Source: an uncultured Alphaproteobacteria bacterium (lineage in GTDB: Bacteria > Pseudomonadota > Alphaproteobacteria > ATCC43930 > CGMCC-115725). Taken from it: a DNA stretch of 64,000 nt. This document shows, piece by piece, positions 1 to 64,000 of the stretch (position 1 is the stretch's first letter; every line of letters begins with the position of its first letter). Both the position numbers and the translations under genes were made by a program. The DNA is taken from contig CAVZQT010000004.1 in NCBI GenBank assembly GCA_963777435.1, forward strand, positions 960,730-1,024,729. Reading direction: 5' to 3'. Under the pieces are notes generated by a model. The model was given only the letters and a program-made list of their open reading frames with translations, searched no databases and was not told where the DNA came from.

Positions 1-27
1 CAAGTAAGTAATCAACTTGATATTGAA

Positions 28-1272
28 ATGGTAGAAAATACCATGAGTGCGATTTCACCGTTAGCACCCGCAGGCTTCCCGCTGTTATCGCCCATCACCG
101 GGGTCCGTCTTGCGGCACATGCGGCAGCGATCCGCTATGCCGGGCGTACCGATTTGATGCTTGCCGAGCTTGCGCCAGGCAGCACAGTCGCCGGTGTGCT
201 AACCAGGTCGCTAACCGCAGGGGCGCCGGTGATCTGGTGCCGGGAGTGCCTAGCAGGGGGCCAGGTTCGGGCTATCGTCGTGAACTCCGGCAATGCCAAT
301 GTCTTTACCGGCCGGGCCGGTAAAGAAGCAGTCGAAGCGACCGCGAATGCCGCCGCACAATTGTTGGCCTGCGCTCCGCAGCAGGTGTTTGTATCGTCGA
401 CCGGCGTGATCGGCGAGAAATTGCCGGTTGAGAAGATTGTCGAGGCTTTGCCCTACACCGCTCAGCATCTTTCCGCTGAAGCGTGGGAGCCGGCGGCGCG
501 CGCGATCATGACGACCGACACCTTTCCAAAGGGCGCCACCGCGAGCGCTGAGATCGACGGGGTTGCCGTCCGCATCAACGGGTTCGCCAAGGGCTCGGGA
601 ATGATTGCCCCGGATATGGCGACAATGCTCGGTTATATTTTTACCGATGCGACGCTACCCGCAGCCGTGTTGCAGCCCCTACTGGCGGAAGCCACCGATC
701 GCTCGTTCAATTCGATTACGGTCGATGGCGACACCTCGACCAGCGATACCGTGCTGCTGTGCGCGACGCAGAAGGCGCCGCACTCCCCGGTCGTGGATCC
801 AGGCGATCAGCGGCTTGAAAGCTTTAGACGGGGGCTTCACCAGGTCATGATCGATCTTGCCCAACAGATCGTACGCGATGGCGAAGGCGCGCAGAAATTT
901 GTCACCATCAAAGTGACCGGTGGGGAAAACCTCTCGTCGGCGCGGCGGATCGGCCTAACCATCGGCAATTCGCCGTTGGTCAAGACAGCGCTTGCTGCGG
1001 GCGATGCCAATTGGGGCCGCATCGTTATGGCGGTTGGAAAGGCCGGCGAGAACGCTGACCGCGACTTGCTGTCGATCGCCGTCGGCGGGATTGCAATCGT
1101 CACCCGTGGCGAGCCGGTTGCCGGCTACGATGAAGCGCCGGTCGCCGAGCATATGAAGGGGCGTGAAATCGAGATTGAGATCGATCTGGGGATCGGGTCT
1201 GGCAACGCGACGATCTGGACCTGCGACCTCACCCACGGTTACATCGACATCAATGGCAGCTATCGCAGCTGA
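28..1272 (+). CDS. argJ: bifunctional glutamate N-acetyltransferase / amino-acid acetyltransferase ArgJ
   Basis: 414-aa ORF. ArgJ hallmarks are present: NSGNANVFTG, KGSGMIAPDMATMLGYIFTDA (autoprocessing ATML site) and a C-terminal GYIDINGSYRS. Confidence 0.93.
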   Translation: MVENTMSAISPLAPAGFPLLSPITGVRLAAHAAAIRYAGRTDLMLAELAPGSTVAGVLTRSLTAGAPVIWCRECLAGGQVRAIVVNSGNANVFTGRAGKEAVEATANAAAQLLACAPQQVFVSSTGVIGEKLPVEKIVEALPYTAQHLSAEAWEPAARAIMTTDTFPKGATASAEIDGVAVRINGFAKGSGMIAPDMATMLGYIFTDATLPAAVLQPLLAEATDRSFNSITVDGDTSTSDTVLLCATQKAPHSPVVDPGDQRLESFRRGLHQVMIDLAQQIVRDGEGAQKFVTIKVTGGENLSSARRIGLTIGNSPLVKTALAAGDANWGRIVMAVGKAGENADRDLLSIAVGGIAIVTRGEPVAGYDEAPVAEHMKGREIEIEIDLGIGSGNATIWTCDLTHGYIDINGSYRS

Positions 1273-1678
1273 TCGAGCGCGGCCGCTGATCCTGGTCGCG
1301 GCCGTGGTGCTCGTTGACACCGATGGGCGGGTGCTGCTGGCGCAGCGCCCCGACGGCAAGGCAATGGCAGGATTGTGGGAGTTTCCGGGCGGTAAGGTCG
1401 ATCCGGGCGAGACGCCGGAAGCGGCTTTGATTCGCGAATTGGCCGAGGAGCTCGGGATCGACGTGGCAGCGAGCTGCCTGGCGCCATTCACCTTCGCCTC
1501 CCACGCCTATCCAGAGTTTCACTTGCTGATGCCGCTCTACGTCTGCCGAAGATGGTCGGGAATTCCGATTGCGCGGGAGGGGCAGCAGCTGAGATGGGTG
1601 CGGCCGGCTAAGCTTGCCGATTATCCGATGCCGCCCGCCGACAAGCCGCTTGTCGCGATGCTGCGCGACCTCTTGTAG
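1253..1678 (+). CDS. mutT: NUDIX hydrolase, MutT/8-oxo-dGTP diphosphatase-like
   Basis: NUDIX box GGKVDPGETPEAALIRELAEELGI. The track ORF starts at 1163 but its first 30 aa overlap argJ and look non-protein-like, so I chose the internal ATG at 1253 (MAAIAADRARPLILVAAVVL). Confidence 0.85.
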   Translation: MAAIAADRARPLILVAAVVLVDTDGRVLLAQRPDGKAMAGLWEFPGGKVDPGETPEAALIRELAEELGIDVAASCLAPFTFASHAYPEFHLLMPLYVCRRWSGIPIAREGQQLRWVRPAKLADYPMPPADKPLVAMLRDLL

Positions 1679-1794
1679 AGCGGATTAGCCTTACCGGGTT
1701 TCGGCCCGTATGCTCAAACCTATGTGCGAAGGGCGCCAGCTGAGCGGGCGAGGCCGTTTGACAGTTGAGCGGCCCAGCGGAGGGGCTCGCGGGT

Positions 1795-3165
1795 TCAGGC
1801 CGTGGCGAGACGGGTGACAGTACCGATATCGGCGAGACCGTCGAGGCCGGCGATCGTCTCGCGCAATTCGCGGGCGCGCGCTGTGCCGAGTACCGGCACA
1901 ACGAGACTGTCGAACTTCTCCGCCAGGCGCCGGCCTTGTTGAACGAGATCGTCAGCCGGGATGCCCGAATCGTAGCGGGCGCTGACCCGCTTGCCATCAG
2001 GCAATTCGACCTCCAGCTCGGCGACGGTTTGCGGCCAGTTGTTCTGGAAGTCGATCACCATTCGCTCGCGGAGCGCCGTCAGCGCCGGGTCATGGGCCGT
2101 GGCTTCGCCATAGGCGCCGAGGCTCGCGGTATCGACCCCGGCCAAGGCCATCGCCACGGTTTGGCGCAGACTGAACTTGCTCTGCAAGCCATCGACCGGA
2201 ACCCGGATGTTGCACACCCGGTCGGTGCTGGAATCGATCCGCAAGGTCAGCCCGACGATGTTGGCTAGGGAAAGCGCGTGCTCGCGGCGCAACGCGCGGG
2301 CGCACTCGATCGGCGCATGCGTGAAATAGCAGGCGGCATGGTACTTGAAGAGATTGGCCAGAATGTACAAGCCGTTTGCCGGCTCCTCCAGCGTGGCCGC
2401 CGGTGAAAAATCGGGGCCGTGGGTCGCGGCAAAACCCTGCACGCATTCGATCAGATCGGTGCGGCTAGAAAATCCGCGCCCCGCGAGCCGGGCTGCCAAC
2501 AATCCGTTCTGCGCCGCCTTGCCAGCATGGAACGGCTTGCACATCGTCCCGAACTGGGATTTGAGGCCGGCCGCCTGGGTGCCGGCGATGCCGAGTGCGG
2601 TTGCGGTCTTCTCGGCGTCGAGACCGAGGAGCCGGGCGCAGGCCGCAGCGGCGCCAAAACTGCCAATCGTCGCGGTCGAGTGAAAACCAATATCGTAGTG
2701 GCCAGGGCTGAGGGCGGCGCCGATCCGGCATTCGGTCTCATAGCCGGCGACAAACGCGGTCAGGACGTCGCGGCCGGAACTCGTATTCGCCTCGGCGAGC
2801 GCCAGTAACGCCGGCAGGATCGCCACTGAAGGATGTCCGGGCATCGCCACATTGACGTCATCAAAGTCCAGTGCATGGCCCGCGGCGCCATTGACCAGCG
2901 CCGCCGACAGCGCGGGCAACCGCAACGCGCGGGCAACGACGCTCGCCTGCCCCGCCCCGCCCGCTTCCGCCATTTCGTTGAGCAAAATGTTAACCACCCG
3001 GTCGCCGGCGCCGGCGATCGCCACCCCGAGATAATCGAGCACGCACTGCCGCGCCACCTCGCGCACCGCCGCGGGCAGCGCCTCGTATTCGGCCGAACTC
3101 GCCCGCGCAGCCAGCTTTTGGGTGAAATCCGCTCCCTGCGTGCGGCCGGCCAAGTCACCATCCAT
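1795..3165 (-). CDS. MmgE/PrpD family protein (2-methylcitrate dehydratase-like)
   Basis: 456-aa ORF with PrpD-family length and motifs (VLDYLGVAIAGA, ALVNGAAGHALDFDD, GFHSTATIGSFGAAAA). Confidence 0.8.
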   Translation of the reverse strand: MDGDLAGRTQGADFTQKLAARASSAEYEALPAAVREVARQCVLDYLGVAIAGAGDRVVNILLNEMAEAGGAGQASVVARALRLPALSAALVNGAAGHALDFDDVNVAMPGHPSVAILPALLALAEANTSSGRDVLTAFVAGYETECRIGAALSPGHYDIGFHSTATIGSFGAAAACARLLGLDAEKTATALGIAGTQAAGLKSQFGTMCKPFHAGKAAQNGLLAARLAGRGFSSRTDLIECVQGFAATHGPDFSPAATLEEPANGLYILANLFKYHAACYFTHAPIECARALRREHALSLANIVGLTLRIDSSTDRVCNIRVPVDGLQSKFSLRQTVAMALAGVDTASLGAYGEATAHDPALTALRERMVIDFQNNWPQTVAELEVELPDGKRVSARYDSGIPADDLVQQGRRLAEKFDSLVVPVLGTARARELRETIAGLDGLADIGTVTRLATA

Positions 3166-3280
3166 CTTCTTCTCCCGCCGTGTCGCCGTGCGGCAATGCG
3201 CCCGACTGCATCGTCCTGCAGCCGAAGGTTAGTTGGTGGCTGCGTCGACCGCAATCCTGGGCGTGTCAGCGGTGGGGTAA

Positions 3281-4075
3281 TCATCGCCCCTTGAACTGGG
3301 GCTTGCGCTTTTCGTTGAACGAGGCGATGCCTTCGCGGCGGTCTTCGGTCGGGACCATGCGATTATAGGCCTCGATTTCGAGCATCATGCCGCTGGCGAG
3401 ATCCATCTGCAGCCCGTAATGGATCGCGTGCTTTGCTTGACGCACCGAGATCGGGGCGTTGTCGGCGATCCGGCGGGCGGTTTCGAGCGCATCTTCGACA
3501 ATTTTTCCAGGCGCGCATAGCCGGTTGATCATCCCCCAATCATAAGCGTCGTGAGCGGTGAATGGCCGGCCGGTCAGGATAATCTCCTTGGCGCGGCGCT
3601 CGCCGACGGCGCGCGGCAGGTTCTGAGTGCCGCCGGCGCCGGGCATAATGCCCAAGGTGACCTCGGTCAGCGCAAAACGTGCACCTTCGGCCGCATAGAT
3701 AAAGTCACAGCACAAGGCCAATTCACAGCCGCCCGCATAGGCGGCACCATTGACCGCACCGATAACCGGCACCGGGCAGGCGACAAACGCACGGATCATG
3801 CGCTCGAACAGCAAATGCTGATCCTGCCATTGCTCGTCGGTCATGCCGTTGCGTTCTTTAAGGTCACCGCCCGCGCAAAATGCCCGTTCCCCGGACCCGG
3901 TTACGACGATGGATCGGGCTTGCGTCGGCGCGGCGTTGATGTCCTCAAAAAACACTAAGAGATCACGCCCCATTTGGGTGTTTAGTGCATTCGCCACCTG
4001 CGGGCGGTTCAAAGTCAACAAAACGAGCCCCCCACCGCGGTCTTCGGCCCGGATCGTCTCGTATTCCTGGTTCAT
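3281..4075 (-). CDS. enoyl-CoA hydratase/isomerase (crotonase) family protein
   Basis: Crotonase motifs AFCAGGDLKE and AAYAGGCELALCCD. Start moved to the internal ATG (MNQEYETIRAEDRGGG). Confidence 0.88.
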   Translation of the reverse strand: MNQEYETIRAEDRGGGLVLLTLNRPQVANALNTQMGRDLLVFFEDINAAPTQARSIVVTGSGERAFCAGGDLKERNGMTDEQWQDQHLLFERMIRAFVACPVPVIGAVNGAAYAGGCELALCCDFIYAAEGARFALTEVTLGIMPGAGGTQNLPRAVGERRAKEIILTGRPFTAHDAYDWGMINRLCAPGKIVEDALETARRIADNAPISVRQAKHAIHYGLQMDLASGMMLEIEAYNRMVPTEDRREGIASFNEKRKPQFKGR

Positions 4076-4339
4076 GGCCCGTCCGTTATCAGGATGTCGC
4101 AAACTTGTTAACAGGACGCGACGATCGCCTGCAACTCGTCTCTGTCAGTTTACAGCAGAGGAGGGTCTGACGATAGCGGGAGCGCTATCCACGGAGACTT
4201 CGGCAGAGCTCGAAGGTGATAGCGAGTAAGCCGCCGCAGGGGGTAAGGGTAGGATTAGCCGCGTCGGGCTAACTTGGCCGGCTGGGCGCCAGCCCCATAT
4301 GTCTTAAACATTTTGAGGTCCGGGAGAGGGGAGAGGGCG

Positions 4340-6151
4340 ATGCCGGCGGAGGCAGCAGTGGAGACGGCGGGGGACGATAGGAAGACGGCTCTAGGGGTGT
4401 TGCCGGAATGGGATCTCGGCGATTTGTACCCCGGACGTGACGGCCCGGAGTTAAGCCGCGATCTGGCCCGCCTCGCCAAAGGAGCCGAAGCGTTTCACCG
4501 CGAATATGAGGGAAAAATTGCCGAGCTGTCGGGTGCGGCCTTGGGGACTGCGGTCAAAGCATATGAGCAGCTGCAGGAGTTGAGCGGCCGCATCATCAGC
4601 TATGCCTCGCTGGTGCATGCGGGCAATCTTGCGGACCCCGAGATCGGCCGCTTCTACCAGACGGTGCAGGAGCGCATAAACGGGATCTCGACGACGCTGC
4701 TGTTCTTTACCCTCGAAATCAATCAGCTCGATGACGACCAACTCGCGGCTAAAGCGGCGGCCCCGGAACTCGCTCGCTATCTTCCGTGGTTGCGCGACAC
4801 GCGCGCCTTTCGGCCGCACCAGCTATCCGACGATTTGGAAAAGTTGCTGCACGAAAAGTTTGTCAGCGGCCGGGCAGCGTGGACCCGGTTGTTCGACGAG
4901 ACCACCGCCGATCTGCGCTTTGCATTCCGCGGCCGTGAGTTGACCGAAGCCGAAGCGTTGGACTTGTTGTCTGGTCCCGATCCCGAGGTTCGGCGCGAAG
5001 GTGCCAACGTGATTGGCGAGGTACTAGGCAAGAATGCACGTACTTTCGCCCTGATCACTAATACGCTGGCCAAGGATAAGGAAATCGAGGACCGGTGGCG
5101 CCACTTTGCGCGGCCAATCTCGTCGCGAAATCTATCGAATTTCGTCGAGGACGAAGTTGTCGACGCGTTAATCTCGGCCGTCCGCGCCAGCTACCCGCGT
5201 CTGTCGCACCGTTATTATCAGCTTAAGGCGCTCTGGTTCGGGGTCGACGCGCTGCCGTTTTGGGATCGCAACGCGCCATTGCCGGAGGATGACGACCGAC
5301 TGATCCCCTGGTCCGAGGCGCAAGACACCGTGCTGTCGGCTTATCGCGCTTTTTCGCCCGAGCTGGCTGCGGTCGGTGGAAGGTTTTTCGCGGCGCCGTG
5401 GATCGACGCGCCAGTGCGGCCGGGTAAAGCATCAGGCGCCTTCGCGCATCCAACAGTTCCAGCAGCCCACCCCTACCTGCTGCTCAACTATCAGGGCCGG
5501 GTGCGCGATGTTATGACTTTGGCGCACGAGCTGGGCCACGGGGTCCACCAGGTTCTCGCCGGGCGACAAGGCTATCTAATGGCCGACACGCCGCTGACCT
5601 TGGCCGAAACCGCCTCCGTTTTTGGTGAGATGCTAACCTTTCGCGCTTTGCTCGCGCGCGAGTCCGACCCGCGCCGACGCAAGATCATGCTCGCGGGCAA
5701 GGTCGAGGATATGTTGAACACCGTCGTTCGCCAGATCGCTTTCGTCACTTTCGAGATCAGGCTGCATGACGAGCGCCGGAAGGCCGAGCTCACCCCTGAC
5801 CAGATTTCCCAGATCTGGCTTGACGTCCAGCGTGAAAGCCTCGGACCCGCGATTCGCCTTGACGGAGTCTATCGCTATTACTGGTCATACATTCCACATT
5901 TTATTTATACGCCATTTTATGTTTACGCTTATGCTTTTGGCGACTGCTTAGTGAATTCGCTTTACGCGGTTTACCAGGAGGCGCATCTAGGTTTTGCCGA
6001 ACGTTATCTCGACATGCTCCGCGCGGGAGGTACGTTACGGCACCGCGAGTTGCTGGCGCCGTTCGGCCTCGATGCGTCGGACCCGTCTTTTTGGTCGAGG
6101 GGACTATCAGTCGTCTCGGGTTTTATCGACGAACTTGAGGCGATTAGCTGA
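4340..6151 (+). CDS. pepF: oligoendopeptidase F family (M3B) metallopeptidase
   Basis: HELGHGVH zinc motif and PepF-like length. ATG at 4340 is preceded by GGAGAGGG; the track ORF begins at 4274. Confidence 0.88.
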   Translation: MPAEAAVETAGDDRKTALGVLPEWDLGDLYPGRDGPELSRDLARLAKGAEAFHREYEGKIAELSGAALGTAVKAYEQLQELSGRIISYASLVHAGNLADPEIGRFYQTVQERINGISTTLLFFTLEINQLDDDQLAAKAAAPELARYLPWLRDTRAFRPHQLSDDLEKLLHEKFVSGRAAWTRLFDETTADLRFAFRGRELTEAEALDLLSGPDPEVRREGANVIGEVLGKNARTFALITNTLAKDKEIEDRWRHFARPISSRNLSNFVEDEVVDALISAVRASYPRLSHRYYQLKALWFGVDALPFWDRNAPLPEDDDRLIPWSEAQDTVLSAYRAFSPELAAVGGRFFAAPWIDAPVRPGKASGAFAHPTVPAAHPYLLLNYQGRVRDVMTLAHELGHGVHQVLAGRQGYLMADTPLTLAETASVFGEMLTFRALLARESDPRRRKIMLAGKVEDMLNTVVRQIAFVTFEIRLHDERRKAELTPDQISQIWLDVQRESLGPAIRLDGVYRYYWSYIPHFIYTPFYVYAYAFGDCLVNSLYAVYQEAHLGFAERYLDMLRAGGTLRHRELLAPFGLDASDPSFWSRGLSVVSGFIDELEAIS

Positions 6152-6262
6152 AAAGAAGCCGGCGCAGAGTCGTTGCGAGTCTGCCAACCCTACATGCGCC
6201 CGTTATCCGGGTGCTCGGGTGGCCAGATCTTTCGCTGGGCAATTAATCCAAGGTTTTCTTGC

Positions 6263-8002
6263 GTGAATGACGACGATTCTTTTACCAGACGAGTGCGCCG
6301 CTATGCGCAAGTTTCAGGTGCGATGGGGGGGCTTGCCGCGCGGCTCGCGGGCGAGCGCTATCTCGGGATTTCAGTTGACCGTGGTCGGCACGCCGCTGAT
6401 TTGAAGGCGGCACTAGGCGGGATCAAAGGGCCGCTGATGAAAGTGGCGCAGCTATTGGCCACCATCCCGGATGCGCTCCCTAAGGAATACGTCGAAGAAC
6501 TCGTGCAGCTGCAGGCAAACGCGCCGGCAATGGGCTGGCCGTTTGTCCGGCGTCGAATGGAGGGAGAGCTCGGGCGCGATTGGCAGACGCGGTTTCGGAG
6601 TTTTGACAGAGCGGCCGCACGCGCGGCTTCATTGGGCCAAGTGCATCGAGCGACGGCGCTCGACGGCACTGAGCTTGCCTGCAAGCTGCAATATCCCGAC
6701 ATGGCGGCAGCGGTCGAAGCCGACCTGCGACAACTGAAACTCGCGATGGGTCTTTATGAACGTTACGACCCCGCCGTCACGACGGCTGAGATCCACGCGG
6801 AAATTGCTGAACGCCTGCGCGAAGAGCTCGATTATCAGCGCGAAGCTGCCAACATGCGGCTCTACGGCGCGATCCTGAGCGGTGAATCCGGTGTTGCCGT
6901 ACCTCGCCCGTTTGCTGATCTGTCGACCCGGCGCCTATTGACAATGACCTGGCTCGAGGGCGCGCCGTTTCTGGAAGCCGCAAAGGCGCCAATCGAGCGG
7001 CGCAACGAGATCGCGCTGCGTATGTTCCGGATTTGGTACGTGCCATTTTATCACTACGGTGTGATTCACGGGGACCCGCATCTCGGAAATTACACGGTGG
7101 CGGAAGAGGGAACCGTAAATCTCCTCGATTTCGGATGTATTCGGATTTTTCCTGCCTCGTTCGTGCGCGGGGTGATAGACCTGTACCACGCCTTGGAGCG
7201 TGGGGATCAGGACCTAGCCGCCGACGCCTATAACCGGTGGGGCTTTGGCGATTTGTCGCGGGAGATGATTGAGGTGCTAAACCGGTGGGCCCTCTATGTT
7301 TACGGCCCGTTGCTCGACAACCGAGCTCGAATGATCCAGGAGCGGGCGAACGGGGCAGATGGCGCGGCCGTCGTCGAAAGCGTGCATCGCGATATCCGCC
7401 GTCTAGGCGGAGTACGGCCGCCGCGCGAATTCGTTTTCATGGACCGCGCCGCTGTCGGGCTCGGCTCGGTGTTTTTGCACCTCAAAGCCGAAATCAATTG
7501 GTACCAACTTTTCCACGAACTGATCGAGGATTTCGAGGAAGCAGCGCTCGCCGCCCGGCAGCGCGCCGCACTCGAAGCTGCTGGTATTTCGCAAATCGCC
7601 GAGCATGACAGCTTGCCATTGCACATGGATCAAAGCGTAACTTACGACTTATTTGTCCAGGCGATGCGGGGTCGAAAACAAGTTCTTTGCAAATACGAAG
7701 GTTTTCGCCGGGAGCTTTGTCCTATCCTCCTCGGCCACTCGCGAGGGCAAGAAAAGGCGTTGACCTACCAATTTGCCGGCGAAAGCAGCTCGGGTTTGCC
7801 GCTGGGAGGGCAATGGCGCTGCCTTTGGCTAGCGAAAGTCAGCGACGTTCAGCTCAGAGAAGGGCCCTGGCATGCCGGGAACAGCCACACTCGGCCACAG
7901 GATTGCGTCGAGGAGGTCGACCTCGACGTAAATCCCAATAGTCCTTACGAGCCAAAGCGCCGTCTTGGGCCGTCTCACCCGAGTTCCAGGCGCCGACGCT
8001 AA
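6263..8002 (+). CDS. ABC1/UbiB-family atypical kinase, reading without a stop into a ~125-aa WYL-like module
   Basis: ABC1 motifs GPLMKVAQLLATIPD, ASLGQVHRA and HGDPHLGNY. Probable GTG start at 6263 (VNDDDSFTRRVRRY). The kinase homology seems to end near 7620, but the ORF continues in frame to 8002. Confidence 0.75.
   Translation: MNDDDSFTRRVRRYAQVSGAMGGLAARLAGERYLGISVDRGRHAADLKAALGGIKGPLMKVAQLLATIPDALPKEYVEELVQLQANAPAMGWPFVRRRMEGELGRDWQTRFRSFDRAAARAASLGQVHRATALDGTELACKLQYPDMAAAVEADLRQLKLAMGLYERYDPAVTTAEIHAEIAERLREELDYQREAANMRLYGAILSGESGVAVPRPFADLSTRRLLTMTWLEGAPFLEAAKAPIERRNEIALRMFRIWYVPFYHYGVIHGDPHLGNYTVAEEGTVNLLDFGCIRIFPASFVRGVIDLYHALERGDQDLAADAYNRWGFGDLSREMIEVLNRWALYVYGPLLDNRARMIQERANGADGAAVVESVHRDIRRLGGVRPPREFVFMDRAAVGLGSVFLHLKAEINWYQLFHELIEDFEEAALAARQRAALEAAGISQIAEHDSLPLHMDQSVTYDLFVQAMRGRKQVLCKYEGFRRELCPILLGHSRGQEKALTYQFAGESSSGLPLGGQWRCLWLAKVSDVQLREGPWHAGNSHTRPQDCVEEVDLDVNPNSPYEPKRRLGPSHPSSRRRR
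7625..8002 (+). CDS. WYL-like small-protein module, either a separate nested gene or the C-terminal domain of the kinase ORF
   Basis: In-frame ATG at 7625. MDQSVTYDLFVQAMRGRKQVLCKYEGFRRELCPILLGH...YQFAGESSSGLPLGGQWRCLWLAKVSDVQLREGPWHAG resembles stand-alone ~100-aa WYL-type proteins. No obvious SD. Confidence 0.3.
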   Translation: MDQSVTYDLFVQAMRGRKQVLCKYEGFRRELCPILLGHSRGQEKALTYQFAGESSSGLPLGGQWRCLWLAKVSDVQLREGPWHAGNSHTRPQDCVEEVDLDVNPNSPYEPKRRLGPSHPSSRRRR

Positions 8003-8007
8003 CGCTA

Positions 8008-8028
8008 AGGGTCGTGTCGATCGACCCT
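8008..8028. terminator. hairpin between convergent genes (candidate bidirectional terminator)
   Basis: AGGGTCG-tgtcgat-CGACCCT: perfect 7-bp stem with a 7-nt loop between the kinase ORF end (8002) and the aminotransferase end (8057). No U-tract. Confidence 0.25.
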
Positions 8029-8056
8029 AGAGATCCGCATATCGAAATCGACAGAG

Positions 8057-9283
8057 CTAGCCTGCCGCAAGGCCCGGCCGGTCGTAGCGAAGGGCAGGCT
8101 GCTCGTTGCGGCCCGAGAGGAACACCTTAATGTTGCGTGCTGCTTGCCGCAGCCGCTGACGATTTTCGACTAGTGCAATGCGCACAAAGCCTTCGCCGTA
8201 CTCGCCGAACCCGATCCCCGGGGATACTGCAACATTAGCGCGCTCGAGAAGTAGCTTTGAAAAAGCGAGGCTGCCGATCGCCCGAAACTGAGGCGGGATC
8301 GGCGCCCAAGCGAACATCGTCGCCTCCGGCGGCGATATCTCCCAGCCGGCTTGGTGCAACCCGTCGACGATGATATCGCGCCGCGCCTGATAGCGCGCCC
8401 GGGTTTCTGCGATGCATTCCTGGGGACCGTTCAGCGCCGCCGTCGCTGCAACTTGAATGGGGGTGAAGGCGCCGTAATCGAGATAGGATTTGACGCGCGA
8501 TAGCGCCGCAATGAGGCGCTGGTTGCCGACCGCAAAACCGATGCGCCATCCGGCCATCGAATAAGTTTTGCTGAGCGAGGTGAATTCCACCGCGATATCG
8601 CGGGCGCCTGGAATTTCGAGAATTGAGGGCGGTGGCTTGCCGTCGAAGTAGATTTCGGCGTAGGCGAGATCAGAGAGCACGACAATGTCGTGCCTCCGAC
8701 AAAACTCTATAATTTCGCCGTAGAAGTCGAGGTCGACGGTCTGCGCAGTCGGGTTGGCGGGGAAATTCAAGACAATCGCAAGCGGCGCCGGTATGCTGTG
8801 CCGCACCGCTTTTTTCAGCTCGGCGAGAAAGTCGAACTCCGGACCGATCGGGACATGCCGAACTGAAGCTCCGGCCATGATGAAGCCGAAGGCATGGATC
8901 GGATAGCATGGATTTGGTACGAGGACGATGTCCCCGGGTCCGGTGATTGCCTGAGCGAGGTTGGCAAGGCCTTCTTTCGATCCCAGCGTTACAATAATCT
9001 CGCGTTCGGGATCGAGTTCGACCCCAAAACGACGGGAATAATATCCCGCGCAGGCGCGGCGCAGCCCGGGGATCCCCCGCGACACCGAATAACCATGCGT
9101 CTTGGGATTCTGTACCGCCTCAATAAGCTTGGCAACAATATGCCCGGGGGTTGGCCCATCCGGATTACCCATACCAAGGTCGATGACGTCGCGACCGGCA
9201 GCGCGCGCCTCGGCTTTGAGCGTATTGACCTCGCTGAAAACATACGGCGGAAGACGTTTGATACGGTAAAAATCCTCAGGCAT
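8057..9283 (-). CDS. class I/II pyridoxal-phosphate aminotransferase (AlaC/aspartate aminotransferase-like)
   Basis: 408-aa ORF with the PLP-lysine motif SLSKTYSMAGWRIGF and N-terminal KRLPPYVFSEVN. Confidence 0.88.
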   Translation of the reverse strand: MPEDFYRIKRLPPYVFSEVNTLKAEARAAGRDVIDLGMGNPDGPTPGHIVAKLIEAVQNPKTHGYSVSRGIPGLRRACAGYYSRRFGVELDPEREIIVTLGSKEGLANLAQAITGPGDIVLVPNPCYPIHAFGFIMAGASVRHVPIGPEFDFLAELKKAVRHSIPAPLAIVLNFPANPTAQTVDLDFYGEIIEFCRRHDIVVLSDLAYAEIYFDGKPPPSILEIPGARDIAVEFTSLSKTYSMAGWRIGFAVGNQRLIAALSRVKSYLDYGAFTPIQVAATAALNGPQECIAETRARYQARRDIIVDGLHQAGWEISPPEATMFAWAPIPPQFRAIGSLAFSKLLLERANVAVSPGIGFGEYGEGFVRIALVENRQRLRQAARNIKVFLSGRNEQPALRYDRPGLAAG

Positions 9284-9634
9284 GGCGGCTCGCGTCTATG
9301 GAGCAGTCTTTTTAGCCCGACTTGATGGATTTGGCGAGGGTGAAGGGCGCCAGATCCAAAGATGTTGGCGATAATTGAAGAGCCCTCCGTTTAGAAGCAC
9401 TCTGGCGGCTTGATGGCTTCCCCCCAAAGCGTTGAGGGACAAGAAGCCCGTGGCCTAAGATCGCGATGGAAGCAGAGACCGTGGGCGGCGCATGATCCGT
9501 GCCCTTCGCAAACTCCAACGCGACTGGTGCCATCGCCCCTGCCCACTCCTATGGATTATCACGATTATCGCGCTAACTTACCAGTGTCTGTCTAGCAAGC
9601 ATCCTCAGATCAGCGCGTCGGTAGAATCCAGCCA

Positions 9635-9868
9635 TTAATTACCGATAGCGAGACAAGCGCGTAAATCGTCGCGCTCGTCTTCGTAATCGTCCATTGCTTG
9701 ATGTAAGACATTATTAGGTGGAAGGGCTCGAAGAGCCATCGTAATCTTTTTAATTGTCGCGTCATCATAGGCGACCGGTTTGGGGCATTTGCACGCAATG
9801 GAAGACATGCCAGTGCACCCCGCGGCAAATAAGGCCATGATCAGCACAACAAATCTCACCCGACCCAT
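9635..9868 (-). CDS. small lipoprotein, possible o-spanin (Rz1-like)
   Basis: MGRVRFVVLIMALFAAGC has a lipobox (FAAGC), preceded by GGGGGA. 77 aa with four further Cys and a C-terminal DDYEDERDDLRAC. The track ORF starts at 9964. Confidence 0.45.
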   Translation of the reverse strand: MGRVRFVVLIMALFAAGCTGMSSIACKCPKPVAYDDATIKKITMALRALPPNNVLHQAMDDYEDERDDLRACLAIGN

Positions 9869-10158
9869 TTTGTCCCCCTGTCCCCTAGGCCAGCATGGCG
9901 ACGCAGCCGCTCGAAGGCAAGCGTCCAAAATGTTTGCCCAGATATTCTTCTTGGACAACGACAATGCAATGAGGAGGGGTGCTAACCATACTCCGAATTA
10001 TCGGCGGAAACAGTGTGTGGCTATGGAAGTACGGCGGCAATTGCCCCAGACGATCTGATTACGGCTATTGGTTCAGCCAACGCAGTCCGAACACTTTGTA
10101 ACCTCTATAAAACAAATACATCACGATTTTAAAAGGGTTCTTTGATATGACTTTTAGT

Positions 10159-10476
10159 TTATTTACGATCTTGCTTCTGTACAATTTGGGTCCGAAGATC
10201 TGCAATAGCCTCGATGATTTGCGACAATGCAGTCCGCATCTCAGTCTGAAATTCATGCTCGTCCAGCCGACGCTGTTCCACTGCATGCTCGGCTGCGCGG
10301 ATGCGCAGTTCGTGCGAGGCGATCTGAACGCCAAGGTCAGAACGTAGGGTATCGATATCTCCGCGCAAACTTATGTAGCTGGTTACCGCGCCGCCACCGA
10401 CCGTCAGCAATAAGACCGCAGCCTGCATGATATGGCCGAAGTTGATCTCGGCTGAAAACCGCGGTTTGAGCATCAA
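10159..10476 (-). CDS. membrane-anchored coiled-coil protein, possible i-spanin (Rz-like)
   Basis: N-terminal TM segment (IMQAAVLLLTVGGGAVTSYISL) followed by a heptad-like helix (DIDTLRSDLGVQIASHELRIRAAEHAVEQRRLDEHEF...). Lies at the distal end of the tail operon. Confidence 0.4.
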   Translation of the reverse strand: MMLKPRFSAEINFGHIMQAAVLLLTVGGGAVTSYISLRGDIDTLRSDLGVQIASHELRIRAAEHAVEQRRLDEHEFQTEMRTALSQIIEAIADLRTQIVQKQDRK

Positions 10477-10906
10477 TTTACGGAACTGGTGACTGGAACA
10501 AAATTCGCCATAGCTCTATCCGATCCCTTATTCACGCTAAGAGCCCCGATTTAGGTAATACAGCCTATAGAAAGAAATGCCTTCGTCGGCACTCCGGTTT
10601 CAATGCCGGCGTAAATCTCACGTGTCAGAATGTTTTCTGCTTGTGCCCGATCTATAATCGAAATAGCGGCAATTCACACAGGCCGAAGCGGCAAGTGTGG
10701 CTATCCACCAGACATACCTCCTACAGTGCGGCGCCACAAAATTACAGCGCAGCATTGGCTCTGGTCGTGGTACTTGCCAGCGGCGACACCGTTTATCTTC
10801 AAGATTATCGAAAGGTTGAAGAAACCGGACTACTTGGGGGTACAATTCCCGCAGAGCCTCGCGGATTGACTTGGGTCGCCAGTGACGCCGATTGAAATGA
10901 CCGTAA

Positions 10907-12451
10907 TTACTCGATTGGTACGCCATCTGTCCGGCGGATCGTATTTCCTCCGATTTCAACTGGCGCAAGGCTCTCCTCCGACAGCCCGGTCGGAAAGATG
11001 CCCGGGATTACTGAGGAACCAGACGGAGTGTAGGTGTAGATCGTGGTGTCCGCCAGAGCTTGAGAACCGCCGCCGACGATATTGAAGCTCGGAAACTCAA
11101 AATAGATCGCTCGGGCTACAAACTGTGCCGGCAACACCTTGATAAAGACGTTTGACCCCATCAGTAGGAATTGCGAGCCAGCCGGCAGGTCGATGGCAAA
11201 CGTACCATAAAGCGCGCGATAGAGACCGGTTAGCGTGTAGCGGCTTGCCCCGGTCAGGGTCGCGGCTGTGTAGGAAATGAATTCAAGTTGTCCTACCGGC
11301 GTGCGCACAGCGCATAGACTGACCGCACTCGCTGCCAATTCCGTCGAGACACTGTTGAGTTGGCCATCGCTTTGCGAAAGATCAACCGTAACGCTGGTCC
11401 CGCTCGGGCCGCAATCGGCAGTCGTGTAACCCATGGTCGAGCGCCCGCTGAATTCACCGAACGCAGCAAAGCTGGATCCATCCAGTGAGGCGTAAATATC
11501 AGCGCCGCCCCAGTTCGAATCGAAGACCCCGCCCGGGCCACCCGATAGACCAATCACGATATAGGGCGAGGTCTGGCCTTGGCCGGCGAGCAGTTCCGCC
11601 GTTGGTTCGACGATGAACGGCTGGTTGACCGCAGGCGCGACCAGGCCGTAATTCGGGGTCGAGGCCTCCGAGGCGCCCGATTGCTTCGGATAGGGCATGG
11701 CTGTTGCTGCCCCCTGCCCCAAGCTGGTGATCCCAACAAATCCAGAAAATGGCGCTGACCGCGGGTAAAGTACGGTGCCCGGCGTCCCAAACCAATCCTC
11801 GGCAGTCACCGTCAATGTACCCTCGTCATCCTCCTCGATTGCGGTGATCCGTACCGACAAAGCTTGGGCGCCCAGCCTTACGTCAGTAATCTGCACTAAA
11901 TCCATTGGCTCGAGCAGGATGTATTTCCAACCCAATCGGAACGAATAAGTGTTACGGTACAGGAGCTGCCGCTGCAATACAAGCTGCGCGGCTGTAGCCG
12001 CGACAAAATAGGGATCGACGATTGCGCGCGCCTTGACTGATGTGTCGCGGCGCACGCCATAAAGGTCGATCGCACCCTGGTCGAAGGCCTCGGTAACAGT
12101 AGTATTGTACGAAGTGCCTCGATCGGTTACCTCAAGCTGCACCATATTCATCGCGTCAGCCGGGGTCGAGCGCGCAATACGCACCGGGTCGTCAGTAAAC
12201 CCACCAGTGATTGGCCCGGCGCTGAGACGCAATGCCGGGCCGCCGGGGGTGACCCCGGGAGAGGCGCCAACCGAGGAGGCCTGGACGATGAAATCGTCTT
12301 CGCCGAGACTGTAAATTGGGGCCGTGTTCGGCGTCCACGTATAGGACGCGCTTGTCGGGCCGATCACCAGAATTTCGGAGCCGGAGGCGCTGGCGGAGAT
12401 CACTGGAACCACCCCTGCGATCGAAACAATTGCTAACCCCTGTGTCGTCAC
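10907..12451 (-). CDS. host-specificity / tip-attachment protein, C-terminal part (lambda J / GTA g15-like)
   Basis: DPVRIARSTPADAMNMVQLEVTDRGTSYNTTVTEAFDQGAIDLYGVRRD...LEPMDLVQITD...VRITAIEEDDEG matches the central J/g15 domain. The GTG start overlaps the upstream stop as GTGA (12448-12451). Confidence 0.75.
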   Translation of the reverse strand: MTTQGLAIVSIAGVVPVISASASGSEILVIGPTSASYTWTPNTAPIYSLGEDDFIVQASSVGASPGVTPGGPALRLSAGPITGGFTDDPVRIARSTPADAMNMVQLEVTDRGTSYNTTVTEAFDQGAIDLYGVRRDTSVKARAIVDPYFVAATAAQLVLQRQLLYRNTYSFRLGWKYILLEPMDLVQITDVRLGAQALSVRITAIEEDDEGTLTVTAEDWFGTPGTVLYPRSAPFSGFVGITSLGQGAATAMPYPKQSGASEASTPNYGLVAPAVNQPFIVEPTAELLAGQGQTSPYIVIGLSGGPGGVFDSNWGGADIYASLDGSSFAAFGEFSGRSTMGYTTADCGPSGTSVTVDLSQSDGQLNSVSTELAASAVSLCAVRTPVGQLEFISYTAATLTGASRYTLTGLYRALYGTFAIDLPAGSQFLLMGSNVFIKVLPAQFVARAIYFEFPSFNIVGGGSQALADTTIYTYTPSGSSVIPGIFPTGLSEESLAPVEIGGNTIRRTDGVPIE

Positions 12452-13470
12452 CGTCGCATAGAGCCCGGCCGAACCCAGTGTTCCGTTGCCGGGATCAGCG
12501 AGGGTGCCGTTCCGGTAACTAGCATCGCCAGTGCCGCTCCGGCAGCCTCATAGCTGACCACGTCATTCGCTGTGAGATAGTGGCTTAAGGTCATTGGAGC
12601 GCCAGGAAAGTCGCCATCTATCGTCAGCGATATCAGATCTCCCTCGGCCAAGGGACCGACAAATGCAATCGAGGTAAAGGTGGTGGACAACGGCCGGTCG
12701 CCATAGGGAATGATTTTCAACAACCCCCCGGACCAAACTACGGCGCTGTTGGTGATCGCAGCGATTTCGGCGAGTATCTGCTGGGCAGACTGCTGCTGGT
12801 CATAAACCGGCGCGAGCATCAGCCCGGCAGCGTTGCAATAATTCCGATAGTTCTCCAGGCTGTCGAGGTTGGCGGGCGGAAATTGCGCGCCATAACGGTC
12901 GTTGGTCAACAAATCGGTGATGATTGCGGCCGGGCTGGCGTCACAGCCATTGGGTCCGGTGCCGAATTCCATCCCGTAGATTTCGACGTTGAAATTCGGC
13001 AGCGCCGGACTAGGCCCGAGCTGGTACTGGTCGCCGGTGAAGAATGCGGTTCCCGAATAGTTGATCGCATTATTTGGGTAATTCGCGGTCCAGTAGCTGT
13101 CGGCCGCCTGACCATCGCCGCCGACCGCGGAAAACGAAATCCCGCTGCCGCCGAGCAGAGTTGTGACCGTTTTGCTGTACCAAAATAGGCCTAAATTGGC
13201 GACTGGTCCCTGGCACAGCCCGGCGACAAAATCGACCTGATACATAGTCTGAGCGCCACCCTTGCCCTGGGTGTTGCTGCCGCCCCCTTTGCCTCCCTTA
13301 CCTTTGCCGCCGTTAGCGCTAAAATTCTGATAATCGAGTAGGTTGATTGCAACACGATTGGCGCCGTAGACGAGCGGGATCGTTCCACCCTTCTGGCTGG
13401 TTTGGAAGCGCAGCGATGCAGCAACATTCTGCTGCTTGGCGTTGCTGCCTCGCCCGAGGATACCGGTCAT
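12448..13470 (-). CDS. host-specificity / tip-attachment protein, N-terminal part (Phage-tail_3-like)
   Basis: N-terminal pattern GGKGKGGKGGGSNTQGKGG..YQVDFVAGLCQGPV and ITDLLTN..YG...LKIIPYGD, typical of J/g15-type proteins. The last ~20 aa look out of frame. Confidence 0.72.
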   Translation of the reverse strand: MTGILGRGSNAKQQNVAASLRFQTSQKGGTIPLVYGANRVAINLLDYQNFSANGGKGKGGKGGGSNTQGKGGAQTMYQVDFVAGLCQGPVANLGLFWYSKTVTTLLGGSGISFSAVGGDGQAADSYWTANYPNNAINYSGTAFFTGDQYQLGPSPALPNFNVEIYGMEFGTGPNGCDASPAAIITDLLTNDRYGAQFPPANLDSLENYRNYCNAAGLMLAPVYDQQQSAQQILAEIAAITNSAVVWSGGLLKIIPYGDRPLSTTFTSIAFVGPLAEGDLISLTIDGDFPGAPMTLSHYLTANDVVSYEAAGAALAMLVTGTAPSLIPATEHWVRPGSMRR

Positions 13471-13539
13471 ATCAATTCGCTAGAGGCGGAGAGCGGTGTG
13501 AGAAATTCTTGCCCGTTCTCACCGAAAGTCTTCCTCTCA

Positions 13540-14100
13540 CTATTTCGCCATCTGATTGTTAAAGAATGGTGAGAAGAACCGCACGGGTCGGCCGGCGAGC
13601 AATGGCTGGGTGGCTTCGCCGCGCATCACGCCGCCGGCGTGCCAGGCGTGGATTAGCTTTGGCCATCCGGTGACAATTGCGCCATGCGAATAGCAGCGCC
13701 CGAATTTGAATAGCGCGACGTCGCCGGGCTCGGCACCGTCGACTTCGCAGGCATGGGCAACGAGCCCGTCAACATAGCGCTCCGCTGAGCGATGCAGGTG
13801 CCAGTCGGGTGGGTAAAACGGGATATCGAGTGCTGGGGTGATTCCCGCCCCGTAGTAGACCCCGGCCAGCAGTGTCAAGCAATCGCAGCCAACGCCTTTA
13901 AGCCGGCCCATGTGATGGTATGGCGTGCCGAGCCAGGCTTCGGCCTCGGCGATCACCTGTCGTCTTGCAACCAGCATTTCGCTATCTACTTGTGCCAGTA
14001 AAGCGTGGTTACAAAGTCGGCCCGTTGGGTGTATTCCATACTTTTGGCTTCCTCCCGCTAGCATGTTGTGCTGCTGGTCGTACGCTGTGTTGCCGTCCAT
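13540..14100 (-). CDS. NlpC/P60 family cell-wall peptidase (GTA g14-like)
   Basis: AWLGTPYHHMGRLKGVGCDCLTLLAGVY (catalytic Cys) and CYSHGAIV (His). Start moved to the ATG at 14100, 5 nt after the upstream stop. Confidence 0.82.
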   Translation of the reverse strand: MDGNTAYDQQHNMLAGGSQKYGIHPTGRLCNHALLAQVDSEMLVARRQVIAEAEAWLGTPYHHMGRLKGVGCDCLTLLAGVYYGAGITPALDIPFYPPDWHLHRSAERYVDGLVAHACEVDGAEPGDVALFKFGRCYSHGAIVTGWPKLIHAWHAGGVMRGEATQPLLAGRPVRFFSPFFNNQMAK

Positions 14101-14105
14101 TTCGC

Positions 14106-15167
14106 TCAGCTTCCGTTGGGAGGAGCTGGGGGCCATGGATGCTGGTGCGGCGGTGCGGGCGGCTCGTGCGGCGAGTGATGCCGCGGCAGATGCGAGCAAT
14201 TCTCGGGCGGCCGATGGAACGGGGCGAACCCTTCGCCGTTGTCATCCTCCCAGCGCTGGCGGAGGTATTGGTCCCATTCGTGTTCGAGGCTCGCCTTGTT
14301 GCCTGCGAATTCCAAAACACCCCACGTGTTGCGCTTCAAATCCGTCATCGGGTCAAACTCGTGACGCAAGAACATCTGCCAGCGATCCCAGTATTGGCGA
14401 TTGTGCTTAGCGCCATGAAACCGGTGTTCGATCGTTCCGGGCACAAAGCCGATGCGTCGGTTGACAGCATATTGAATACGGGCTTCCCATGCGGTCAGCA
14501 GCGAGCGGTAATTCAGCGAGACGTTCGGGGGCATTGATTTATTAACCTGGCCCAACATCGCAACGGCCATATGGTGATCGGCTGCGCCCATGCCGCCGTA
14601 TTCAAACAGACCACCGATTTCGTTCAGGATAGATCGTTTTGTGGCCCAGCAATAACCGGAATGCGGATACTCTCGACCGCCCGTCCAGAACTGTGAGAAC
14701 GATTGCCCATCACCAACCACGATCGGATGGCCTTGGAGATATTGACGACAAAACGATCGCCACACTGCGGCATGACTATCGCCGGGTCCAAGATCGTAGC
14801 AGGATTCCCATGGCTGGACGATATGATAGTGTTGGAGCGCGTCGATCGTCGCTGCGACCCAATCCTTGCGGCGCGGGAAGATGTCACTATCGGACCAACA
14901 GATATATTTTGCTTCCGGCCGGCGGGCAATCCCGAGATTGATCAGGTTTTCTTTCGTCCATGCCCACGAGTCGGCGCGCACCCCGATATGATGCACGACG
15001 CCGGGAATTTCGCAACGCCAGGGCTGTTCTCCATAGACGCATTCTATAACTGTAACCTCGGCCCCGAGATCGTGCATTATATGCGCCCAATCGACATAAT
15101 GCCTATGTGGCGCGCGCCAGCCGATTGGATTGAACCGCGCTGTAAAGACGTGTAGCGTTGGGTCCAT
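14106..15167 (-). CDS. GT-A-fold glycosyltransferase-like protein (phage moron)
   Basis: 353-aa ORF with a DxD-type motif (YICWSDSDIF), HSGYCWATKRS, GGMGAADHHMA and HRFHGAKHNRQY, a pattern I associate with phage and bacterial nucleotide-sugar transferases. Unusual His/Pro-rich tail. Confidence 0.55.
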   Translation of the reverse strand: MDPTLHVFTARFNPIGWRAPHRHYVDWAHIMHDLGAEVTVIECVYGEQPWRCEIPGVVHHIGVRADSWAWTKENLINLGIARRPEAKYICWSDSDIFPRRKDWVAATIDALQHYHIVQPWESCYDLGPGDSHAAVWRSFCRQYLQGHPIVVGDGQSFSQFWTGGREYPHSGYCWATKRSILNEIGGLFEYGGMGAADHHMAVAMLGQVNKSMPPNVSLNYRSLLTAWEARIQYAVNRRIGFVPGTIEHRFHGAKHNRQYWDRWQMFLRHEFDPMTDLKRNTWGVLEFAGNKASLEHEWDQYLRQRWEDDNGEGFAPFHRPPENCSHLPRHHSPHEPPAPPHQHPWPPAPPNGS

Positions 15168-15181
15168 GGTAAGTCCTGAAT

Positions 15182-16030
15182 CTATAGTGCGTTCTCGGGG
15201 GCCGGGATAAACGGCATTCCGCCGAAATGGATTTGGTTGCCGAATGTATTGGTGCAGGTCGCGAGGCTGTGGTCGCAGCCTGGTAGCAGTGCGAATTGAT
15301 CGCCGACGGCCGGGGCAGCGAGTAAAGCGAGCTTAATAAGAACCGATTGCCCTGATCCAAACCCGGCGATCGTCCGCGTTTCGCCAGCATTGGCTCCGGA
15401 CACCCCGATAATCGAGCCCTGGACGAATGGCGTCGATGTCACCGGCGCGCCCTGGACCATGGTCGATGTTGATCCGGCGGCACATTGAAAAGTCAGCGCG
15501 AGGCTGTGACGATCGAATTGACACATGGCGTCGCCAAAGACATGAGTGCAAGATGGCTGCCACAGCCGCCGCGGCATTTGAATGTTCAATAATTCGAGAT
15601 GCGAGCGGCATTTCATGTCGAGTCCAGTGCGGCTTGCGTCGACGTCCGACACGCGCCCGGCAAACAACACAACAGTGCCGGCGACTGTTCCATAGGGTTG
15701 CATAAAGGCCCGTTCAAGCTGCATGGTGGCGCCATCGAATTGTCCCGTCCACGCCGCCTGCAGCCATGGGATCGACCCTAATAGATCGGTTGGCTCAGGA
15801 TAAACTTTAATATGGAGTTCGTCGACCTGGACACCCGTGACGATTTTGACTTTGGAGCGCTCGAATTTTGGACCGAGCGCGAATAAATTGCCATCAGCCA
15901 AAACCGCGGTTGCAGCCCCCGAATAGCGATAAAGCCGTCCACCCGCCAAAACGAAAGTATAGAGATCTGCCATGATGAATTGCGTGCTCGAATTAAGCAA
16001 TGCAATGAGAGCAGGTCTTGCAGTTTTCAT
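15182..16030 (-). CDS. phage BR0599/DUF2163 family distal tail protein (GTA g13-like)
   Basis: N-terminal ALIALLNSSTQFIMADLYTF and a C-terminal CDHSLATCTNTFGNQIHFGGMPFIP signature. Confidence 0.85.
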   Translation of the reverse strand: MKTARPALIALLNSSTQFIMADLYTFVLAGGRLYRYSGAATAVLADGNLFALGPKFERSKVKIVTGVQVDELHIKVYPEPTDLLGSIPWLQAAWTGQFDGATMQLERAFMQPYGTVAGTVVLFAGRVSDVDASRTGLDMKCRSHLELLNIQMPRRLWQPSCTHVFGDAMCQFDRHSLALTFQCAAGSTSTMVQGAPVTSTPFVQGSIIGVSGANAGETRTIAGFGSGQSVLIKLALLAAPAVGDQFALLPGCDHSLATCTNTFGNQIHFGGMPFIPAPENAL

Positions 16031-16648
16031 GAAAACACCGTAATAAACGTCAGCTTTTTAACTTGCCACAGGCGATACATGAAATTGTCAAAGCTGTAAC
16101 TATCATCGGCAAACCGGCACCGAAACCAATAAGAGAAGTCCGCCGTAATTACTGAGCCGGTGCTAGGCGGTATTACGAACGATATTATTCCGGTACTCGG
16201 ATCAACACTGTAGATGTCAGCGTTTTGGATTATTCCGTCAATGTAAATCGCGTCGACGTTATTGGGGGCAACTATCGGTTCTGCGAAGCCACCGCCGGGC
16301 AATGAAGTCCCTATTGTCCGCTGCAGCTGAAAAGTGTCTCTGCTGGAATCTCCGATACCGATATGCTGGTCGGCCACCCACTTATCGCTTGGATCTTGAA
16401 ACAAAAACGTATCGTAGGCGCCCTGGCTGGCAAGATAAAACCCCAACAAAGTCCGTAGTTCATCGAGCTCCTGCTTCAGGATCGTCGCGCAAAAATGCGA
16501 AACTCAGCGTGAACTGCCATAGCGGATAGGGATAATCGAGCGCCCTAAGCTCGCGACCGGAAGCCGCTCGCTAAATCCGTGTCTGAAAGGTGGGTGTTTT
16601 TGTAACGCTCCACGTGAGCCCTGGTAATTCGGGAAAAATCATTGTCAT
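16027..16648 (-). pseudogene. distal tail protein (DUF2460/GTA g12-like) with an in-frame TAG and a +1 frameshift
   Basis: ATG at 16648 overlaps the tape-measure stop (TGATG). It reads MTMIFPELPGLTWSVTKTPTFQTRI-TAG(16571-16573)-RAASGRELRALDYPYPLWQFTLSFAFLRDDPE, then needs a +1 shift near 16465-16480 to join KQELDELRTLLGFYLASQGAYDTFLFQDPSD (track ORF 16027..16449). Confidence 0.8.
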
Positions 16649-17741
16649 CAAGAATTCCGCAGCGCTGAACCGTTGCGCATCGCTTGATTGATTGCCGCCA
16701 CCAAGGTTGCCCCATTATTTTTGAAGAAGGTGGCGACTGACTGGCTATCCATCGCCGAGACGTTGAAGACGATGGGATTGCCGTTCGAGGCTAAGGAGCC
16801 GGAGCCTATTGCGGACTGCAGGCCCTCACTAATATTTGCCGGTAGGACCATTTCGTTGGTATGCAAGAGCGCCAACGATGTCGATGGCACCATCCAGCCG
16901 CCCTGAGCTGACGGTACGATGCCGCCGTGTTCAAAGCCGAAGATGGATCCGATGCCTTTGAGAGCGCTCCCAAGAATTCCGCCACCAAAGATCCCCTCGC
17001 CAGCCGAACTGACCAGGTTCGAGAAACCTTGGTCGCCGCCCCCAAACGGATTACTACCCAACGAACCACAATTCGGCCGAGTACATCTTTAACCGCTGAA
17101 TTCACAAACCCGCCGACGATCGAATTCGCTAAGTTCGCCAGTGCAGTCTGAGCTGTTGCAGTCCCTGTAACGAATTCTCGAGATAGAAGAGCTTAGAGAA
17201 TTTTCGACCGGCTGCAGTGAATTTTGCCATTGCCCTTGACTGTTTCGTACCGCTATAGCGTCGAGTTTGTCCTTTTCGTTCAGATATTGCTGATAGGCAA
17301 GTGACTTTTGTTGGTTCAGCTTTCCTTGGTTTTGGGCATCGTCTTCAGCGGCGGCCCGCTTTTTTCATAGAATTCCTGCTGTAGCGCCCATTGGTCATTA
17401 ATCGAATCCGCGAGGCTTGCTGCCTCGTTGTCTTGTTGTGTGACCGATATGCCAGGTAACTGATAATCGCTGTTGACGGTATTGCCGGCAGGGCTCGGTC
17501 CACTTCGCACCGGTCCAGTGATGGCGGCTGTGTTGGCCTGCAACGTGCTGATCGTCGCATCTATCTGCTTCGCCGTTGCGGCGATATCGCTCCGCGCCTG
17601 CTCTGCAACGCTGCTGAGATCAGAGAACTGACCCTTGATCGCCCCCACCGCCGTCTCGACGGCGTCAGCGGCGCTTTTCATTCCGGATAGGAGATCGTCG
17701 ACCTGAGCAGTTATAGCGACGCTGGTTTCGATATCCGCCAC
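16648..17741 (-). pseudogene. tail tape measure protein, fragmented by several frameshifts
   Basis: Protein-like pieces sit in three frames. Piece 1 is 17316..17741, a helical N-part. Piece 2 is the middle segment (KRAAAEDDAQNQGKLNQQKSLAYQQYLNEKDKLDAIAV..., TALANLANSIVGGFVNSAVKDVLG). Piece 3 is 16648..17061, with a tape-measure C-terminal pattern (GGIVPSAQGGWMVP..LHTNEMVLPA). The first break lies at a T6 run, 17360-17365. Confidence 0.78.
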
Positions 17742-17776
17742 GTTTTCCTCTCAAGAGACCGCTACTGCCCGATACC

Positions 17777-18058
17777 TCAGGAATCTTTTCGATCTAACGG
17801 ATTCTGATCAATCCGCCGAAGCTTCGAAAAATCGAGCTCCGGGGACTGCAACCCCGCATGGACATCGCGGCTCATGAATGCGGGACCGAGTTCGGTAAGG
17901 AGCTGTTCGGCTTCACCTCGCGCCCGCAACGTGTCAGATGTGACGGCGTGAGATTTGCGACTACCCCTTCTCGCACCAAAATGAGCGGCGATAATCAGGT
18001 GTGCTGGCGGATGGTCGATCCAATATCGGGTCAGCTCCTCGATGTCGAAGAGCGTCAT
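17777..18058 (-). CDS. hypothetical protein in the tail-assembly region
   Basis: 93-aa ORF between the chaperone and tape measure genes (MTLFDIEELTRYWIDHPPAHLI...). Function is assigned only by position. Confidence 0.5.
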   Translation of the reverse strand: MTLFDIEELTRYWIDHPPAHLIIAAHFGARRGSRKSHAVTSDTLRARGEAEQLLTELGPAFMSRDVHAGLQSPELDFSKLRRIDQNPLDRKDS

Positions 18059-18066
18059 TGTATCGA

Positions 18067-18514
18067 TTACCGGATAAGTGTATCCACAAGCTGTGGCGAG
18101 GAGACCATAGATTTGTCCCCAGTCGCTGCCGCGGTTGGCCCTGTCGCCCCCGAGCTGCGTTCGGGGGCCACGGATTCCCCCGGCCTAAGTGTCCTCGGGC
18201 TGAGACCAGAACCAGTTAGGACTGCGCTCAATACGGGCGCGGCGTTGCCAAGGTCCAGCAGGCTTTCAACCGTATCTGCCGTAATACCGGGATAGTTCCT
18301 CTGCAATGCAACAGACACAATTTCAACCAAGATGCCGATCTGAGAACTCGCCCATCTGCGTGTTGACATCAGACAACTCCCTTACTTTCGGCATCAACAG
18401 GCGAAGCTGACCTAAAGTTAACGGTGGGACTGTCCATTCCTGGCCACCCATCGTGATCGTCACTCCGGGGATCACTCTTTTCTCCCAAATGCCGGAGGCA
18501 TCGACAGTACCCAA
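18067..18514 (-). pseudogene. tail assembly chaperone, split by a +1 frameshift
   Basis: 18323..18514 (..TMGGQEWTVPPLTLGQLRLLMPKVRELSDVNTQMGEFS) continues in the +1 frame as IGILVEIVSVALQRNYPGITADTVESLLDLGNAAPVL (18067..18369). Together they resemble one chaperone domain. Confidence 0.65.
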
Positions 18515-18518
18515 GTTA

Positions 18519-19265
18519 TCATTCGACTGTGCTCAGATAACCGATGGTCCCGGAAGCGTCAGCAAACGCCATGAAATCGAGTTCACTGATTGTCCAATCA
18601 TCGATTTTTGTCGGCATCGAGAGTTTGTTGGCAGTACAACTATTCAACCGCAACGCTGTTCCCTCGCCGCTATAGGTGGTGTAAAACGTAGCCTTGAATG
18701 TCGGTGTTGTTCCCATCAGCTGATTAGTTAAGGTCAATTTACTCCCGGATACTGGGCCATTATAAGTGTATGAGATCATTACCGCAGCGTTAGCGTCCAC
18801 CGCAGCAAATGTATAAACGCCAGTTGCGAAGTTGACCGAGTATTGGCCCGCGGAAGAGGGCGTGGTCACTCGATTGAACCGTTTTCCATTGGCAGCATAC
18901 ACAACACCGAGATCGTCGTTGAAGGCAGATGCGTTTGCGACCGTCACGGTGAACGGGATGACAGCCGGAACAATTGCCGCCTCAAGTTCCGATATCGCGA
19001 ACTGGCCCGTAGCCGCGGGGATCCCAAAGAAGATGTCGGAGTAAAGAAGGCCAAGAATCTGTGCAAATTTCGCTTTTCCCGTGATCTTTCCTTGGCCTCG
19101 AGCTATGGCGAGCGGAAACTGAAGCTGTCCATACAATTCTTTATCGGTCCAATCGAAATCGATCTGGATATCCTGAAGCACCCCGAACTGGCGCGGCCCG
19201 ATCCCCGAGCCTGAAACATCTGTACGTTCTCCCCACAGTGCACCTGAGCCAAAGCTGAGCTGCAT
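18519..19265 (-). CDS. major tail protein
   Basis: 248-aa ORF directly upstream of the chaperone genes, beta-rich, with no lesions seen. Assigned mainly by position. Confidence 0.65.
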   Translation of the reverse strand: MQLSFGSGALWGERTDVSGSGIGPRQFGVLQDIQIDFDWTDKELYGQLQFPLAIARGQGKITGKAKFAQILGLLYSDIFFGIPAATGQFAISELEAAIVPAVIPFTVTVANASAFNDDLGVVYAANGKRFNRVTTPSSAGQYSVNFATGVYTFAAVDANAAVMISYTYNGPVSGSKLTLTNQLMGTTPTFKATFYTTYSGEGTALRLNSCTANKLSMPTKIDDWTISELDFMAFADASGTIGYLSTVE

Positions 19266-19487
19266 CTAGATACTCCCTTCCCTATTGCTCCCGCGCATCC
19301 GGGGCACAATCAGGCGCTTTAGCGCTTCCTTTGCTGCGTGCGCCGTATTCCAGGCTGCGGTGTGGTGCCCGACCGCTGATCCCGGAAAATAATCGGTCCA
19401 CCAACGCTCAATAAGCGCATCGAGGAGGTCGGCGCGTTCTTCCTCTATTATAGCGTGTCCAGATTTGGTTTTGCCACTGCTGTTCAT
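19266..19487 (-). CDS. hypothetical phage protein
   Basis: 73-aa ORF. Its ATG overlaps the upstream stop as ATGA (19484-19487), and it abuts the major tail gene. Confidence 0.5.
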   Translation of the reverse strand: MNSSGKTKSGHAIIEEERADLLDALIERWWTDYFPGSAVGHHTAAWNTAHAAKEALKRLIVPRMRGSNREGSI

Positions 19488-19741
19488 TGAAAACGAATCC
19501 TATTGCCATGCCATTCAAAGCCCGACCCTTTCCCGAAAGGGTCAAATATTCCGAGTCTCCATTTAGGATTTGGCATCGTCAATACGCACCATACAACCTC
19601 ATACTGGGCACGTGCGCAGATCCAGTGCCAAAGTATCGGCGACACCGCCATGGGCCCGGCGGCGGCTGTCCTGGATTGTCTTGAATTTGTTGGCCGTAAG
19701 CCGATAGGTAGGCATCTCGCCCGTCGTGCGCTCATGTACAA
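19484..19741 (-). CDS. hypothetical phage protein, possibly frameshifted
   Basis: The C-terminal half (TMPNPKWRLGIFDPFGKGSGFEWHGNRIRFQ) is protein-like, but the N-terminal half is Arg-rich. A better N-terminus (MPTYRLTANKFKTIQDSRRRAHGGVADTLALDLR, ATG 19715) lies in another frame. Confidence 0.3.
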   Translation of the reverse strand: MYMSARRARCLPIGLRPTNSRQSRTAAAGPMAVSPILWHWICARAQYEVVWCVLTMPNPKWRLGIFDPFGKGSGFEWHGNRIRFQ

Positions 19742-20166
19742 ACAATTTCGACCGGGACAATTGCAATCGCCTGGTCTCCAAGAACACCTTCGTCAGTTTC
19801 AATCTTACCCGCGATATAAGCATGCTGTACCATCTCGGGCAAACCAAGGTTTTGAATTCCGGTTGCCATCGATGGCGCTAGCGCAAGCTCGAGCGCGTCG
19901 AGCAGCGGATTTAAAGTTATTGCTGGCGCCGCATAAGGATCGCTCGAATGGGCGTAAACATAGAAGTCAGCATAGAGCGTCCACACGATCGGGGCACCTA
20001 ATGCCTTGACAGAGGCATGTCCGCCCTTTTCGCTCATAAACAGTGCTGGCTGCTCGACCGGCGCCACGTCGGACCAATGCCGCAGGCGTCAATTCGCAGT
20101 GGCAAAGCTCCACGCGCTTGAAGCTAAGGTCCAGAGCGCCGCGTAAATGGCCTCTCGTTCAATCAT
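19732..20166 (-). pseudogene. tail completion / head-tail joining protein with an in-frame TGA
   Basis: ATG at 20166 overlaps the upstream stop as ATGA. It reads MIEREAIYAALWTLASSAWSFATAN-TGA(20089-20091)-RLRHWSDVAPVEQPALFMSEKGG..., continuing as track ORF 19732..20067. Confidence 0.75.
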
Positions 20167-20637
20167 CTGCTCAACGTGCCGCGCAATGCCTGTTTGATGT
20201 TCCTGCCTACAACCGGCGCCATATCGTGAAATGTCGACATGGGAATCCGAGACGGCAGATCCACGTGCCGGTTATGGCGCTGGTCCTTCATCGACTTGGG
20301 TCCAATTGGGGATGCAAATCTTTCCTTGAGCTGTCGCAAACTTGTGCGGAGGTCTCTTGGGCCTCCAATACCGCACCCAAGAACTGTACCGTTAATATTC
20401 GTAGATGCCGTCGTACCAACTGCACCCTTGTTGTCAGCGAGCTGGACGCTAACCTTTTCAAACAATCTTTCGCGCAACTCCGGCGAGTGACGGCCGAATC
20501 TTATGCGGGCGGACTTTATTTTGTAGATCAATCCCAAGTCTAGCGAGTGCCTGCACCAATGCCCGGGCGGCAGAATATCGCTGCCGTCCCAACTTTTTCA
20601 GCAACGCTCCGTCTCCCACAACACGAGCTGAAATCAC
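20163..20637 (-). pseudogene. HK97 gp10-like head-tail protein, apparently +1 frameshifted
   Basis: The GTG at 20637 overlaps the connector stop as GTGA. A 59-codon N-terminal frame (VISARVVGDGALLKKLGRQRYSAARALVQALARLGIDLQNKV...) stops at 20458. The C-terminal frame is track ORF 20163..20537. Confidence 0.55.
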
Positions 20638-21281
20638 AGCACGCCGCCTACGATCGACGCATCGGTTGCAGTGGGCGCCATCATGATCAAGTTGCCGCCA
20701 ATCGGGGCTACGGCGCGGTACTGCTGGAGTACTGTTGATATCGCTGCGCTCATGTCTTTTTGCGAATAGCTAATGGTTTCACCTCCGCCAACCGCTTTAG
20801 AAATCTCACCGACCCGCAGCCGGTCGCGATAGCGCAACGCGACAAGTTCTATGCAGGCTTGAGCAAGTTCAGGTGGGATCGTCGAATATCCGGCCGTATA
20901 CGAAAAAGCAATGTTCTGCGGTCCCCGTACAAAACGATACCCACGTACGACCAATTGCGTAGGCGAAAACGCATAGCCGCTTGTCGAGACAGTGTTCGGC
21001 GAGAGCATTGAGACGGGTGGGATGACAATGCCATCGATCGTCACGCATAAAACGGCGCTGACCGGAAAGCAGGCAAATTGCAGGCGTTGGCCACCGGTGC
21101 CATCTCGTACTTCGGAATAATCAGCCATCGACATACGGCGATTAAGCCAAGTCTGTATGTATTGGCTCTCAGCGGTAATGAGCCTCGTCAGCAGTGCGTC
21201 GTCAGTGGGCGGAAAGGCGCTTTGCCCAGTCTGCAGCCAAGCCTTGACGTCGGCCAATGTTGTTAGGTCATCGTATGCCAT
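20634..21281 (-). CDS. head-tail connector protein (gp6-like)
   Basis: N-terminal LTTLADVKAWLQTGQSAFPPTDDALLTRLITAESQYIQTWLNR is typical of gp6-type connectors. GGAGG lies 9 nt upstream of the ATG. Confidence 0.75.
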   Translation of the reverse strand: MAYDDLTTLADVKAWLQTGQSAFPPTDDALLTRLITAESQYIQTWLNRRMSMADYSEVRDGTGGQRLQFACFPVSAVLCVTIDGIVIPPVSMLSPNTVSTSGYAFSPTQLVVRGYRFVRGPQNIAFSYTAGYSTIPPELAQACIELVALRYRDRLRVGEISKAVGGGETISYSQKDMSAAISTVLQQYRAVAPIGGNLIMMAPTATDASIVGGVL

Positions 21282-21568
21282 TTGAAGCGACCTCCGCGGC
21301 TCTCTTTCATGGCAACCACTGGTCTGATCAAATAATTTTGCGCGTCGTTAGGCTTTGCCAAACCCAAAGCGACGAATAATGCCCGTTTACGCTTTGAATG
21401 GATTTGACCGTCGCCCGCCATCGTAAATAATTACGCAACCGCATCGGCCGGAACGAGTTCATCTCGTTTAGTCATTGGCCTTACTTATGCATCTTCGATA
21501 GTTGCACCCAACCGGAGCCGGATTGATGTACTTGTGCGTGCAATGGCGGGGGGAGCACGAGCTTGGCG

Positions 21569-21718
21569 TTAGCCGTTCGGTGGGGTTGGTTCCGGTTCCA
21601 CGGCAAACCCACCGTTGCTCACGAGATACAACGCCACTTGTCTCGGCACATAAACTAAACCCCCGACTGTTACGCGATAGCGCGCCGTGCCATGATTGAC
21701 CTCGTCTTGGCCAAACAT
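21569..21718 (-). CDS. possible 49-aa protein downstream of the capsid gene
   Basis: ATG 21718 to TAA 21569: MFGQDEVNHGTARYRVTVGGLVYVPRQVALYLVSNGGFAVEPEPTPPNG. Below the ORF-track cutoff, with no good SD. Confidence 0.3.
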   Translation of the reverse strand: MFGQDEVNHGTARYRVTVGGLVYVPRQVALYLVSNGGFAVEPEPTPPNG

Positions 21719-21751
21719 AGCACGAAGCGCTATCACCTCCAGCATCGCTGG

Positions 21752-23251
21752 TTAACCATTCGCGATATTGGTTATGACGCCCATAGCGAACGGCGCGTAT
21801 ACCGCCAAGACTTCTTCAGCGTATACACCTACCTGGCGTTGGCGGGTGACGATCGGCCAGTCAATTTGATAATAATCTTGCCGCGTCTTCACCTCGGCTA
21901 CGTTGGGTACCTCGTTCGACTGATATTGGATTGGGAGATTTTCAGCCCAGCCAATGATAGTACCTGGAGGAACGCGAGGATGGATTTTGATTGGAATTCG
22001 AAGACCGCCGTAGATAGCAAAGGGGTTATAGTAGAATTGTACGACGCCTGATGCCGTCAGCTGATATTCACCATCGCTGCCATCGGCTGGAGTATCGTAC
22101 CGAAGTAACGGGCCCGACGCGTTAGAAAGCACCTTTGTTGTGATGTTCTTTAACTCCTGGGCATTTACATAAAGAACGGTCGGGGAGAGCTCGAAATTGT
22201 TCCACATCGTCTGGAACATGTTGTCGATCTCAACCACCGACCCACGACCAGATGCGGTAAGCGTGGTGCCTGTCCCCGCTGTGCCGGTACCCAGAGTATT
22301 CACGTAGGCGTTGGACCCCATTTTAAGCGCTGTTGTCAGCAACCCATCATACGCGTAGCTCGGGTTGGCGGAGAAATCGTTCGTGATCGCTGACTGTGCC
22401 TGGTTTCCCGTGGCAAGCGGCGCTGAAACCGCCAGACTGTTGACCGTGGTTATCGCCTGCAACGTTTCAGTGGCAGAAGATGTCGAGATGTACCAAGCAT
22501 AGGCCACGGCGCCTTGGATCGGAGTTACACTGCAAAGCAAAATCTGACCCAAGCTTACCAGTTGGCTGGCTTCGCCGCTGATATTTGAACATCCTCCGTT
22601 CAGAGTGAATGTTTTGCCGTCGACTCCGGTGACGGTTTTAGTCGTAGCCACTCCGCCGGATATGCTTGAATTTTGGTAACCTTCGAGCGTAAGGGCGGCT
22701 ACTCTGACATAGTATGTCGCAGCAGGCAGCGTTGCGCCGCCACCGGACGCCGCCAACGTTGGGGTTGCAGGCGTGCCGAGTTGCAACGATGCGTTGCCGG
22801 CCAGGATGGCCATCTCCTCTTTAAGCATCATCTTTTGCAGCAGCCGGAACGTCATCCGCGCTTGGATGTCTTCGAATTCGCGACCGGCAGAAATAGCTTC
22901 AAAGGTGGCCGCGTCTTCTTCGCCGATGGTGACGAAAGTGGCTGACTTGCTCGATGTCGAATACGACATTTGGCCGGAGCGCTGACCCTCTGGGACCCAT
23001 CCCATTGCGTCAAAGCCGGAGCCGATGATTGCGTTTACTTGACGCCAATTGGTGGCGGTTCCCGTGCCGCCACCGACGCGGGGCATTACGTTTCTGATCG
23101 GCGTGACAAAAGGGTAAAGGTTTTTGGCCGGTGCTTGCAAATCGTACGCTACTAGGCCAGTTGCTGTCGAAATTGACTTGCCAAGTGCGTCATCCGGCGC
23201 CGCTAGGGCCCGTTTCACTAGCTCCAGCAATTCCTGCGTTACAGAAGTCAT
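21752..23251 (-). CDS. major capsid protein (HK97 fold) with an inserted domain
   Basis: 499-aa ORF containing LQAPAKNLYPFVTPIRNV, FEDIQARMTFRLLQKMMLKEEMAILAGN and a central T/S-rich insertion. GGAGG precedes the ATG. Lies directly after the protease-scaffold gene. Confidence 0.82.
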   Translation of the reverse strand: MTSVTQELLELVKRALAAPDDALGKSISTATGLVAYDLQAPAKNLYPFVTPIRNVMPRVGGGTGTATNWRQVNAIIGSGFDAMGWVPEGQRSGQMSYSTSSKSATFVTIGEEDAATFEAISAGREFEDIQARMTFRLLQKMMLKEEMAILAGNASLQLGTPATPTLAASGGGATLPAATYYVRVAALTLEGYQNSSISGGVATTKTVTGVDGKTFTLNGGCSNISGEASQLVSLGQILLCSVTPIQGAVAYAWYISTSSATETLQAITTVNSLAVSAPLATGNQAQSAITNDFSANPSYAYDGLLTTALKMGSNAYVNTLGTGTAGTGTTLTASGRGSVVEIDNMFQTMWNNFELSPTVLYVNAQELKNITTKVLSNASGPLLRYDTPADGSDGEYQLTASGVVQFYYNPFAIYGGLRIPIKIHPRVPPGTIIGWAENLPIQYQSNEVPNVAEVKTRQDYYQIDWPIVTRQRQVGVYAEEVLAVYAPFAMGVITNIANG

Positions 23252-23330
23252 CTTAGTTCCTCCCGGCTGGGGGGCAAAAGAAAGCTCGGCAAGTTGCCGA
23301 GCTGGACTATCAAGTTGAAGGTTTAGGGGC

Positions 23331-25445
23331 TCACTGTCCGATCGCTTCTTGTCTCCGGGTGAGGCCGGGTGGATGAATGGGGCGGGCGTAGCTCGCCTTT
23401 ATCAATGTCAACGTCTGTTCTTCCTTGCTCATTTGAGAGAACGCTATCGCGAGTTCGTCGGTCGAAAATGCGTTGCTGCCGGTGTCCTGGTGTTTTGCAA
23501 TCGCGGCAACGCTCTTTGCTATCGTAACTGGAGCTAATGGAGTACGGGCAATATCCTCTACTCGTTTCGTCAACTGATCGAGACGGGGCATAATATCTGC
23601 GAGTGTCGTGATCAAAGCTGCCTTTTCAGCTTCCTCTCCTACGAACGTCTTACCCGAACTTCCTGACGACGCGGCCTTTGCTGGCTCGAAATCCGTCCTC
23701 TCCGACCCACCCTCGCCATCAGAGGTGACGTTGTCGCACACCGCTCCAGCCGCAGTCAGATGGTCATGAGCTCTCAGCAGATAACCCGATGTCTCCATAT
23801 CGTTGCGGCCACAAGCGTGCGTGGCGCGGTGGCAGCAGGCTCCATTGGTTAGTTTACAAACGCACTCGTGAGCTACGTCCAACAATGCCAAGTAACCAGT
23901 CGCTCCTTTACTCAGCGCCGCCGCGATCATATCGATCACCCCCGTGCTGGATGGAGCGTTTGCCGCACTGTTGAGTAAATCATTTTTCCCAGAACGGAGC
24001 GCTGGTGATGCCGCATCTGACTTCGAGGGATCAACCTTTGCCATGCGCGCAAGGTCGAACCCTGATTTTTCGCCAGCTAAGGCCCCCGCATCGTCGAGTG
24101 CTGAACGCGCCATGGCTATATGGCTTTTTTCCCCGTACCGCAATCCATGCATTCTCAGGCACTGAGAAACAGCCTGGTGCGCAAGGTCTAGAAGCGCTTG
24201 GTCTGCTTCAGTGTTCCTGGCTTTAATCAAGATTGCAGCCGCTAATTGCTGCAGATTTCGACTCCGTCCCTGCCACAAATCAGCAGCTAGGCGGGCTCCT
24301 TGAGTACCTGCGGCCATAATCATGGTATCGGCCGCTGTTCCAATCGGTGGTTCTCCCGTCAGGTCGGCCATGTCCAATATTTCACTGGCCTCCTCCGTCA
24401 CCAACGCGCCCAACAACCCGCACAGCTGGTTGATAATCCCTTGGAGCGCCGACGCTTCCGTGGAAGCGTCCCCCTCGATCTCCGCTTCGGCTGCAAGGCT
24501 CTCTTCAAGCCATGTTAATTCAAGTATGATGCGAACTACATAGCCAACATCCCATAGCGTCTTTGTCAGTGGCGGTTGTGCTCCCGTTTTCTGCTGGTTT
24601 AGCGATGGAGGCCCATCCTTATCGATTTTTTGCTTCCAGGCAGAAACGATACGAGCCTTGATCTGGTCAAGCTGATCCGGTGTGTACTGTCGCGCATTTC
24701 TGGGGCGGTTGATGAAATTCCAAGCGGCTCTGATGTGTCGCTCCGTGTCTATTGGGTATCGCTTTTGGCCATCTGACTGGTAGCCGGGATCGGCGTAATC
24801 ACCTTCGTTATAACCGGAATTGTTCTCAGCTTCGGTATTAGCTTTGTCCCGCTCACCTCCGGTAGCTGCACTGGAAATTCTCATTGTAGGACTCAGATCT
24901 TTATCTGACCTCTGCACTTGACACAGCACGGCGTGTGATGCGGCTAAGTGTCGGTGCCTGGGCACATCGCACGCCCAAGATTGCAATGATGAATTCAGTC
25001 TCACCTGCGGCTTCCTTGAAGCGCCAGCTGATTTCCAATAGTCGAACACCGCTTCCGGATTGGCCGGCCGATCGACCAGAGAAATCTCATTTAGGACGAG
25101 CCCGGTGATCGTCTTGTAATCGGTAGGATCTCGATGGGTTACATGACCGCCAATTGAATAACCCTTATAAACCCCCTCGACTACCTTCTGCCACGCGACC
25201 GGATCAACGATCTTAGCACCGATATAGAGCCCCTTGTCATCAACTGCGGCTTCCTTGGCAACTCCGACTGCGGATAGCTGATGCATTTCACGGATATTGG
25301 CAAATTTCATGTAGTCGCCAACGGCTGATATCAGCGCGTCGCGTTTTATAACTTCGCCCTGGTCGTCACGCGCCTCGGTGGATGCATAGCCCCACACCTC
25401 ATGTCTTTCCGCGTCGATTTTAGCTAGGGGGAAGTATATTTTCAT
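23331..25445 (-). CDS. prohead protease fused to a scaffold-like helical region
   Basis: The N-terminal ~135 aa match the HK97-type protease pattern (EVWGYASTE..., GYSIGGHV, LNEISLVDRPANPEA). This is followed by the YADPGYQSDGQKRYPIDTERHIRAAWNF motif and long helical Ala/Leu-rich sequence. Confidence 0.78.
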   Translation of the reverse strand: MKIYFPLAKIDAERHEVWGYASTEARDDQGEVIKRDALISAVGDYMKFANIREMHQLSAVGVAKEAAVDDKGLYIGAKIVDPVAWQKVVEGVYKGYSIGGHVTHRDPTDYKTITGLVLNEISLVDRPANPEAVFDYWKSAGASRKPQVRLNSSLQSWACDVPRHRHLAASHAVLCQVQRSDKDLSPTMRISSAATGGERDKANTEAENNSGYNEGDYADPGYQSDGQKRYPIDTERHIRAAWNFINRPRNARQYTPDQLDQIKARIVSAWKQKIDKDGPPSLNQQKTGAQPPLTKTLWDVGYVVRIILELTWLEESLAAEAEIEGDASTEASALQGIINQLCGLLGALVTEEASEILDMADLTGEPPIGTAADTMIMAAGTQGARLAADLWQGRSRNLQQLAAAILIKARNTEADQALLDLAHQAVSQCLRMHGLRYGEKSHIAMARSALDDAGALAGEKSGFDLARMAKVDPSKSDAASPALRSGKNDLLNSAANAPSSTGVIDMIAAALSKGATGYLALLDVAHECVCKLTNGACCHRATHACGRNDMETSGYLLRAHDHLTAAGAVCDNVTSDGEGGSERTDFEPAKAASSGSSGKTFVGEEAEKAALITTLADIMPRLDQLTKRVEDIARTPLAPVTIAKSVAAIAKHQDTGSNAFSTDELAIAFSQMSKEEQTLTLIKASYARPIHPPGLTRRQEAIGQ

Positions 25446-25536
25446 TAGCGATCTTTCATTTTTCGAGGGTAATCCGAGGTGTATCGAGTGGCCTTCGGCA
25501 AGCGGATTAATGGGTTGCCGTTGAACAGGGTACGAC

Positions 25537-25914
25537 CTATTGCTCCTGCGGAGCGCATTGGACTGTCGAATTTAGGCTTAAAACCCGGCCATCGCTGAGA
25601 TGGACAGTTGCCTCAAGAATATAAGTAGCGCCTATCGCGGAAGTCGGAAAGCCTCCGACCGTAGCAACGGAAAAGGAACCCGTCTTCGTCTGCAATGATC
25701 CATCGAGAGGAGACCGTAACTGGACCGCCTCTTCCGTGGTAGCTGCTAATATCCTTATCTGCGGAGCGGGATCAGTTGCCGTCTGAAACGGGGCGAACTT
25801 ACAGGTCCAGTTCGTCGATAGGATCGTGGCAGATCCAACTTCCGCGGTGAAGTCAAAGGCGAAGGTATCAATCTCGTTGTACTCGATTGGACTGAAAGAG
25901 GTCGGCAATCGCAT
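25537..25914 (-). CDS. hypothetical protein
   Basis: 125-aa ORF, beta-rich, with no signal peptide. Confidence 0.5.
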   Translation of the reverse strand: MRLPTSFSPIEYNEIDTFAFDFTAEVGSATILSTNWTCKFAPFQTATDPAPQIRILAATTEEAVQLRSPLDGSLQTKTGSFSVATVGGFPTSAIGATYILEATVHLSDGRVLSLNSTVQCAPQEQ

Positions 25915-26035
25915 CTGAGCTCCTTCGAACCGGTCAAACCTGTCGACCGACCAATGACTAGAAGCTTCGCGCAGCTAAAGACTAGGTAAATGGCCGGCCG
26001 CCCATCAACACCAATCATCCTCGACGATCGAGTTA

Positions 26036-27223
26036 TTACCTCCACCTGGCGAGAATACGAATCTTGCCGGGAGACTTCAGGAGACGACCAAGAGCGAGCT
26101 GTACGATCGGAGTAATCCAGGACTCGACAGCTGCGAGGCTCGCGCCCACTGACGAGATCAATATCTCGCATGTAAAAGCATCGGCGGTAGTAATCTGGTA
26201 GCCTACCTCGACCGCGAGGAACGCATCGGCGACTGCGGCCGCCTCGCCCAGGGTTTCGATTTGCGGTGGGGTGTCCCGCACCGCTCGCGTGAGCGCTTCC
26301 GCACCAAGAATATTACTGCCGCGGAGCGCGCCGCTACTTTCGGCCGCGGCGTTTCGGTCCGCGGTTTGCTGCACCAGCAATTCGATTGCCGCGAACGCAT
26401 TGCTGGTGATCGGGCCACCCGCGGCCGTCACGGTGAATTCAACCGGCGCGCGCCCGTCAAACAGTACCGCCCCCGACCAGGCGATCGGCGCCGGCTGCGG
26501 GTCGATACGCTGCCCGGCAACAAATCCGAGGGCAACAAACTGATCGGCGCTGAGCGCGGCCGAGCCGAGGTTTTCAAGCGGCGCATTGGCGTCACGTAGC
26601 GCGCGGCTCAGCGCTTCGATTAGCGCCGAGGAACCGGCCCGTCGCCCGGCGAGCGCTTCCGCCGTGGCGTTGGCGTCGCCGCGTTGGGTCGCGTTGTCCT
26701 CGCCCGGGACCAGAGCATCGCGCTGTTTCCCGGCGAGGATTTCGAGCGGGGGGAACTCATCGCCGACAACGCTGTTGGCGCCGAGGTTCTCGAGCGGGTC
26801 GCCGCTGTCGGTAATTTGCGTCGCGGAAAACGCTACCGGATCAATCGCATCGCCGCGTGCATTACCGAGACCTTCGAGCGGCGCCATGATGTTATTTTGC
26901 AGGTTCGCGGCGCTCTCGGCCGGAGTCAAGCCATCGCTAATCCGGTGCGACAGCCATTCGGCCGATGTCCCGGCTTCGAGGATGGCGTTGCCAAGCGGTT
27001 CGATTGACGCCGAAACGTGGCGTTGCAGCCTCGCCAAGTACTCGGTTAGGGCCGCAGCATCGGCACGCGATTCCGCCAATGCGTCGGCGGCGAGCAAGCC
27101 ATTAGCAAGAAGCCCAACATTTATTGCGGCCGGCAGGTAGGCATCTGTGGTAACCGTGGTCCCGCTGACGAAGTAACGATCAGCGCGCGGCCCCCCTGGT
27201 CGATGCGCAATCCACACCGCCAT
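26036..27223 (-). CDS. repeat protein with a recurring (P)-L/I-E-x-L-G/A motif
   Basis: 395-aa ORF. About 13 occurrences of the short motif, e.g. IEPLGNA, APLEGLGNA, DPLENLGAN, PPLEILAGK, APLENLGSA, PQIETLGEA. Confidence 0.6.
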   Translation of the reverse strand: MAVWIAHRPGGPRADRYFVSGTTVTTDAYLPAAINVGLLANGLLAADALAESRADAAALTEYLARLQRHVSASIEPLGNAILEAGTSAEWLSHRISDGLTPAESAANLQNNIMAPLEGLGNARGDAIDPVAFSATQITDSGDPLENLGANSVVGDEFPPLEILAGKQRDALVPGEDNATQRGDANATAEALAGRRAGSSALIEALSRALRDANAPLENLGSAALSADQFVALGFVAGQRIDPQPAPIAWSGAVLFDGRAPVEFTVTAAGGPITSNAFAAIELLVQQTADRNAAAESSGALRGSNILGAEALTRAVRDTPPQIETLGEAAAVADAFLAVEVGYQITTADAFTCEILISSVGASLAAVESWITPIVQLALGRLLKSPGKIRILARWR

Positions 27224-27225
27224 GA

Positions 27226-27972
27226 TCAGAACCGCCCAACGCTTACCCGGCCGTTGGCGAGGTTGTTGTTGATCTTCCGCGCGCAGCTTGTGTAGGAGCT
27301 ACTGCTGCCGGCGCAGATGCTAAAAGCGGTACCGCTGACGCTCGACGGATTGGCCGTGGCGCCGAAGCTGTCCGTCATCTGAAAGCTCGTCGGCGATCCC
27401 CAACTCGGCGCCGCCCCATTGACCGAGATATTAGTGAATGTCAGCGTCCCGAAATTTGGCAGCGGGTTTGTCGTGTTTAAATCCTCGGTCATGATGTCGA
27501 ATTTCGATAGGCTGGTCTGCAGTGTGTCAGTCGGCGACCACGTCCATCCTTCCGTCACGTTCTGCACCTTCATGGCCCAAGTCTGTGAATTTCCAGCGGT
27601 GCAGTTTGCGGTGCAGGTCAGGGAAATCTTAACGATGTCTCCGCCAACCGTCGTGTGGCCGGGCGTCGTATCATTGACCGCTCCGGCCGGGTACATCTCG
27701 TAGAACGCGCCATAGGAAGGGGCACCCTGCGCGGTTATGGAGAAGGACATGCCGACCTGCGCAAGGTTGGTTCCGTCCTCGATGCCGACCCAGGCGATGA
27801 TGTTGTTGCCGGCTGAAGTCGTCGAGTTCGAAACCCAAGGCACGCGGATCGTTGCCCCGATCGATGTGTAAGTCGAGCCCGAGGCTTGGTAGCCGGCAAA
27901 GCCCGCGGTCGCGTGCGCAGCGTCGAGGCCCCCCAGCAAGCACGCCAGAGCGAGAACAAGACGCTTGAGCAT
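27226..27972 (-). CDS. secreted G1-family (eqolisin-like) glutamic peptidase homologue
   Basis: Signal peptide MLKRLVLALACLLGGLDAAHA. Motifs AWVGIEDGTNLAQVG, YGAFYEMYP and SKFDIMTEDL parallel the AWVGIDG..LQTG, AWYEWYP and FIIEDFE motifs of scytalidoglutamic peptidase, and the catalytic Gln and Glu positions are conserved. Confidence 0.6.
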   Translation of the reverse strand: MLKRLVLALACLLGGLDAAHATAGFAGYQASGSTYTSIGATIRVPWVSNSTTSAGNNIIAWVGIEDGTNLAQVGMSFSITAQGAPSYGAFYEMYPAGAVNDTTPGHTTVGGDIVKISLTCTANCTAGNSQTWAMKVQNVTEGWTWSPTDTLQTSLSKFDIMTEDLNTTNPLPNFGTLTFTNISVNGAAPSWGSPTSFQMTDSFGATANPSSVSGTAFSICAGSSSSYTSCARKINNNLANGRVSVGRF

Positions 27973-27974
27973 GC

Positions 27975-29264
27975 TTAGTTACCGACAACGATGCAGATGC
28001 CGTCGCCACCCGCCCCGCCAGCGCCAGCGGTTCCGGTCGCCGCGATGACCGCGCCACCACCACCGCCACCAGCGCCGTAGCCGCCTGTCCCGCCCGTGCC
28101 CGCCGTTGAGGCGGCTGTTCCAGTGTTGCCACCGCCAGCGCCAGCGCTGCCGTTGGCGCCCCCGATCGTCGGATTGGAGGGGCTGACGCCGTTGCCGCCG
28201 CTCGAGGTCGTTGAGCCGGTCGTGTTGGTGCCTCCGGTCGGGGCAGACAATTCGCTCGGCGCGATACCGCCGGCGCCAGCCATGCCGCTGGTGTTATTGC
28301 CGGCGCTGCCCCCGCTGGGGCCGCCATAGAGCCCCCCGTAAAGACCGGAGCCGCCGGCCGACGGGCCAGCGCGGCCAGTGAAATCATTGTTTGAAAGGTT
28401 GAGACCAGCCGTTGAGGCATTGACGCCATACGTCCACGTCGCTGCCGCGCCATTGAAATTGGACGCTGCGGCTCCGCCATAGCCGGTGACAAAGCCACCA
28501 AAGCTGGAGTTGCCTCCGGCCGTGCCCGCATTGTAACTAGCCGCCGTCGACACCGTGCCGCCAGCACCGCCTTGCCCCACCGTGACGGTGACGCTCGAAC
28601 CTAGCAGCGAGGCTGGGATCGTCGCGATTGCACCCGCGCCGCCGCCCCCACCACCCCCACTGAATCCCGAGGTCGATACCTCGCCGCTGGCCCCGCCACC
28701 GCCAGCACCCAGGCAGTAAGCCGTCACATAGCTGATGCCGGACGGCTTCGACCATGTATAGGTGCCGTGCCCAGTATAGACATTGGTAAAGCCGGTGGCC
28801 CCGCCGCTGCCGCACCCGAACTGACCGAGCGCCACATAATACGAGCCGCTCGGGCCACCGGACGCGATGACCTTGCCGATCGTCTGACCTGAGCTCGGGC
28901 AGGTTGAAGCGCCGGTATCATGCCCATAGCCGCCGGTCGTGCTCGAAATCTGCACGAAATCGCCGGCCGTCCCGCTGCCATCGAGGAGCAATGCCGCCGT
29001 TCCGTTGGTGGCAATCTGTGCGCTGCCCGATGTCCCGCAGCCGCCTACGCATACGCCGCGAACCCCGTTGCTGTCGGCAGTCGCCGCAATGACTGCGTTG
29101 CCACTGCTGTTGATCTTGGTCAGGGTGTAGAGTGTCGTTCCAGTCGTGCCGGCATTGGTCCGGTCTTCAAGCAGCCCGTTCTGCGTCGACAGATCCAGAC
29201 CTTGCGCCCAGGCTGGCAATGCCGCGACCGAGGTCAGCAGCCCAAGGATAAACGATCTCTTCAC
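27975..29264 (-). CDS. secreted glycine-rich domain protein (fibre-type YTW..P.G / GGGGG module)
   Basis: GTG start at 29264 with AAGGAG 6 nt upstream. Signal peptide VKRSFILGLLTSVAALPAWA. Contains YTWSKPSGISYVTAYCLGAGGGGASG...VTVTVGQGGAGG and a long Gly-rich C-terminus. The track ORF starts at 29483. Confidence 0.7.
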   Translation of the reverse strand: MKRSFILGLLTSVAALPAWAQGLDLSTQNGLLEDRTNAGTTGTTLYTLTKINSSGNAVIAATADSNGVRGVCVGGCGTSGSAQIATNGTAALLLDGSGTAGDFVQISSTTGGYGHDTGASTCPSSGQTIGKVIASGGPSGSYYVALGQFGCGSGGATGFTNVYTGHGTYTWSKPSGISYVTAYCLGAGGGGASGEVSTSGFSGGGGGGGAGAIATIPASLLGSSVTVTVGQGGAGGTVSTAASYNAGTAGGNSSFGGFVTGYGGAAASNFNGAAATWTYGVNASTAGLNLSNNDFTGRAGPSAGGSGLYGGLYGGPSGGSAGNNTSGMAGAGGIAPSELSAPTGGTNTTGSTTSSGGNGVSPSNPTIGGANGSAGAGGGNTGTAASTAGTGGTGGYGAGGGGGGAVIAATGTAGAGGAGGDGICIVVGN

Positions 29265-29281
29265 GGTAGCTCCTTTGCACA

Positions 29282-30018
29282 TCATTGGTGCGCAATCGCT
29301 ATTGAGACAACGGACCCGATCGCCGAGGTGAATAAGTAAGTATTCGAAAATGTTCCGGAGGCCGGGATTGGTCCATTGCTGTCGAAGATATAAGGGAACG
29401 AATAAGCTACGCCGTGAACGACGCTTGTCAGGGCGCTGTTCGTCCAGCTTATCGAGCCCCCACCGAAACCACCGATCACCCATGTATTGAGACTATTTGT
29501 TGTGACGTCGCCGGCCAGGCTGTTGGCGGATGTGGCCCCTGTCGTATGGGTTGTTGCGGCGCTGTCCAGGCCGAAAGTCTTGACCCCACTGTAATCCGCC
29601 GCGACGGCCAAGAGGTACGTGTCAGAGCCAGTGTTATTCTGGCTGACGACGAGTTGTACGTCCCGATTGATGGACTGAAGAGATAGTAGAGGTATTGGCA
29701 GCGAAGGCCGCCGGTGGCTGCACCAATCAACTTCCCAGCCTGTATCATCGCCGCGCCGTTGAAGGTCACCCCGGTAACGTTATCCGCGGACGATCCGTAG
29801 GCGCCGGAGATCGATACGACCAGCAGGTTCGACAGGGGCTTGGTCGTGTAGCTCCTTGTCATGGCGCCGGACGCACCGCCATTATTCCCCAGATCGGCTG
29901 ACCCTTGGCGGACAATACCGGTGCGTTGGTCCCCCACAATGCCCATGAGCTGAGCCGTCGCCAGCCTCGGGAGAAGCAGCGGCGCTGGCATGGCGAGCAG
30001 TAGGCGGCGCCTGAGCAT
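29282..30018 (-). pseudogene. secreted protein gene, frameshifted
   Basis: N-terminal frame 29476..30018 (MLRRRLLLAMPAPLLLPRLATAQ..., protein-like up to ..CQYLYYLFSPS). The C-terminal part lies in another frame (..INRDVQLVVSQNNTGSDTYLLAVAADYSGVKTF..., track ORF 29282..29611). Confidence 0.6.
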
Positions 30019-30776
30019 CAGTTGTACCCGTAGGAACAGGTCAACGCGGTTCCTGGAGCGATCGACCCGGTCGCAGTGGTTGTCGCCGCGTAGCTTATTG
30101 CTGTGCCGAATTGCTCGCCCGGAAACGGCATTGTGAAGCCGCCATTAAGGGTCGCCGGCACGGGGACAACATCGACCGGCGTCGAGGATCCGAGCGTGAC
30201 CGAGCCCGAGGCGATATTGAAAATCTGCACGTAGGCCACGGTCGCGTTCGGGTTGTAGCAGAGCATCTTGCCGAGCTGTCCGGCGCTCGATTTGATTGAG
30301 GTAACAGTGGTCGAGACCGCCGCGGTGATGCCGGGCGTCCATCCGCCTGAGGTTGTGAGCGCTCCCGTTACGGCGCCGATCGTGTTTGAGCCAGCCGGAA
30401 GCGCCGCATTGACCTGAACGCCGTTGGTGCTTCCGGGCGTCGTCTGATCGATCCCGACCTTGCCGATAATGGCGGACCCCGCCGTTAAGGAACCGAGCGC
30501 ATTGGCCCCCGCAGGCAGTGGCGAGTTCGGCGACAGGCTGACGACGGCGGCCGGATCAGTCGCCACAGCTGCGGTCGAGGCTGCTTTGACCGCCCCACAA
30601 TTGGCCAATGCCGAGCCGTCGCACACCGCAATCTTAGAGCCAAGATTGCCGCTGCCATCGGTCACGGCGTCGAAATTCGTGCCGGACCCAACCGTGACAG
30701 CATATGTGGTGCTGCCAGCCCAAGCCTGGGTCGCCGTGAGCGCCAGCAATGCGCCGGCGAGGAATTGCTTGATCAT
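30018..30776 (-). CDS. secreted T/S/G/A-rich protein
   Basis: Start at ATG 30776 (ATGA overlap with the upstream stop). Signal peptide MIKQFLAGALLALTATQAWA. The track ORF starts at 30842. Confidence 0.65.
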   Translation of the reverse strand: MIKQFLAGALLALTATQAWAGSTTYAVTVGSGTNFDAVTDGSGNLGSKIAVCDGSALANCGAVKAASTAAVATDPAAVVSLSPNSPLPAGANALGSLTAGSAIIGKVGIDQTTPGSTNGVQVNAALPAGSNTIGAVTGALTTSGGWTPGITAAVSTTVTSIKSSAGQLGKMLCYNPNATVAYVQIFNIASGSVTLGSSTPVDVVPVPATLNGGFTMPFPGEQFGTAISYAATTTATGSIAPGTALTCSYGYN

Positions 30777-31069
30777 TGGAGCACCGTTGGAACAGAGACC
30801 GAGCTGCACGCGGTATTGACCGCCAGGTTCAGCACGCCGCACAGTGTCGGGCCACCGTCGGAATCACCGCCGACGACCTGGACATAACTGCCGTTTGGCA
30901 GGTAGACGAAGCTGCCGTTCGGCAAGTAGACAAAGGTGGACGGCGCGGTAGCCGTCGAATTGCTGCCGGCGCCGAGGATCAAGAAAGCCCGCGCCACACC
31001 CGCCAGAGTGATGGTAGCGACCAGGACTGCGAACCCACACTCGGCGGCGCGTCTAATCAACCGCTTCAT
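30773..31069 (-). CDS. small secreted protein with an FVYLPNGS duplication
   Basis: Start at ATG 31069 (TGATG overlap). Signal peptide MKRLIRRAAECGFAVLVATITLAGVARA. 98 aa. Confidence 0.55.
   Translation of the reverse strand: MKRLIRRAAECGFAVLVATITLAGVARAFLILGAGSNSTATAPSTFVYLPNGSFVYLPNGSYVQVVGGDSDGGPTLCGVLNLAVNTACSSVSVPTVLQ
30887..30934. repeat. 24-bp tandem duplication (2 copies)
   Basis: ACTGCCGTTTGGCAGGTAGACGAA / GCTGCCGTTCGGCAAGTAGACAAA, 20/24 identical. It encodes the duplicated FVYLPNGS in the 98-aa secreted protein. Confidence 0.85.
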
Positions 31070-32091
31070 CAGCTGGGCTTCAAAAAGACCGTGATGCCGC
31101 CGATCGCGGCCCCGGTGCCCCAACCAGATCCCGCGGTCTGCAGACAGATCGAGGTGCCATTGGAGATGGTCGGAGTCCCGGAGGTGATGGTTTGGTTATT
31201 GGTGGCTGAGCCATTGGCGTTGAACGACGTCGAGATCGCGGTTCCGGCCGAGCAAAGCGTGCCGGACGCGGCCGAATTGACTGTGATCGTCGCCGTCGCA
31301 CCCTCGGCGACCTCGACCCGCCCGACGATCGCCTGCACGGTGTAGGCGCCGCCGCTCAGATTGGTGAAGACCGTGGCATTGTTCGGGTTCTGGCCGGCGA
31401 CCCAGCCGATCGCTACTGGGATCAGGGTCGGCAGGTCGGCATTGACGATCGCTCGCGGCGTCATCGCCCCCGACGATCCATTGGGCGCCGCGAGGAAAAG
31501 GTTGGCCGTCTGACTCGCACCCGTCACCGTGAGAGTGCCGCCGGTCCCCGTCAACGGAGATCCCGAGACCGAGAAATAGGACGGCATCGATAGCGCGACC
31601 GATGTAATTCCGGCCGACGGCAAAAATCCGACGTAATTGGTGCCGTCCGGGTCCGCGATGCTGAAGCAGGTATTGGCCGGGATCACCAGCGACGACGAAC
31701 CGTTGACCGTGCTTGGGCTGGTGACGGTTAAGGTGTCGGGCTGAGCTGTCGTACAGATATCGACCGAGAACCCCGCGCCAAAGCCGGTGGTCGATACGTT
31801 CGGCAAGGTGTCGGCGGTGGTGCCCGAATAAGTGCGTTTGACAACCTTGGTGTTGTCACTCGCGGCAATGGTGTAGCCGGAGCCGCCCTGAGTGTTGGCC
31901 AGTAATGTGGTCCCGACCGTGCAGCCGGTCGGCGCTGCGCAGGATGCTCCGCCATTCAGCAGGACATTGGGGGTCGCGGCCGTCAGGCTGGTAATGCCGC
32001 GGATGATGCTTTGCGCGTCGCCTCGACCGATAAACCCGATCCCCGCGATCAGCGCCGCGGCACCAGTTACCGCCCATAGGACCTTACGCAT
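31069..32091 (-). CDS. secreted fibre-like protein
   Basis: Signal peptide MRKVLWAVTGAAALIAGIGFIGRGDA. The internal segment SVSGSPLTGTGGTLTVTGASQTANLFLAAPNGSSGAMTPRAIVNADLP resembles a repeat common in phage tail-fibre proteins. Confidence 0.65.
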   Translation of the reverse strand: MRKVLWAVTGAAALIAGIGFIGRGDAQSIIRGITSLTAATPNVLLNGGASCAAPTGCTVGTTLLANTQGGSGYTIAASDNTKVVKRTYSGTTADTLPNVSTTGFGAGFSVDICTTAQPDTLTVTSPSTVNGSSSLVIPANTCFSIADPDGTNYVGFLPSAGITSVALSMPSYFSVSGSPLTGTGGTLTVTGASQTANLFLAAPNGSSGAMTPRAIVNADLPTLIPVAIGWVAGQNPNNATVFTNLSGGAYTVQAIVGRVEVAEGATATITVNSAASGTLCSAGTAISTSFNANGSATNNQTITSGTPTISNGTSICLQTAGSGWGTGAAIGGITVFLKPS

Positions 32092-32605
32092 AAGCTTCGG
32101 TCACGTAGGTGGCACTCTGATTGCCACTCGAATAGGCGGCGAGCGCGGCACCGCAATTGTTGTAGAGCAGCACCGCGCAATAGGTTGGGACATTGCCGAT
32201 CAGCCCGCGGATCGATTGCCAGCGCGTCTGGTAAAGGGTAACACCCGATTGCATTGTCAGGGTGTCGATCAGTGCCAGAGCCGCGGCCGCCGGATCAAAT
32301 GCGAGCCAGCCGGAAAGGGCCGTCGATTGATCCGAGGTCGAATTCGGGTCAATTCCGCCCGGCCATATCGAGCTGTCCTCGCTAAATAGAAGATAGCGGG
32401 AGATCGTGTTGCCGGCCGTAACGGTGCCAGTCGCAATTTTCCACGGCGGCAGGATGATGTCGCCAAAGGGTTGACTGATTGTTCCGGGGCTGATGACCCC
32501 AAGTCCTTTCGCCTGCCCATTGGCCAGGCTGCTCAGGTTGTCCGGCGACTGGTTCGGGCCCTTTGGCCACGTCGCTGCCGTCGCCCGCGACCACGGGTTG
32601 CTCAT
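32084..32605 (-). CDS. hypothetical protein
   Basis: 173-aa ORF with no signal peptide. Overlaps the next gene by 8 nt. Confidence 0.55.
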   Translation of the reverse strand: MSNPWSRATAATWPKGPNQSPDNLSSLANGQAKGLGVISPGTISQPFGDIILPPWKIATGTVTAGNTISRYLLFSEDSSIWPGGIDPNSTSDQSTALSGWLAFDPAAAALALIDTLTMQSGVTLYQTRWQSIRGLIGNVPTYCAVLLYNNCGAALAAYSSGNQSATYVTEAYA

Positions 32606-32651
32606 TATTTGGACGGGCCTTTCTCATATAGCGACGGTTCGCTCCGGGCGA

Positions 32652-32855
32652 TCACCGCGTGACAATCCGCAGCCCAAAGGGACCAAAATTGTGCTCTACA
32701 GTGTCTCCGGCTGCATTGCGTAGCATGCACAGCCCGGTTTCGACCGAGGCCGACAGGATCACCCCCGGCAGATCCTGCATCGTGTCGGTACGGACGATTT
32801 TGTAACGGCGGCGATGGACCTCCGGATCAACAGGAGTCAAGCGCATAGGCAACAT
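32652..32855 (-). CDS. 67-aa hypothetical protein
   Basis: ATG at 32855 preceded by GAAGGAGG with 7-8 nt spacing: MLPMRLTPVDPEVHRRRYKIVRTDTMQDLPGVILSASVETGL.... The longer track ORF (to 33113) overlaps the upstream gene. Confidence 0.5.
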   Translation of the reverse strand: MLPMRLTPVDPEVHRRRYKIVRTDTMQDLPGVILSASVETGLCMLRNAAGDTVEHNFGPFGLRIVTR

Positions 32856-32973
32856 CGCTTTCGCCTCCTTCGAGACAGAATCAGCAGAACGGCAATAAAG
32901 CTGGATAGAAACCTTCAATGCTCTTTGCGCTGAATTTTCAACGCGGTCGCACTGATTTTTGAATATGGCTAAT

Positions 32974-34074
32974 TTAGATGGTCGTGCCCTGAGTCCGTAT
33001 ATCCGCAGAGCCCTTGTAGGCGGCGGTTCCGGCTGGCAAGGAGAGGCGTAACCAAACGCCTTGCGCACCCGCGGCGTTATTGCCGGGGGGAAGGTTCCCG
33101 GCCCCAGGCACATTTATGAAGGCCGGTTGAGCGATGAATGAGCTGAGGCCAGTCGGCAAGAACCCCGATGATTGCTGACGCGGATTGGCCGCGTTGGTGT
33201 CATTCAGCGATGTACAGAGGCCGATATCGAGTAACGCAACAGAAGGGAGCGTCGGCGCCTCAAGGGCAACTTCGATCTGCGCTCCGGTCAAAGCTGTAGA
33301 GGCGTTCGTGTTGACCACAAACACCTTTTCGTAGAAATAGCGAGCCGATCCACCCGGTACATCCGCTGCTAAGGTCCAAAAACAGCGCGTAATCGCGGTT
33401 ACCGGATTCGGGCTGATCTCGAACAGCATACCTTGGAGGATGTCGTAGCTCGTGGCGTTCGTTGGGATGGTTACCCAATCACGGTTTACAGCGACGACGT
33501 CGGTTCCATAACCGGATGTCGCAACAATCATGCGCAACTGGTATTGCACGCCAGCCGGGGTGTTGTTCAAAATCCGAATGATCATCCCGGGCGACACACT
33601 AGCGCCGTCGCCCGATTGCAATTTGAACAGCGGCGGCGTGGTGCCGGATGTGTTGGCGGCGCCGGTTTGCGCCGTATGGCCGGCAATGACCTGTGTGCTC
33701 GCATAGAGAGCTACATCGCCAACTGCCGGCGTTCCGGTCGGATTACTCAACACGGCGATCGATCCGCCCGTAATGACCGCCGCACCGATGCGCTCAAAGA
33801 TCTGGGAGGAACCGATGCTGGCTACCGGAGTCGTTCCCGTGAGGGTGATGGCTGGGGGCGTTTGGATGACACCCGACGCGTCTCGGCCAGCGACCTGAAG
33901 CTTGGTTGCGATGTCGGAGGACGAACTCGACACTGCCGACAATTGCCCATTTGGGCTGATGTCGTAAAAGGCGACGCGCTTAGTGAAATCGACCGCGCCG
34001 CCGACCATCGCGCCATCGGCTTCCGGCATATTCGCCGAGCCGTATACGACAATATTGTTCGGAGTGACACTCAT
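32974..34074 (-). CDS. hypothetical protein (366 aa)
   Basis: GAGGAG precedes the ATG. T/S/A/G-rich and beta-type, with no signal peptide. First gene after the AT-rich gap downstream of the portal. Confidence 0.6.
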   Translation of the reverse strand: MSVTPNNIVVYGSANMPEADGAMVGGAVDFTKRVAFYDISPNGQLSAVSSSSSDIATKLQVAGRDASGVIQTPPAITLTGTTPVASIGSSQIFERIGAAVITGGSIAVLSNPTGTPAVGDVALYASTQVIAGHTAQTGAANTSGTTPPLFKLQSGDGASVSPGMIIRILNNTPAGVQYQLRMIVATSGYGTDVVAVNRDWVTIPTNATSYDILQGMLFEISPNPVTAITRCFWTLAADVPGGSARYFYEKVFVVNTNASTALTGAQIEVALEAPTLPSVALLDIGLCTSLNDTNAANPRQQSSGFLPTGLSSFIAQPAFINVPGAGNLPPGNNAAGAQGVWLRLSLPAGTAAYKGSADIRTQGTTI

Positions 34075-34362
34075 ACGCGTTGTCTCCTCAAGTCCAGAAG
34101 GACAAGGATGTAAAAAATATTGCAGTTAAACCGATTTGATCAGTTCATATCCGATCTGATAGTTCGCCTCCTGCGACTTTTATCAGAGGTGCAGGGCTGC
34201 TTATGGAAGGCGCTATTTCCGTATTCCTAACTCCGACGAGCGGTATCGCGCTCATACTGTTCAATTCGTCCGAAGGTAATATGAAGATCTACGATCCTAG
34301 TGATGATCATTAAGTTAATATGACACCGCAAGGAAACTTAGACGATTTAAGAGGTGCGCGTC

Positions 34363-35707
34363 CTAATGTAATTGCTGATTGTCTCCGCCAACTGGAGGGA
34401 GTCCAAAAATCTCCCGGGCTTCATTCAAGGTATAGATTCCATCTTTTACGTAAATGTCGAGTATTGCCGCTTGATCCTTCGGGTTCGCAGGCTGCACGTC
34501 GGTCCACACAAACTCTAGGTCCGAGTGCCCCATCCGGTCCTGAATGACACCGTCTACTAAGCGTTTGACCCAGCCAGTAAGCGGCGCGAGTCCCTCTTCA
34601 ACTGCAGTCTCTTGGGCAGATTGCGCTGTCGCGCGATTCACTTGCGCGGTAAAGGCAGTGGGTGGTAGTGAAAAAGCATAGCAGACGATGCGCGCCAGCC
34701 ATTCGTCGAACTCATCCTTGTATGGCGCTTCTTTGAAAGCCTGGTATTTGGCCCCGGTCGGCGCCCAGATGAGGCGCGTCCGATTGGCGGAATTACCGGC
34801 CAGAATCGAGTTCGAACCACTCCTGGAACTGCCTAATCTGTTCGGCACTCCAGCCGTCCGGAGCATTAACCAAGCCAGGGGGGACGTTTCCGTCCGTGAA
34901 GTGCTGCAACTGCATTACTTGCCGCCGCAGGCCGATATTGATCGTCATGATTATTTGTTCGCAGGGGCCAAAGCCATACGCCCTATGAGGCCGCCGATTC
35001 CGAGGCATATAAATCAGTTCGTCGGACGTAAGCAGCTTCCAAGGCCGCCCGTGAATGATCTGCTCGTAACCTGGCGCAGGCGGTCGGGGACGACGTCCCG
35101 TGTCGTCAATTAGCACCTTGATAGTCGATCCGTCGACGACATCAAGCCCGATCACGTCTCCGGCGCGGTTACGGCGCACCTCTAAACAGGGGGCATCCAG
35201 TACCAAAAGGTCCTCGAGCAATTCGCGCAGCCAACTAGCGAAGGGCTGGTCGCCATCAGGCTTTCGCCAGAAATCAGTCAATCCGGATATGCGCTCCGGT
35301 GCGTCGTTTATTGGCTTCGCCGCCTTCCGAGCCCGAATTCTCCACTCGAGCTTTTCGATTTGATCCTTTCGCGTTTCAATAGCCAGCCGTGTAATATCGT
35401 GATTTTCGGCCAACCCGCGAAGATCTTGAAACCCGATTGGCTCGTAGGCGCGTGGTGTATAAATTGTATTGTAGCCGACCGGAAAATCCCAAACTCGAAC
35501 GCGTTCGCGTTCGGGTGGGACCAGCGGGTAACCGGGTGAGAATATTCCCTGGTCGGGTTGAAATATTTGTCGATACGCGGTGATGTCGTTTTGCGAACCC
35601 ACCCCGCCCCAGCTATATGAAGCGAGCGAAGTGCGCTTTCCTCCAGGAAAGCTCATAATAAAACTACCCGACAACTCGATGCAATAAGTTTGCCACAGCA
35701 TCACCAT
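34363..35707 (-). pseudogene. portal protein, split by a +1 frameshift
   Basis: The N-part 34793..35707 ends ..PDGWSAEQIRQFQEWFELDSGR*. The C-part is in the +1 frame (..ILAGNSANRTRLIWAPTGAKYQAFKEAPYKDEFDEWLARIVCYAFSLPP...). Together they give a portal-like ~430 aa. The likely true start is MSFPGGKR at 35656. Confidence 0.75.
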
Positions 35708-35833
35708 ATGTATCTAACTGATCTGGAACCTGACCCACAGCGGTGCTCGATGCTGTGGGGATGGGGCCGCCACAGCCTTGAGTTAAAAACTTCGTCGCAA
35801 GACCTCAGAGGGCAGAAGGGTCGGTGATACTTG

Positions 35834-38229
35834 CTAGAAGCTGGATAGCGCAGCGCGTTTCCAGATGTTCGGCGCTGTACAGAAATAGAGGTAGTAGATA
35901 TCGGCTTGAATCTGGCCTACATTGCAATTCGCCGCGCTGGAGGTGGGTGTCCCGGGCGAAATCAAACCGCCGACCGCGTTTATTGTCTGTGGGGTGGCAT
36001 TCACGACCCGGAAATTACTTCCATCAAAGCGAAGCTGAAGGAACTCGTAGTTCTGACCTGGTGCCAGAGCGATTGTCGAAACGGAAGCTCCACCTTGCGC
36101 CGGCTCAAGTATCCACCCACCAGAAACGCTATTGACATGAATGGAGAGCGGCTTCCCATTGTCAGTCGCAAAGCCCATCGTCCACCCTGTCGTGATTGCA
36201 GTTGCCGGCGGCAAGGTGACGGTCAACCCTGCTGCGGTGTTGTAACTCGACAGCGCGTTGCCATTATCGTTTTGTCCCGCGGTATAGGTTGGAGTCGCAG
36301 GGAAACTCCAGCGAGCGAGATCCGAGGCGGATCCTGCAATTCCTATAACGGCAGCCGTTCCCGGCGTCGTTTGAGTTACTCGGAAATTGGTCCCGTCGAA
36401 CTTTAACACCAGGAGCTCGTAGTTGGTCGATGCGAGGGATACCGTAGTAGCCAAATTGCCGCTTCCAGGATAAAGGATGTGGCCGCCCGCAACCCCGTTG
36501 ACCTGGATCGACATAGCCTTATTGTTGTCCGTTGTCACGGCGAACGTCCACCCCATCGCAAGCGCGGTGGTTGGCGGCAGTGTAACGGCCATATATGAAG
36601 CGGGGCTGTTATAGCTAGATACCGCATTGCCGTTATCGACGACCGTGGCACTGTAACTGCTTGTCGTTGGAAAAGTCCAGTGACTGATTTCGCCGGTACC
36701 GATCATGCCATTCGATTGCGCAGTCGCAGGAGTCGCCTCTACCAGTCTAAAGTTGCCGCCTCCATCATACTGCAATACCGCAAATTCATATGCTCCCTGC
36801 GCGGTATTAGCCAAAGCCATGTTGGTGGCGGCGCTGCCGCTGCCCGGCCAGACGATGTGCCCACCTGAAGTGGCATTGACCTGGACAGAGAGAGCCTTGC
36901 CATTGTCGGTAGCGAGACCGATGCTCCAGCCAGTTGGCAGATTTGTGATTGGCGGCAAGGTTACTGTTAGACCCGTGAAGGTATTGTAGCTCGACAAAAT
37001 GTTACCGTTATCGCCTAAGGTCGCGGCGTAGCCCGCTGTTGCCGGATATAGCCAGTTACTCGGCCATGGTGGGGGCTCAAACCCCATATTAAGCCGCGTG
37101 TTACGCGTTGCCGACACCATCCGCCAGTTATTGCCGTCGGATTGCAGTCGCACATACTCATAGTTGCCGGACCCAAGCGTCACCGATTGGACAAACTTGC
37201 CGCCCGACAATATACTGCCGGATGGCGCGGTAACAGTCATTCCTTTACCGTTGTCGGTGGCGACCGCAAGAGACCAGCCAGGATTTACAGTGTTGACGGG
37301 TGGAAGCGTAACAGTCATTGAAGAACCCGGGGCGTTGTAGCTGGAGATGGCCAGCCCCTCATCGACCGGCGCGGCGGTGTAAGTCGCCGTTGTTGGAAAC
37401 ATCCACTGGGGCCGGGAACCTGTTCCCTGCACCGTTATCCCGACTGAGTTTGGGCCGTAATTGCTGACATTACCGCCGTAATTTGGATTGAGGACAACGT
37501 TGCCCAAACTGGCGGTCGCATCGATTGCGGTGACACAGTCAAAATAGGGGGAGACAAAAGTATTGAGCCCGTTGTGGTTGAATGTGATCGACAGACATGT
37601 GGGCGACACTTCAAGATCAAGCGCAAAAAACGTGTTCGAAAAATTATAGCCGTTCTCCAACACTAAGCCTCGGCCGCCTACGGCTGCCGCTGTTGCGGCA
37701 CCGGAGATGTGGGAGAATTGGACTTGTTCGAGCGCCATTCCCGCGGCGCCGCCTGCAGAATCGCAAATTGCGTATATGTCGCTATCGAGCATGTAGTTGA
37801 ATTGACACGCACCAGCGGCCGAGCTGGCGCTCTTGTTATTTACGATGAGGTGATCTATCTTTATGGAATTCTGAGCGTCTGAAAAGTTGGGAAGGCCGAC
37901 AATGACAGCGTATCCCGGTGTATTCGCGTTAACGAAAAGCGAGCCTTCTTCTCTGAAATAAAAACATCCTGTTGGGTTGGTCGGACTGCCTCCGCCACAT
38001 AGAATTTGTAGTACCGGTCCCGCAGTGACTCCTCGGCCATCGAGCACGGCGCCGCGCGAGGTTAAGCGGAATCCGTTCGATGCCTGGCTCGCGTAGTCAA
38101 CGAAGAGGGGCGAGGTAATCTTATAAGTTCCGGCCGGAAAATGAACAGGCCAATTATTCGCCACCGCGCTATTAATCGTGCTTTGGACCGCGTTGGTGTC
38201 GTCATGGACATCGTCGCCAACAGCCCCGT
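35834..38229 (-). pseudogene. pectate-lyase-fold tailspike-like protein, C-terminal fragment (IS-interrupted)
   Basis: Begins ..GAVGDDVHDDTNAVQSTINSAVANNWPVHFPAGTYKITSPL, the beta-helix N-cap motif of pectate-lyase-superfamily tailspikes. Followed by four ~120-aa tandem repeats. Confidence 0.8.
35990..37405 (-). repeat. four tandem ~117-125-aa coding repeats
   Basis: Each unit has the form W.FP.T..Y.A...DNGN..SSYN......TVTLPP.....GW......DNGK......V....GG.I..P......................YE...L..DG.NFR.V..TP. The units begin at aa 468, 585, 710 and 833 of the 990-aa track ORF. Confidence 0.85.
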
Positions 38230-39643
38230 GAGCTATCGCCGAATTTTGGTGATGGTCCAAGGGTTCAGGCGGCGGCGGTTCGGGATTGCGAGGACGTCGG
38301 GTTGGCGGCGACTTCGATCCCGTCAGTGAACCTGACACCTTGAATGAGCTTGGGCAACTGGTTGTGGCCATCGAGCCTGCGCCAGCTTTTCTGCGCCGCA
38401 TCGACGAGCTTGAATACCATGGCGAGCGCCGTCCTATTCGACAGGCAGCCCTTCGAGCGGATCGTGCGGTGCCGTACGGTGGCAAAGGTGCTCTCGATCG
38501 GGTTCGAGGTCCGCAGATGTTTCCAGTGTTCGGCAGGGAAATCGTAGAATGCGAGCAGGGCCTGGCGATCCTTTGCCAGGCACTCGGCGGCCTTATCGTA
38601 TTTGAGCTGGTAGGCTGCGATGAAGGCGTCGAACGCGGCCTCGGCGTCCTTGCTCGTCTCCGCCATCCAGATCTCCTGTAAGGCCCGCTTGGCTTTGGGC
38701 TGCTGGCTTTTCGGCAGTTTGTTGAGGACGTTGGCGGTCTTGTGCACCCAGCAGCGTTGCTCGCGTGTGGCCGGCCACAGCTCGCCGAGCGCCTTCCAGA
38801 AGCCAAGCGCGCCGTCGGCGACGGCGAGTTCGGGCGTGACGACCAGGCCTCGGTTCTGCAAATCGATCAGCAGCTCCCGCCAATCCTGCGCGCTTTCGCG
38901 CGCGCCGTCAGTGAAGCCGAGCAGCTCCTTCCTGCCCTCCGGCGTCGCGCCGATGATCACCAGGATGCATTGCTTGGCGTCTTCGAGGCGGGCCTGCAGG
39001 TAAATGCCGTCGGCCCACACGTAGACGTAGCGCTTGGCCGACAGATCGCGCTTCTTCCAGTGCTCGTGCTCGTCGATCCAGACCTCCTTCAGCCGGGCAA
39101 TGGTCGAGGCCGACAGGCCCGGCGCATCCTTGCCGAGCAGGGCCGCAAGCGCCTCCTCGAAATCGCCGGTCGAGATGCCTTTCAGGTAAAGGATCGGGAT
39201 CAGCACCTCCAGGCTGCGGGAGCGCCGTGCATAGGGCGGCAGGATCGCGGGGGTGAAGCGGATGCGCCCGGCGTCATCGGCAGCGCCACGGTCGCGCACG
39301 CGCGGTTGGCGCACGCCGACCGGGCCAATGCCGGTCATCACCTCGCGTTCAGGCAGATGCCCGTGCCGGACCATGCGGTTCAGGCCAGTAGCGGTCTTCA
39401 GATCGACATGCTTGGCCAGGAATTCGGCCACCTCGGCCTCGATCGCTTGGGCCAGTAGGGCGCGCGCTCCGTTGCGCAGCACCTCGGTGAGCGGGTCGGC
39501 GAATGACCCTGGTTGAAGCAGCTTGACGACGTTAGCATCGGACACGGCGTATCACTCCTTTGCGGGAGAAGTGGAGGCGCGAACACCCCCACGATACGCC
39601 GCCTTCATCCCGTCAGCCCGTCACCAACTTCCGCCCATAGCTC
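38230..39643 (-). mobile_element. IS256-family insertion sequence (1414 bp)
   Basis: Imperfect terminal inverted repeats (GAGCTATCGCCGAATTTTGGTGATGGTC vs GAGCTATGGGCGGAAGTTGGTGACGGGC, 21/28 identical). Identical 9-bp direct repeats CAGCCCCGT at 38221-38229 and 39644-39652. One transposase ORF. Confidence 0.92.
38265..39545 (-). CDS. IS256/Mutator-family transposase
   Basis: 426-aa ORF with the family pattern (YVWADGIYLQARLED, LVIIGATPEGRKELLG, ESAQDWRELLIDLQNRGL, QRCWVHKTANVLNKLP). Confidence 0.92.
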   Translation of the reverse strand: MSDANVVKLLQPGSFADPLTEVLRNGARALLAQAIEAEVAEFLAKHVDLKTATGLNRMVRHGHLPEREVMTGIGPVGVRQPRVRDRGAADDAGRIRFTPAILPPYARRSRSLEVLIPILYLKGISTGDFEEALAALLGKDAPGLSASTIARLKEVWIDEHEHWKKRDLSAKRYVYVWADGIYLQARLEDAKQCILVIIGATPEGRKELLGFTDGARESAQDWRELLIDLQNRGLVVTPELAVADGALGFWKALGELWPATREQRCWVHKTANVLNKLPKSQQPKAKRALQEIWMAETSKDAEAAFDAFIAAYQLKYDKAAECLAKDRQALLAFYDFPAEHWKHLRTSNPIESTFATVRHRTIRSKGCLSNRTALAMVFKLVDAAQKSWRRLDGHNQLPKLIQGVRFTDGIEVAANPTSSQSRTAAA

Positions 39644-39839
39644 CAGCCCCGTTACAGCGCACATCTAACCATGGGCGACCCGAACACATCATTACGTCCC
39701 CGCCCAGAGTTGCGGGCCCGGTAGTGGATAAAGTCGAGAACGTCCCAGGTGATTGCGAAAAGGCTGGTTTAGATCCGTTTATTTGGAAAGCTGCAAACGC
39801 GATTGCCGATTGGACGATAAAGGAAAAGAGCTTCGCCAC
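39644..39839 (-). pseudogene. tailspike-like protein, N-terminal fragment (IS-interrupted)
   Basis: MAKLFSFIVQSAIAFAAFQING...CSGRPWLDVRCNGA. Joining it to 38229 through one copy of the target duplication restores ..DVRCNGAVGDDVHDD.. in frame (860 aa in total). Confidence 0.8.
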
Positions 39840-39964
39840 CGATGTTTCCCTTCTGCTGCTGCTGCGGCGTAGGGTGCCGCGGCGCGGCTCTGTGGCGGGG
39901 CAATATCAAGAATGTAGGGAAGCCCAGCAACCGATATAATCTCTATCAGAGGGTACGAAGACGC

Positions 39965-40402
39965 TTACCAGCGTCGTGCCGCGTAAGCCTGTCCAGTGGT
40001 TGTGCCGTAAAGGCTGATCGCGCCGGCCGGCTTGTAACCCGATGGAGTCGCAAACACAGCCCCTGCTGAAATGGGTATCGAAGCACCTCCAGGTGTGGCG
40101 AAACCTACGTCTGAAACGTAGAGCGTAGCGCCCGAGTTGTTTGCAACCAGCCACCCATTGCTAGGAACGATCCCGCCGAAAAGGCTTTGCGCAGTGCCCC
40201 CACTTTGGACCGTGCCGCTCCCGTCCATCGCGGCCGAACCAACGGAGTTGATAACGGGCAATGGCGCCGTAGTACTTACTGGGGTCGCGACGCCAGCTAC
40301 CGATATCGCGGGAATATGCACTGGCACCAGGTTGCCCGAGCTATCAAAGCCGGTCGCCAAAGACTGGGTCGTGGTATTCGCATCCTTTACCAATAGCGCC
40401 AC
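39965..40402 (-). CDS. hypothetical phage protein (145 aa)
   Basis: ORF 15 nt downstream of the terminase gene. G/S/T/A-rich and beta-type. Confidence 0.5.
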   Translation of the reverse strand: MALLVKDANTTTQSLATGFDSSGNLVPVHIPAISVAGVATPVSTTAPLPVINSVGSAAMDGSGTVQSGGTAQSLFGGIVPSNGWLVANNSGATLYVSDVGFATPGGASIPISAGAVFATPSGYKPAGAISLYGTTTGQAYAARRW

Positions 40403-40416
40403 AAGGGGCTCCTGTG

Positions 40417-41787
40417 TCAGCCGCAGAGATTTGAACGGTTAACGTTTGACTCTTGATCACTGAGCTGCCGATAGGCGTCGTAAATCCCTTGTCCTGACAT
40501 CGGCGTCACGAGTAACTCAGTTAATGCCCAGACCAATGCGTCGACTCGATCGGGCGAATATCGTGCGCCAGTGCCCCCGACGCTGGACTCGGTTCTCCGA
40601 GTAAGCGTGCACATCTGATCTTCGAGCTTAGGAAACGCGCCAAGATGATGCACTTTGCCCTGCTCGTATAGGGCTGCAATCGGTTCGGCACGCGTGACCT
40701 TGCCTCGCGAAGCACGAACGCTTGTAAAAGGCACATTCGGATCGATCATCCGAATGGTGGTCTCTACCATCTCGCCGCCGTTGTTTACTTCGGCGACGAT
40801 CCGGTCGGCGTGATGCGTGTGGTACGCCGCGATTGCAGCATTGGCCCACTCAATTGGCCGATATCGGCCTGATAGATCTGACAATACCCAGCCGTGACCT
40901 ACGCTGTCCCGGCCCGCGACGATAATGCCGGTTTCATCTGCCATTTCTCCACAAGTAGCTGCGGGATCAATCGCAACCACAATTCTGGACAAAGGTGGGG
41001 CGCTGCGAACTCGAGCAGCCTCAATGAGGCCGCGACTCCATAACCCGCCGGGCAGCTCGTCCAGGATTTCAGCCTCAATTTCTTGCCGACCGAGTCGGGT
41101 GCCCTCGTATTTGCGCACTATCTGATCGAGAAAATCAGGCGCGAGATTCGCCCGGTTTTGATAAGTGGTGCCGCGCGTCACCGCGACCGCAGGGTCTTTG
41201 AGTAACGCTCGCAGCAATGGCGTTGGCCGCGGCGTCGTCGTGACAACGACCCGTGGATCGTCACCCAAACGCAAACCAAACATCAGCATGTCCCGTGCTT
41301 CTGGATAACGCCAACTGGTGAGTTCGTCGCACCAAGCTGTATCATGCTGCGGCCCACGCAGACGCTCAGGCTCATCCGCGCTGTAAAAAGTCGCAGTTGC
41401 CCCATTATGCCAAGTCAGCCGTCGCCGGGAAGGTTCATAACGTGGTCGATCCCAGTGCGGCGAGATTGCTAGAATCCCGCTCTCGCCCTCCACCATTATA
41501 TCCCGCGCATCGGCCGCAGTAGGGGCGACCAGGGCTAGGCGGCGGGCCCGTCTTTCAGCAACACTCGATCGCACGAGTTCGGCTCCAGCTCGAGTCTTGC
41601 CGAATCCCCGACCAGCAAGCAATAACCAAACCCGCCAGGGTCCGCTCGGGGGAAGCTGATTTGGGCGAGCCCAGAACCGCCAATCGTGCAGCAGTGCGAG
41701 GGCCTCCCGTGGGCTCAGCGCGTCAAGGACGCCATCCCGAAGCTTATCTGGAAGCGAGGCAAGCCCACTTGCTTGCAAGCACCTCAA
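40417..41787 (-). CDS. terminase large subunit (GTA g2-like)
   Basis: LHDWRFWARPNQLPPSGPWRVWLLLAGRGFGKTRAGAELV (Walker A-like) and 456 aa in length. Apparently intact. Confidence 0.88.
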   Translation of the reverse strand: MRCLQASGLASLPDKLRDGVLDALSPREALALLHDWRFWARPNQLPPSGPWRVWLLLAGRGFGKTRAGAELVRSSVAERRARRLALVAPTAADARDIMVEGESGILAISPHWDRPRYEPSRRRLTWHNGATATFYSADEPERLRGPQHDTAWCDELTSWRYPEARDMLMFGLRLGDDPRVVVTTTPRPTPLLRALLKDPAVAVTRGTTYQNRANLAPDFLDQIVRKYEGTRLGRQEIEAEILDELPGGLWSRGLIEAARVRSAPPLSRIVVAIDPAATCGEMADETGIIVAGRDSVGHGWVLSDLSGRYRPIEWANAAIAAYHTHHADRIVAEVNNGGEMVETTIRMIDPNVPFTSVRASRGKVTRAEPIAALYEQGKVHHLGAFPKLEDQMCTLTRRTESSVGGTGARYSPDRVDALVWALTELLVTPMSGQGIYDAYRQLSDQESNVNRSNLCG

Positions 41788-41973
41788 GAACCCTCCGCGA
41801 GACCAGCGATAATTGTAATATACCCTGTACCGGACAATGGAATAGACGAGATGTTCTAAGGCTCGATACAGCTCGGGTTTATCGAATTTCTATCAAGAGC
41901 CAAGCCGTTTTGGGAATATCGGTAGGACTTAGCTCTTGAAGGGCGACGCGATTTCGAGCGTTCAGAGTTTATA

Positions 41974-42618
41974 TCAGATCGATCCGGCTTTGTCAATTAA
42001 ACAATCCGACTTTCGCAACGGCTGGCGGTGGCCATAGTACGTTTCAAGCGCCCCAAGCGTAGCGACCAGAATACCCGAGGCAGCCTCTTGACTGACCCGG
42101 CGTCCATTCCATCCTTGTTCCAAGGCCCATTCCTTGAGCGAGCGTTCCCATCCTACCACGTGCCACAAACACGAGCCGCCAGGCGAAGCAGGACCGCCTA
42201 CTGCCACGATCGCCCGCCACACATGCTCACGGGCATTTTCGACGCGCAACCCCGATCCGCCAACATCTGGTGCGCGTCCCATTGTGCCACGTCTCGGGCG
42301 TGAATAGTCGAGAGCGCGCAACGGGTCGAGTTGGGCGATGACAAACCGGGATCGAAAATCTTCTGCAGCCTGGCGCATGCCCGCCGTGATCGAGCCCCGC
42401 CGTTCCATGGTCGCAAGAGTATCGACAGCACGATAGGGCCGAGCCGTCCGCCCGGTTTCATCGGCAATCGGGCGCGGGAGCTGCTCAATCCGCCCATGTT
42501 GTTGACGCTCTTTGTTCGGGACGTCGAACTCGGCGGCTGCGCTGGCGCTCTTTTCGCCTGAAATTCGACGTGTCACGAAAATCCTCCTATGGAAACAAAT
42601 AGAGAACAAATTAATCAC
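41974..42618 (-). CDS. conserved hypothetical protein upstream of the terminase (possible DNA-binding / small-terminase role)
   Basis: 214-aa ORF. The segment RGSITAGMRQAAEDFRSRF...SPGGSCLWHVVGWERSLKEWALEQGW looks like a conserved alphaproteobacterial phage protein. The true start is probably internal. Confidence 0.45.
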   Translation of the reverse strand: MINLFSICFHRRIFVTRRISGEKSASAAAEFDVPNKERQQHGRIEQLPRPIADETGRTARPYRAVDTLATMERRGSITAGMRQAAEDFRSRFVIAQLDPLRALDYSRPRRGTMGRAPDVGGSGLRVENAREHVWRAIVAVGGPASPGGSCLWHVVGWERSLKEWALEQGWNGRRVSQEAASGILVATLGALETYYGHRQPLRKSDCLIDKAGSI

Positions 42619-42916
42619 GAAAAGAGCGCAACGTTTGCTCCAGGCGCCTCAAGAAGCGCCGAGATGGCTCAGCTCCGTCTCGGGAGCGGCGGCCGCCAAC
42701 AGCGTTTGCGAGTGCTTCAACTTCGCAAAGGCGCCGCTTTTCCTCAATCGTTCCGCAAGGCACATGGCAAAGTGCGTGGTGCTCCTGGCAATAGGGAGAG
42801 GCGGCGCGCCGCTGCTTCCCGCAGCTTTGGTGAACTCCCCCTTCCGCTACGATGAAAGCGCAACCGATATTGTCACTTCGGGGGACGGCTAGAAACTCGA
42901 AGACTGAATCCCTCAT
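42611..42916 (-). CDS. small Cys-rich protein with a GcrA-like C-terminal motif
   Basis: GCAFIVAEGGVHQSCGKQRRAASPYCQEHHALCHV resembles the C.(W/F)P.G....CG......PYC..H motif of GcrA-type regulators. First gene of the operon divergent from the repressor. Confidence 0.4.
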   Translation of the reverse strand: MRDSVFEFLAVPRSDNIGCAFIVAEGGVHQSCGKQRRAASPYCQEHHALCHVPCGTIEEKRRLCEVEALANAVGGRRSRDGAEPSRRFLRRLEQTLRSFRD

Positions 42917-42940
42917 CTTGATCCTCCCGCCAAACGCTGA

Positions 42941-42997
42941 CTTGCCCTATTTGCATCGTGATGATATCATAATCCGGATCGATGTCAATATGGCAAG
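42941..42997. promoter_or_regulatory. candidate operator region in the divergent repressor / early-gene intergenic
   Basis: 18-bp imperfect inverted repeat CTTGCCCTATTTGCATCG (42941-42958) / CGATGTCAATATGGCAAG (42980-42997), 15/18 complementary. It encloses a perfect 10-bp palindrome ATGATATCAT (42961-42970). Confidence 0.4.
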
Positions 42998-43221
42998 TTA
43001 CCATTATCGCAATGGACTCCTCCTGGTTCCAATATGCGCTCGACCGGATCGGGGCTACTCAGGCTGACCTCGCGCGCCATCTTCGGCTCGCTCCATCAGC
43101 AGTTTCGCGGATGCTCAGGGGCGATCGGCAAATGAAGCAACTCGAAACAGTCCAAATAGCCGGATTCCTCGGGGTCTCCCCTGACGAGGTGCTGCGCCAT
43201 TCCGTTGCCGGCTCTGCCTGA
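42982..43221 (+). CDS. XRE/CI-type helix-turn-helix protein (N-terminal half of a CI-like repressor?)
   Basis: GATQADLARHLRLAPSAVSRMLRGDRQM is an HTH_XRE pattern. The likely true start is the ATG at 43012 (MDSSWFQYALDRIG). Confidence 0.7.
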   Translation: MSIWQVTIIAMDSSWFQYALDRIGATQADLARHLRLAPSAVSRMLRGDRQMKQLETVQIAGFLGVSPDEVLRHSVAGSA

Positions 43222-43681
43222 GACGGCGAATGCCGACATGCCGCGACATGGGCGTGGGCGTCCCCCTTCGGGGTCAGCAGCTGGGATCTCTCGTTCCGCG
43301 GATGTAATACCTATCCGTAGCGCCGGGCGCGGCGGCACCGATCAGGCGATGTTCCTCGAAGATGGTCCGATCGGGTATACATCGCGACCATCAAATCTCA
43401 GCGGGGTACGCTCGGCCTATGCGATCTATATGGTCGGTAATAGCATGGAACCGCGCTACGAACCCGGCTGGCTACTGCACGTCAATCCTTTCAAGCCGCC
43501 AACCCGAGGCCGCGATGTCGTCGTCTATAAGCGGGGGCAAGCTGTACTGATCAAGCAGTTTGTAGGCTGGGAAGGTGATACCCTGCTGCTCCGGCAACTA
43601 AATCCGCCCGACAACTTGCGGATTCCGCGCACAGAGGTTGAGGAATGTCACCTTATCGTGGGCACCGATCAGGAGGGCTAA
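43205..43681 (+). CDS. S24 LexA/CI-type peptidase domain protein (C-terminal half of a CI-like repressor?)
   Basis: VGNSMEPRYEPGWLLHV (catalytic Ser) and AVLIKQF (Lys). In the +1 frame relative to the HTH ORF and overlapping it by 17 nt. Confidence 0.7.
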   Translation: MPALPETANADMPRHGRGRPPSGSAAGISRSADVIPIRSAGRGGTDQAMFLEDGPIGYTSRPSNLSGVRSAYAIYMVGNSMEPRYEPGWLLHVNPFKPPTRGRDVVVYKRGQAVLIKQFVGWEGDTLLLRQLNPPDNLRIPRTEVEECHLIVGTDQEG

Positions 43682-43706
43682 GCGAGTTCAAGTGCTCAGA
43701 GCCGAT

Positions 43707-46301
43707 TTACGCAGCTTCGGCTCTCATGGTCTCACTGATGACGAGGCCACCCTCACCGGCGGTCACATGGACGACAGAGCCATCGGGAATTCGGCCTTCA
43801 AGGATCGACTGCGCCAATGGATTCTGCAATTCGCGCTGGATCACCCGCTTCAGGGGCCGAGCGCCGTAGATAGGATCGTATCCCGCATTTGCCAGCCAAG
43901 CCATTGCTGCGGAGTCAAGCTCGATCGTAATCTTTCGCTCGGCCAGCAATCGTTTCAGCCGTTCGATTTGAATCGCGACGATGCCCTTCATGTCATCGCG
44001 CGACAAACGACGGAACAGCAAGATCTCGTCGAGCCGGTTCAAGAACTCAGGGCGGAAAGCCGCACGAACCGCTTCCATGACAGCTTCGCGGGCAACGGAC
44101 ACATCAGCCCGCTCCGGTAAGCGCGCCAAGGCCTCACTGCCGAGATTCGATGTCAGCACGATCAGAGTGTTGCGAAAGTCAACGGTGCGACCTTGCCCAT
44201 CGGTGAGCCGCCCGTCGTCGAGAACCTGCAACAACACATTGAATACGTCCGGATGCGCTTTCTCGACTTCGTCGAACAGGATCACCTGATAAGGCCGGCG
44301 TCGTACAGCCTCGGTCAGGCTGCCGCCTTCCTCATAACCGACATAGCCCGGGGGAGCGCCGATCAGCCGTGCAACCGAGTGCTTCTCCATGTACTCGGAC
44401 ATGTCGATGCGCACCATCGCGCTCTCATCGTCGAACAAGAACTCAGCGAGCGCCCGGGTCAGCTCAGTCTTACCAACGCCGGTCGGGCCGAGAAACAGAA
44501 AGGAGCCCATCGGCCGATTGGGATCCTGCAATCCCGCCCGTGCGCGTCGGATCGCGTTCGATACGGCAGTTACCGCTTCGTCCTGGCCGACCACCCGGCG
44601 TTTCAGCGCTTCCTCCATGTGGAGTAGCTTTTCGCGTTCGCTCGACAGCATTTTGTCGACCGGAATACCGGTCCAGCGTGAAACGACCGAGGCAATGTGT
44701 TCTTCGGTGACGGCTTCCTCGAGCATCCGGCCCGCCTCGGCGGCCTCGACCTCTTTCAGCTTTCGTTCCAGCTCAGGAACAACACCGTAAGTGAGTTCGC
44801 CCGCTCGGCTCCAATCGCCGCGGCGCTGTGCTATGTCGAGTTCGGCACGCGCCTGATCCAATTGCTCCTTGAGCTTCTGCGCGCCAGCAAGCTTTTCTTT
44901 CTCCGCGCGCCACTGCGCGGTTAATTCGTCGGAGCGTTCTTCCAGTTCCTCAAGTTCCCGGACCAGTTTTTCCAAGCGATCGCGCGAGGCCGGGTCGCTT
45001 TCTTTCTTGAGTGCCTCTCGCTCGATCTTAAGCTGAATGATTCGCCGGTCGAGCTCATCGATTGCTTCCGGCTTTGAATTGACCTCCATGCGTAGGCGAG
45101 AGGCCGCCTCGTCCATCAGGTCGATCGCCTTGTCCGGCAAAAAGCGGTCGGTAATGTAGCGATTTGACAATGTGGCCGCCGCCACAATGGCGCCATCGGT
45201 GATGCGTACGCCGTGGTGCAGCTCGTATTTCTCTTTGATGCCGCGAAGGATCGAGATGGTATCTTCGACCGACGGCTCATTGACGTACACCGGCTGGAAG
45301 CGCCGAGCCAGGGCTGCGTCCTTTTCGATATTCTTTCGGTATTCGTCGAGCGTCGTGGCCCCGACGCAATGCAACTCGCCACGCGCGAGCGCCGGCTTCA
45401 GCATATTCGAGGCGTCCATCGCACCCTCGGCTTTACCCGCACCGACCAGAGTGTGGAGCTCGTCGATGAATAGGACAATTTCTCCCGAAGCCACGGTAAT
45501 CTCGGTCAGGACCGCTTTCAGCCGCTCCTCAAATTCGCCGCGGAATTTGGAGCCGGCAATCAGCGCGCCCAAATCGAGCGCCAGCAGGCGCTTATCTTTC
45601 AGGCCCTCGGGCACATCGCCATTGACGATGCGTAACGCGAGCCCTTCGACGATGGCGGTCTTTCCGACACCGGGCTCGCCGATCAGCACCGGGTTGTTTT
45701 TCGTCCGCCGTGACAAGACCTGTATTGTGCGCCGAATCTCTTCATCGCGCCCAATCACCGGGTCGAGTTTGCCGTCACGCGCCGCCTCGGTTAGATCACG
45801 CGCGTATTTCTTCAAGGCGTCGTAACCTTCCTCGGCAGATGCACTGTCAGCCCTTCTGCCTTTGCGCACTCCCTCTATCGCGGCGTTGAGCTTTTGGGGC
45901 GTCAGGCCGCCGGCGGCGAGCGCTTTCCCCGCTCCCGTTTCCTTCGCCAAAGTCAGCGCCAATAGGATCCGCTCAACGGTGACAAAACTGTCCCCCGCCT
46001 TTTCCGCGATCTGCTCGGCCTGCTCGAACACCCGCGCGATCTCGGGTGAAAGGTAAACCTGACCCGCTCCCGAACCTTCAACTTTGGGCAATTTGGCGAG
46101 CTCGGCTTCGATCGCGCTCAACACGGTCCGCGCATCGCCTTCAGCCGCCCGAATAAGATTGCTAGCGAGGCCCTCCCGATCCTCCAGCAACACCATCAAA
46201 AGGTGTTCGGGCATCAGCCGCTGATGGCCCCGGCGCAACGCAAGGCCTTGCGCTGCTTGGATAAAGCCCTTCGCCCTATCAGTATATTTTTCGAATTCCA
46301 T
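43707..46301 (-). CDS. clpB: ATP-dependent chaperone ClpB
   Basis: 864 aa with two AAA+ modules ([16 protein letters not shown]), a middle coiled coil and an N-terminal Clp_N domain. Confidence 0.97.
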
Positions 46302-46363
46302 GGCAACGCTCCGGTGAGCCAGCCGCGGCGCCCCAAAGGCGACAGCCGCGATCTCTCAAGCGC

Positions 46364-46393
46364 CTATATGGCGTTGTCGGAAAGTCAGGCAAC
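46364..46393 (-). promoter_or_regulatory. possible RpoH (sigma-32)-type promoter of clpB
   Basis: Minus strand GTTGCCT-N13-CGCCATAT, compared with the consensus CTTGAAA-N13-15-CCCCATNT, about 65 nt upstream of the clpB ATG. Confidence 0.3.
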
Positions 46394-46457
46394 CCCGCCT
46401 TGGGGGAGACGGCAGTCCCATGTTCGCTTGCTGCGCCGAGCGCGACGGCGTCAGATG

Positions 46458-46865
46458 TTAAAAACGAGAGGGCTGGTCTTCCCCCGGCGCCATCGGCAAA
46501 GGCGGCTGCGCTGCCTCGTCCTCACCATCGCCATTAAGCGGCTCAGCTTCGTTCATCTCGACATCGGCGGGCGTCATCGGCCGCGGCGCGCCGTGCTGGT
46601 TCGCATCACCATTGGCGTTCATTACCCGGAAGTAATGCTCTGCATGCTGGTACAGGTTTTCCGCCGCGATGCGGTCACCGCTCGCGGCGGCTTCTCGCGC
46701 CAAAGCGACGTATCGCTCGAAGACCTGATAGGCGTTTCCGCGAATTTTGACATTTGGGCCATTGCTGTCGAAAGTTTGAATTCGATGCGGCAACCGCGGC
46801 CGATTGTGATGCGGATTGTTGCCATTATTGCGACCACGCGATCGCTTGTTTGGACCTGGTCTCAT
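46458..46865 (-). CDS. DUF4167 domain protein
   Basis: FDSNGPNVKIRGNAYQVFERYVALAREAAASGDRIAAENLYQHAEHYFR is the conserved alphaproteobacterial DUF4167 core. Confidence 0.8.
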   Translation of the reverse strand: MRPGPNKRSRGRNNGNNPHHNRPRLPHRIQTFDSNGPNVKIRGNAYQVFERYVALAREAAASGDRIAAENLYQHAEHYFRVMNANGDANQHGAPRPMTPADVEMNEAEPLNGDGEDEAAQPPLPMAPGEDQPSRF

Positions 46866-47064
46866 GACACCTATCTAGTAACGGTGGATACTGTCGGATT
46901 TCAGTCCGATCGGAGCGTTCGTCGTCCCCTCAACGATCTCCAGCAGGGCATCTCGCGTCATCTTTTACGCGCGCCCGCACAGCACTAAGCCCGCTTCCCG
47001 ACCACCGTAGACGCGACGGTGGCACATTCCAAGGTTTTTTTGCGAGCGCCCGGTGGCTCAAGGT

Positions 47065-47920
47065 TCAAACTTGGGCCTGACGAGCTACGAGACAACGCTC
47101 GTGCCCGGCAAGATCGCGCTCAATTGCTTCAACATATAGTCCGTTATTGCTGAAGATAGCCGCAACTGAAGAGGCCTGACCTGCCCCGATTTCCACGGCG
47201 AGTAGCGATGAGGGGGCCATCAAGTTAGAGGCGTCTTGGGCAATGCTGCGATAAGCGCACAGACCATCTTGGCCGCCGTCAAGCGCAAGGCCCGGATCAT
47301 ATCGGCTGACTTCCCGCGGCAACTCAGCGAGCGCCGGGGTCGCAATGTACGGAGGATTCGCAACGATAACTTCGAACCGTTCGGCGAGCGCGCCACCCCA
47401 ATCACCCACGAAGAACCGTGCGCGCGCGCCGAGCCCCAACAATCGAGCATTGCGCCGCGCGGCCTCGGCGGCACCGGGCGAAAAATCGACGCCCATGCCG
47501 AAGCCCGATGGCAATTCCGAAAGCAGCGCTAGTAAAAGGCAGCCCGACCCTGTGCCCAAATCGAGCAGCCGAAGCGGAGCGTCTCGATTGGCCCGCGCCA
47601 GCACCGCCTCGACGATGGTCTCGCTCTCTGGCCGCGGATCCAGAGTTTCGGAGCTGAGTTCGAATTTGAGCCCCCAAAACTCGCGCCAGCCCAGTACGCG
47701 GCTAAGCGGCTCGCCCACCGCCAGCCGATTGGTGAGATTACGCAAGTGCTCAGCCTGGGGCTCATCGAGAACGCGATCAGAAGTCTAGCAGCAATTCGGC
47801 CAGTTCTACTCCGAGAGAGCCGCCAATTAGCTGGCGGGCTCGGCGCCGCGGCTCAACATGGCCCGACCGGGACAGGACTGAAGCCGCTTCGGCAAGCACC
47901 GACCCTACGGTCGCTGGCAT
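47065..47920 (-). pseudogene. prmC: release-factor glutamine methyltransferase PrmC (HemK), apparent +1 frameshift
   Basis: The N-terminal domain is in the 47777..47995 frame (MPATVGSVLAEAASVLSRSG...ELAELLLDF*). The catalytic part is in the 47065..47784 frame (..SDRVLDEPQAEHLRNLTNRLAVGEP...LDLGTGSGC...ANPPYI). Both frames are open together only at 47780-47784. Confidence 0.8.
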
Positions 47921-47927
47921 CTGTGCT

Positions 47928-49013
47928 TTAGCCCTCCACGGACGCCAATCTGGTTGCCTGGTCCTCGGCGAGGATCGCGTCGATGACCTCGTCAAGCGCT
48001 TCCCCGGTCATGACCTTGTCTATCTTGTAAAGGGTCAGATTGATCCGATGATCGGTAACCCGCCCCTGCGGAAAGTTATAGGTCCGGATGCGCTCTGATC
48101 TATCACCGCTCCCAACTTGGCTTTTCCGTTCAGCGGCGCGGGCGCTATCGCGCGCCTGCCTTTCCAATTCGTAAAGCCGAGATCGGAGCACTTTCATGGC
48201 TCGCGCCTTGTTTTTGTGCTGTGATTTCTCGTCCTGCTGGATCACCACCAGCCCGGTCGGAAGATGGGTGATGCGGACGGCGCTATCTGTCGTATTGACC
48301 GACTGACCACCGGGGCCGCTGGCGCGAAACACGTCGATGCGCAGGTCCTTGTCGTCAATCTTGACATCGACCTCTTCGGCCTCTGGCAACACAGCAACGG
48401 TAGCTGCGGACGTATGAATCCGCCCGCCTGCCTCTGTCTCCGGGACACGTTGAACGCGGTGAACGCCCGACTCGAACTTCAATCGGGCGAAGACATTGCG
48501 TCCGGCGATCGCGGCGGTTGCCTCCTTGAACCCTCCAAGTCCCGTCTCAGAGAGATCAAGAATTTCGAACCGCCAACCATGCAAGGCTGCGTATCGCTGG
48601 TACATGCGGAACAGTTCGGCGGCAAAAAGCGCGGCTTCTTCCCCTCCGGTGCCAGCGCGAACCTCGATGATGGCATTGCGCTCGTCATCAGAATCCTTTG
48701 GGAGTAAGCTCAGCTTCACTTTGTTTTCAAGATCGGGCAGCTGCTCTCGCAAGCCGCGCAACTCCTCCGCCGCCAGCGCTTTGAGGTCCGGATCATCGGC
48801 TGATCGTGCCATCTCATTGAGCGAGGCGATCTCCTGTCGGGCTCGATCGAGAGCACCTACTTCTTCGACGATTGGAGTGAGTTCGCTGAACTCCTTCGAC
48901 AGCTTGGCGAATTCGGTGCCGCCTAGCCCGCTGCCGCTCAGCGTGGCGCTTAATTCGGCGTGCCGACGAAGGAGCTGTTGCAGACGCGACTCGATGCCGG
49001 TCTCCATACCCAT
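47928..49013 (-). CDS. prfA: peptide chain release factor 1
   Basis: [11 protein letters not shown] (GGQ motif) and the RF1-type PxT region. 361 aa. Confidence 0.96.
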
Positions 49014-49018
49014 CCACC

Positions 49019-50266
49019 TCAGCCCATCAACGACGCCAGCTCAGCTGGCAGTTCGGTAAACGCCACCCCGTGCTGCGCACCACTGTCAAGATCGCGTAAT
49101 GTTGCCAAGCCGCGCGCAATTTCATCCTCACCGATCAGCACCGCGGCGCGAGCATCGACCCTGTTGGCGCGCCGCATGCGCCGGGCGAGATTACCCGAAT
49201 ATCCAAGGTCAACAACGTAGCCGGCCGACCGAAGCCCCTCCGCAATCTTTGCCGCAATCCGCTCACCAGCTTCGCCGATCGGAATTACCGCGACCGGCCG
49301 CGGCGGCGCTGGTGGCTCCTCGATCAGCATGGCCAGCCGTTCGATCCCGGCGGCCCAGCCGACGCCGGGCAGTGCGGGGCCACCCATCAGCTCAACCAAA
49401 CCGTCATAACGCCCTCCACCCAAGACGGTGCCCTGCGCACCGAGCTCCGATGTTACAAACTCGAAGGCGGTGTGCGTGTAGTAATCAAGCCCGCGCACAA
49501 GGCGCGGGTTAATCTGATAACGAATGTCCAATGCGTCCAACCCGTCACAAACCCTGGCAAAAAATTCTTGTGATTGGGCGTTCAAGTATTCTGCAAAAGG
49601 CGGTGCGTCAGCCGCGACGCGCTTATCGCTCTCGTCCTTTGAGTCGAGGATGCGCAACGGGTTGCGTTCAAGTCGCCGAATGCTATCTTGGGATAGTTTA
49701 GAGATGTGGGCCGAAAAGTACGCGGTGAGTTCGTGGCGGTACGCGGCGCGGCTTTCAGGATCACCCAGCGTGTTGATTTCCAGGACAGCGCGGCTCTCGA
49801 TGCCGAGAGCGCGGAGCACGCGACAGCCGAGGGCGATGACCTCGACATCGGCTTGCGGCTGCGCCACACCGATCAGTTCGATCCCAATCTGATGAAACTG
49901 CCGAAACCGCCCTTTCTGCGGCCGCTCATAGCGGAACATCGGGCCTTCGTAAAAGAATTTAAGCGGCGTGCTCTGAACCAGCCCGTTCGAGAGAACCGAG
50001 CGCACGACGCCCGCCGTATTCTCCGGCCGTAACGCGATCTCTTCGCCGCCCCGGTCCTCGAAAGTGTACATCTCTTTCGAGACGATGTCCGTGCTTTCAC
50101 CAATGGGGCGGGCGAATACCTCGGTAAATTCGAAGATCGGCGTTGCGATTTCCGCAAATCCGTAGAGTTCCGCGACCTTACGAGCCGCCTCTTTGACCTG
50201 CCGATGACGACGCGTTGTCTCGGGCAGCAGGTCTTGGGTTCCGCGCACCGGCTGCAGAAGCGGCAT
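49019..50266 (-). CDS. hisS: histidine--tRNA ligase
   Basis: Class II aaRS motifs ([25 protein letters not shown]). 415 aa. Confidence 0.95.
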
Positions 50267-50353
50267 ACCTTACTCCAAAACTCTATCTCTTGCGCTTTCT
50301 GAACCTCGGTAGAAGTTCACATCACGGTTTCCGTAAACTTTCTTCGCCCAAGA

Positions 50354-51487
50354 TCACTGGGCAGGCTCGAGTGCTAGTCCAACCGCTCTTCTCTCAGCTT
50401 CAATTTCTGCCGCTTTCTTCTCAACAAGCTCCACCAGATGATCAACAATGTCTGCATCTTTGAGGCGGTGATCGGTAACGCCGCTTATATAAACTTGGTG
50501 GGTGCCATTGCCGCCGCCGGCGAAACCGATATCCGTCTCACGAGCCTCGCCGGGACCATTTACAACACATCCGATCACCGAGACGGTTAGTGGCGTCGTG
50601 ATATGCGCCAGCCGTTCCTCGAGCTGCTCAACCGTTTTTATCACCTGAAACTGCTGGCGCGCGCAGGAAGGGCAGGAGATCACAGTCACACCGCGGCGCC
50701 GCAAATTGAGCGATTTGAGGATTTCAAAGCCCGCCTTCACCTCCTCGACCGGATCTGCCGATAGCGATATGCGGATCGTGTCGCCAATTCCGGACCAAAG
50801 CAGCATGCCGAGACCAATCGACGATTTGACAGTGCCGCTCCGTAATCCCCCAGCCTCGGTGATCCCGAGATGGAGAGGATAATCGCAAGCCTCGGCAAGT
50901 TGTTGATAGGCCGCTACGGCAAGGAACACATCGGAGGCTTTGCAGGAAATCTTGAACTCAAAGAAATCATTGTCTTCCAAAATTTTGGCGTGGGTCAGGG
51001 CGCTCTCGACCATGGCCTCGGGGCAGGGCTCGCCAAATCGCTCCAGCAGATCGCGTTCGAGCGAACCGGCATTGACGCCTATGCGCATCGAGCAGCCATG
51101 GTCCTTGGCGGCCTTGATCACCTCGCGGACCCGGGCAGACGATCCGATGTTGCCGGGATTGATGCGCAGGCAGGCGGCGCCACTTTCAGCTGCCTCGATT
51201 GCCCGCTTATAATGAAAATGAATATCGGCGACAATCGGCACTGTCGTGTTGCGGACGATTTCCTTGAGTGCTAACGCTGAATCCTGGTCTGGGCAGGAAA
51301 CGCGTACAATATCGGCGCCTGCCTGCTCGAGGGCTTGGACTTGTGCGATCGTCGCTTTCACGTCGCTGGTAATCGTATTGGTCATCGACTGGACGGTAAT
51401 CGGAGCGTTACCGCCCACCGGCACCTTGCCGACGTTAATCTTGCGACATTTGCGGCGATCAATGTCACGGTAGGGCCTCACGCTCAT
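50354..51487 (-). CDS. ispG: 4-hydroxy-3-methylbut-2-en-1-yl diphosphate synthase IspG (GcpE)
   Basis: [21 protein letters not shown], and CPSCAR...GCVVNGPGE Fe-S motifs. Start moved to MSVRPYRD (51487); the track ORF starts at 51637. Confidence 0.93.
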
Positions 51488-51569
51488 CCTCGACCTCGCA
51501 CGATGATTATGTCCCGGATATAGAGTGTTCGAACGGCGCGAAAAAGACAGGACCGACAGAAGCTGCCCC

Positions 51570-52763
51570 TCAATCGCTCGCTGCACCCGGGCTCGATAAC
51601 GATCGGGGATCGAGCGATACATTGCGAACCGCTCCAATCGGACCGAGCGCGGGTGTCTTCTTCCCGTCTACCATAACGTCAAGACCCCCGGCATTGCCGG
51701 CTCGCATCGAAAGTCCCGGCTGATCCGGGACGCGGTAAGTATCCCCGGGGTTTAAAAACCCGGTGAAAAGTACCGTGCGGTCGGGAGCGCGGACCTGAAT
51801 CCAGCTGGTGGCGTTAGCCCGGAGCGTAATCCGGGAAGACCGATCTGACTCACCATTGGCGGCTGCCGCCGAGACCTTCTGCGACGGCGACGGTGAGTTC
51901 ACCGGCACGCTCGAAGGGACTGTGTTTGTAGCTGGTCTGGTCTCTTGCGACATGGCTACCGGCTCAGGTGCTTTCTGATTTCCGGCTTGATTACTGAGCA
52001 ATGGCGCCGCAACAGCGCCTTTTGACGGCAAGGTGGTGGGGGCCGCAGCACCGGACGAAGCTCCGGGGGCCGATATTGTAGCGAGTGCTGGGTCTACAAC
52101 CGAGGCTTCGGGGGGCGCTGACGAACGAGCTTTGGGTGAGGCCTCGCTCGGGCTGTCTCCCGCGGCAAATCCCGGGGCTGCTGCCGGGACGGCCGGATCG
52201 CTCCCGTGAGCCAGGGTTGCTGCAGATTTGGAAACCGCCGATTTAGACGCGGAATTCGAGTCCGGCTTTAACGCCAGTAGTCCCGCCGGCACCTCGGCAA
52301 CCCTCTCCGGCACTCTTCGATGGGCGCTAGAGAGGGAATACCAAGTTCCATAGCCGCAGATCGTCAATATAAAAGCGACAATTAAGATCCCGCGGGCCGG
52401 CACGCTGCGCTCACCCAAGGGCATCGGAAAGGTTAGGTCCGGCTTGGCGTTAAGACCGGCCGCTTCAAGCTTGAACCGCCGCAAGACTTCGCTACTGTCA
52501 AGCCCGAGATAGTCGCTGTAAGAGCGCACAAAACCGAGGGCGTAGGCCGTGCCGGGAAGCTGGCCGGGGTGGCCATCTTCAATGGCTACGAGATATACGG
52601 GTTTAATCCTCAGCGTGGCCGCAACGTCCCCGAGATTGAGCCCCATCTGAGAGCGCTGTCGCCGCAAAAGATCCCCGACGGACTCTCCCGTCGCCGCAAA
52701 CGCGGCGGCCCCTTTCGGCTCATCCTCCGCGAGAGGAGATCTGATCCGCCGGAACAATGGCAT
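51570..52763 (-). CDS. RodZ-like helix-turn-helix / DUF4115 membrane protein
   Basis: N-terminal HTH ([36 protein letters not shown]), a TM segment, a Pro/Ala/Ser-rich linker, and C-terminal [17 protein letters not shown]...GDTYRVP. Confidence 0.8.
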
Positions 52764-52919
52764 TTTTCAACCCCCGTCCCCCGCAGAGAGAGTAGCAAAA
52801 GTGGCGGCGGCGTCCAACTGCGTGGCAGCGCTGCCGGTCCCATTTATAGCCTTCGTAATGCATGCCACTACGGCTTCACCGTATGACTTTAGCTCAATGG
52901 TAATTTTGTTTAGTCCGGT

Positions 52920-55208
52920 TCACAAGCTAATACAGTGATCACTGGCGTAAGCCTCGAATTTCGATTTGAGCGAATGGTCCGGTCGCGCGCCAATTTCATT
53001 GATATAATCTGCGATGCCAGACAGCTCCACGCTTCGTATCATCGCTTTCACTGAGCCAATCGCCGAGCCCGCCATTGACAAAGTACGAAATCCCAGGCCA
53101 ATCAAGACCATCGCTTCGATCGGATTTCCTGCCATCTCGCCACACATGCTAAGAGGTATGGAGGCCGCCTCCGCTTCCGCTATGATCTCCCGCAACAGCT
53201 TCAACATCGGCGCCGATAACGGGTCGTAGCGATCGGCAAGCCGCGGATTGCCGCGATCGCAAGCGAATAGAAACTGCAGTAGATCGTTTGTTCCGACCGA
53301 GAGGAAATCGACTCGCTCGCAGAGCCCTGGCAGCTGCCACAAAAGCGCCGGCACCTCGACCATAACGCCGACTTTGACGGATGCCGGCGGCAGTCGCCCC
53401 TCTTTCGCGGCTCGCTCGAGCTCCAAGTCCAGGAGCGCGCGGGCACCTTCAAGTTCCGATATTTCGGCAATCATGGGAAACTTTACGAGCAACTGGCGAC
53501 CTGCAGCTGCTCTGATAAGAGCGCGCAATTGCTCGCGCAGCATGGCCGGCCTATCGAGCCCGATCCGAATCGCCCGCCAGCCCATCGCGGGATTATCCTC
53601 CGCGGTGTGGGAGAGATAAGGCAGCAGCTTGTCGCCGCCGATATCAAGCGTCCGGAAGACCACCGGGCGCCCACCTGCGTGCTCCAAGACGCGGCGATAG
53701 TACTCGGTCTGGTCATCGACGGCCGGGAAAGTGTCGCGCACCATCAGTGGCAACTCGGTTCGAAACAGCCCGATGCCTTGGGCGCCAGTGGATGCCAATT
53801 GGGTCACATCCATCAGTAAACCCGCGTTCAGCATCAGCGTAATCACGACGCCATCGCGGGTGACGGCCGGATTGCCCGCTAGCGTGGCGTAGAGGACGCG
53901 CTTGCGCGTCCGCCCCTCGATCGCCGCTATCGTCAATTGCCGAACGTCTTCGCTCGGGCGAATTAGTACTTGGGCATGATCGCCATCGACGATCACGACG
54001 TCGCCCGTCTCGATCCGGGTGGTTGCGTGTTCAACTCGGCCGACCACCGGGATATCGAGCGCTCGAGCGACAATCGCGACGTGTGCGGTTGGCGAACCCT
54101 CTTCGAGCACCAAGCCGGCGATCCCCCGGTTCAAGTGATCCATCAGTTCGGCTGGACCCATCGCCCGGGCAATCAGGATGAATTTCTCTGGTAGTTCCGT
54201 CAGCGAGGCGTCCGGGGAGCGTTCCGATAGATGCCGCTGAAGACGGTTTGCAAGATCTTCCAGATCGACTAGTCGCTCGCGCAAGTAAGGATCACTCGCC
54301 TGAGACATGCGCCGGCTTGTCTCGTCACGAATTCGCTGGACCGCTGCTTCAGCGGTCAAGCCGCTGCGAATGGCGTCGGCGATGCGAGCCACCCAGCCCC
54401 GGTCTGCGGCGAACATGCGATAGGTTTCAAGAATATCGCGATGCTCTCCCACCCCAAGGCCGCCGCTCGCCGCGACCAGTTGGTCGATGGCGTCGCGCAT
54501 CGCCGCGATGGCGTCGCGCAAGCGCTCGATTTCGGTCGTAACGTCCTCGGCAACCACCTGGCGAATGCGGGGTTGCGGTTCGTGTAGCACGACGGGACCG
54601 ATCGCTAGCCCGGGATTGAGCCGGATCCCGGTCAGTCTCACCGGCAAACTGCCCCCGGTACGGCTTTCGGCGATCTCGAGGGGGTTGACGAGTTCACCAC
54701 TGGCGACCAGTTCCGCGATGATCATCGCGATCGTCTGCAGAATTTCGATCTCGTCTTCGCCGTATTGCCGAAGCGTGCGGTTCTGCACCGCGAGGACGCC
54801 GAGGACCCGGCCCCCCCGAAGTATCGGCACCCCCATCAGTGACTGATATATCTCTTCACCAGTTTCCGGCCGATATACGAAGTCAGGATGGGCGCGCGCA
54901 TCCGCCAGCGCCAACGGCCTCGCTGTAGCGGCGATCAGCCCGACGAGGCCTTCTCCGACGCGCAGCCGGGTGCGATGGATTGCTTCAGACCGCAACCCCT
55001 CGGTGGCGAATAGTTCAAGCACCTCGCCAGCCCGCATAATGTAAGCTGAGCACACCTCCGCATTCATCTCTGAGCCGACAATCCGGACAATCCGATCCAA
55101 CCGTTCCTGTGCGGTTCCCGAACCCGCCATCGTATCCCGCAGGCGGCGGAGTAGCCGCCGCGGTCCGCCGATGATGGTTGGCGCCTCGCTCATCCGCGAC
55201 CGCGCCAT
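52920..55208 (-). CDS. ptsP: phosphoenolpyruvate--protein phosphotransferase PtsP (EI-Ntr) with an N-terminal GAF domain
   Basis: GAF region followed by PEP-utilizer motifs (SPTAHVAIVARALDIPVV, FLSVGTNDL). An alternative start ATG at 55193 forms an ATGA overlap with the upstream stop. Confidence 0.93.
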   Translation of the reverse strand: MARSRMSEAPTIIGGPRRLLRRLRDTMAGSGTAQERLDRIVRIVGSEMNAEVCSAYIMRAGEVLELFATEGLRSEAIHRTRLRVGEGLVGLIAATARPLALADARAHPDFVYRPETGEEIYQSLMGVPILRGGRVLGVLAVQNRTLRQYGEDEIEILQTIAMIIAELVASGELVNPLEIAESRTGGSLPVRLTGIRLNPGLAIGPVVLHEPQPRIRQVVAEDVTTEIERLRDAIAAMRDAIDQLVAASGGLGVGEHRDILETYRMFAADRGWVARIADAIRSGLTAEAAVQRIRDETSRRMSQASDPYLRERLVDLEDLANRLQRHLSERSPDASLTELPEKFILIARAMGPAELMDHLNRGIAGLVLEEGSPTAHVAIVARALDIPVVGRVEHATTRIETGDVVIVDGDHAQVLIRPSEDVRQLTIAAIEGRTRKRVLYATLAGNPAVTRDGVVITLMLNAGLLMDVTQLASTGAQGIGLFRTELPLMVRDTFPAVDDQTEYYRRVLEHAGGRPVVFRTLDIGGDKLLPYLSHTAEDNPAMGWRAIRIGLDRPAMLREQLRALIRAAAGRQLLVKFPMIAEISELEGARALLDLELERAAKEGRLPPASVKVGVMVEVPALLWQLPGLCERVDFLSVGTNDLLQFLFACDRGNPRLADRYDPLSAPMLKLLREIIAEAEAASIPLSMCGEMAGNPIEAMVLIGLGFRTLSMAGSAIGSVKAMIRSVELSGIADYINEIGARPDHSLKSKFEAYASDHCISL

Positions 55209-56338
55209 TCGTCGGACGCGCCTTCCTGAAATGACCGGGGCAAGCCGAACCCGTGCCCTCCGCGCTTGCTGAGCACGGCGACCACTTGGCTAATGAGTTC
55301 TTCGAAGATCTCCGCTATCGTCTGCTCGCGGGTGACAAGACCCACGCTTTGGCCGGCCATTAGTGAGCCAGACTCGATGTCGCCGTCAATCACCGCGCGA
55401 CGCAGCGCACCGGCCCAAAAATGTTCAATCTCGAGTTGAGCCGCTCTCTGGGACAGCTCGCCGGACGTAAACCGCTCGATTATGTCACGTTGCAAGGTGA
55501 GGAAACGACCGCTCGCCGGATTTGCCAGAGCGCGCACCGGAATTACCGGAAAACGTGGGTCGAGCTGGAGAGAGATGATCGCGTCGCGGGCTGATGCTCG
55601 AATAAACGCTTGCTTGAACCGTGGGTGCGCTATTGATTCCTTGGCACATACAAAGCGTGTCCCCAGCTGAACGCCGGCGGCACCCATTTCCAAGTAGGCA
55701 AGGACCGCTTCGCCGCGGCCGATGCCGCCGGCCACGAACACCGGCACTTCCGACAAGTGCGGCAGGATTTCCTGGGCCAGGACTCCCGTCGAAACTGGGC
55801 CGACATGACCACCGGCTTCGTTACCTTCGATCACGATCGCGTCGGCCCCCATTCGTACGAGCTTGCGGGCCAAACCGATTCCAGGAGCAAAGCAGAAGAT
55901 CCGCGCTCCGCTCGCTTTCACACGCCGCATTGCTGCAGAAGTCGGCAGTCCACCGGCCAACACCACGTGACCGACCCGATGCTCCGCACATATTTCGATC
56001 AGCTCACCGAGCCGAGGATGGAGGGTGATCAGATTGACCCCGAACGGTCGATCGGTCAGCGCCTTGACTGCCGCAATCTCCGCCGAGAGCAAGTCCGGCG
56101 TCATTGATCCCGACGCTATGACGCCAAAGCCGCCGGCATTGGAGATTGCCGAGACCAAATTCCGCTCCGAAACCCAGGTCATTGCGCCGCCCATTATGGC
56201 TAGGTCGCTGCCGAGCACGGCGCGCCCGGGCGACCAAAGCCGGTCGAGTTGGGCACGGTACCCACAGGCCCCAGCACCGAGGACCACTGTGCGCTCCTCG
56301 ACCTCCGCGAACCTTGATGGGCTCCCGGCCTCGTTCAT
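55190..56338 (-). CDS. nitronate monooxygenase / FabK-like FMN oxidoreductase
   Basis: LVSAISNAGGFGVIASG and IVIEGNEAGGH motifs. ATGA overlap with the lysC stop. Confidence 0.82.
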   Translation of the reverse strand: MNEAGSPSRFAEVEERTVVLGAGACGYRAQLDRLWSPGRAVLGSDLAIMGGAMTWVSERNLVSAISNAGGFGVIASGSMTPDLLSAEIAAVKALTDRPFGVNLITLHPRLGELIEICAEHRVGHVVLAGGLPTSAAMRRVKASGARIFCFAPGIGLARKLVRMGADAIVIEGNEAGGHVGPVSTGVLAQEILPHLSEVPVFVAGGIGRGEAVLAYLEMGAAGVQLGTRFVCAKESIAHPRFKQAFIRASARDAIISLQLDPRFPVIPVRALANPASGRFLTLQRDIIERFTSGELSQRAAQLEIEHFWAGALRRAVIDGDIESGSLMAGQSVGLVTREQTIAEIFEELISQVVAVLSKRGGHGFGLPRSFQEGASDEWRGRG

Positions 56339-57555
56339 TCTTTAGCGTCTAGCCCATAAGCCGTATGGAGCGCCCGCAGCGCTAACTCTGTGTATTCCGC
56401 GGCAATCAGCACGCTGACCTTGATTTCGGACGTCGAGATTACTTGGATATTGATGCCTTTTTCTGACAGCGTTTTGAACATTTGCTGCGCTACACCGGCA
56501 TGGCTGCGCATGCCAACCCCGATTACTGAAATCTTCACAACGTTCGAATCCGGTTTCAGCGCGGCAAAGCCAAGAAGATCGCTCCGCTGCTCCAGAACAG
56601 AAATGGCGCTATCCAGATCCGCGCGAGCCACCGTGAATGTCAGGTCCGCGCGACCGTCTTCCGATACATTCTGAACGATCATGTCGACGTTGATCGCGTT
56701 CTCCGCGAGAGGGCCGAATATAGCCGCCGCGACGCCCGGCCGATCCGGGACCTTTTGTACAGTGATTTTTGCTTCATCGCGGCTGTAGGCGATGCCGCTA
56801 ACAACCTGCTGTTCCAAAATTTCTTCCTCATCGACCACTAGGGTGCCGGGAGCATCGATAAAACTCGACAGGACTTGCACGCGAACCCGATGATTCATCG
56901 CCATCTCAACCGAGCGTGTCTGTAGTACCTTCGCCCCCTGAGAGGCCATTTCCAACATCTCTTCATACGTGATCTTATCGAGCTTTCGTGCCTTCCTGAC
57001 GATGCGGGGGTCAGTTGTATACACCCCGTCGACATCGGTGAAGATATCGCACCGATCGGCTTCGAGCGCCGCCGCGAGCGCCACCGCCGAGGTGTCTGAA
57101 CCACCGCGGCCGAGTGTGGTGATCCGGCCGTGCAACCCGATGCCCTGGAAGCCCGCGATGACGGCGACCTGACCGCGCGCCAATTCTCGCCCGAGCCCGT
57201 CTACCTCCACCGAACGAATACGCGCTTTGCCGTGTATGTCGTCGGTCCGAATCGGTATTTGCCACCCGAGCCAGGATCGCGCATCGATCCCGATATTCTG
57301 CAGCGCGAGCGCCACGAGGCCTGCGGTGACTTGCTCACCGGAGGACACGACCACATCGTACTCGCGCGCGTCATGTAAGCGGCTGGTTTCCCTGGTCCAG
57401 CCAACGAGCTGATCTGTGGTCCCGGCCATCGCTGAGACGACGACGGCCACCTGATGGCCGTTTTTGACCTCGCGAGCCACGCGCAGAGCGACAGCCCTTA
57501 TCCTCTCGACGCCGGCAACCGAAGTGCCGCCGAATTTTTGAACCAAGCGCGCCAT
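56335..57555 (-). CDS. lysC: aspartate kinase
   Basis: MARLVQKFGGTSV and the kinase core, followed by two ACT domains. 406 aa. Confidence 0.96.
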   Translation of the reverse strand: MARLVQKFGGTSVAGVERIRAVALRVAREVKNGHQVAVVVSAMAGTTDQLVGWTRETSRLHDAREYDVVVSSGEQVTAGLVALALQNIGIDARSWLGWQIPIRTDDIHGKARIRSVEVDGLGRELARGQVAVIAGFQGIGLHGRITTLGRGGSDTSAVALAAALEADRCDIFTDVDGVYTTDPRIVRKARKLDKITYEEMLEMASQGAKVLQTRSVEMAMNHRVRVQVLSSFIDAPGTLVVDEEEILEQQVVSGIAYSRDEAKITVQKVPDRPGVAAAIFGPLAENAINVDMIVQNVSEDGRADLTFTVARADLDSAISVLEQRSDLLGFAALKPDSNVVKISVIGVGMRSHAGVAQQMFKTLSEKGINIQVISTSEIKVSVLIAAEYTELALRALHTAYGLDAKE

Positions 57556-57662
57556 CTATAATCTTAATTCGTGTCCGGGAGTTGCACGGGATCGTGCCCA
57601 CCTCATACTCTTTTGCGCGGCGTTCGACCATCGGGCACGAAACGGCGGCAAAGGAGAGCGCA

Positions 57663-58403
57663 ATGCAAGCCAGCGGGGGCACCGTCGATGCGGTCGATGT
57701 CGGCAGATTTGCCGAGCAAGCCGACGTCTGGTGGAATCCCGACGGAAGCTTTTTTGCCTTACACAAGCTTAATCCGGCAAGGCTCGGATTTATTCGGTCC
57801 CGCCTCGCGACCCATTTTCGCCGGGATCCGGCCTCTATGCGCCCGTTCACCGGTCTTAGCTTGCTCGATGTCGGCTGCGGCGGCGGCTTGGTGACAGAGC
57901 CGATGACCCGCCTTGGGTTTTCCGTGATGGGGATTGATCCTAGCCCCGAGGCGATCGCTAATGCGCGTGAGCACGCGCGGATGAGTCATCTCGACATCGA
58001 CTATCGCGCTGGCACCGTCGAAGAAGCCGCGGATGCCCACAGACATTATGATGTCGTTCTGGCCTTGGAGGTGATTGAACATGTCGCCGATTGCGATGCT
58101 TTCCTGCGTTGCTTGGGATCGCTGGTTGCGCCCGGCGGGGCCGCCGTCGTCGCCACCTTGAACCGCACCGCGCGCTCCTTCCTCCTGGCAGTTGTCGGCG
58201 CAGAATACATCCTCGGCTGGATCCCGCGCGGGACGCACGATTGGCGAAAGTTTGTTCGGCCCTCGGAGCTGATCCTAGGCCTTGGCCGCAACCGCCTTTG
58301 TGCGCTCGAGACTACCGGATTTGTCTATAATCCAGGCGATGCTCAGTGGAGCGTGTCTCAAGATATAGAGGTCAACTATCTCGTATTGACAAAAAAGATT
58401 TAA
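57663..58403 (+). CDS. ubiG: bifunctional 3-demethylubiquinol / 2-polyprenyl-6-hydroxyphenol methyltransferase UbiG
   Basis: FAEQADVWWNPDGSFFALHKLNPARL and the SAM motif LLDVGCGGG. ATG at 57663 is preceded by AAAGGAG; the track ORF starts at 57582. Confidence 0.92.
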   Translation: MQASGGTVDAVDVGRFAEQADVWWNPDGSFFALHKLNPARLGFIRSRLATHFRRDPASMRPFTGLSLLDVGCGGGLVTEPMTRLGFSVMGIDPSPEAIANAREHARMSHLDIDYRAGTVEEAADAHRHYDVVLALEVIEHVADCDAFLRCLGSLVAPGGAAVVATLNRTARSFLLAVVGAEYILGWIPRGTHDWRKFVRPSELILGLGRNRLCALETTGFVYNPGDAQWSVSQDIEVNYLVLTKKI

Positions 58404-58493
58404 TACGCCTAACCGTCGGTCGGAGGGATCCACGGAATTTGGCCGAACTTGATACCTTCATCGGCTAGTTCGCGGGATTCCGACTTGGTCGCC

Positions 58494-58823
58494 TCACCAT
58501 GAGATTCCATGCGCATCCGTTTCGCCGTAATGGATGCGGCGGGCTTCCTCCGCAAAGCGAGGGCCAACATAATCGCAATGCGTTTCGATCTGGCGACGCA
58601 TCTCGACCAGTGCCTTCCGCATTTCAGCCATAGCCGCAGGTGAAGGTGTGGCGTCCCGGGACCGGGAAAGACGCGGCGCCATGACCGCTTTATCTACAGA
58701 GCTGTCACCACAAACGGGGCAAGAAACCTCGCCAGCTGCGCGTTGCGCTTCAAAGCTGTCGCCGTCGCGAAACCACGCCTCGAATTCATGCTTGTTGGTG
58801 CAACGTAGAGTAAAAAGGATCAT
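58494..58823 (-). CDS. DUF1178 family protein
   Basis: MILFTLRCTNKHEFEAWFRDGDSFEAQRAAGEVSCPVCGD is the typical DUF1178 N-terminus. Confidence 0.8.
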   Translation of the reverse strand: MILFTLRCTNKHEFEAWFRDGDSFEAQRAAGEVSCPVCGDSSVDKAVMAPRLSRSRDATPSPAAMAEMRKALVEMRRQIETHCDYVGPRFAEEARRIHYGETDAHGISW

Positions 58824-59097
58824 CGAGACAGCCTCCTAGCCCCCGACTTTATGCGAGAAACTTAGATAGCAGCAATAATTACAAGGTGTTGTTACCATAT
58901 CCGCAAATCTCTGGGAATCGCACTCTCGCCCGAAACGGCCGCTCCGATTGCCGCGATTAACTCGCTCCTGAGTGCTCTCAGCTGCCTGGCAAAGTCGCAT
59001 CGGCCAGGAATTGTTGTCCGCCATCCACGCCGGCATGGGAAATTGGGGAGTGGAGAACCAGCTCACTGAGTCAAGATCGCCGGGCGCGCGGAACTGA

Positions 59098-59976
59098 TCA
59101 CTCGGCTGCCAGGCGCCCGACGCCATACTCGGAAAGCGAAAACGCCCGATCATGGCTCAGAGAGGGGAGCATCCTGCGGGCCTCGGCGACACGTGTGGGC
59201 TCGATAGTGGCGCTGACAATACCGACACCTTGTCCGGCATCGGCCAGCACTTCGCCCCAAGGATCAACGATCAGCGAGTGGCCGTAAGTCTGCCGCCGCT
59301 CGGCATGCTCGCCCCACTGGGCCGGCGCCAAAACAAAGCAGCCATTCTCGATTGCCCGCGCCCGCATCAGCACGTGCCAGTGAGCCGTGCCGGTCGGTAC
59401 CGTGAAAGACGACGGGATCGCTAGGAAATCGGCGCCCGCTTGCGCCAGGCTGCGATACAGATGCGGGAAACGCAGATCGTAGCAAATGGTCATGCCGAGC
59501 ACGCCCCACGGTGTCGCGGCTAAAACGGCATGTTCGCCCGGCCGAAATGCGCGGCTCTCGCGATAGCTTTCACCGCCTGCGAGATCGACGTCGAACATAA
59601 AGATCTTGTTGTAGCGGGCAACAATTCCGCCCGCTGCGTCGATCAGGTAGGAGCGGTTGGCGAGCCTATGCTCGCCTTCCGGTATCCCGGGCTCCCGCGA
59701 AATGTCCACCGCCAGAGAACCGATCAGCAACCATGCCCCAGTCTCGCGCGCGGCCTCGCGCAGGGTGGCCAGCACAGGGTGGTTCGCCTCGTCTCGCGCC
59801 TTCTCGCGACGCAACCTGCCGATTGGCTCGATCAGCCCGGTGTTCTCGGGCGTCAGCACAAAATCGGCGCCGACATCGCGTGCCCGTCGAACCAGATCAG
59901 TCACGACCTCGATATTTGGTTCGTGATCGCGGGCAGCGGTGAACTGAACGCACGCCGCGGTGAATGCGCTGTTCAT
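59098..59976 (-). CDS. carbon-nitrogen hydrolase (nitrilase superfamily) protein
   Basis: Glu-Lys-Cys type motifs (VLTPEN, YNKIFMFD, GMTICYDLRFP). 292 aa. Confidence 0.88.
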   Translation of the reverse strand: MNSAFTAACVQFTAARDHEPNIEVVTDLVRRARDVGADFVLTPENTGLIEPIGRLRREKARDEANHPVLATLREAARETGAWLLIGSLAVDISREPGIPEGEHRLANRSYLIDAAGGIVARYNKIFMFDVDLAGGESYRESRAFRPGEHAVLAATPWGVLGMTICYDLRFPHLYRSLAQAGADFLAIPSSFTVPTGTAHWHVLMRARAIENGCFVLAPAQWGEHAERRQTYGHSLIVDPWGEVLADAGQGVGIVSATIEPTRVAEARRMLPSLSHDRAFSLSEYGVGRLAAE

Positions 59977-60236
59977 CGATCGATCCCTAGCTTCGGATCG
60001 AGGCGTCCCGCCTGGTCGAGCGCGATCAGGTCATCGCATCCCCCAATATGCTCGCCATCAATAAAGATTTGCGGGACCGTAGATCGGCCTCCTGCGCGCG
60101 CAATCATCTCCGCGCGCCGCTCCGGTTCTTCCCCGAGGTCGATATCGAGGAACGAGACGCCCTTCTTCTGGAACAACGCCCGAGCCCGGGAGCAATAGGG
60201 GCAGAACATCGTCGTGTATATCTCGACTTCGGCCAT
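59973..60236 (-). CDS. grxC: glutaredoxin 3
   Basis: MAEVEIYTTMFCPYCSRARALF (CPYC active site) and TVPQIFIDGEHIGGCDD. Start moved to 60236. Confidence 0.92.
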   Translation of the reverse strand: MAEVEIYTTMFCPYCSRARALFQKKGVSFLDIDLGEEPERRAEMIARAGGRSTVPQIFIDGEHIGGCDDLIALDQAGRLDPKLGIDR

Positions 60237-60269
60237 CACGGTCCATCCGGAGTTGATCGCGTCAATCAA

Positions 60270-61034
60270 TTATGGCCCGACCCGCAGCGCTCGCGCCAGA
60301 GTGAGCACGCCAACCGTCGCCGCGCCGCCGCGCTTGAGAACGCGGGCGCATTCGTCGACGGTTGCCCCCGTCGTCATCACGTCATCGACCAAAAGCACGC
60401 GCTTCCCGGCTATCTTCTGCCGCTGGGGAACGGCAAAAGCGCTGCGCATGTTGCGCTCACGCGCGAGCGGCCCAAGATGGCCTTGCGATGAGGTGCTGCG
60501 CCGGCGGATGAGGCAATCGGTCACTACCGGCGGCCCGCCGGCGGCGTGGATCGAATGGGCCAGCAATGCTGCCTGATTGTAGCGTCGATGCAACAGCCGC
60601 GTCCAATGCAGCGGGACCGGCAGCAACAGCTCGGCTTCGACAACGATCTCACCGCAGAACCGCATCATCCAACGGCCGAGAGCACCCGCAACATCGGTCC
60701 GATCCGCATGCTTGAGCCCCAACACTAGATGACGGCTGCCTTTGTCGTAACGAAATACCGCTCTGGCCCGATCCCATGCATGTTTCCCTCGGGCGCAATC
60801 GGCGCAAACCGCTCCATCTCCGGCCGGATGCGGAAAAGGCAGACCGCAGACGGCGCACCACGGCGGCGCGAAAAACGTGATGCCGCTCCAGCAGCGGCCG
60901 CAGAGCGCGTCCGTCTCCTCGACAATCTCGCCGCAAGAAAGGCATCGCGGCGGCAATACGACGTCGACCAGCCCGCGTCCGGCTCGGCGCAGCTGAGCCC
61001 AGGCGCGCCGGGAGAGGGTTGCCGATGCGAGCAT
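60270..61034 (-). CDS. comF: ComF family protein (phosphoribosyltransferase domain)
   Basis: N-terminal Cys-rich zinc-ribbon pattern (PPRCLSCGE...CGRCW...CAVCG...CADC) and the PRT motif VLLVDDVMTTGAT. Confidence 0.85.
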   Translation of the reverse strand: MLASATLSRRAWAQLRRAGRGLVDVVLPPRCLSCGEIVEETDALCGRCWSGITFFAPPWCAVCGLPFPHPAGDGAVCADCARGKHAWDRARAVFRYDKGSRHLVLGLKHADRTDVAGALGRWMMRFCGEIVVEAELLLPVPLHWTRLLHRRYNQAALLAHSIHAAGGPPVVTDCLIRRRSTSSQGHLGPLARERNMRSAFAVPQRQKIAGKRVLLVDDVMTTGATVDECARVLKRGGAATVGVLTLARALRVGP

Positions 61035-61090
61035 CGATACACATCATCAGGCCGTAGGAGCACGGTCAAGCAAATCGCCGAAATGCCCTA

Positions 61091-61940
61091 ATGTCATCTT
61101 ACTCGAGTTCAACCGGCCGCGCTGTTCGATCGCCGCGCCTGGCGGCAGCACCGTAACCGAGCCGCGCAACAGGGTTGCGCCGACTTCCTGCATGCCGAAA
61201 TCGCCGAGCGGTTGATCGATAGACTTGAGGACATCCAGCGGCCGTTCGAGGCGGCGCTGGACCTGGGCGCTCATTGCGGGGCCTTGTCGCGCGCTCTTAC
61301 GGCCCGATTGGGGATCCGAGATATCGTCGCCGTGGAGCCGGCTCCCCTCTTTTTGAAGCAGTTGGGCGGCATGCGTGCCACCGCCGACCCCGACCTTCTG
61401 CCTTTTCGAGACCGGTCATTTGATCTCGTCGTCAGCGGACTCGCGCTGCACTGGGCGGGGGACCTGCCCGGGGCGCTGACCCAGCTGCGCCGAACCCTAA
61501 AGCCCGATGGTCTGATGCTCGCCGCGATGTTCGGGGGTGCGACATTGGTTGAGCTCCGGACGGCGTTGATCGAGGCCGAGCTTGCCGAAGAAAACGGCGC
61601 CAGCCCGCGCGTGTCGCCGACGGTCGAGCTGTTGGATGCCGTCGCACTGCTTCAACGCGCCGGGTTTGCGATGCCGGTGGTCGACGCCGACACGATTACC
61701 GTACACTTTCCCGACGTCATAGCTCTAATGCGAGACCTTCGCAGCATGGGTGAAACCAATGTGCTTGTAACCCGCCGGCGAGGGATGCTGCGACGCGCCA
61801 CCCTGGCGCGTGCGGCTGCGATCTATGCCGAACGCTTCGGTTCCGAGGGCAGCCGGATCTCGGCGACGTTCGAGGTTCTCTATCTGACCGGGTGGGCGCC
61901 GCAGACGCGCGGCGCGGGACAGCCGCTGACACGCGGCTAG
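61091..61940 (+). CDS. SAM-dependent methyltransferase (conserved comF neighbour), with 5' end irregularity
   Basis: The main frame opens at 61092 and reads ..PAALFDRRAWRQHRNRAAQQGCADFLHAEIAERLIDRLEDIQ...ALDLGAHCG...LVVSGLALHW. It has no ATG, GTG or TTG before 61212. The only nearby ATG (61091) is in the -1 frame relative to it. Confidence 0.7.
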
Positions 61941-62053
61941 AGACGCCGCGGTGGGGCAGCGCAGCGTTACGGCCCGCGGCTAGCGCTGACTAACAGCTAT
62001 AGCAGCGAACCGGCACGATCCGCATGCTTGTGGCTGAAAAGGATTGAGCAGAG

Positions 62054-62884
62054 ATGCCGGACATAGTGGTTTCTCGTTCGGGCGCAAACCTCGTGCCCGG
62101 CGAAGCGTATCTTTCGGAAACGCCCGTACTGCAGACACATGCCGGGACGCAGCCCGATTTATTTTTGCGCTGGACTACGATCCCGCTCGCCGTATCGGGC
62201 ATTGACGTCGTCGTTCACCTTCATGGGTTTTCGCGGAGCGGCGAGACAATGCCACTATCCGAAAAGGTGCCGCGCAGTGGGCTCGATTTGTCACGCCGAA
62301 TCCGGCCGACTCTGGCGTTGCTGCCGCGCGGCAACTGGCTGCGTTACAGCTGGTACGATTTCCCCGGCTTGCTCGCGGGTGGGGTCGACCGGCTGGTCGA
62401 TTATGCGCTTTCTTGCTTTTCCTCGACGGCCTACCTTGCGGGCGGCAAATTGGAGGTAAGCCGGTTTATTCTGACCGCGCATTCGGGCGGCGGCATGGCG
62501 GCGATCGACACAATTGCCGGAGTACGGCGGTTGCCCGACGAATTGTATATATTTGACGGTCTCTACGGCCGCGATCCCACCACGGGCGACCCGATGCGCG
62601 GATTGGAAACAATCGATCACTGGCTCGGCGAGCGGTTTGCGCGGGAGCCCGCCCGCCCCGGCGCGTTGCGCGTCGTCTACATAGAGCAGCAGACCGGCCA
62701 ATTTTCGCGCGAAGTCGGCAAGGTTATTGCACGGCATTTGGCGAACCTCGACTCGGCTGCCGCCGCCGCTCTCCGTCGCCGTTACCGAGTCGAACCCTCT
62801 GCTGTCCAGCATGCCCGGGTGGCAGAGCGTTGCGGGCCGGATTTGCTAGCCGCTTGCGATGTCGAGTTCGACTGGTTCCGCTAG
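62054..62884 (+). CDS. hypothetical protein, possible alpha/beta-fold serine hydrolase
   Basis: 276-aa ORF with VVVHLHGF and a nucleophile-elbow-like LTAHSGGG. The assignment is tentative. Confidence 0.4.
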   Translation: MPDIVVSRSGANLVPGEAYLSETPVLQTHAGTQPDLFLRWTTIPLAVSGIDVVVHLHGFSRSGETMPLSEKVPRSGLDLSRRIRPTLALLPRGNWLRYSWYDFPGLLAGGVDRLVDYALSCFSSTAYLAGGKLEVSRFILTAHSGGGMAAIDTIAGVRRLPDELYIFDGLYGRDPTTGDPMRGLETIDHWLGERFAREPARPGALRVVYIEQQTGQFSREVGKVIARHLANLDSAAAAALRRRYRVEPSAVQHARVAERCGPDLLAACDVEFDWFR

Positions 62885-63103
62885 GAAAGCGAAACAGCGC
62901 CAGAATAAATCGGTATTCTTCGCGAGCCCACGCAAAATGATCGAGCGGAAATACCGGCTCGCGGCCAGGTGAGTTTGCAACGTAAACCCCCTCGCGCCGT
63001 CGAGACCGCTTTGTTGCCACGGATGATTGCAGCCCTGTTCAAGCTATCATAGAAGGGGCAAAGGTCCCCAGTTGCGGGATGCGGTTGGAAATTGATTTGC
63101 CGA

Positions 63104-64000
63104 ATGCCGGAGGGTAATCAGCCAAACACACCCGGAGGCGATGGCGCAGCCGCCATCCAGGCGCGGCTTCCCGGCAGCTCCCCAGCGTTGTTGCGAGCCA
63201 TCCCGGACGAGGTCGTTTCCGACCCACGAATAATCGCCGCGCGGCGCTATCGCCGCCGGGTCTTGTTGGCGCTGGCGGGGCTGGTGGTCGCCATCGCTCT
63301 CTATTGGGGCTCGAGTTACGTTTTTGCCTACACCGACGACGCCTATGTGACCTCCGATCTTGTCGGCGTCGCGCCGTGGATCACCGGCCGGATTGTCGCC
63401 GTGCCGATCGTCGACAACCAGACTCTGACCAAAGGCATGTTGCTCGCGGAAATCGATCCGACCCCGTTCCGGCTTTCGCTCGCGCAACAACAAGCGAAGC
63501 GTGTCGAAGCCGAGGCGCAACTCGCGGTCGATCATGATTTGATAAAATCGGCGAAGGCGGCGCGCGACGAGGCCGTGGCGCGGGCGCGGCTGGCGAATGA
63601 TAATCTCGAACGCGCTCGACCCGTCGCGAATGCGGGGTTCTTGTCACGCCAGGCACTCGATTCAGCTACCGCGGCCGCGCAGGAAGCTGCTGCCGCTCTC
63701 GCGAGTGCTGAAACCGATGTCGCTAAGCAACGTCAGATGCAGGACCTGCACGAGGCGACAATTAAGGCGATCTCGGCGGATATTGCCTATCTGCAATGGC
63801 AACTCGATCAGACCAAAATCCTCGCACCAACCGACGGCACAATCACCAACCTGACTTTGCGGGTCGGTGATCAGGCGGTGGCGAACCAGCCGCTGATCGG
63901 TTTGGTGGACGCCCATGCCTGGCGCATCCACGCGAATTACAAGGAGAGCGTGATCCGTCACATGCAGGTCGGCCACGCTGCTTGGGTCTGGCTTGATACC
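63104..64000 (+). CDS. HlyD/EmrA-family membrane fusion (secretion) protein, 3'-partial at the window end
   Basis: This ORF runs off the window and is absent from the track. ATG at 63104, then a TM segment (VLLALAGLVVAIALYW), YVTSDLVGVAPWITGRIVAV, a coiled coil, and ILAPTDGTITNLTLRVGDQ. Confidence 0.8.
   Translation, partial: MPEGNQPNTPGGDGAAAIQARLPGSSPALLRAIPDEVVSDPRIIAARRYRRRVLLALAGLVVAIALYWGSSYVFAYTDDAYVTSDLVGVAPWITGRIVAVPIVDNQTLTKGMLLAEIDPTPFRLSLAQQQAKRVEAEAQLAVDHDLIKSAKAARDEAVARARLANDNLERARPVANAGFLSRQALDSATAAAQEAAAALASAETDVAKQRQMQDLHEATIKAISADIAYLQWQLDQTKILAPTDGTITNLTLRVGDQAVANQPLIGLVDAHAWRIHANYKESVIRHMQVGHAAWVWLDT

What the first reader, a model, noticed from the sequence alone, without database searches (positions are those of the whole stretch)
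25537..34074. Nine-kb cargo block between portal and prohead protease: a translationally coupled run of six signal-peptide proteins
In HK97-type late operons the portal, protease and capsid genes are normally adjacent. Here 11 extra minus-strand ORFs sit between them. Six consecutive ORFs start with textbook cleavable signal peptides: MRKVLWAVTGAAALIAGIGFIGRGDA|QS (31069..32091), MKRLIRRAAECGFAVLVATITLAGVARA|F (30773..31069), MIKQFLAGALLALTATQAWA|GS (30018..30776), MLRRRLLLAMPAPLLLPRLATA|QL (29282..30018, RR motif), VKRSFILGLLTSVAALPAWA|QG (27975..29264) and MLKRLVLALACLLGGLDAAHA|TA (27226..27972). Their junctions are TGATG, ATGA, TGATG and ATGATG overlaps (31067-31071, 30773-30776, 30016-30020, 29280-29285), so they form one coupled operon. 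Virion parts assemble in the cytoplasm and normally lack signal peptides, so this looks like exported cargo rather than head or tail components. Against that, several members have fibre-like T/S/G/A-rich sequence. By eye the block is more GC-rich (about 62-65%) than the flanking head genes (about 50%). It is preceded by a 290-bp AT-rich gap. The IS-interrupted tailspike-like gene upstream of the portal also begins with a hydrophobic, signal-like N-terminus (MAKLFSFIVQSAIAFAAF). I know of no described system with this composition.
Basis: partly seen in the sequence, partly recalled or inferred. Interest (0 to 1): 0.8.

Follow-up and report, generated by a model that had tools for sequence, protein, structure and literature searches.

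The report
Exported fibre-like proteins inside phage operon
Six secreted fibre-, lectin- and protease-like proteins are encoded in a row in a variable slot of a phage-like element of soil Stellaceae bacteria; secreted copies of the same phage fibre-tip domains recur in unrelated soil phages, I found no description of such a module, and its job (my best guess: acting on the cell's own surface sugars) is untested.

Summary
Eleven minus-strand genes (A-K) lie between portal and prohead protease. Six consecutive genes (D-I) start with signal peptides. The same block recurs in four related elements under purifying selection.

Corrections:
- Gene G carries a frameshift.
- The G/H junction is a spacer, not an overlap.
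- GC is 61.5% against 54-55%, not about 50%.

Not all eleven are cargo. A, the C-terminal tail of J, and K are non-secreted core genes of a large family of phage-like elements. These elements usually sit beside clpB, and no integrase was seen.

In 68 such elements the A-K interval measures 0.6-7.8 kb. Most hold one non-secreted glycine-rich protein; nine hold three or more signal-peptide genes.

Export looks real. In two unrelated domain families, the D knob and the F jelly-roll, a conserved cysteine pair occurs almost only in members with a signal peptide (Fisher p = 5e-9 and 4e-7).

Runs of signal-peptide genes from the same families also occur in phage contigs with P22-type and T7-type portals.

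Function is unknown. My best guess (0.4) is that they act on the producer's own envelope glycans. I found no published precedent.

The parts
32974..34074 (-). A: 366-aa all-beta protein without a signal peptide. It is a conserved core gene directly downstream of the portal in every element of the family.
   Evidence: At least 873 homologue clusters, with named sources from Stellaceae MAGs. None of 120 homologues has a signal peptide. The AF2 model has pLDDT 88.5. It has no PDB match, and in BFVD it matches only uncharacterised Caudovirales proteins (best E = 2e-7).
32652..32855 (-). B: 67-aa ORF without a signal peptide.
   Evidence: Kept in L001 and L004-L006 at 78-94% identity with dN/dS 0.03-0.14. 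No family hit.
32084..32605 (-). C: 173-aa protein without a signal peptide. It is the first gene of the packed run and overlaps the start of D by 8 nt.
   Evidence: A C homologue is present in most of the related elements that carry signal-peptide runs, including L064, L086, L091, L078 and L098. It is not seen in the common arrangement without signal peptides. Junction.
31069..32091 (-). D: 340 aa. Signal peptide (..GRGDA|QS), then a fibre motif (VTSVxL..SPxT..GTL..ANLFLAxPNGSSGA..PRAI..ADLP) and a ~110-aa C-terminal knob with a Cys pair.
   Evidence: Only 18 homologues were found, 14 of them with a signal peptide. The knob also ends long fibres without a signal peptide, and those lack the Cys pair. 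dN/dS is 0.07-0.10.
30773..31069 (-). E: 98-aa small protein with a signal peptide (..GVARA|FLILGAGS) and a C-terminal Cys pair.
   Evidence: Small signal-peptide proteins with two Cys sit next to D-like or F-like genes in L002 and L029. Further small signal-peptide ORFs, whose sequences I did not examine, sit next to them in L013, L021 and L024.
30018..30776 (-). F: 252 aa. Signal peptide (..TQAWA|GS), a 'GKVGIDQTTPGTTNGVQVNAALPAG' repeat region, and a C-terminal jelly-roll domain with a Cys pair (C173, C247).
   Evidence: 4,355 representatives in 1.84 billion proteins. In the AF2 model the C-terminal domain (147-252) has pLDDT above 90. Foldseek gives only weak jelly-roll matches. The Cys pair tracks the signal peptide.
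29282..30018 (-). G: about 245 aa with a signal peptide (..PRLATA|QL) and a lectin-like beta domain. It is broken here by one frameshift into ORFs 29476-30018 and 29282-29611. This is a hypervariable slot.
   Evidence: Three unrelated alleles occupy this position in orthologous elements. All have a signal peptide followed by a conserved 'LGI.G.QR' start. Allele 3 gives a weak GH54 ArabFuran-catal hit. The broken ORF is also in a Logan assembly.
27975..29264 (-). H: 429 aa. GTG start after an AAGGAG Shine-Dalgarno sequence, signal peptide (..LPAWA|QG), and a glycine-rich domain.
   Evidence: Pfam Gly_rich_2 PF21722, 38.3 bits against a cut-off of 24.3. phrog_863. The same domain, without a signal peptide, forms the N-part of the usual ~500-aa occupant of this slot.
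27226..27972 (-). I: 248 aa. Signal peptide (..DAAHA|TA) and a glutamic peptidase (G1/A4, eqolisin) fold.
   Evidence: Pfam Peptidase_A4, 71.4 bits against a cut-off of 22.3. A profile of four orthologues hits scytalidopepsin B (1s2b) at E = 6.5e-6 over residues 8-202 of 206. Q72 and E163 are invariant candidates for the catalytic Gln and Glu.
26036..27223 (-). J: 395 aa without a signal peptide. It has 'PLExLG' repeats and a conserved C-terminal tail (..GRLLKSPGKIRIL). It is the last gene of the packed run.
   Evidence: The tail and repeats are kept in every slot variant examined. They stand alone as 142 aa in L064 and are fused behind a Gly-rich domain in L043 and L028. dN/dS is 0.25-0.31.
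25537..25914 (-). K: 125-aa core gene without a signal peptide, directly upstream of the protease.
   Evidence: Present in 62 of the 68 related loci analysed. Identity is 60-84%. No PDB or family hit.
34075..34362 (.). 288-bp AT-rich (44% GC) gap between the portal and A.
   Evidence: Only the Shine-Dalgarno region is conserved among orthologues. No promoter or terminator call falls in the gap, and there is no Rfam hit.
34363..35707 (-). Portal gene (PF04860), split here by a frameshift into 34793-35707 and 34363-34866.
   Evidence: By the tblastn frames it is a single reading frame in L004 and L006.
35834..39839 (-). Pectate-lyase-type spike gene with its own signal peptide, split by an IS256-family insertion. 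Spike pieces are about 35837-38230 and 39645-39839. The transposase is at 38265-39545.
   Evidence: Pect-lyase_RHGA_epim and Transposase_mut (1e-64) hits. N-terminus VAKLFSF..KPAFS|QSPGTFS, with signal peptides in the orthologues.
21752..25445 (-). Protease/scaffold fusion (23331-25445; Peptidase_S78 plus DUF6582) and major capsid protein (21752-23251).
   Evidence: The capsid protein is 93-94% identical in L001 and L004-L006, with dN/dS 0.03 measured in L004-L006.
40417..46301 (.). Left boundary of the element: TerL (40417-41787, -), a weak DUF6456/GafA-like ORF (41974-42618, -), a divergent S24 LexA/CI-like ORF (43205-43681, +), and host clpB (43707-46301, -).
   Evidence: The same order is seen in every related locus that extends far enough. 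clpB is adjacent in L028, L031, L088 and L089.

Best explanation
The block is a cassette sitting in a variable slot, not a set of head genes.

The element is phage-like and widespread in Stellaceae. It is usually found beside clpB, and the window shows no integrase or replication genes. Between portal and protease it always carries core genes without signal peptides: A, a protein ending in J-type repeats and tail, and K. Between A and J/K lies a hot spot for exchange.

In the window's lineage this hot spot holds a tightly packed run. It starts with C (no signal peptide). Six Sec-type pre-proteins follow: D (fibre with a knob), E (small), F (jelly-roll tip), G (a lectin-like slot with swappable alleles), H (glycine-rich) and I (glutamic peptidase). 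The spike upstream of the portal also has a signal peptide.

Shown or strongly inferred: these proteins are exported across the inner membrane, their signal peptides are removed, and they are stabilised by disulfides. They are paralogues of virion fibre-tip domains that have been retargeted outside the cytoplasm.

Inferred mechanism: when the late operon fires, they bind or cut the producer cell's own envelope glycans or surface proteins, in the periplasm or at the cell surface. This would mask or destroy the receptors that the particles use. Released particles would then not be wasted on debris or on sister cells, competing phages would be excluded, and exit through capsule or slime would be eased. 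Allele swapping at G and the changing cassette content would track receptor diversity.
For: Export:
- Signal-peptide features are confined to the six consecutive genes. They are kept in orthologues and distant homologues although the signal sequences themselves differ.
- Mature D, E, F, H and I have even Cys counts of 6, 2, 4, 6 and 4.
- In the F domain family the Cys pair occurs in 34 of 34 members with a signal peptide and in 4 of 17 without one (p = 5e-9). In a second, non-overlapping set the counts are 54 of 55 and 9 of 20 (p = 4e-7).
- In the D knob, the signal-peptide members have the pair. The long fibres without a signal peptide (L019, L022, L023, L025) lack it.

Cassette nature:
- The A-K interval ranges from 0.56 to 7.8 kb in 68 elements. 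The number of signal-peptide ORFs is 0 in 43 elements, 1 in 11, 2 in 5, and 3 or more in 9.
- G is replaced by unrelated alleles.
- GC3 is 0.72-0.79 for D, E, F, H and I, against 0.55-0.59 for the head genes.
- The same families form signal-peptide runs in phage contigs with P22-type and T7-type portals.

Functional genes:
- dN/dS is 0.05-0.39 with dS about 1.

Glycan- or envelope-directed content:
- A pectate-lyase spike with a signal peptide.
- GH54-like and LamG-like alleles at the G slot.
- Peptidase A4.
- Sister cassettes carry a GDSL-family esterase (Pfam hit in L029), a protein with a GDSIT motif (L101), or proteins with an alpha/beta-hydrolase GLSGGGW motif, all behind signal peptides.
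- The same slot often holds a 109-aa lipoprotein. This recalls the T5 arrangement of the llp gene next to the receptor-binding protein gene (own knowledge).
- No N-terminal virion-docking domain is recognisable in the spike, whose pectate-lyase match starts a few tens of residues after the predicted cleavage site.
Against: - No experiment exists and no homologue has been characterised.
- The final location (periplasm, outer membrane or medium) is unknown. The block encodes no outer-membrane translocation device.
- Apart from the central gpJ-like fibre, this element shows no receptor-binding protein without a signal peptide. The exported proteins could therefore be the particle's own fibres.
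- L028 fuses a G-like lectin domain, an H-like Gly-rich domain and J-like repeats in one 666-aa protein without a signal peptide. This links the exported G and H to the non-exported J and fits assembly on particles.
- Receptor masking in a lysogen would normally call for a separate promoter. None was detected, and the run looks like part of the late operon.
- The copy in the window is decaying.
Confidence: 0.4

Rival explanations
1. Virion fibres matured outside the cytoplasm. D, F, G, H and the spike are the particle's real receptor-binding proteins. They are exported so that they can fold and form disulfides in the periplasm. They dock onto heads or tails, perhaps through A, the J repeats or K, only when lysis mixes the compartments.
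For: - All spike- and fibre-like genes of the element carry signal peptides.
- In several phage contigs the D-like genes with signal peptides sit where tail-fibre genes normally sit, after internal-virion or tail proteins.
- The G slot shows a conserved N-start plus a swappable C-domain, the usual design of receptor-binding proteins.
- The L028 fusion of G-like, H-like and J-like parts links the exported and non-exported components.
- The genes are embedded in, and tightly packed with, the late structural genes.
Against: - As far as I know, no tailed phage is known to add Sec-exported fibres after lysis.
- The spike lacks a recognisable particle-binding N-domain.
- 43 of 68 related elements have no signal-peptide genes in the slot and carry a fibre-like protein without a signal peptide there instead.
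- Exported hydrolases (peptidase, esterases) in the runs are hard to explain as fibres.
Confidence: 0.2
2. Host-serving surface adhesins or lectins, that is, lysogenic conversion. The cassette is a moron expressed independently of particle production. It decorates the cell with phage-derived fibres and enzymes for adhesion, matrix remodelling or nutrient capture, as Bdellovibrio does with its MAT fibres.
For: - GC3 of D, E, F, H and I (0.72-0.79) is at or above that of host genes (0.67-0.69) and far from the phage core genes.
- A 288-bp AT-rich gap upstream could hold a promoter.
- The element sits at a fixed chromosomal site with saturated dS, which suggests long residence in the host lineage.
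- The MAT precedent: phage-fibre-like proteins with signal peptides located on a cell surface.
Against: - No promoter or terminator was detected around the run.
- The same families occur in contigs that look like lytic or complete phages (L029, L116, L002), inside the structural modules.
- The gap sequence is not conserved.
Confidence: 0.15
3. Egress or lysis helpers. The exported enzymes and binders attack envelope layers (capsule, S-layer, peptidoglycan-linked structures) from the periplasmic side to complete lysis, as the exported PBSX protein XepA does.
For: - The set includes an exported peptidase and a pectate-lyase-like spike.
- In L026 and L028 the same slot holds an Rv2525c-type glycoside-hydrolase-like gene.
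- A 101-aa ORF with two hydrophobic segments that I read as holin-like sits in or just past the slot (L072, and after K in L051 and L071); a lipoprotein lies in the slot in other elements.
Against: - Most members (D, E, F, G, H) look like binders and not enzymes.
- The glycoside-hydrolase-like proteins in L026 and L028 have no signal peptide.
- Fast allele turnover at G suits receptor specificity better than a generic lysis function.
Confidence: 0.1
4. The N-termini are not export signals. They are hydrophobic N-terminal segments of ordinary cytoplasmic virion proteins, or artefacts of start-codon choice.
For: No dedicated predictor (SignalP) could be run. E has further hydrophobic residues after its AXA site.
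Against: - The n-h-c architecture and AXA sites are kept while the sequences diverge.
- The A family, used as a control, gives 0 of 120.
- The Cys pair co-occurs with the signal peptide in two independent domain families.
- Starts are fixed by overlapping stop/start junctions and Shine-Dalgarno sequences.
Confidence: 0.04

Closest known systems
Phage morons / lysogenic-conversion and superinfection-exclusion envelope proteins (T5 Llp, phi80/N15 Cor, lambda Lom and Bor)
   Same: - They are accessory genes placed among late structural genes.
- Their products are exported to the envelope.
- Llp blocks the phage's own receptor and protects progeny from debris (own knowledge).
- A lipoprotein gene occupies the same slot in many sister elements.
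   Different: - Here there are six tightly packed Sec pre-proteins, not one lipoprotein. None has a lipobox.
- They are paralogues of fibre-tip domains and enzymes.
- No separate promoter or terminator was detected.
Bdellovibrio MAT (mosaic adhesive trimer) fibre proteins (PMC10769870)
   Same: Phage-tail-fibre-like proteins that carry signal peptides, have variable C-terminal binding tips, and are located outside the cytoplasm.
   Different: - MATs are chromosomal predator genes and are not part of a phage late operon.
- All MATs share a ~130-aa beta-rich N-domain, and many have an S74 chaperone-protease. No S74 domain or other MAT feature was detected in D-I.
PBSX exported protein XepA in a defective-prophage late operon
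   Same: An exported protein encoded in the late region of a domesticated, DNA-packaging phage-like element (own knowledge). The 6i56 entry, named 'PBSX exported protein XepA', appeared among weak fold matches.
   Different: - It is a single protein tied to the lysis cassette of a Gram-positive bacterium.
- It shows no similarity to D-I. The fold match was for A and was insignificant.
RcGTA-type gene transfer agents
   Same: - The tail genes are of the RcGTA type: DUF2460, Gp84_N/BR0599, and Phage-tail_3 plus Rcc01698_C.
- It is a head-tail cluster with no integrase or replication genes seen, at a mostly fixed chromosomal site, with structural genes under purifying selection.
- A weak GafA-family (DUF6456) ORF lies upstream.
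   Different: - The capsid, protease and portal are of the Brevundimonas phage Polewnik type (41% identity for the capsid protein).
- The cluster spans about 33 kb.
- RcGTA keeps its head-spike and fibre genes elsewhere in the genome, and they have no signal peptides (own knowledge).
- Packaging of host DNA is untested.
Scytalidoglutamic peptidase / eqolisins (MEROPS G1, Pfam Peptidase_A4)
   Same: Protein I matches the family over its whole length. Like the fungal enzymes, it is secreted.
   Different: - The context is a bacterial phage-like element.
- The catalytic Gln and Glu align only after I shift HMMER's register by hand.
- The substrate is unknown.

Membership tests
Sec (SPase I) cleavable signal peptides | Positively charged n-region, uncharged hydrophobic h-region of 7-15 residues, and small residues at -3 and -1 (AXA) within about 15-40 residues of the start | tested here: met
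   My own scorer flags D, E, F, G, H and I with scores of 3.8-5.3 and cleavage after GDA, ARA, AWA, ATA, AWA and AHA. It flags none of the 13 other element proteins. The control family A gives 0 of 120. SignalP was not available.
Sec (SPase I) cleavable signal peptides | The product lives in an oxidising compartment, shown by disulfide cysteines that co-occur with the signal | tested here: met
   F domain: 34/0/4/13 (p = 5e-9) and 54/1/9/11 (p = 4e-7); counts are signal peptide with pair / signal peptide without pair / no signal peptide with pair / no signal peptide without pair. D knob: the pair is present in the members with a signal peptide and absent from the four long fibres without one.
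Sec (SPase I) cleavable signal peptides | Actual translocation and cleavage | not testable with these tools
   This needs PhoA or BlaM fusions, N-terminal sequencing, or periplasmic proteomics.
Tat signal peptide (for G) | Conserved twin-arginine motif (S/T-R-R-x-F-L-K) | tested here: not met
   G has MLRRRLLL, but the other G-slot alleles begin MWLRLLL and MLARLVF, each with a single R.
Peptidase A4 / G1 (eqolisin) | Sequence match above the curated cut-off over the whole domain | tested here: met
   PF01828, 71.4 bits against a cut-off of 22.3, covering profile positions 3-173 of 206. The orthologue profile hits 1s2b at E = 6.5e-6.
Peptidase A4 / G1 (eqolisin) | Catalytic Gln53 and Glu136 (scytalidopepsin B numbering; residue identities taken from my own knowledge) | tested here: inconclusive
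   In HMMER's register these residues fall 2-4 positions away from the invariant Q72 (LAQVG, compare ILQTG) and E163 (DIMTED, compare EFIIED). Shifting the local register by hand aligns both.
Gly_rich_2 (PF21722) proteins | Domain match above the curated cut-off | tested here: met
   H residues 166-426, 38.3 bits against a cut-off of 24.3.
Phage moron | Composition differs from that of the neighbouring phage genes | tested here: met
   GC3 is 0.72-0.79 for D, E, F, H and I, against 0.55-0.59 for portal, protease, capsid, adaptor and K.
Phage moron | Own promoter and terminator flanking the insert | tested here: not met
   The sigma-70 and terminator scans give no site in the gap and no excess over shuffled sequence. 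Alphaproteobacterial promoters may be missed.
RcGTA-like gene transfer agent | Head-tail gene cluster without integrase, replication or lysogeny-switch modules | tested here: inconclusive
   None was seen between clpB and the aminotransferase gene (about 9.3-43.7 kb) among the larger ORFs I scanned; several smaller ORFs were not scanned. An S24 repressor-like ORF is present.
RcGTA-like gene transfer agent | Same chromosomal locus across diverged hosts (vertical inheritance) | tested here: inconclusive
   clpB is adjacent in the window, L028, L031, L088 and L089, but not in L071 or L101. dS is saturated for clpB and for the element genes alike.
RcGTA-like gene transfer agent | GafA-type activator | tested here: inconclusive
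   DUF6456 hit of 22.2 bits, below the cut-off of 26.3. DUF6456 corresponds to GafA homologues according to PMC9638019.
RcGTA-like gene transfer agent | Particles package random host DNA | not testable with these tools
   This needs particle purification and sequencing.
Bdellovibrio MAT superfamily | Signal peptide followed by the conserved ~130-aa beta-rich N-domain; an S74 chaperone-protease in many members | not tested
   A signal peptide is present. No S74 or other domain was detected in D-I by Pfam or NCBIfam. No direct comparison with MAT sequences was made.
Llp/Cor-type exclusion lipoproteins | Lipobox (L-x-x-C) at the end of the signal peptide | tested here: not met
   None of D-I has Cys at +1. 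Lipobox ORFs do exist elsewhere: window 9635-9964 and the 109-aa slot gene of sister elements.

The most novel reading that the evidence does not exclude
The exported proteins are the particle's own receptor-binding fibres. They are sent through Sec so that they fold and form disulfides in the periplasm, and they join the cytoplasmically built heads and tails only at lysis. This would be a two-compartment assembly route for a tailed phage or GTA-like particle. It may be widespread in soil phages, since 4,355 representatives of the F family exist and most of the close ones examined carry a signal peptide.
Probability: 0.2. Interest if true: 0.9.

Novelty: new variant of a known kind. Interest (0 to 1): 0.68.

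Why it matters
Phage fibre tips are normally studied only as parts of the virion. Here the same tip domains exist in two forms:
- a cytoplasmic form without the cysteine pair;
- a secreted form with the pair.

The secreted forms travel as multi-gene cassettes between unrelated soil phages and a phage-like element that may be domesticated.

If they mask or remodel receptors, this would be a general strategy for controlling adsorption, superinfection and release in soil bacteria that I did not find described. If instead they are virion parts added after lysis, the textbook view that tailed-phage assembly is purely cytoplasmic would need an exception.

Practical consequences:
- Pipelines that label every fibre-like phage gene as 'tail fiber' will misassign these genes.
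- The co-occurrence of signal peptide and cysteine pair gives a simple sequence rule to separate the two forms.
- The clpB-linked element is a candidate new GTA-like system in Stellaceae.

Tried and rejected
Searches that found nothing:
- blastn of the block against 50,697 phage records.
- tblastn of A, J, D, H and F against the same records. A relative of F without a signal peptide gave only two partial hits.
- Sequence searches of the PDB with A, D, J and K.
- NCBIfam for ten block proteins.
- PHROGs for most of the signal-peptide proteins in other phage contigs.
- Rfam on the whole window.
- Five literature searches for secreted fibre-like phage proteins, receptor masking, and the Gly_rich_2 family: no direct precedent. 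One search found only the Bdellovibrio MAT fibres, a partial analogue.

Searches that were uninformative:
- Foldseek of the confident A model against the PDB gave nothing below E = 1e-3.
- Foldseek of F's jelly-roll gave only generic viral jelly-roll and carbohydrate-binding-module matches.
- The promoter and terminator scan showed no excess over shuffles.

Ideas rejected:
- 'The block is a single foreign insertion that truncated the portal.' The Pfam portal domain is complete (profile positions 6-320 of 321), and orthologues share the same end.
- 'High GC is only due to Gly/Ala-rich proteins.' GC3 is also raised.
- 'The genes are pseudogenes.' dN/dS is 0.05-0.39.
- 'Block proteins are paralogues of one another.' BLAST finds no similarity among them.
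- 'G has a Tat signal'.
- 'E is a membrane-anchored holin-like protein.' The hydrophobic stretch after its AXA site, FLILGAG, matches the mature N-terminal motif of G-slot proteins.

Full report
**1. What is in the window**

The minus strand between 20.6 and 41.8 kb carries a phage late region in this order:
- TerL (40417-41787);
- a conserved 145-aa ORF;
- a pectate-lyase-type spike split by an IS256-family transposase gene (38265-39545);
- a portal split by a frameshift (34363-35707);
- a 288-bp gap at 44% GC;
- eleven ORFs, which I call A-K (34074 down to 25537);
- a protease/scaffold fusion (23331-25445);
- the major capsid protein (21752-23251);
- a head-tail adaptor.

Further down lie RcGTA-type tail genes: DUF2460, Gp84_N/BR0599, and Phage-tail_3 plus Rcc01698_C. 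They are fragmented. Only a 137-aa piece of the tape-measure gene remains, and the gpJ-like gene is split in two.

- G is one gene with a frameshift. The same broken ORF appears in a Logan assembly of run ERR11594406.
- H starts with GTG at 29264 behind an AAGGAG Shine-Dalgarno sequence, so there is no overlap at the G/H junction.
- GC is 61.5% for the block against 54-55% for the flanks.

**2. Are the signal peptides real?**

A simple scorer for n-region, h-region and AXA site flags exactly D, E, F, G, H and I among the 19 element proteins tested. It flags almost nothing else in the window. It flags 0 of 120 homologues of A, against 14 of 18 homologues of D and 55 of 120 homologues of F.

The signal peptides persist in orthologues and in distant homologues, while their sequences drift.

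The strongest evidence is evolutionary.
- The C-terminal jelly-roll of F has a cysteine pair (C173, C247). Among 51 complete family members, the pair is present in 34 of 34 with a signal peptide and in 4 of 17 without one. Three of those four have hydrophobic N-termini that my scorer missed. Fisher p = 5e-9.
- A non-overlapping set drawn from an exhaustive search gives 54 of 55 against 9 of 20, p = 4e-7.
- The unrelated C-terminal knob of D behaves the same way. The members with a signal peptide carry two cysteines. Four long fibres without a signal peptide lack them; these are 414-1,117 aa, and one has a collagen-like N-terminus.
- Mature D, E, F, H and I all have even cysteine counts.

I conclude that these proteins are exported to an oxidising compartment. 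They are retargeted paralogues of virion fibre-tip domains.

**3. What the individual proteins are**

- D has a widespread fibre motif and the knob.
- F has 'GKVGIDQTTPGTTN' repeats and a jelly-roll domain. The AF2 model gives pLDDT above 90 for residues 147-252. Fold matches are only weak and generic.
- G is a lectin-like beta domain in a slot where three unrelated alleles replace one another. All three keep a signal peptide and an 'LGI.G.QR' start. One allele has weak GH54-like similarity.
- H has a Gly_rich_2 domain.
- I is a Peptidase_A4 (eqolisin) homologue that matches scytalidopepsin B over its full length. It has invariant candidates for the catalytic Gln and Glu.
- E is a small two-cysteine protein. 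Comparable small signal-peptide ORFs sit next to D-like or F-like genes in other contigs, with two cysteines confirmed in L002 and L029.
- The spike upstream of the portal has its own signal peptide in the window and in three orthologues.
- A, B, C, J and K have no signal peptide. A folds confidently into an all-beta multidomain protein with no PDB match. In BFVD it resembles only uncharacterised Caudovirales proteins.

**4. The element and the slot**

The same TerL-spike-portal-A..K-protease-capsid order occurs in three species-representative MAGs (L004-L006). An ENA contig (L001) carries the part from A to the adaptor. All block genes are under purifying selection there, with dN/dS 0.05-0.39 and dS about 1.

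A has at least 873 homologue clusters, and the named ones come from Stellaceae.

In 68 related loci the A-K interval ranges from 0.56 to 7.8 kb. Forty-three loci have no signal-peptide ORF in it, 11 have one, 5 have two, and 9 have three or more.

The commonest occupant is a ~500-aa protein without a signal peptide. It is built from an H-like glycine-rich part, J-type repeats and the conserved tail 'RLLRSPxxIRIL'. In L028 a G-like lectin domain is fused in front of this. The slot often also holds a 109-aa lipoprotein.

Most of the related elements with signal-peptide runs carry a C homologue ahead of the run. So A, the J tail and K are core genes, and B-I are the cargo.

GC3 of D, E, F, H and I (0.72-0.79) differs from the core head genes (0.55-0.59). 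It even exceeds the host genes (0.67-0.69), which indicates a separate history or separate selection.

The closest cultured phage, Brevundimonas phage Polewnik, has portal, a 593-aa protease homologue and capsid genes adjacent, with no such slot.

**5. Recurrence elsewhere**

Signal-peptide runs built from the same families occur in unrelated phage contigs.
- L029 has a P22-type portal. Between the portal and the scaffold/capsid genes it carries a Tat-like 83-aa ORF, then (after one ORF without a signal peptide) 134-aa and 60-aa ORFs, an F-like protein, and a 299-aa protein with the G-type start. A GDSL esterase with a signal-like N-terminus that scores below my threshold follows.
- L116 has a T7-type portal. 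It carries eight signal-peptide ORFs, including an F-like protein and a G-allele-3-like protein; a 447-aa one looks spike-like by eye.
- L002, L011, L021 and L024 carry runs of signal-peptide ORFs around a D-like gene; in L002 and L011 the run follows internal-virion-type proteins.
- L030 carries versions without signal peptides (a spike plus an F-like protein) in the same portal-to-capsid position.

The F family has 4,355 representatives at E of 1e-3 or better in 1.84 billion proteins.

**6. Nature of the element (side finding)**

Every related locus that reaches far enough upstream shows a divergent S24 LexA/CI-like gene, a 101-aa ORF, a weak DUF6456 ORF (the family of the RcGTA activator GafA), and then TerL. 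clpB is the neighbour in five of seven informative cases.

Synonymous divergence is saturated for clpB and for the element genes alike. No integrase or replication genes were seen in the window.

This pattern fits a long-resident, possibly domesticated GTA-like element. It does not prove it.

The window's own copy is decaying: an IS in the spike, frameshifts in the portal and in G, and broken tail genes.

**7. How it most likely works**

Shown:
- the gene order and tight packing;
- purifying selection;
- cassette turnover;
- signal-peptide architecture;
- the coupling of cysteine pair and signal peptide.

Inferred: export and disulfide formation.

Hypothesis (0.4): the exported binders and enzymes act on the producer's own envelope glycans or proteins when the late genes fire. 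They would mask or destroy receptors and ease release. This extends the logic of T5 Llp with retargeted copies of the particle's own binding domains.

Support for this hypothesis:
- the enzyme content of this cassette and its sisters: a pectate-lyase spike, a glutamic peptidase, GDSL-type esterases, and alpha/beta hydrolases;
- the lipoprotein gene in the same slot in sister elements;
- the absence of a recognisable particle-docking domain in the spike.

Against it:
- the block encodes no route across the outer membrane;
- no separate promoter was found;
- the L028 fusion ties G-like and H-like domains to J repeats.

Rivals:
- fibres that mature in the periplasm and join the particles at lysis (0.2);
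- host-serving surface adhesins like the MAT fibres (0.15);
- lysis or egress helpers like XepA (0.1);
- N-termini that are not export signals (0.04).

**8. Comparison and novelty**

The block works like a moron or exclusion module. However, it fails the lipobox test and the own-promoter test.

It resembles the Bdellovibrio MAT fibres in putting phage-fibre folds behind signal peptides. It sits in a phage late operon, though, and I detected no MAT domains in it.

I found no homologues in Pfam, PHROGs or NCBIfam beyond the Gly_rich_2, phrog_863 and Peptidase_A4 hits. None turned up in 50,697 phage records either. The literature searches gave no precedent.

I rate it a new variant of a known kind, namely exported phage accessory genes. 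There is an unexcluded 20% chance that it reflects a new two-compartment assembly route.

**Limits**
- No dedicated signal-peptide predictor was available.
- There are no expression or localisation data.
- All relatives are uncultivated.
- Several assemblies used for comparison carry indel errors.

Noticed in passing
window 9300-43700, with flanks 8057-9283 and 43707-46301: The whole element is about 33 kb of head, tail and regulator genes lying between an aminotransferase gene and clpB. No integrase or replication genes were seen. A divergent S24 LexA/CI-like ORF (43205-43681) and a weak DUF6456/GafA-like ORF (41974-42618) lie upstream of TerL. The same layout next to clpB is seen in L028, L031, L088 and L089. 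This makes it a candidate GTA-like domesticated element of Stellaceae.
   Followed up: partly
window 38265-39545 (transposase); spike pieces about 35837-38230 and 39645-39839: An IS256-family (Transposase_mut, 1e-64) element interrupts the pectate-lyase spike just after its signal peptide and first ~65 residues. The orthologous spikes in L004 and L006 are uninterrupted.
   Followed up: partly
window 34793-34866 (portal), 16449-19265 (tape-measure region), 10907-13470 (gpJ-like): The portal is frameshifted, only a 137-aa tape-measure fragment remains, and the gpJ/'megatron'-like gene is split in two. Host genes in the window are intact. This copy therefore looks like a decaying element, not a sequencing artefact.
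   Followed up: partly
window 9635-9964 (-): A small ORF with a lipoprotein-type signal (..MALFAAGC) lies at the far end of the element. It could be a spanin or an exclusion lipoprotein.
   Followed up: no
L051 5595-5924, L071, L075, L091, L101 (between the J-like gene and K): Many sister elements carry a conserved 107-115-aa lipoprotein (lipobox LALSGC) in the same slot, directly before K. This recalls the arrangement of receptor-binding protein gene plus llp in T5-like phages.
   Followed up: no
L028 12723-14723: A single 666-aa protein without a signal peptide fuses a G-like lectin domain, an H-like glycine-rich domain and J-type repeats. This fusion links the window's exported G and H to the non-exported J.
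   Followed up: partly
window E 30773-31069 and G 29282-30018; L004/L006 G slot; L029 9822-10004 and 10774-11673: Mature N-termini right after the predicted cleavage site share a short motif: FLILGAG, LMGIVGDQR, MLGIYGYQR, FLGIIGTQR, PTLGYGAG and FLGIVSSGK. The motif recurs across unrelated proteins and phages. It may be a docking strand or a sorting signal.
   Followed up: no
window 39965-40402 (-): A 145-aa ORF directly after TerL is conserved at 67-82% identity in most related elements where this region is present. It has no family hit.
   Followed up: no
L026 2928-7496: In this more distant element the signal-peptide proteins sit in the other variable region, between TerL and the portal. 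They are the spike, a 130-aa protein, a 318-aa protein with the GTVSSVGL fibre motif, and a 178-aa protein. The portal-protease slot there holds an Rv2525c-type glycoside-hydrolase-like gene and a Laminin_G_3 gene without signal peptides.
   Followed up: partly
L001 and L028 (ENA assemblies ERZ25039537 and ERZ25039553): These contigs carry many frameshifts, including in clpB. They look like assembly indel errors, so broken genes in them should not be read as pseudogenes.
   Followed up: no
window 23331-25445: The 704-aa protease/scaffold fusion contains a DUF6582 domain (1.3e-13) between the S78 protease domain and a long C-terminal region. Its cysteines are clustered at positions 528-570.
   Followed up: no

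Follow-up and report, generated by a model that had tools for sequence, protein, structure and literature searches.

The window, the whole stretch of 64,000 nucleotides that was analysed, carried an intact gene for a homologue of the G1 (eqolisin) glutamic peptidases. The gene belonged to a phage-derived element and lay there in a variable cassette between the genes for the portal and the prohead protease. We tentatively propose, with a confidence only a little short of even, that its product would be a Sec-exported, catalytically competent G1 endopeptidase encoded in the cassette of a clpB-linked element and coupled to fibre-like partners. The family assignment itself was already known, as a 70%-identical homologue is named "G1 family glutamic endopeptidase" by NCBI. 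The short, propeptide-less G1 form travelling with phage fibre-like genes has not been described previously.

The open reading frame of 248 amino acids spanned positions 27226 to 27972 of the minus strand exactly, and the plus-strand reading of this interval was riddled with stops. The preliminary description had recognized an eqolisin homologue, and the profile searches bore this out. The protein matched Pfam family PF01828 (Peptidase_A4, corresponding to MEROPS G1) with an E value of 9.2e-20 and 71.4 bits (cut-off 22.3), residues 25-190 covering profile positions 3-173 of 206. A scan of the whole genome with PF01828 recovered the same locus (E 1.4e-19). A profile built from 20 homologues matched aspergilloglutamic peptidase (1Y43_B, E 2.6e-21) and scytalidoglutamic peptidase (SGP; 1S2B, E 7.3e-17), and the hhalign comparison with SGP gave a probability of 97.4. 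A single-sequence phmmer search of the PDB found no G1 structure and gave only a chance S-layer match at E 0.25, so a profile was needed to reach the G1 structures. No NCBIfam or PHROGs model matched the protein.

The AF2 model was all-beta with a pLDDT of 81.8 (core above 90) and matched the antiparallel two-sheet beta-sandwich ("half-pipe") of the G1 family. The three best Foldseek matches were all SGP (2IFR, 2IFW and 1S2B), with E values of 3.4e-12 to 3e-10 and TM scores of 0.73-0.74; the fold was thus predicted as expected for a G1 enzyme. The dN/dS ratio of the gene was 0.10-0.14 at dS 1.1-2.0, similar to that of the portal gene (0.095) and the tailspike-like gene (0.081) of the same element; the dN/dS values of two L001 genes were left out because indels broke the codon alignment. 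Purifying selection on the G1 gene is strong.

Both members of the catalytic dyad were retained. In the hmmsearch and hhalign alignments, Gln72 (LAQVG; codon CAG, 27757..27759, minus strand) paired with the catalytic Gln53 of SGP and Glu163 (MTEDL; codon GAG, 27484..27486, minus strand) with the catalytic Glu136, while YGAFYEMYP paired with YDAWYEWYP. All three motif matches given in the preliminary description were therefore real, and its putative Gln and Glu are the residues that align with the dyad. Neither residue varied in homologue alignment A1, and both were at least 90% conserved in alignment A2, a subfamily only about 30% identical overall and too diverse for a pattern search. In G1 enzymes the two side chains face a single water in the cleft at hydrogen-bonding distance; in the model of the present protein both residues lay on high-confidence strands (residues 70-79 and 157-164; block pLDDT 86-96). 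Structural residues conserved in the G1 family are G8, G41, G44, G55 and P72 (PMC6154417). Clear pairings were found for G8 (G27), G41 (G63), G55 (G74) and P72 (P95), while the equivalent of G44 (G67) hinges on gap placement. In SGP, Asp43 follows the WVGI motif and a D43A mutant keeps about 20% activity (PMC6154417). The G1 protein had WVGI-E65-D66-G67 at this place and a loop to the catalytic Gln that was 3 residues shorter than in SGP; the counterpart of D43 was ambiguous, as either E65 or D66 could serve. W67 of SGP was replaced by Phe.

A Sec-type signal peptide was predicted for residues 1-21 (27910..27972, minus strand) from sequence, hydrophobicity, charge and homologues. It reads MLKRLVLALACLLGGLDAAHA|TAG, with the predicted cut at AHA|TAG, and combined K3/R4 with a hydrophobic core of 12 residues (mean Kyte-Doolittle value 2.69) and an A-H-A cleavage motif. 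The signal peptide that had been proposed earlier was kept across the homologues, and the model had a pLDDT below 50 over these residues. A lipoprotein N-terminus was ruled out, Cys11 being too N-terminal, without a lipobox, and replaced by Trp or Gly in homologues.

G1 enzymes are made as prepro-enzymes with a basic prosegment, which was absent here. The catalytic domain began 3 residues past the predicted cut after A21, and the Pfam domain started at residue 25, which is already profile position 3, so a prosegment would have nowhere to fit. In homologues of the actinobacterial type and in paralogues from the same genus, 35-50 extra residues were present at this point. At the other end, a C-terminal tail of approximately residues 220-248 (27226..27315, minus strand) contained a Cys220/Cys230 pair conserved in alignment A2 and ended in GRF; its residues 231-248 had a pLDDT below 50. 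Two Cys pairs were conserved in the short G1 form in the same alignment, and the pI of the mature protein was acidic, at 4.1-4.9. Judged from these sequence features, the protein is assigned to a short (about 250 amino acids), propeptide-less, two-disulfide subfamily.

The neighbouring genes were tightly spaced. The upstream stop was separated from the G1 start by 2 nt (TAA-GC-ATG), and the G1 stop from the downstream start likewise by 2 nt (TGA-TC-ATG); these gaps favour co-translation with the neighbours and agree with the tight coupling noted before. No promoter or terminator signal above chance was detected around the G1 gene. The upstream partner (27975..29267, minus strand) was a glycine-rich protein of 430 amino acids (Gly_rich_2) with a signal peptide. 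It matched PF21722 (E 2.3e-9, 38 bits, cut-off 24.3) and phrog_863, and its profile matched Bxb1 gp33 (9D93) at E 6.2e-7 with strong compositional bias. Foldseek matched its model to 9d93_Q (E 4.7e-8, TMt 0.53) and to the Pam3 fibre (E 1.4e-4); the mean pLDDT of this AF2 model was only 51, and the Gly-rich core alone was usable (pLDDT 70-90). Profile and model together indicate that the upstream partner is related to phage fibre or Bxb1 "tail wing brush" proteins. The downstream gene (26036..27223, minus strand; ORF and synteny) encoded an acidic repeat protein of 395 amino acids without a signal peptide, the C-terminal part of which was conserved between cassette types.

Signal-peptide-like N-termini were found on six genes in a row, from that of the 340-amino-acid protein through the G1 gene, and Gly, Thr and Ser made up 0.27-0.51 of the residues of the six proteins. 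The run of secreted Gly/Thr/Ser-rich proteins that had been described was therefore present. The flanking head genes had no such N-termini. The arrangement was not limited to this genome: the G1 gene overlapped the upstream gene or lay within 2 nt of it in 7 of 8 independent contexts, and wherever the N-terminus of the upstream gene was on the contig it carried a signal-peptide-like segment. In four lineages the upstream gene encoded Gly_rich_2 or a glycine-rich protein, while other families were found elsewhere (a 676-amino-acid protein in L025, and others in L031 and L032). Since the upstream partner family varies, a strictly dedicated protease-substrate pair is not established. The G1 gene is predicted to be co-transcribed and translationally coupled with exported fibre-like partners.

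The rest of the clade-specific variable cassette (29282..32605, minus strand; ORFs, GC3 and synteny) encoded a 173-amino-acid protein, exported proteins of 340, about 94 and about 252 amino acids, and a frameshifted gene (29282-30018, minus strand) with either a real frameshift or a long-read indel error. GC3 of the cassette was host-like at 0.67-0.79 (G1 gene, 0.76), while that of the head genes was 0.55-0.60. This cassette was missing at L019-L023, and in another species an Rv2525c-like glycoside hydrolase filled the slot. A GH16 glucanase assignment for the 340-amino-acid cassette protein of L020, based on an ExDxxE-like motif, was discarded as a guess without Pfam support. Between cassette and portal lay a conserved core gene for 366 amino acids (32974..34074, minus strand) without a signal peptide or family match. 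The portal gene (34363..35707, minus strand) was split by a frameshift into 34793-35707 and 34363-34866, PF04860 profile positions 6-183 and 187-320 landing on the two ORFs. L020 has one intact ORF of 465 amino acids, and in the present genome the frameshift is not separable from long-read indel error. Directly downstream of the cassette were a prohead protease/scaffold fusion (23331-25445, minus strand; Peptidase_S78, DUF6582 and PHROG head-protease matches) and the major capsid protein (MCP; 21752-23251, minus strand; phrog_13692).

A complete head-tail module was present, with TerL, portal, S78 protease, MCP and Phage-tail_3, Rcc01698_C and NlpC_P60 tail genes, and in this genome an IS256-family insertion sequence was located inside the tailspike-like gene. 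The MCP of the element was present in 33 of 41 genomes of the genus (dN/dS 0.038), and the element was situated about 18-23 kb from clpB in constant orientation in at least 9 species. Identities were 88-90% for ClpB and 88-91% for MCP, and in distant species 81% and 83-84%, respectively. A shared chromosomal locus and co-divergence with the host are expected of a domesticated element, not of a mobile prophage. Of the "prophage operon" in the preliminary description, the string of phage late (head) genes thus stands. Gene order and divergence make "prophage" a less apt term for the home of the G1 gene than a phage-derived element that occurs throughout the genus, is inherited vertically and is fixed next to clpB.

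The assumed rarity of G1 genes in bacteria was not borne out here: besides the homologue named by NCBI, PF01828 genes were present in 19 of the 37 genomes from this genus, and a single-sequence search gave 378 clusters at 50% identity. The short two-disulfide form recurred in at least 3 unrelated phage backbones beside fibre-type, signal-peptide-bearing proteins, and the same multi-gene module was found again in unrelated phage backbones. Some short-form relatives were located in cellular contexts with PEP-CTERM exoproteins as neighbours; the term "phage-specific clade" was rejected as too strong, because the genes around P0032 and P0046 are cellular and of the PEP-CTERM type. A tblastn search of 50,697 GenBank phage records gave no match to the G1 protein, and no close G1 relative was found in PHROGs, in these phage records or among the BFVD viral structures. 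An IMG/VR scan with the G1 protein found none, while one with its homologue P0025 picked out a single viral contig.

That the G1 gene is repeatedly coupled to an exported upstream partner favours a putative partner-linked role. Most likely the protein would be an exported endopeptidase of narrow specificity that acts upon its co-exported partners or works alongside them; its activity, location and substrate are what we infer here. After export and signal-peptide cleavage the enzyme would fold in the periplasm, where its two disulfides would form, and Gln72 and Glu163 would activate water as in SGP. The enzyme might then carry out a narrow-specificity processing or maturation of co-exported cassette partners, a mechanism that we regard as possible rather than probable. 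Without a prosegment, restraint would come from narrow specificity or pH and not from a zymogen mechanism. The paralogues keep a segment of about 35 residues after the signal peptide, so the short form seems to have lost the usual zymogen device, which fits a restricted specificity. Several points speak against parts of this proposal. An acidic pH optimum and insensitivity to pepstatin are marks of the G1 family. The characterized G1 enzymes are all active at pH 2-5 (PMC3009609), and the pH of a neutrophile periplasm would be unfavourable. The loop after WVGI is shorter than in SGP, and the counterpart of D43 is ambiguous. Finally, the partners resemble virion fibre parts, which are normally cytoplasmic, yet they carry signal peptides.

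By analogy with the Bxb1 wing, the G1 protein could instead supply the catalysis in a module of the "enzyme plus brush" type that degrades envelope or surface proteins. Host surface proteins would be cut to aid release or adsorption, or receptors would be destroyed (superinfection exclusion). The relationship of the Gly-rich partner to Bxb1 gp33 and the Pam3 fibre is consistent with this, as is the attachment of the Bxb1 brush to a wing protein that is an enzyme (PMC12646305). The slot of the cassette is hypervariable between species, as host-interaction loci are, it holds the Rv2525c-like glycoside hydrolase in another species, and the enzyme is constant while the partner family varies. However, signal peptides would take the proteins out of the cytoplasm, where virions are assembled, and an unregulated, propeptide-less periplasmic protease would be a danger to the producer unless gated by pH or specificity. 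We also know of no receptor-destroying G1 peptidase, and this alternative is considered unlikely. A bolder variant, which we think quite improbable, is an exported two-part device of short G1 enzyme and brush that is exchanged among phages and GTA-like elements, the brush targeting a surface structure and the peptidase, active near neutral pH, cutting either a protein of the surface or a partner.

The gene might also be a generic "moron", a captured host-type, nutrient-scavenging acid protease expressed independently (lysogenic conversion) and unlinked to its neighbours. The host-like GC3 of the cassette, the chromosomal G1 exoenzymes common in the genus and the short-form relatives in cellular contexts would agree with such an origin. 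The 2-nt gaps on both sides, the absence of promoter and terminator signals above chance, and the recurrence of the whole module in unrelated phage backbones argue against independence; a missing propeptide and Ig-like tail are moreover atypical of a bulk exoprotease, and a moron seems rather improbable. A non-catalytic role, in which the G1 (concanavalin-like) fold, as a lectin or adaptor, binds the fibre-like proteins or takes part in their assembly while its dyad is vestigial, would fit the place of the G1 fold among ConA-like lectin and glucanase sandwiches and the weaker Foldseek matches, which included lectins and the CBA120 tailspike TSP2. The position directly downstream of a fibre-type gene is the usual place of phage adhesins and assembly factors, and the shortened D43 loop, the W67 to Phe exchange and the absent propeptide point the same way. 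Yet at least 90% of a subfamily of about 30% identity has retained Gln and Glu, and G8, G41, G55 and P72 are present too, which makes a vestigial dyad a poor prospect. The partner-coupled, exported endopeptidase is the reading that we prefer.

Eqolisin function outside strongly acidic niches, and the control of eqolisins without a zymogen, could both be tested on a propeptide-less, disulfide-braced short form whose Gram-negative host is presumably not an acidophile. The recurrence beside signal-peptide-bearing fibre-type proteins indicates a class of exported phage accessory modules that has yet to be studied. If the two-part device were true, its peptidase would be the first G1 glutamic peptidase of a virus, and its partner the first case of fibre-type phage proteins that pass through Sec and take effect from the periplasm or the surface of the cell, with roles such as receptor masking or destruction or the post-lysis arming of particles. 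If the gene were an ordinary captured exoprotease, the result would be a routine annotation.

SGP (SCP-B; 1S2B, 2IFW, 2IFR) and aspergilloglutamic peptidase (1Y43) are the MEROPS G1 type enzymes, and the Pfam family and beta-sandwich are shared with them. The G1 protein also has in common with SGP the Gln/Glu dyad, G8, G41, G55 and Pro72 and secretion, which is predicted here. It differs in its identity of only about 24%, the absent prosegment, an additional tail of about 30 amino acids at the C-terminus, its two disulfides (CTANCT; C220-C230), a D+E of 11 against 32, and its bacterial, phage-linked gene context. The sole characterized bacterial G1 peptidase is pepG1 of Alicyclobacillus sp., an enzyme of an acidophile that works best at pH 3-4 (PMC3009609). 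Set beside it by description, pepG1 is likewise a bacterial, secreted G1 enzyme, but it is a free-standing chromosomal exoenzyme while the present gene is in a phage-derived cassette. The same-genus chromosomal paralogues (L010-L016; P0023-like) belong to the same two-disulfide clade (SH-aLRT 97) and share the CT(A)xC and FSTCWG...TPC motifs and the signal peptide. They fall, however, in a sister sub-clade to the short form and are 380-430 amino acids long, with a segment of about 35 amino acids after the signal peptide, a linker rich in Pro and an Ig-like domain at the C-terminus.

YncM (4HFS) and CPAVM1 (8XAI) of Bacillus subtilis and neprosin (G3; 7ZVA) have a related beta-sandwich of the glutamic-peptidase type (Foldseek E 3e-7 to 1e-4). 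They are much weaker structural matches from other families, whereas the G1 protein scores with PF01828 itself. The pre-neck appendage protein gp12 of phage phi29 (MEROPS G2) is a glutamic-type peptidase linked to fibre or appendage maturation, but G2 is an intramolecular, self-cleaving domain of unrelated fold and not a free exported G1 enzyme. [quoted passage not shown] The likeness lies in a glycine-rich, PPII-type brush that is paired with a peptidase, both being parts of a phage accessory module that is not essential. Unlike in Bxb1, the peptidase is of an unrelated family (G1 instead of a carboxypeptidase), the cassette proteins bear Sec signal peptides and the host is a Gram-negative alphaproteobacterium.

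The G1 gene was present as a single intact ORF of 248 aa on the minus strand (27226-27972), and stops interrupted the plus-strand reading of the same stretch. Two bases lie between the TAA of the upstream gene and the ATG of the G1 gene, and two more between the TGA of the latter and the ATG with which the next gene begins; these gaps support the translational linkage claimed in the preliminary description. The signal peptide that had also been claimed was recovered as a predicted three-part Sec signal (MLKRLVLALACLLGGLDAAHA followed by TAG). It has two basic residues in the n-region, a core of 12 hydrophobic residues with a mean Kyte-Doolittle value of 2.69, the highest of the region, and a cleavage site of the A-x-A type. 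A signal-peptide N-terminus was kept in all relatives of the protein, close and distant. A lipoprotein is unlikely because Cys11 stands without a lipobox and homologues have Trp or Gly at this position.

The assignment of the window protein to the G1 family is solid. The Pfam family Peptidase_A4 (PF01828, G1/eqolisin) matched residues 25-190 with an E-value of 9.2e-20 and a score of 71.4 bits (gathering score 22.3). A single-sequence search of the PDB found no G1 structure. A profile of 20 homologues retrieved aspergilloglutamic peptidase (1Y43_B, E 2.6e-21) and scytalidoglutamic peptidase (SGP; 1S2B, E 7.3e-17), and the subfamily was aligned with SGP by hhalign at a probability of 97.4. In the profile and hhalign alignments Q72 and E163 corresponded to the catalytic Q53 and E136 of SGP. 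Among further SGP residues reported with these as conserved or catalytic (PMC6154417), G8, G41, G55 and P72 were matched by G27, G63, G74 and P95, and W67 was substituted by F90. The equivalent of SGP D43 is uncertain, as the window protein reads WVGI-E-D-G and its loop to the catalytic Gln is 3 residues shorter than that of SGP. The AlphaFold2 model was all-beta, with a mean pLDDT of 81.8 and a core above 90. Its three best matches in a Foldseek comparison with the PDB were SGP structures (E 3.4e-12 to 3e-10, TM 0.73-0.74), followed by YncM, CPAVM1 and neprosin, and only then by generic lectin/glucanase sandwiches. The Pfam, profile, hhalign and model matches agree, and all motif matches to the two fungal peptidases given in the preliminary description were therefore correct.

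The Pfam domain starts 3 residues past the predicted cleavage site, and there is no prosegment. Fungal G1 enzymes are prepro-proteins (PMC6154417), and 35-50 residues are kept between signal peptide and domain in actinobacterial-type relatives and in the chromosomal paralogues of this genus. Two conserved cysteine pairs, C120/C124 in 'CTANCT' and C220/C230 in 'FSxCWG...YTxC', mark a clade that includes same-genus paralogues (SH-aLRT 97). The C-terminal tail of about 30 residues ends in GRF and was modelled with low confidence. The mature protein is acidic (pI 4.1-4.9), SGP being far more so. Whereas the window protein is a short form without prosegment, the same-genus paralogues are longer, multi-domain proteins. 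In their common class (L010-L016) a signal peptide precedes a conserved stretch of about 35 aa (HRPMxPYxNxDGTFRRLRG), after which come the two-disulfide G1 domain, a Pro-rich linker and, C-terminally, an Ig-like domain; the proteins of a second class (L008, L009) are without signal peptide.

G1 peptidases had been described as rare in bacteria, which did not hold here. PF01828 genes occurred in 19 of the 37 same-genus genomes, as against 0 of 24 from outside the genus, and when 1.84 billion representative proteins were scanned by HMMER with the single sequence, 378 clusters were obtained at E ≤1e-3. A 70%-identical homologue bears the NCBI name 'G1 family glutamic endopeptidase [Stellaceae bacterium]'; the family call is thus routine annotation that public pipelines already make automatically. 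What is new is the short form lacking a propeptide, together with its repeated association with fibre-like phage genes for exported proteins in a genus-wide phage-derived element. Nothing close to the protein was found in PHROGs, 50,697 phage records or BFVD, and no publication on G1 peptidases of phages came up in a literature search.

Relatives in phage contexts were 33-42% identical and shared length, signal peptide, cysteines and dyad with the window protein. The gene of P0022 has TerL on one side and an SU10-type portal on the other, that of P0025 follows a Gly_rich_2 gene after 2 nt on a 62-kb contig (an 85% relative is on an IMG/VR viral contig), and that of P0026, beside a PEP-CTERM protein, precedes genes for a ClpP-type protease and an HK97 capsid. 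The genes of P0021 and P0028 come after glycine-rich ORFs. Those of P0032 and P0046 stand in cellular contexts: their called neighbours include glycosyltransferase and PEP-CTERM genes but none of phage type. The tree placed the window clade in a short-form sub-clade (SH-aLRT 86), sister to longer multi-domain forms that include the genus paralogues. The short subfamily is therefore recurrently, but not exclusively, phage-borne. Short-form genes outside phages and one in a phage-like contig adjoin PEP-CTERM (exosortase-sorted) proteins (L033:1222-1956, minus strand, and the P0032 and P0046 contexts), which suggests a wider link of this subfamily with secreted matrix or surface proteins.

The element extends from about 10 to 43.7 kb of the window, with an aminotransferase gene on one side and clpB on the other. 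Its genes, all on the minus strand, run from TerL (40417-41787) through a tailspike-like gene, the portal (34363-35707), a conserved gene for a 366-aa protein at the portal/cassette boundary, the cassette, a conserved gene for a 125-aa protein, an S78 protease/scaffold fusion and the major capsid protein (21752-23251) to an RcGTA-like tail module (Phage-tail_3, Rcc01698_C, NlpC/P60). Despite this tail module the capsid protein (499 aa, without Pfam match) differs from that of RcGTA. The capsid gene was found in 33 of 41 genus genomes, and in at least nine species it lay about 18-23 kb from clpB in unchanged orientation. Identities were 88-90% for ClpB and 88-91% for the capsid protein, and 81% and 83-84%, respectively, in distant species; capsid dN/dS was 0.038 at a dS of about 1. 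Given this fixed locus, the co-divergence with ClpB and the low dN/dS, the element bears the signature of a vertically inherited and selectively maintained phage-derived (GTA-like or similar) element, and not that of a prophage acquired recently.

A frameshift divides the portal gene into ORFs of 304 and 167 aa, which cover Pfam profile positions 6-183 and 187-320; a sister species (L020) has a single 465-aa ORF instead, and gene calling gave shorter, separate portal genes in L001, L002 and L005. Either real decay or a long-read indel error could account for this. A frameshift is also present in a cassette gene at 29282-30018 (minus), to which the N-terminal domain of a 403-aa L020 protein aligns in two different frames, and in L001 the slot of this gene holds a different 250-aa signal-peptide gene. 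The assemblies being of MAG type, the frameshifts in the window may stem from indel errors. The 990-aa tailspike-like ORF contains, in its N-terminal part, a Mutator/IS256-family transposase (38265-39545, minus; PF00872, E 1e-64), and relatives show homology to this ORF only from its residue ~193 onwards.

The block between the 366-aa and 125-aa genes varies by species. Five other species carry 3-6 kb of unrelated genes in this slot, signal-peptide proteins included; one of these species has an Rv2525c-like glycoside hydrolase there. The G1-type cassette is shared in complete synteny with the nearest species (L005) and with two MAG contigs (L001, L002) whose G1 protein is identical to that of the window. 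All genes across the element had similar dS (0.6-1.4), and the G1 gene, with a dN/dS of 0.106, similar to the 0.095 of the portal and the 0.081 of the tailspike-like gene, is under purifying selection. GC3 was host-like in the cassette genes (0.67-0.79) as against 0.55-0.60 in the head genes. Promoter-like and terminator-like sites at 21-36 kb were no more frequent than expected by chance. In every cassette type the last gene (26036-27223, minus, in the window; L019:14306-15781; L020:14479-15690) encodes a protein whose N-terminal half varies and whose C-terminal half is conserved, with repeated P-[IL]-E-x-L motifs and the ending ...LLA..GR.RLL.R. The usual layout of receptor-binding proteins is the opposite.

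Six consecutive cassette genes, of which the G1 gene is the last, encode signal-peptide-like N-termini. The upstream partner (430 aa; 27975-29267, minus) combines a signal peptide with a Gly_rich_2 domain. A six-homologue profile of it retrieved the 'tail wing brush' gp33 of mycobacteriophage Bxb1 (PDB 9D93, E 6.2e-7), and its low-confidence model (mean pLDDT 51, Gly-rich core 70-90) was best matched by a gp33 chain (E 4.7e-8) and next by a cyanophage Pam3 fibre. The 340-aa cassette protein (31069-32091, minus) is predicted to be exported. Its C-terminal domain of about 200 aa (...TLPNVS..GFGAGF...ITV.LKPS) recurs in unrelated phage contigs, as the C-terminus of a 731-aa tail-fibre-like protein without signal peptide (L026:4257-6452) and of a 676-aa signal-peptide protein (L025:5974-8004). 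The window and phage versions of the domain had no Pfam or PHROG match, and the window protein had none in the PDB.

After Sec export and disulfide formation, the G1 protein would hydrolyse peptide bonds by means of Gln72 and Glu163, as SGP does. Of the roles considered, the processing or maturation of co-exported fibre-like proteins is the most likely, if tentatively so. It is favoured because the G1 gene overlaps its upstream gene or lies within 2 nt of it in seven of eight contexts, with a signal-peptide-like N-terminus in the upstream product wherever the start is on the contig; because the prosegment, which shields cells from broad proteases, is lost in the short form; and because cellular relatives also adjoin secreted PEP-CTERM proteins. 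A firm functional conclusion is weakened by the pH of 2-5 that known G1 enzymes require (PMC3009609), by the variation of the upstream partner family between contexts, and by the signal peptides on fibre-type phage proteins, which are normally cytoplasmic.

That the gene is a captured generic exoprotease appears improbable, and a non-catalytic lectin or adaptor is improbable to the same degree. Somewhat less unlikely, by analogy with the Bxb1 wing, would be an accessory enzyme that degrades envelope or surface proteins. Like the S16 gp38 adhesin, the Bxb1 brush gp33 forms a glycine-rich PPII bundle (PMC13243192); gp31 links it to the tail protein gp30, an enzymatic D-Ala-D-Ala carboxypeptidase on which it is mounted (PMC12646305). 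The Bxb1 tail wing thus carries its brush on a peptidase, and here the gene of the Gly-rich partner precedes the G1 gene.
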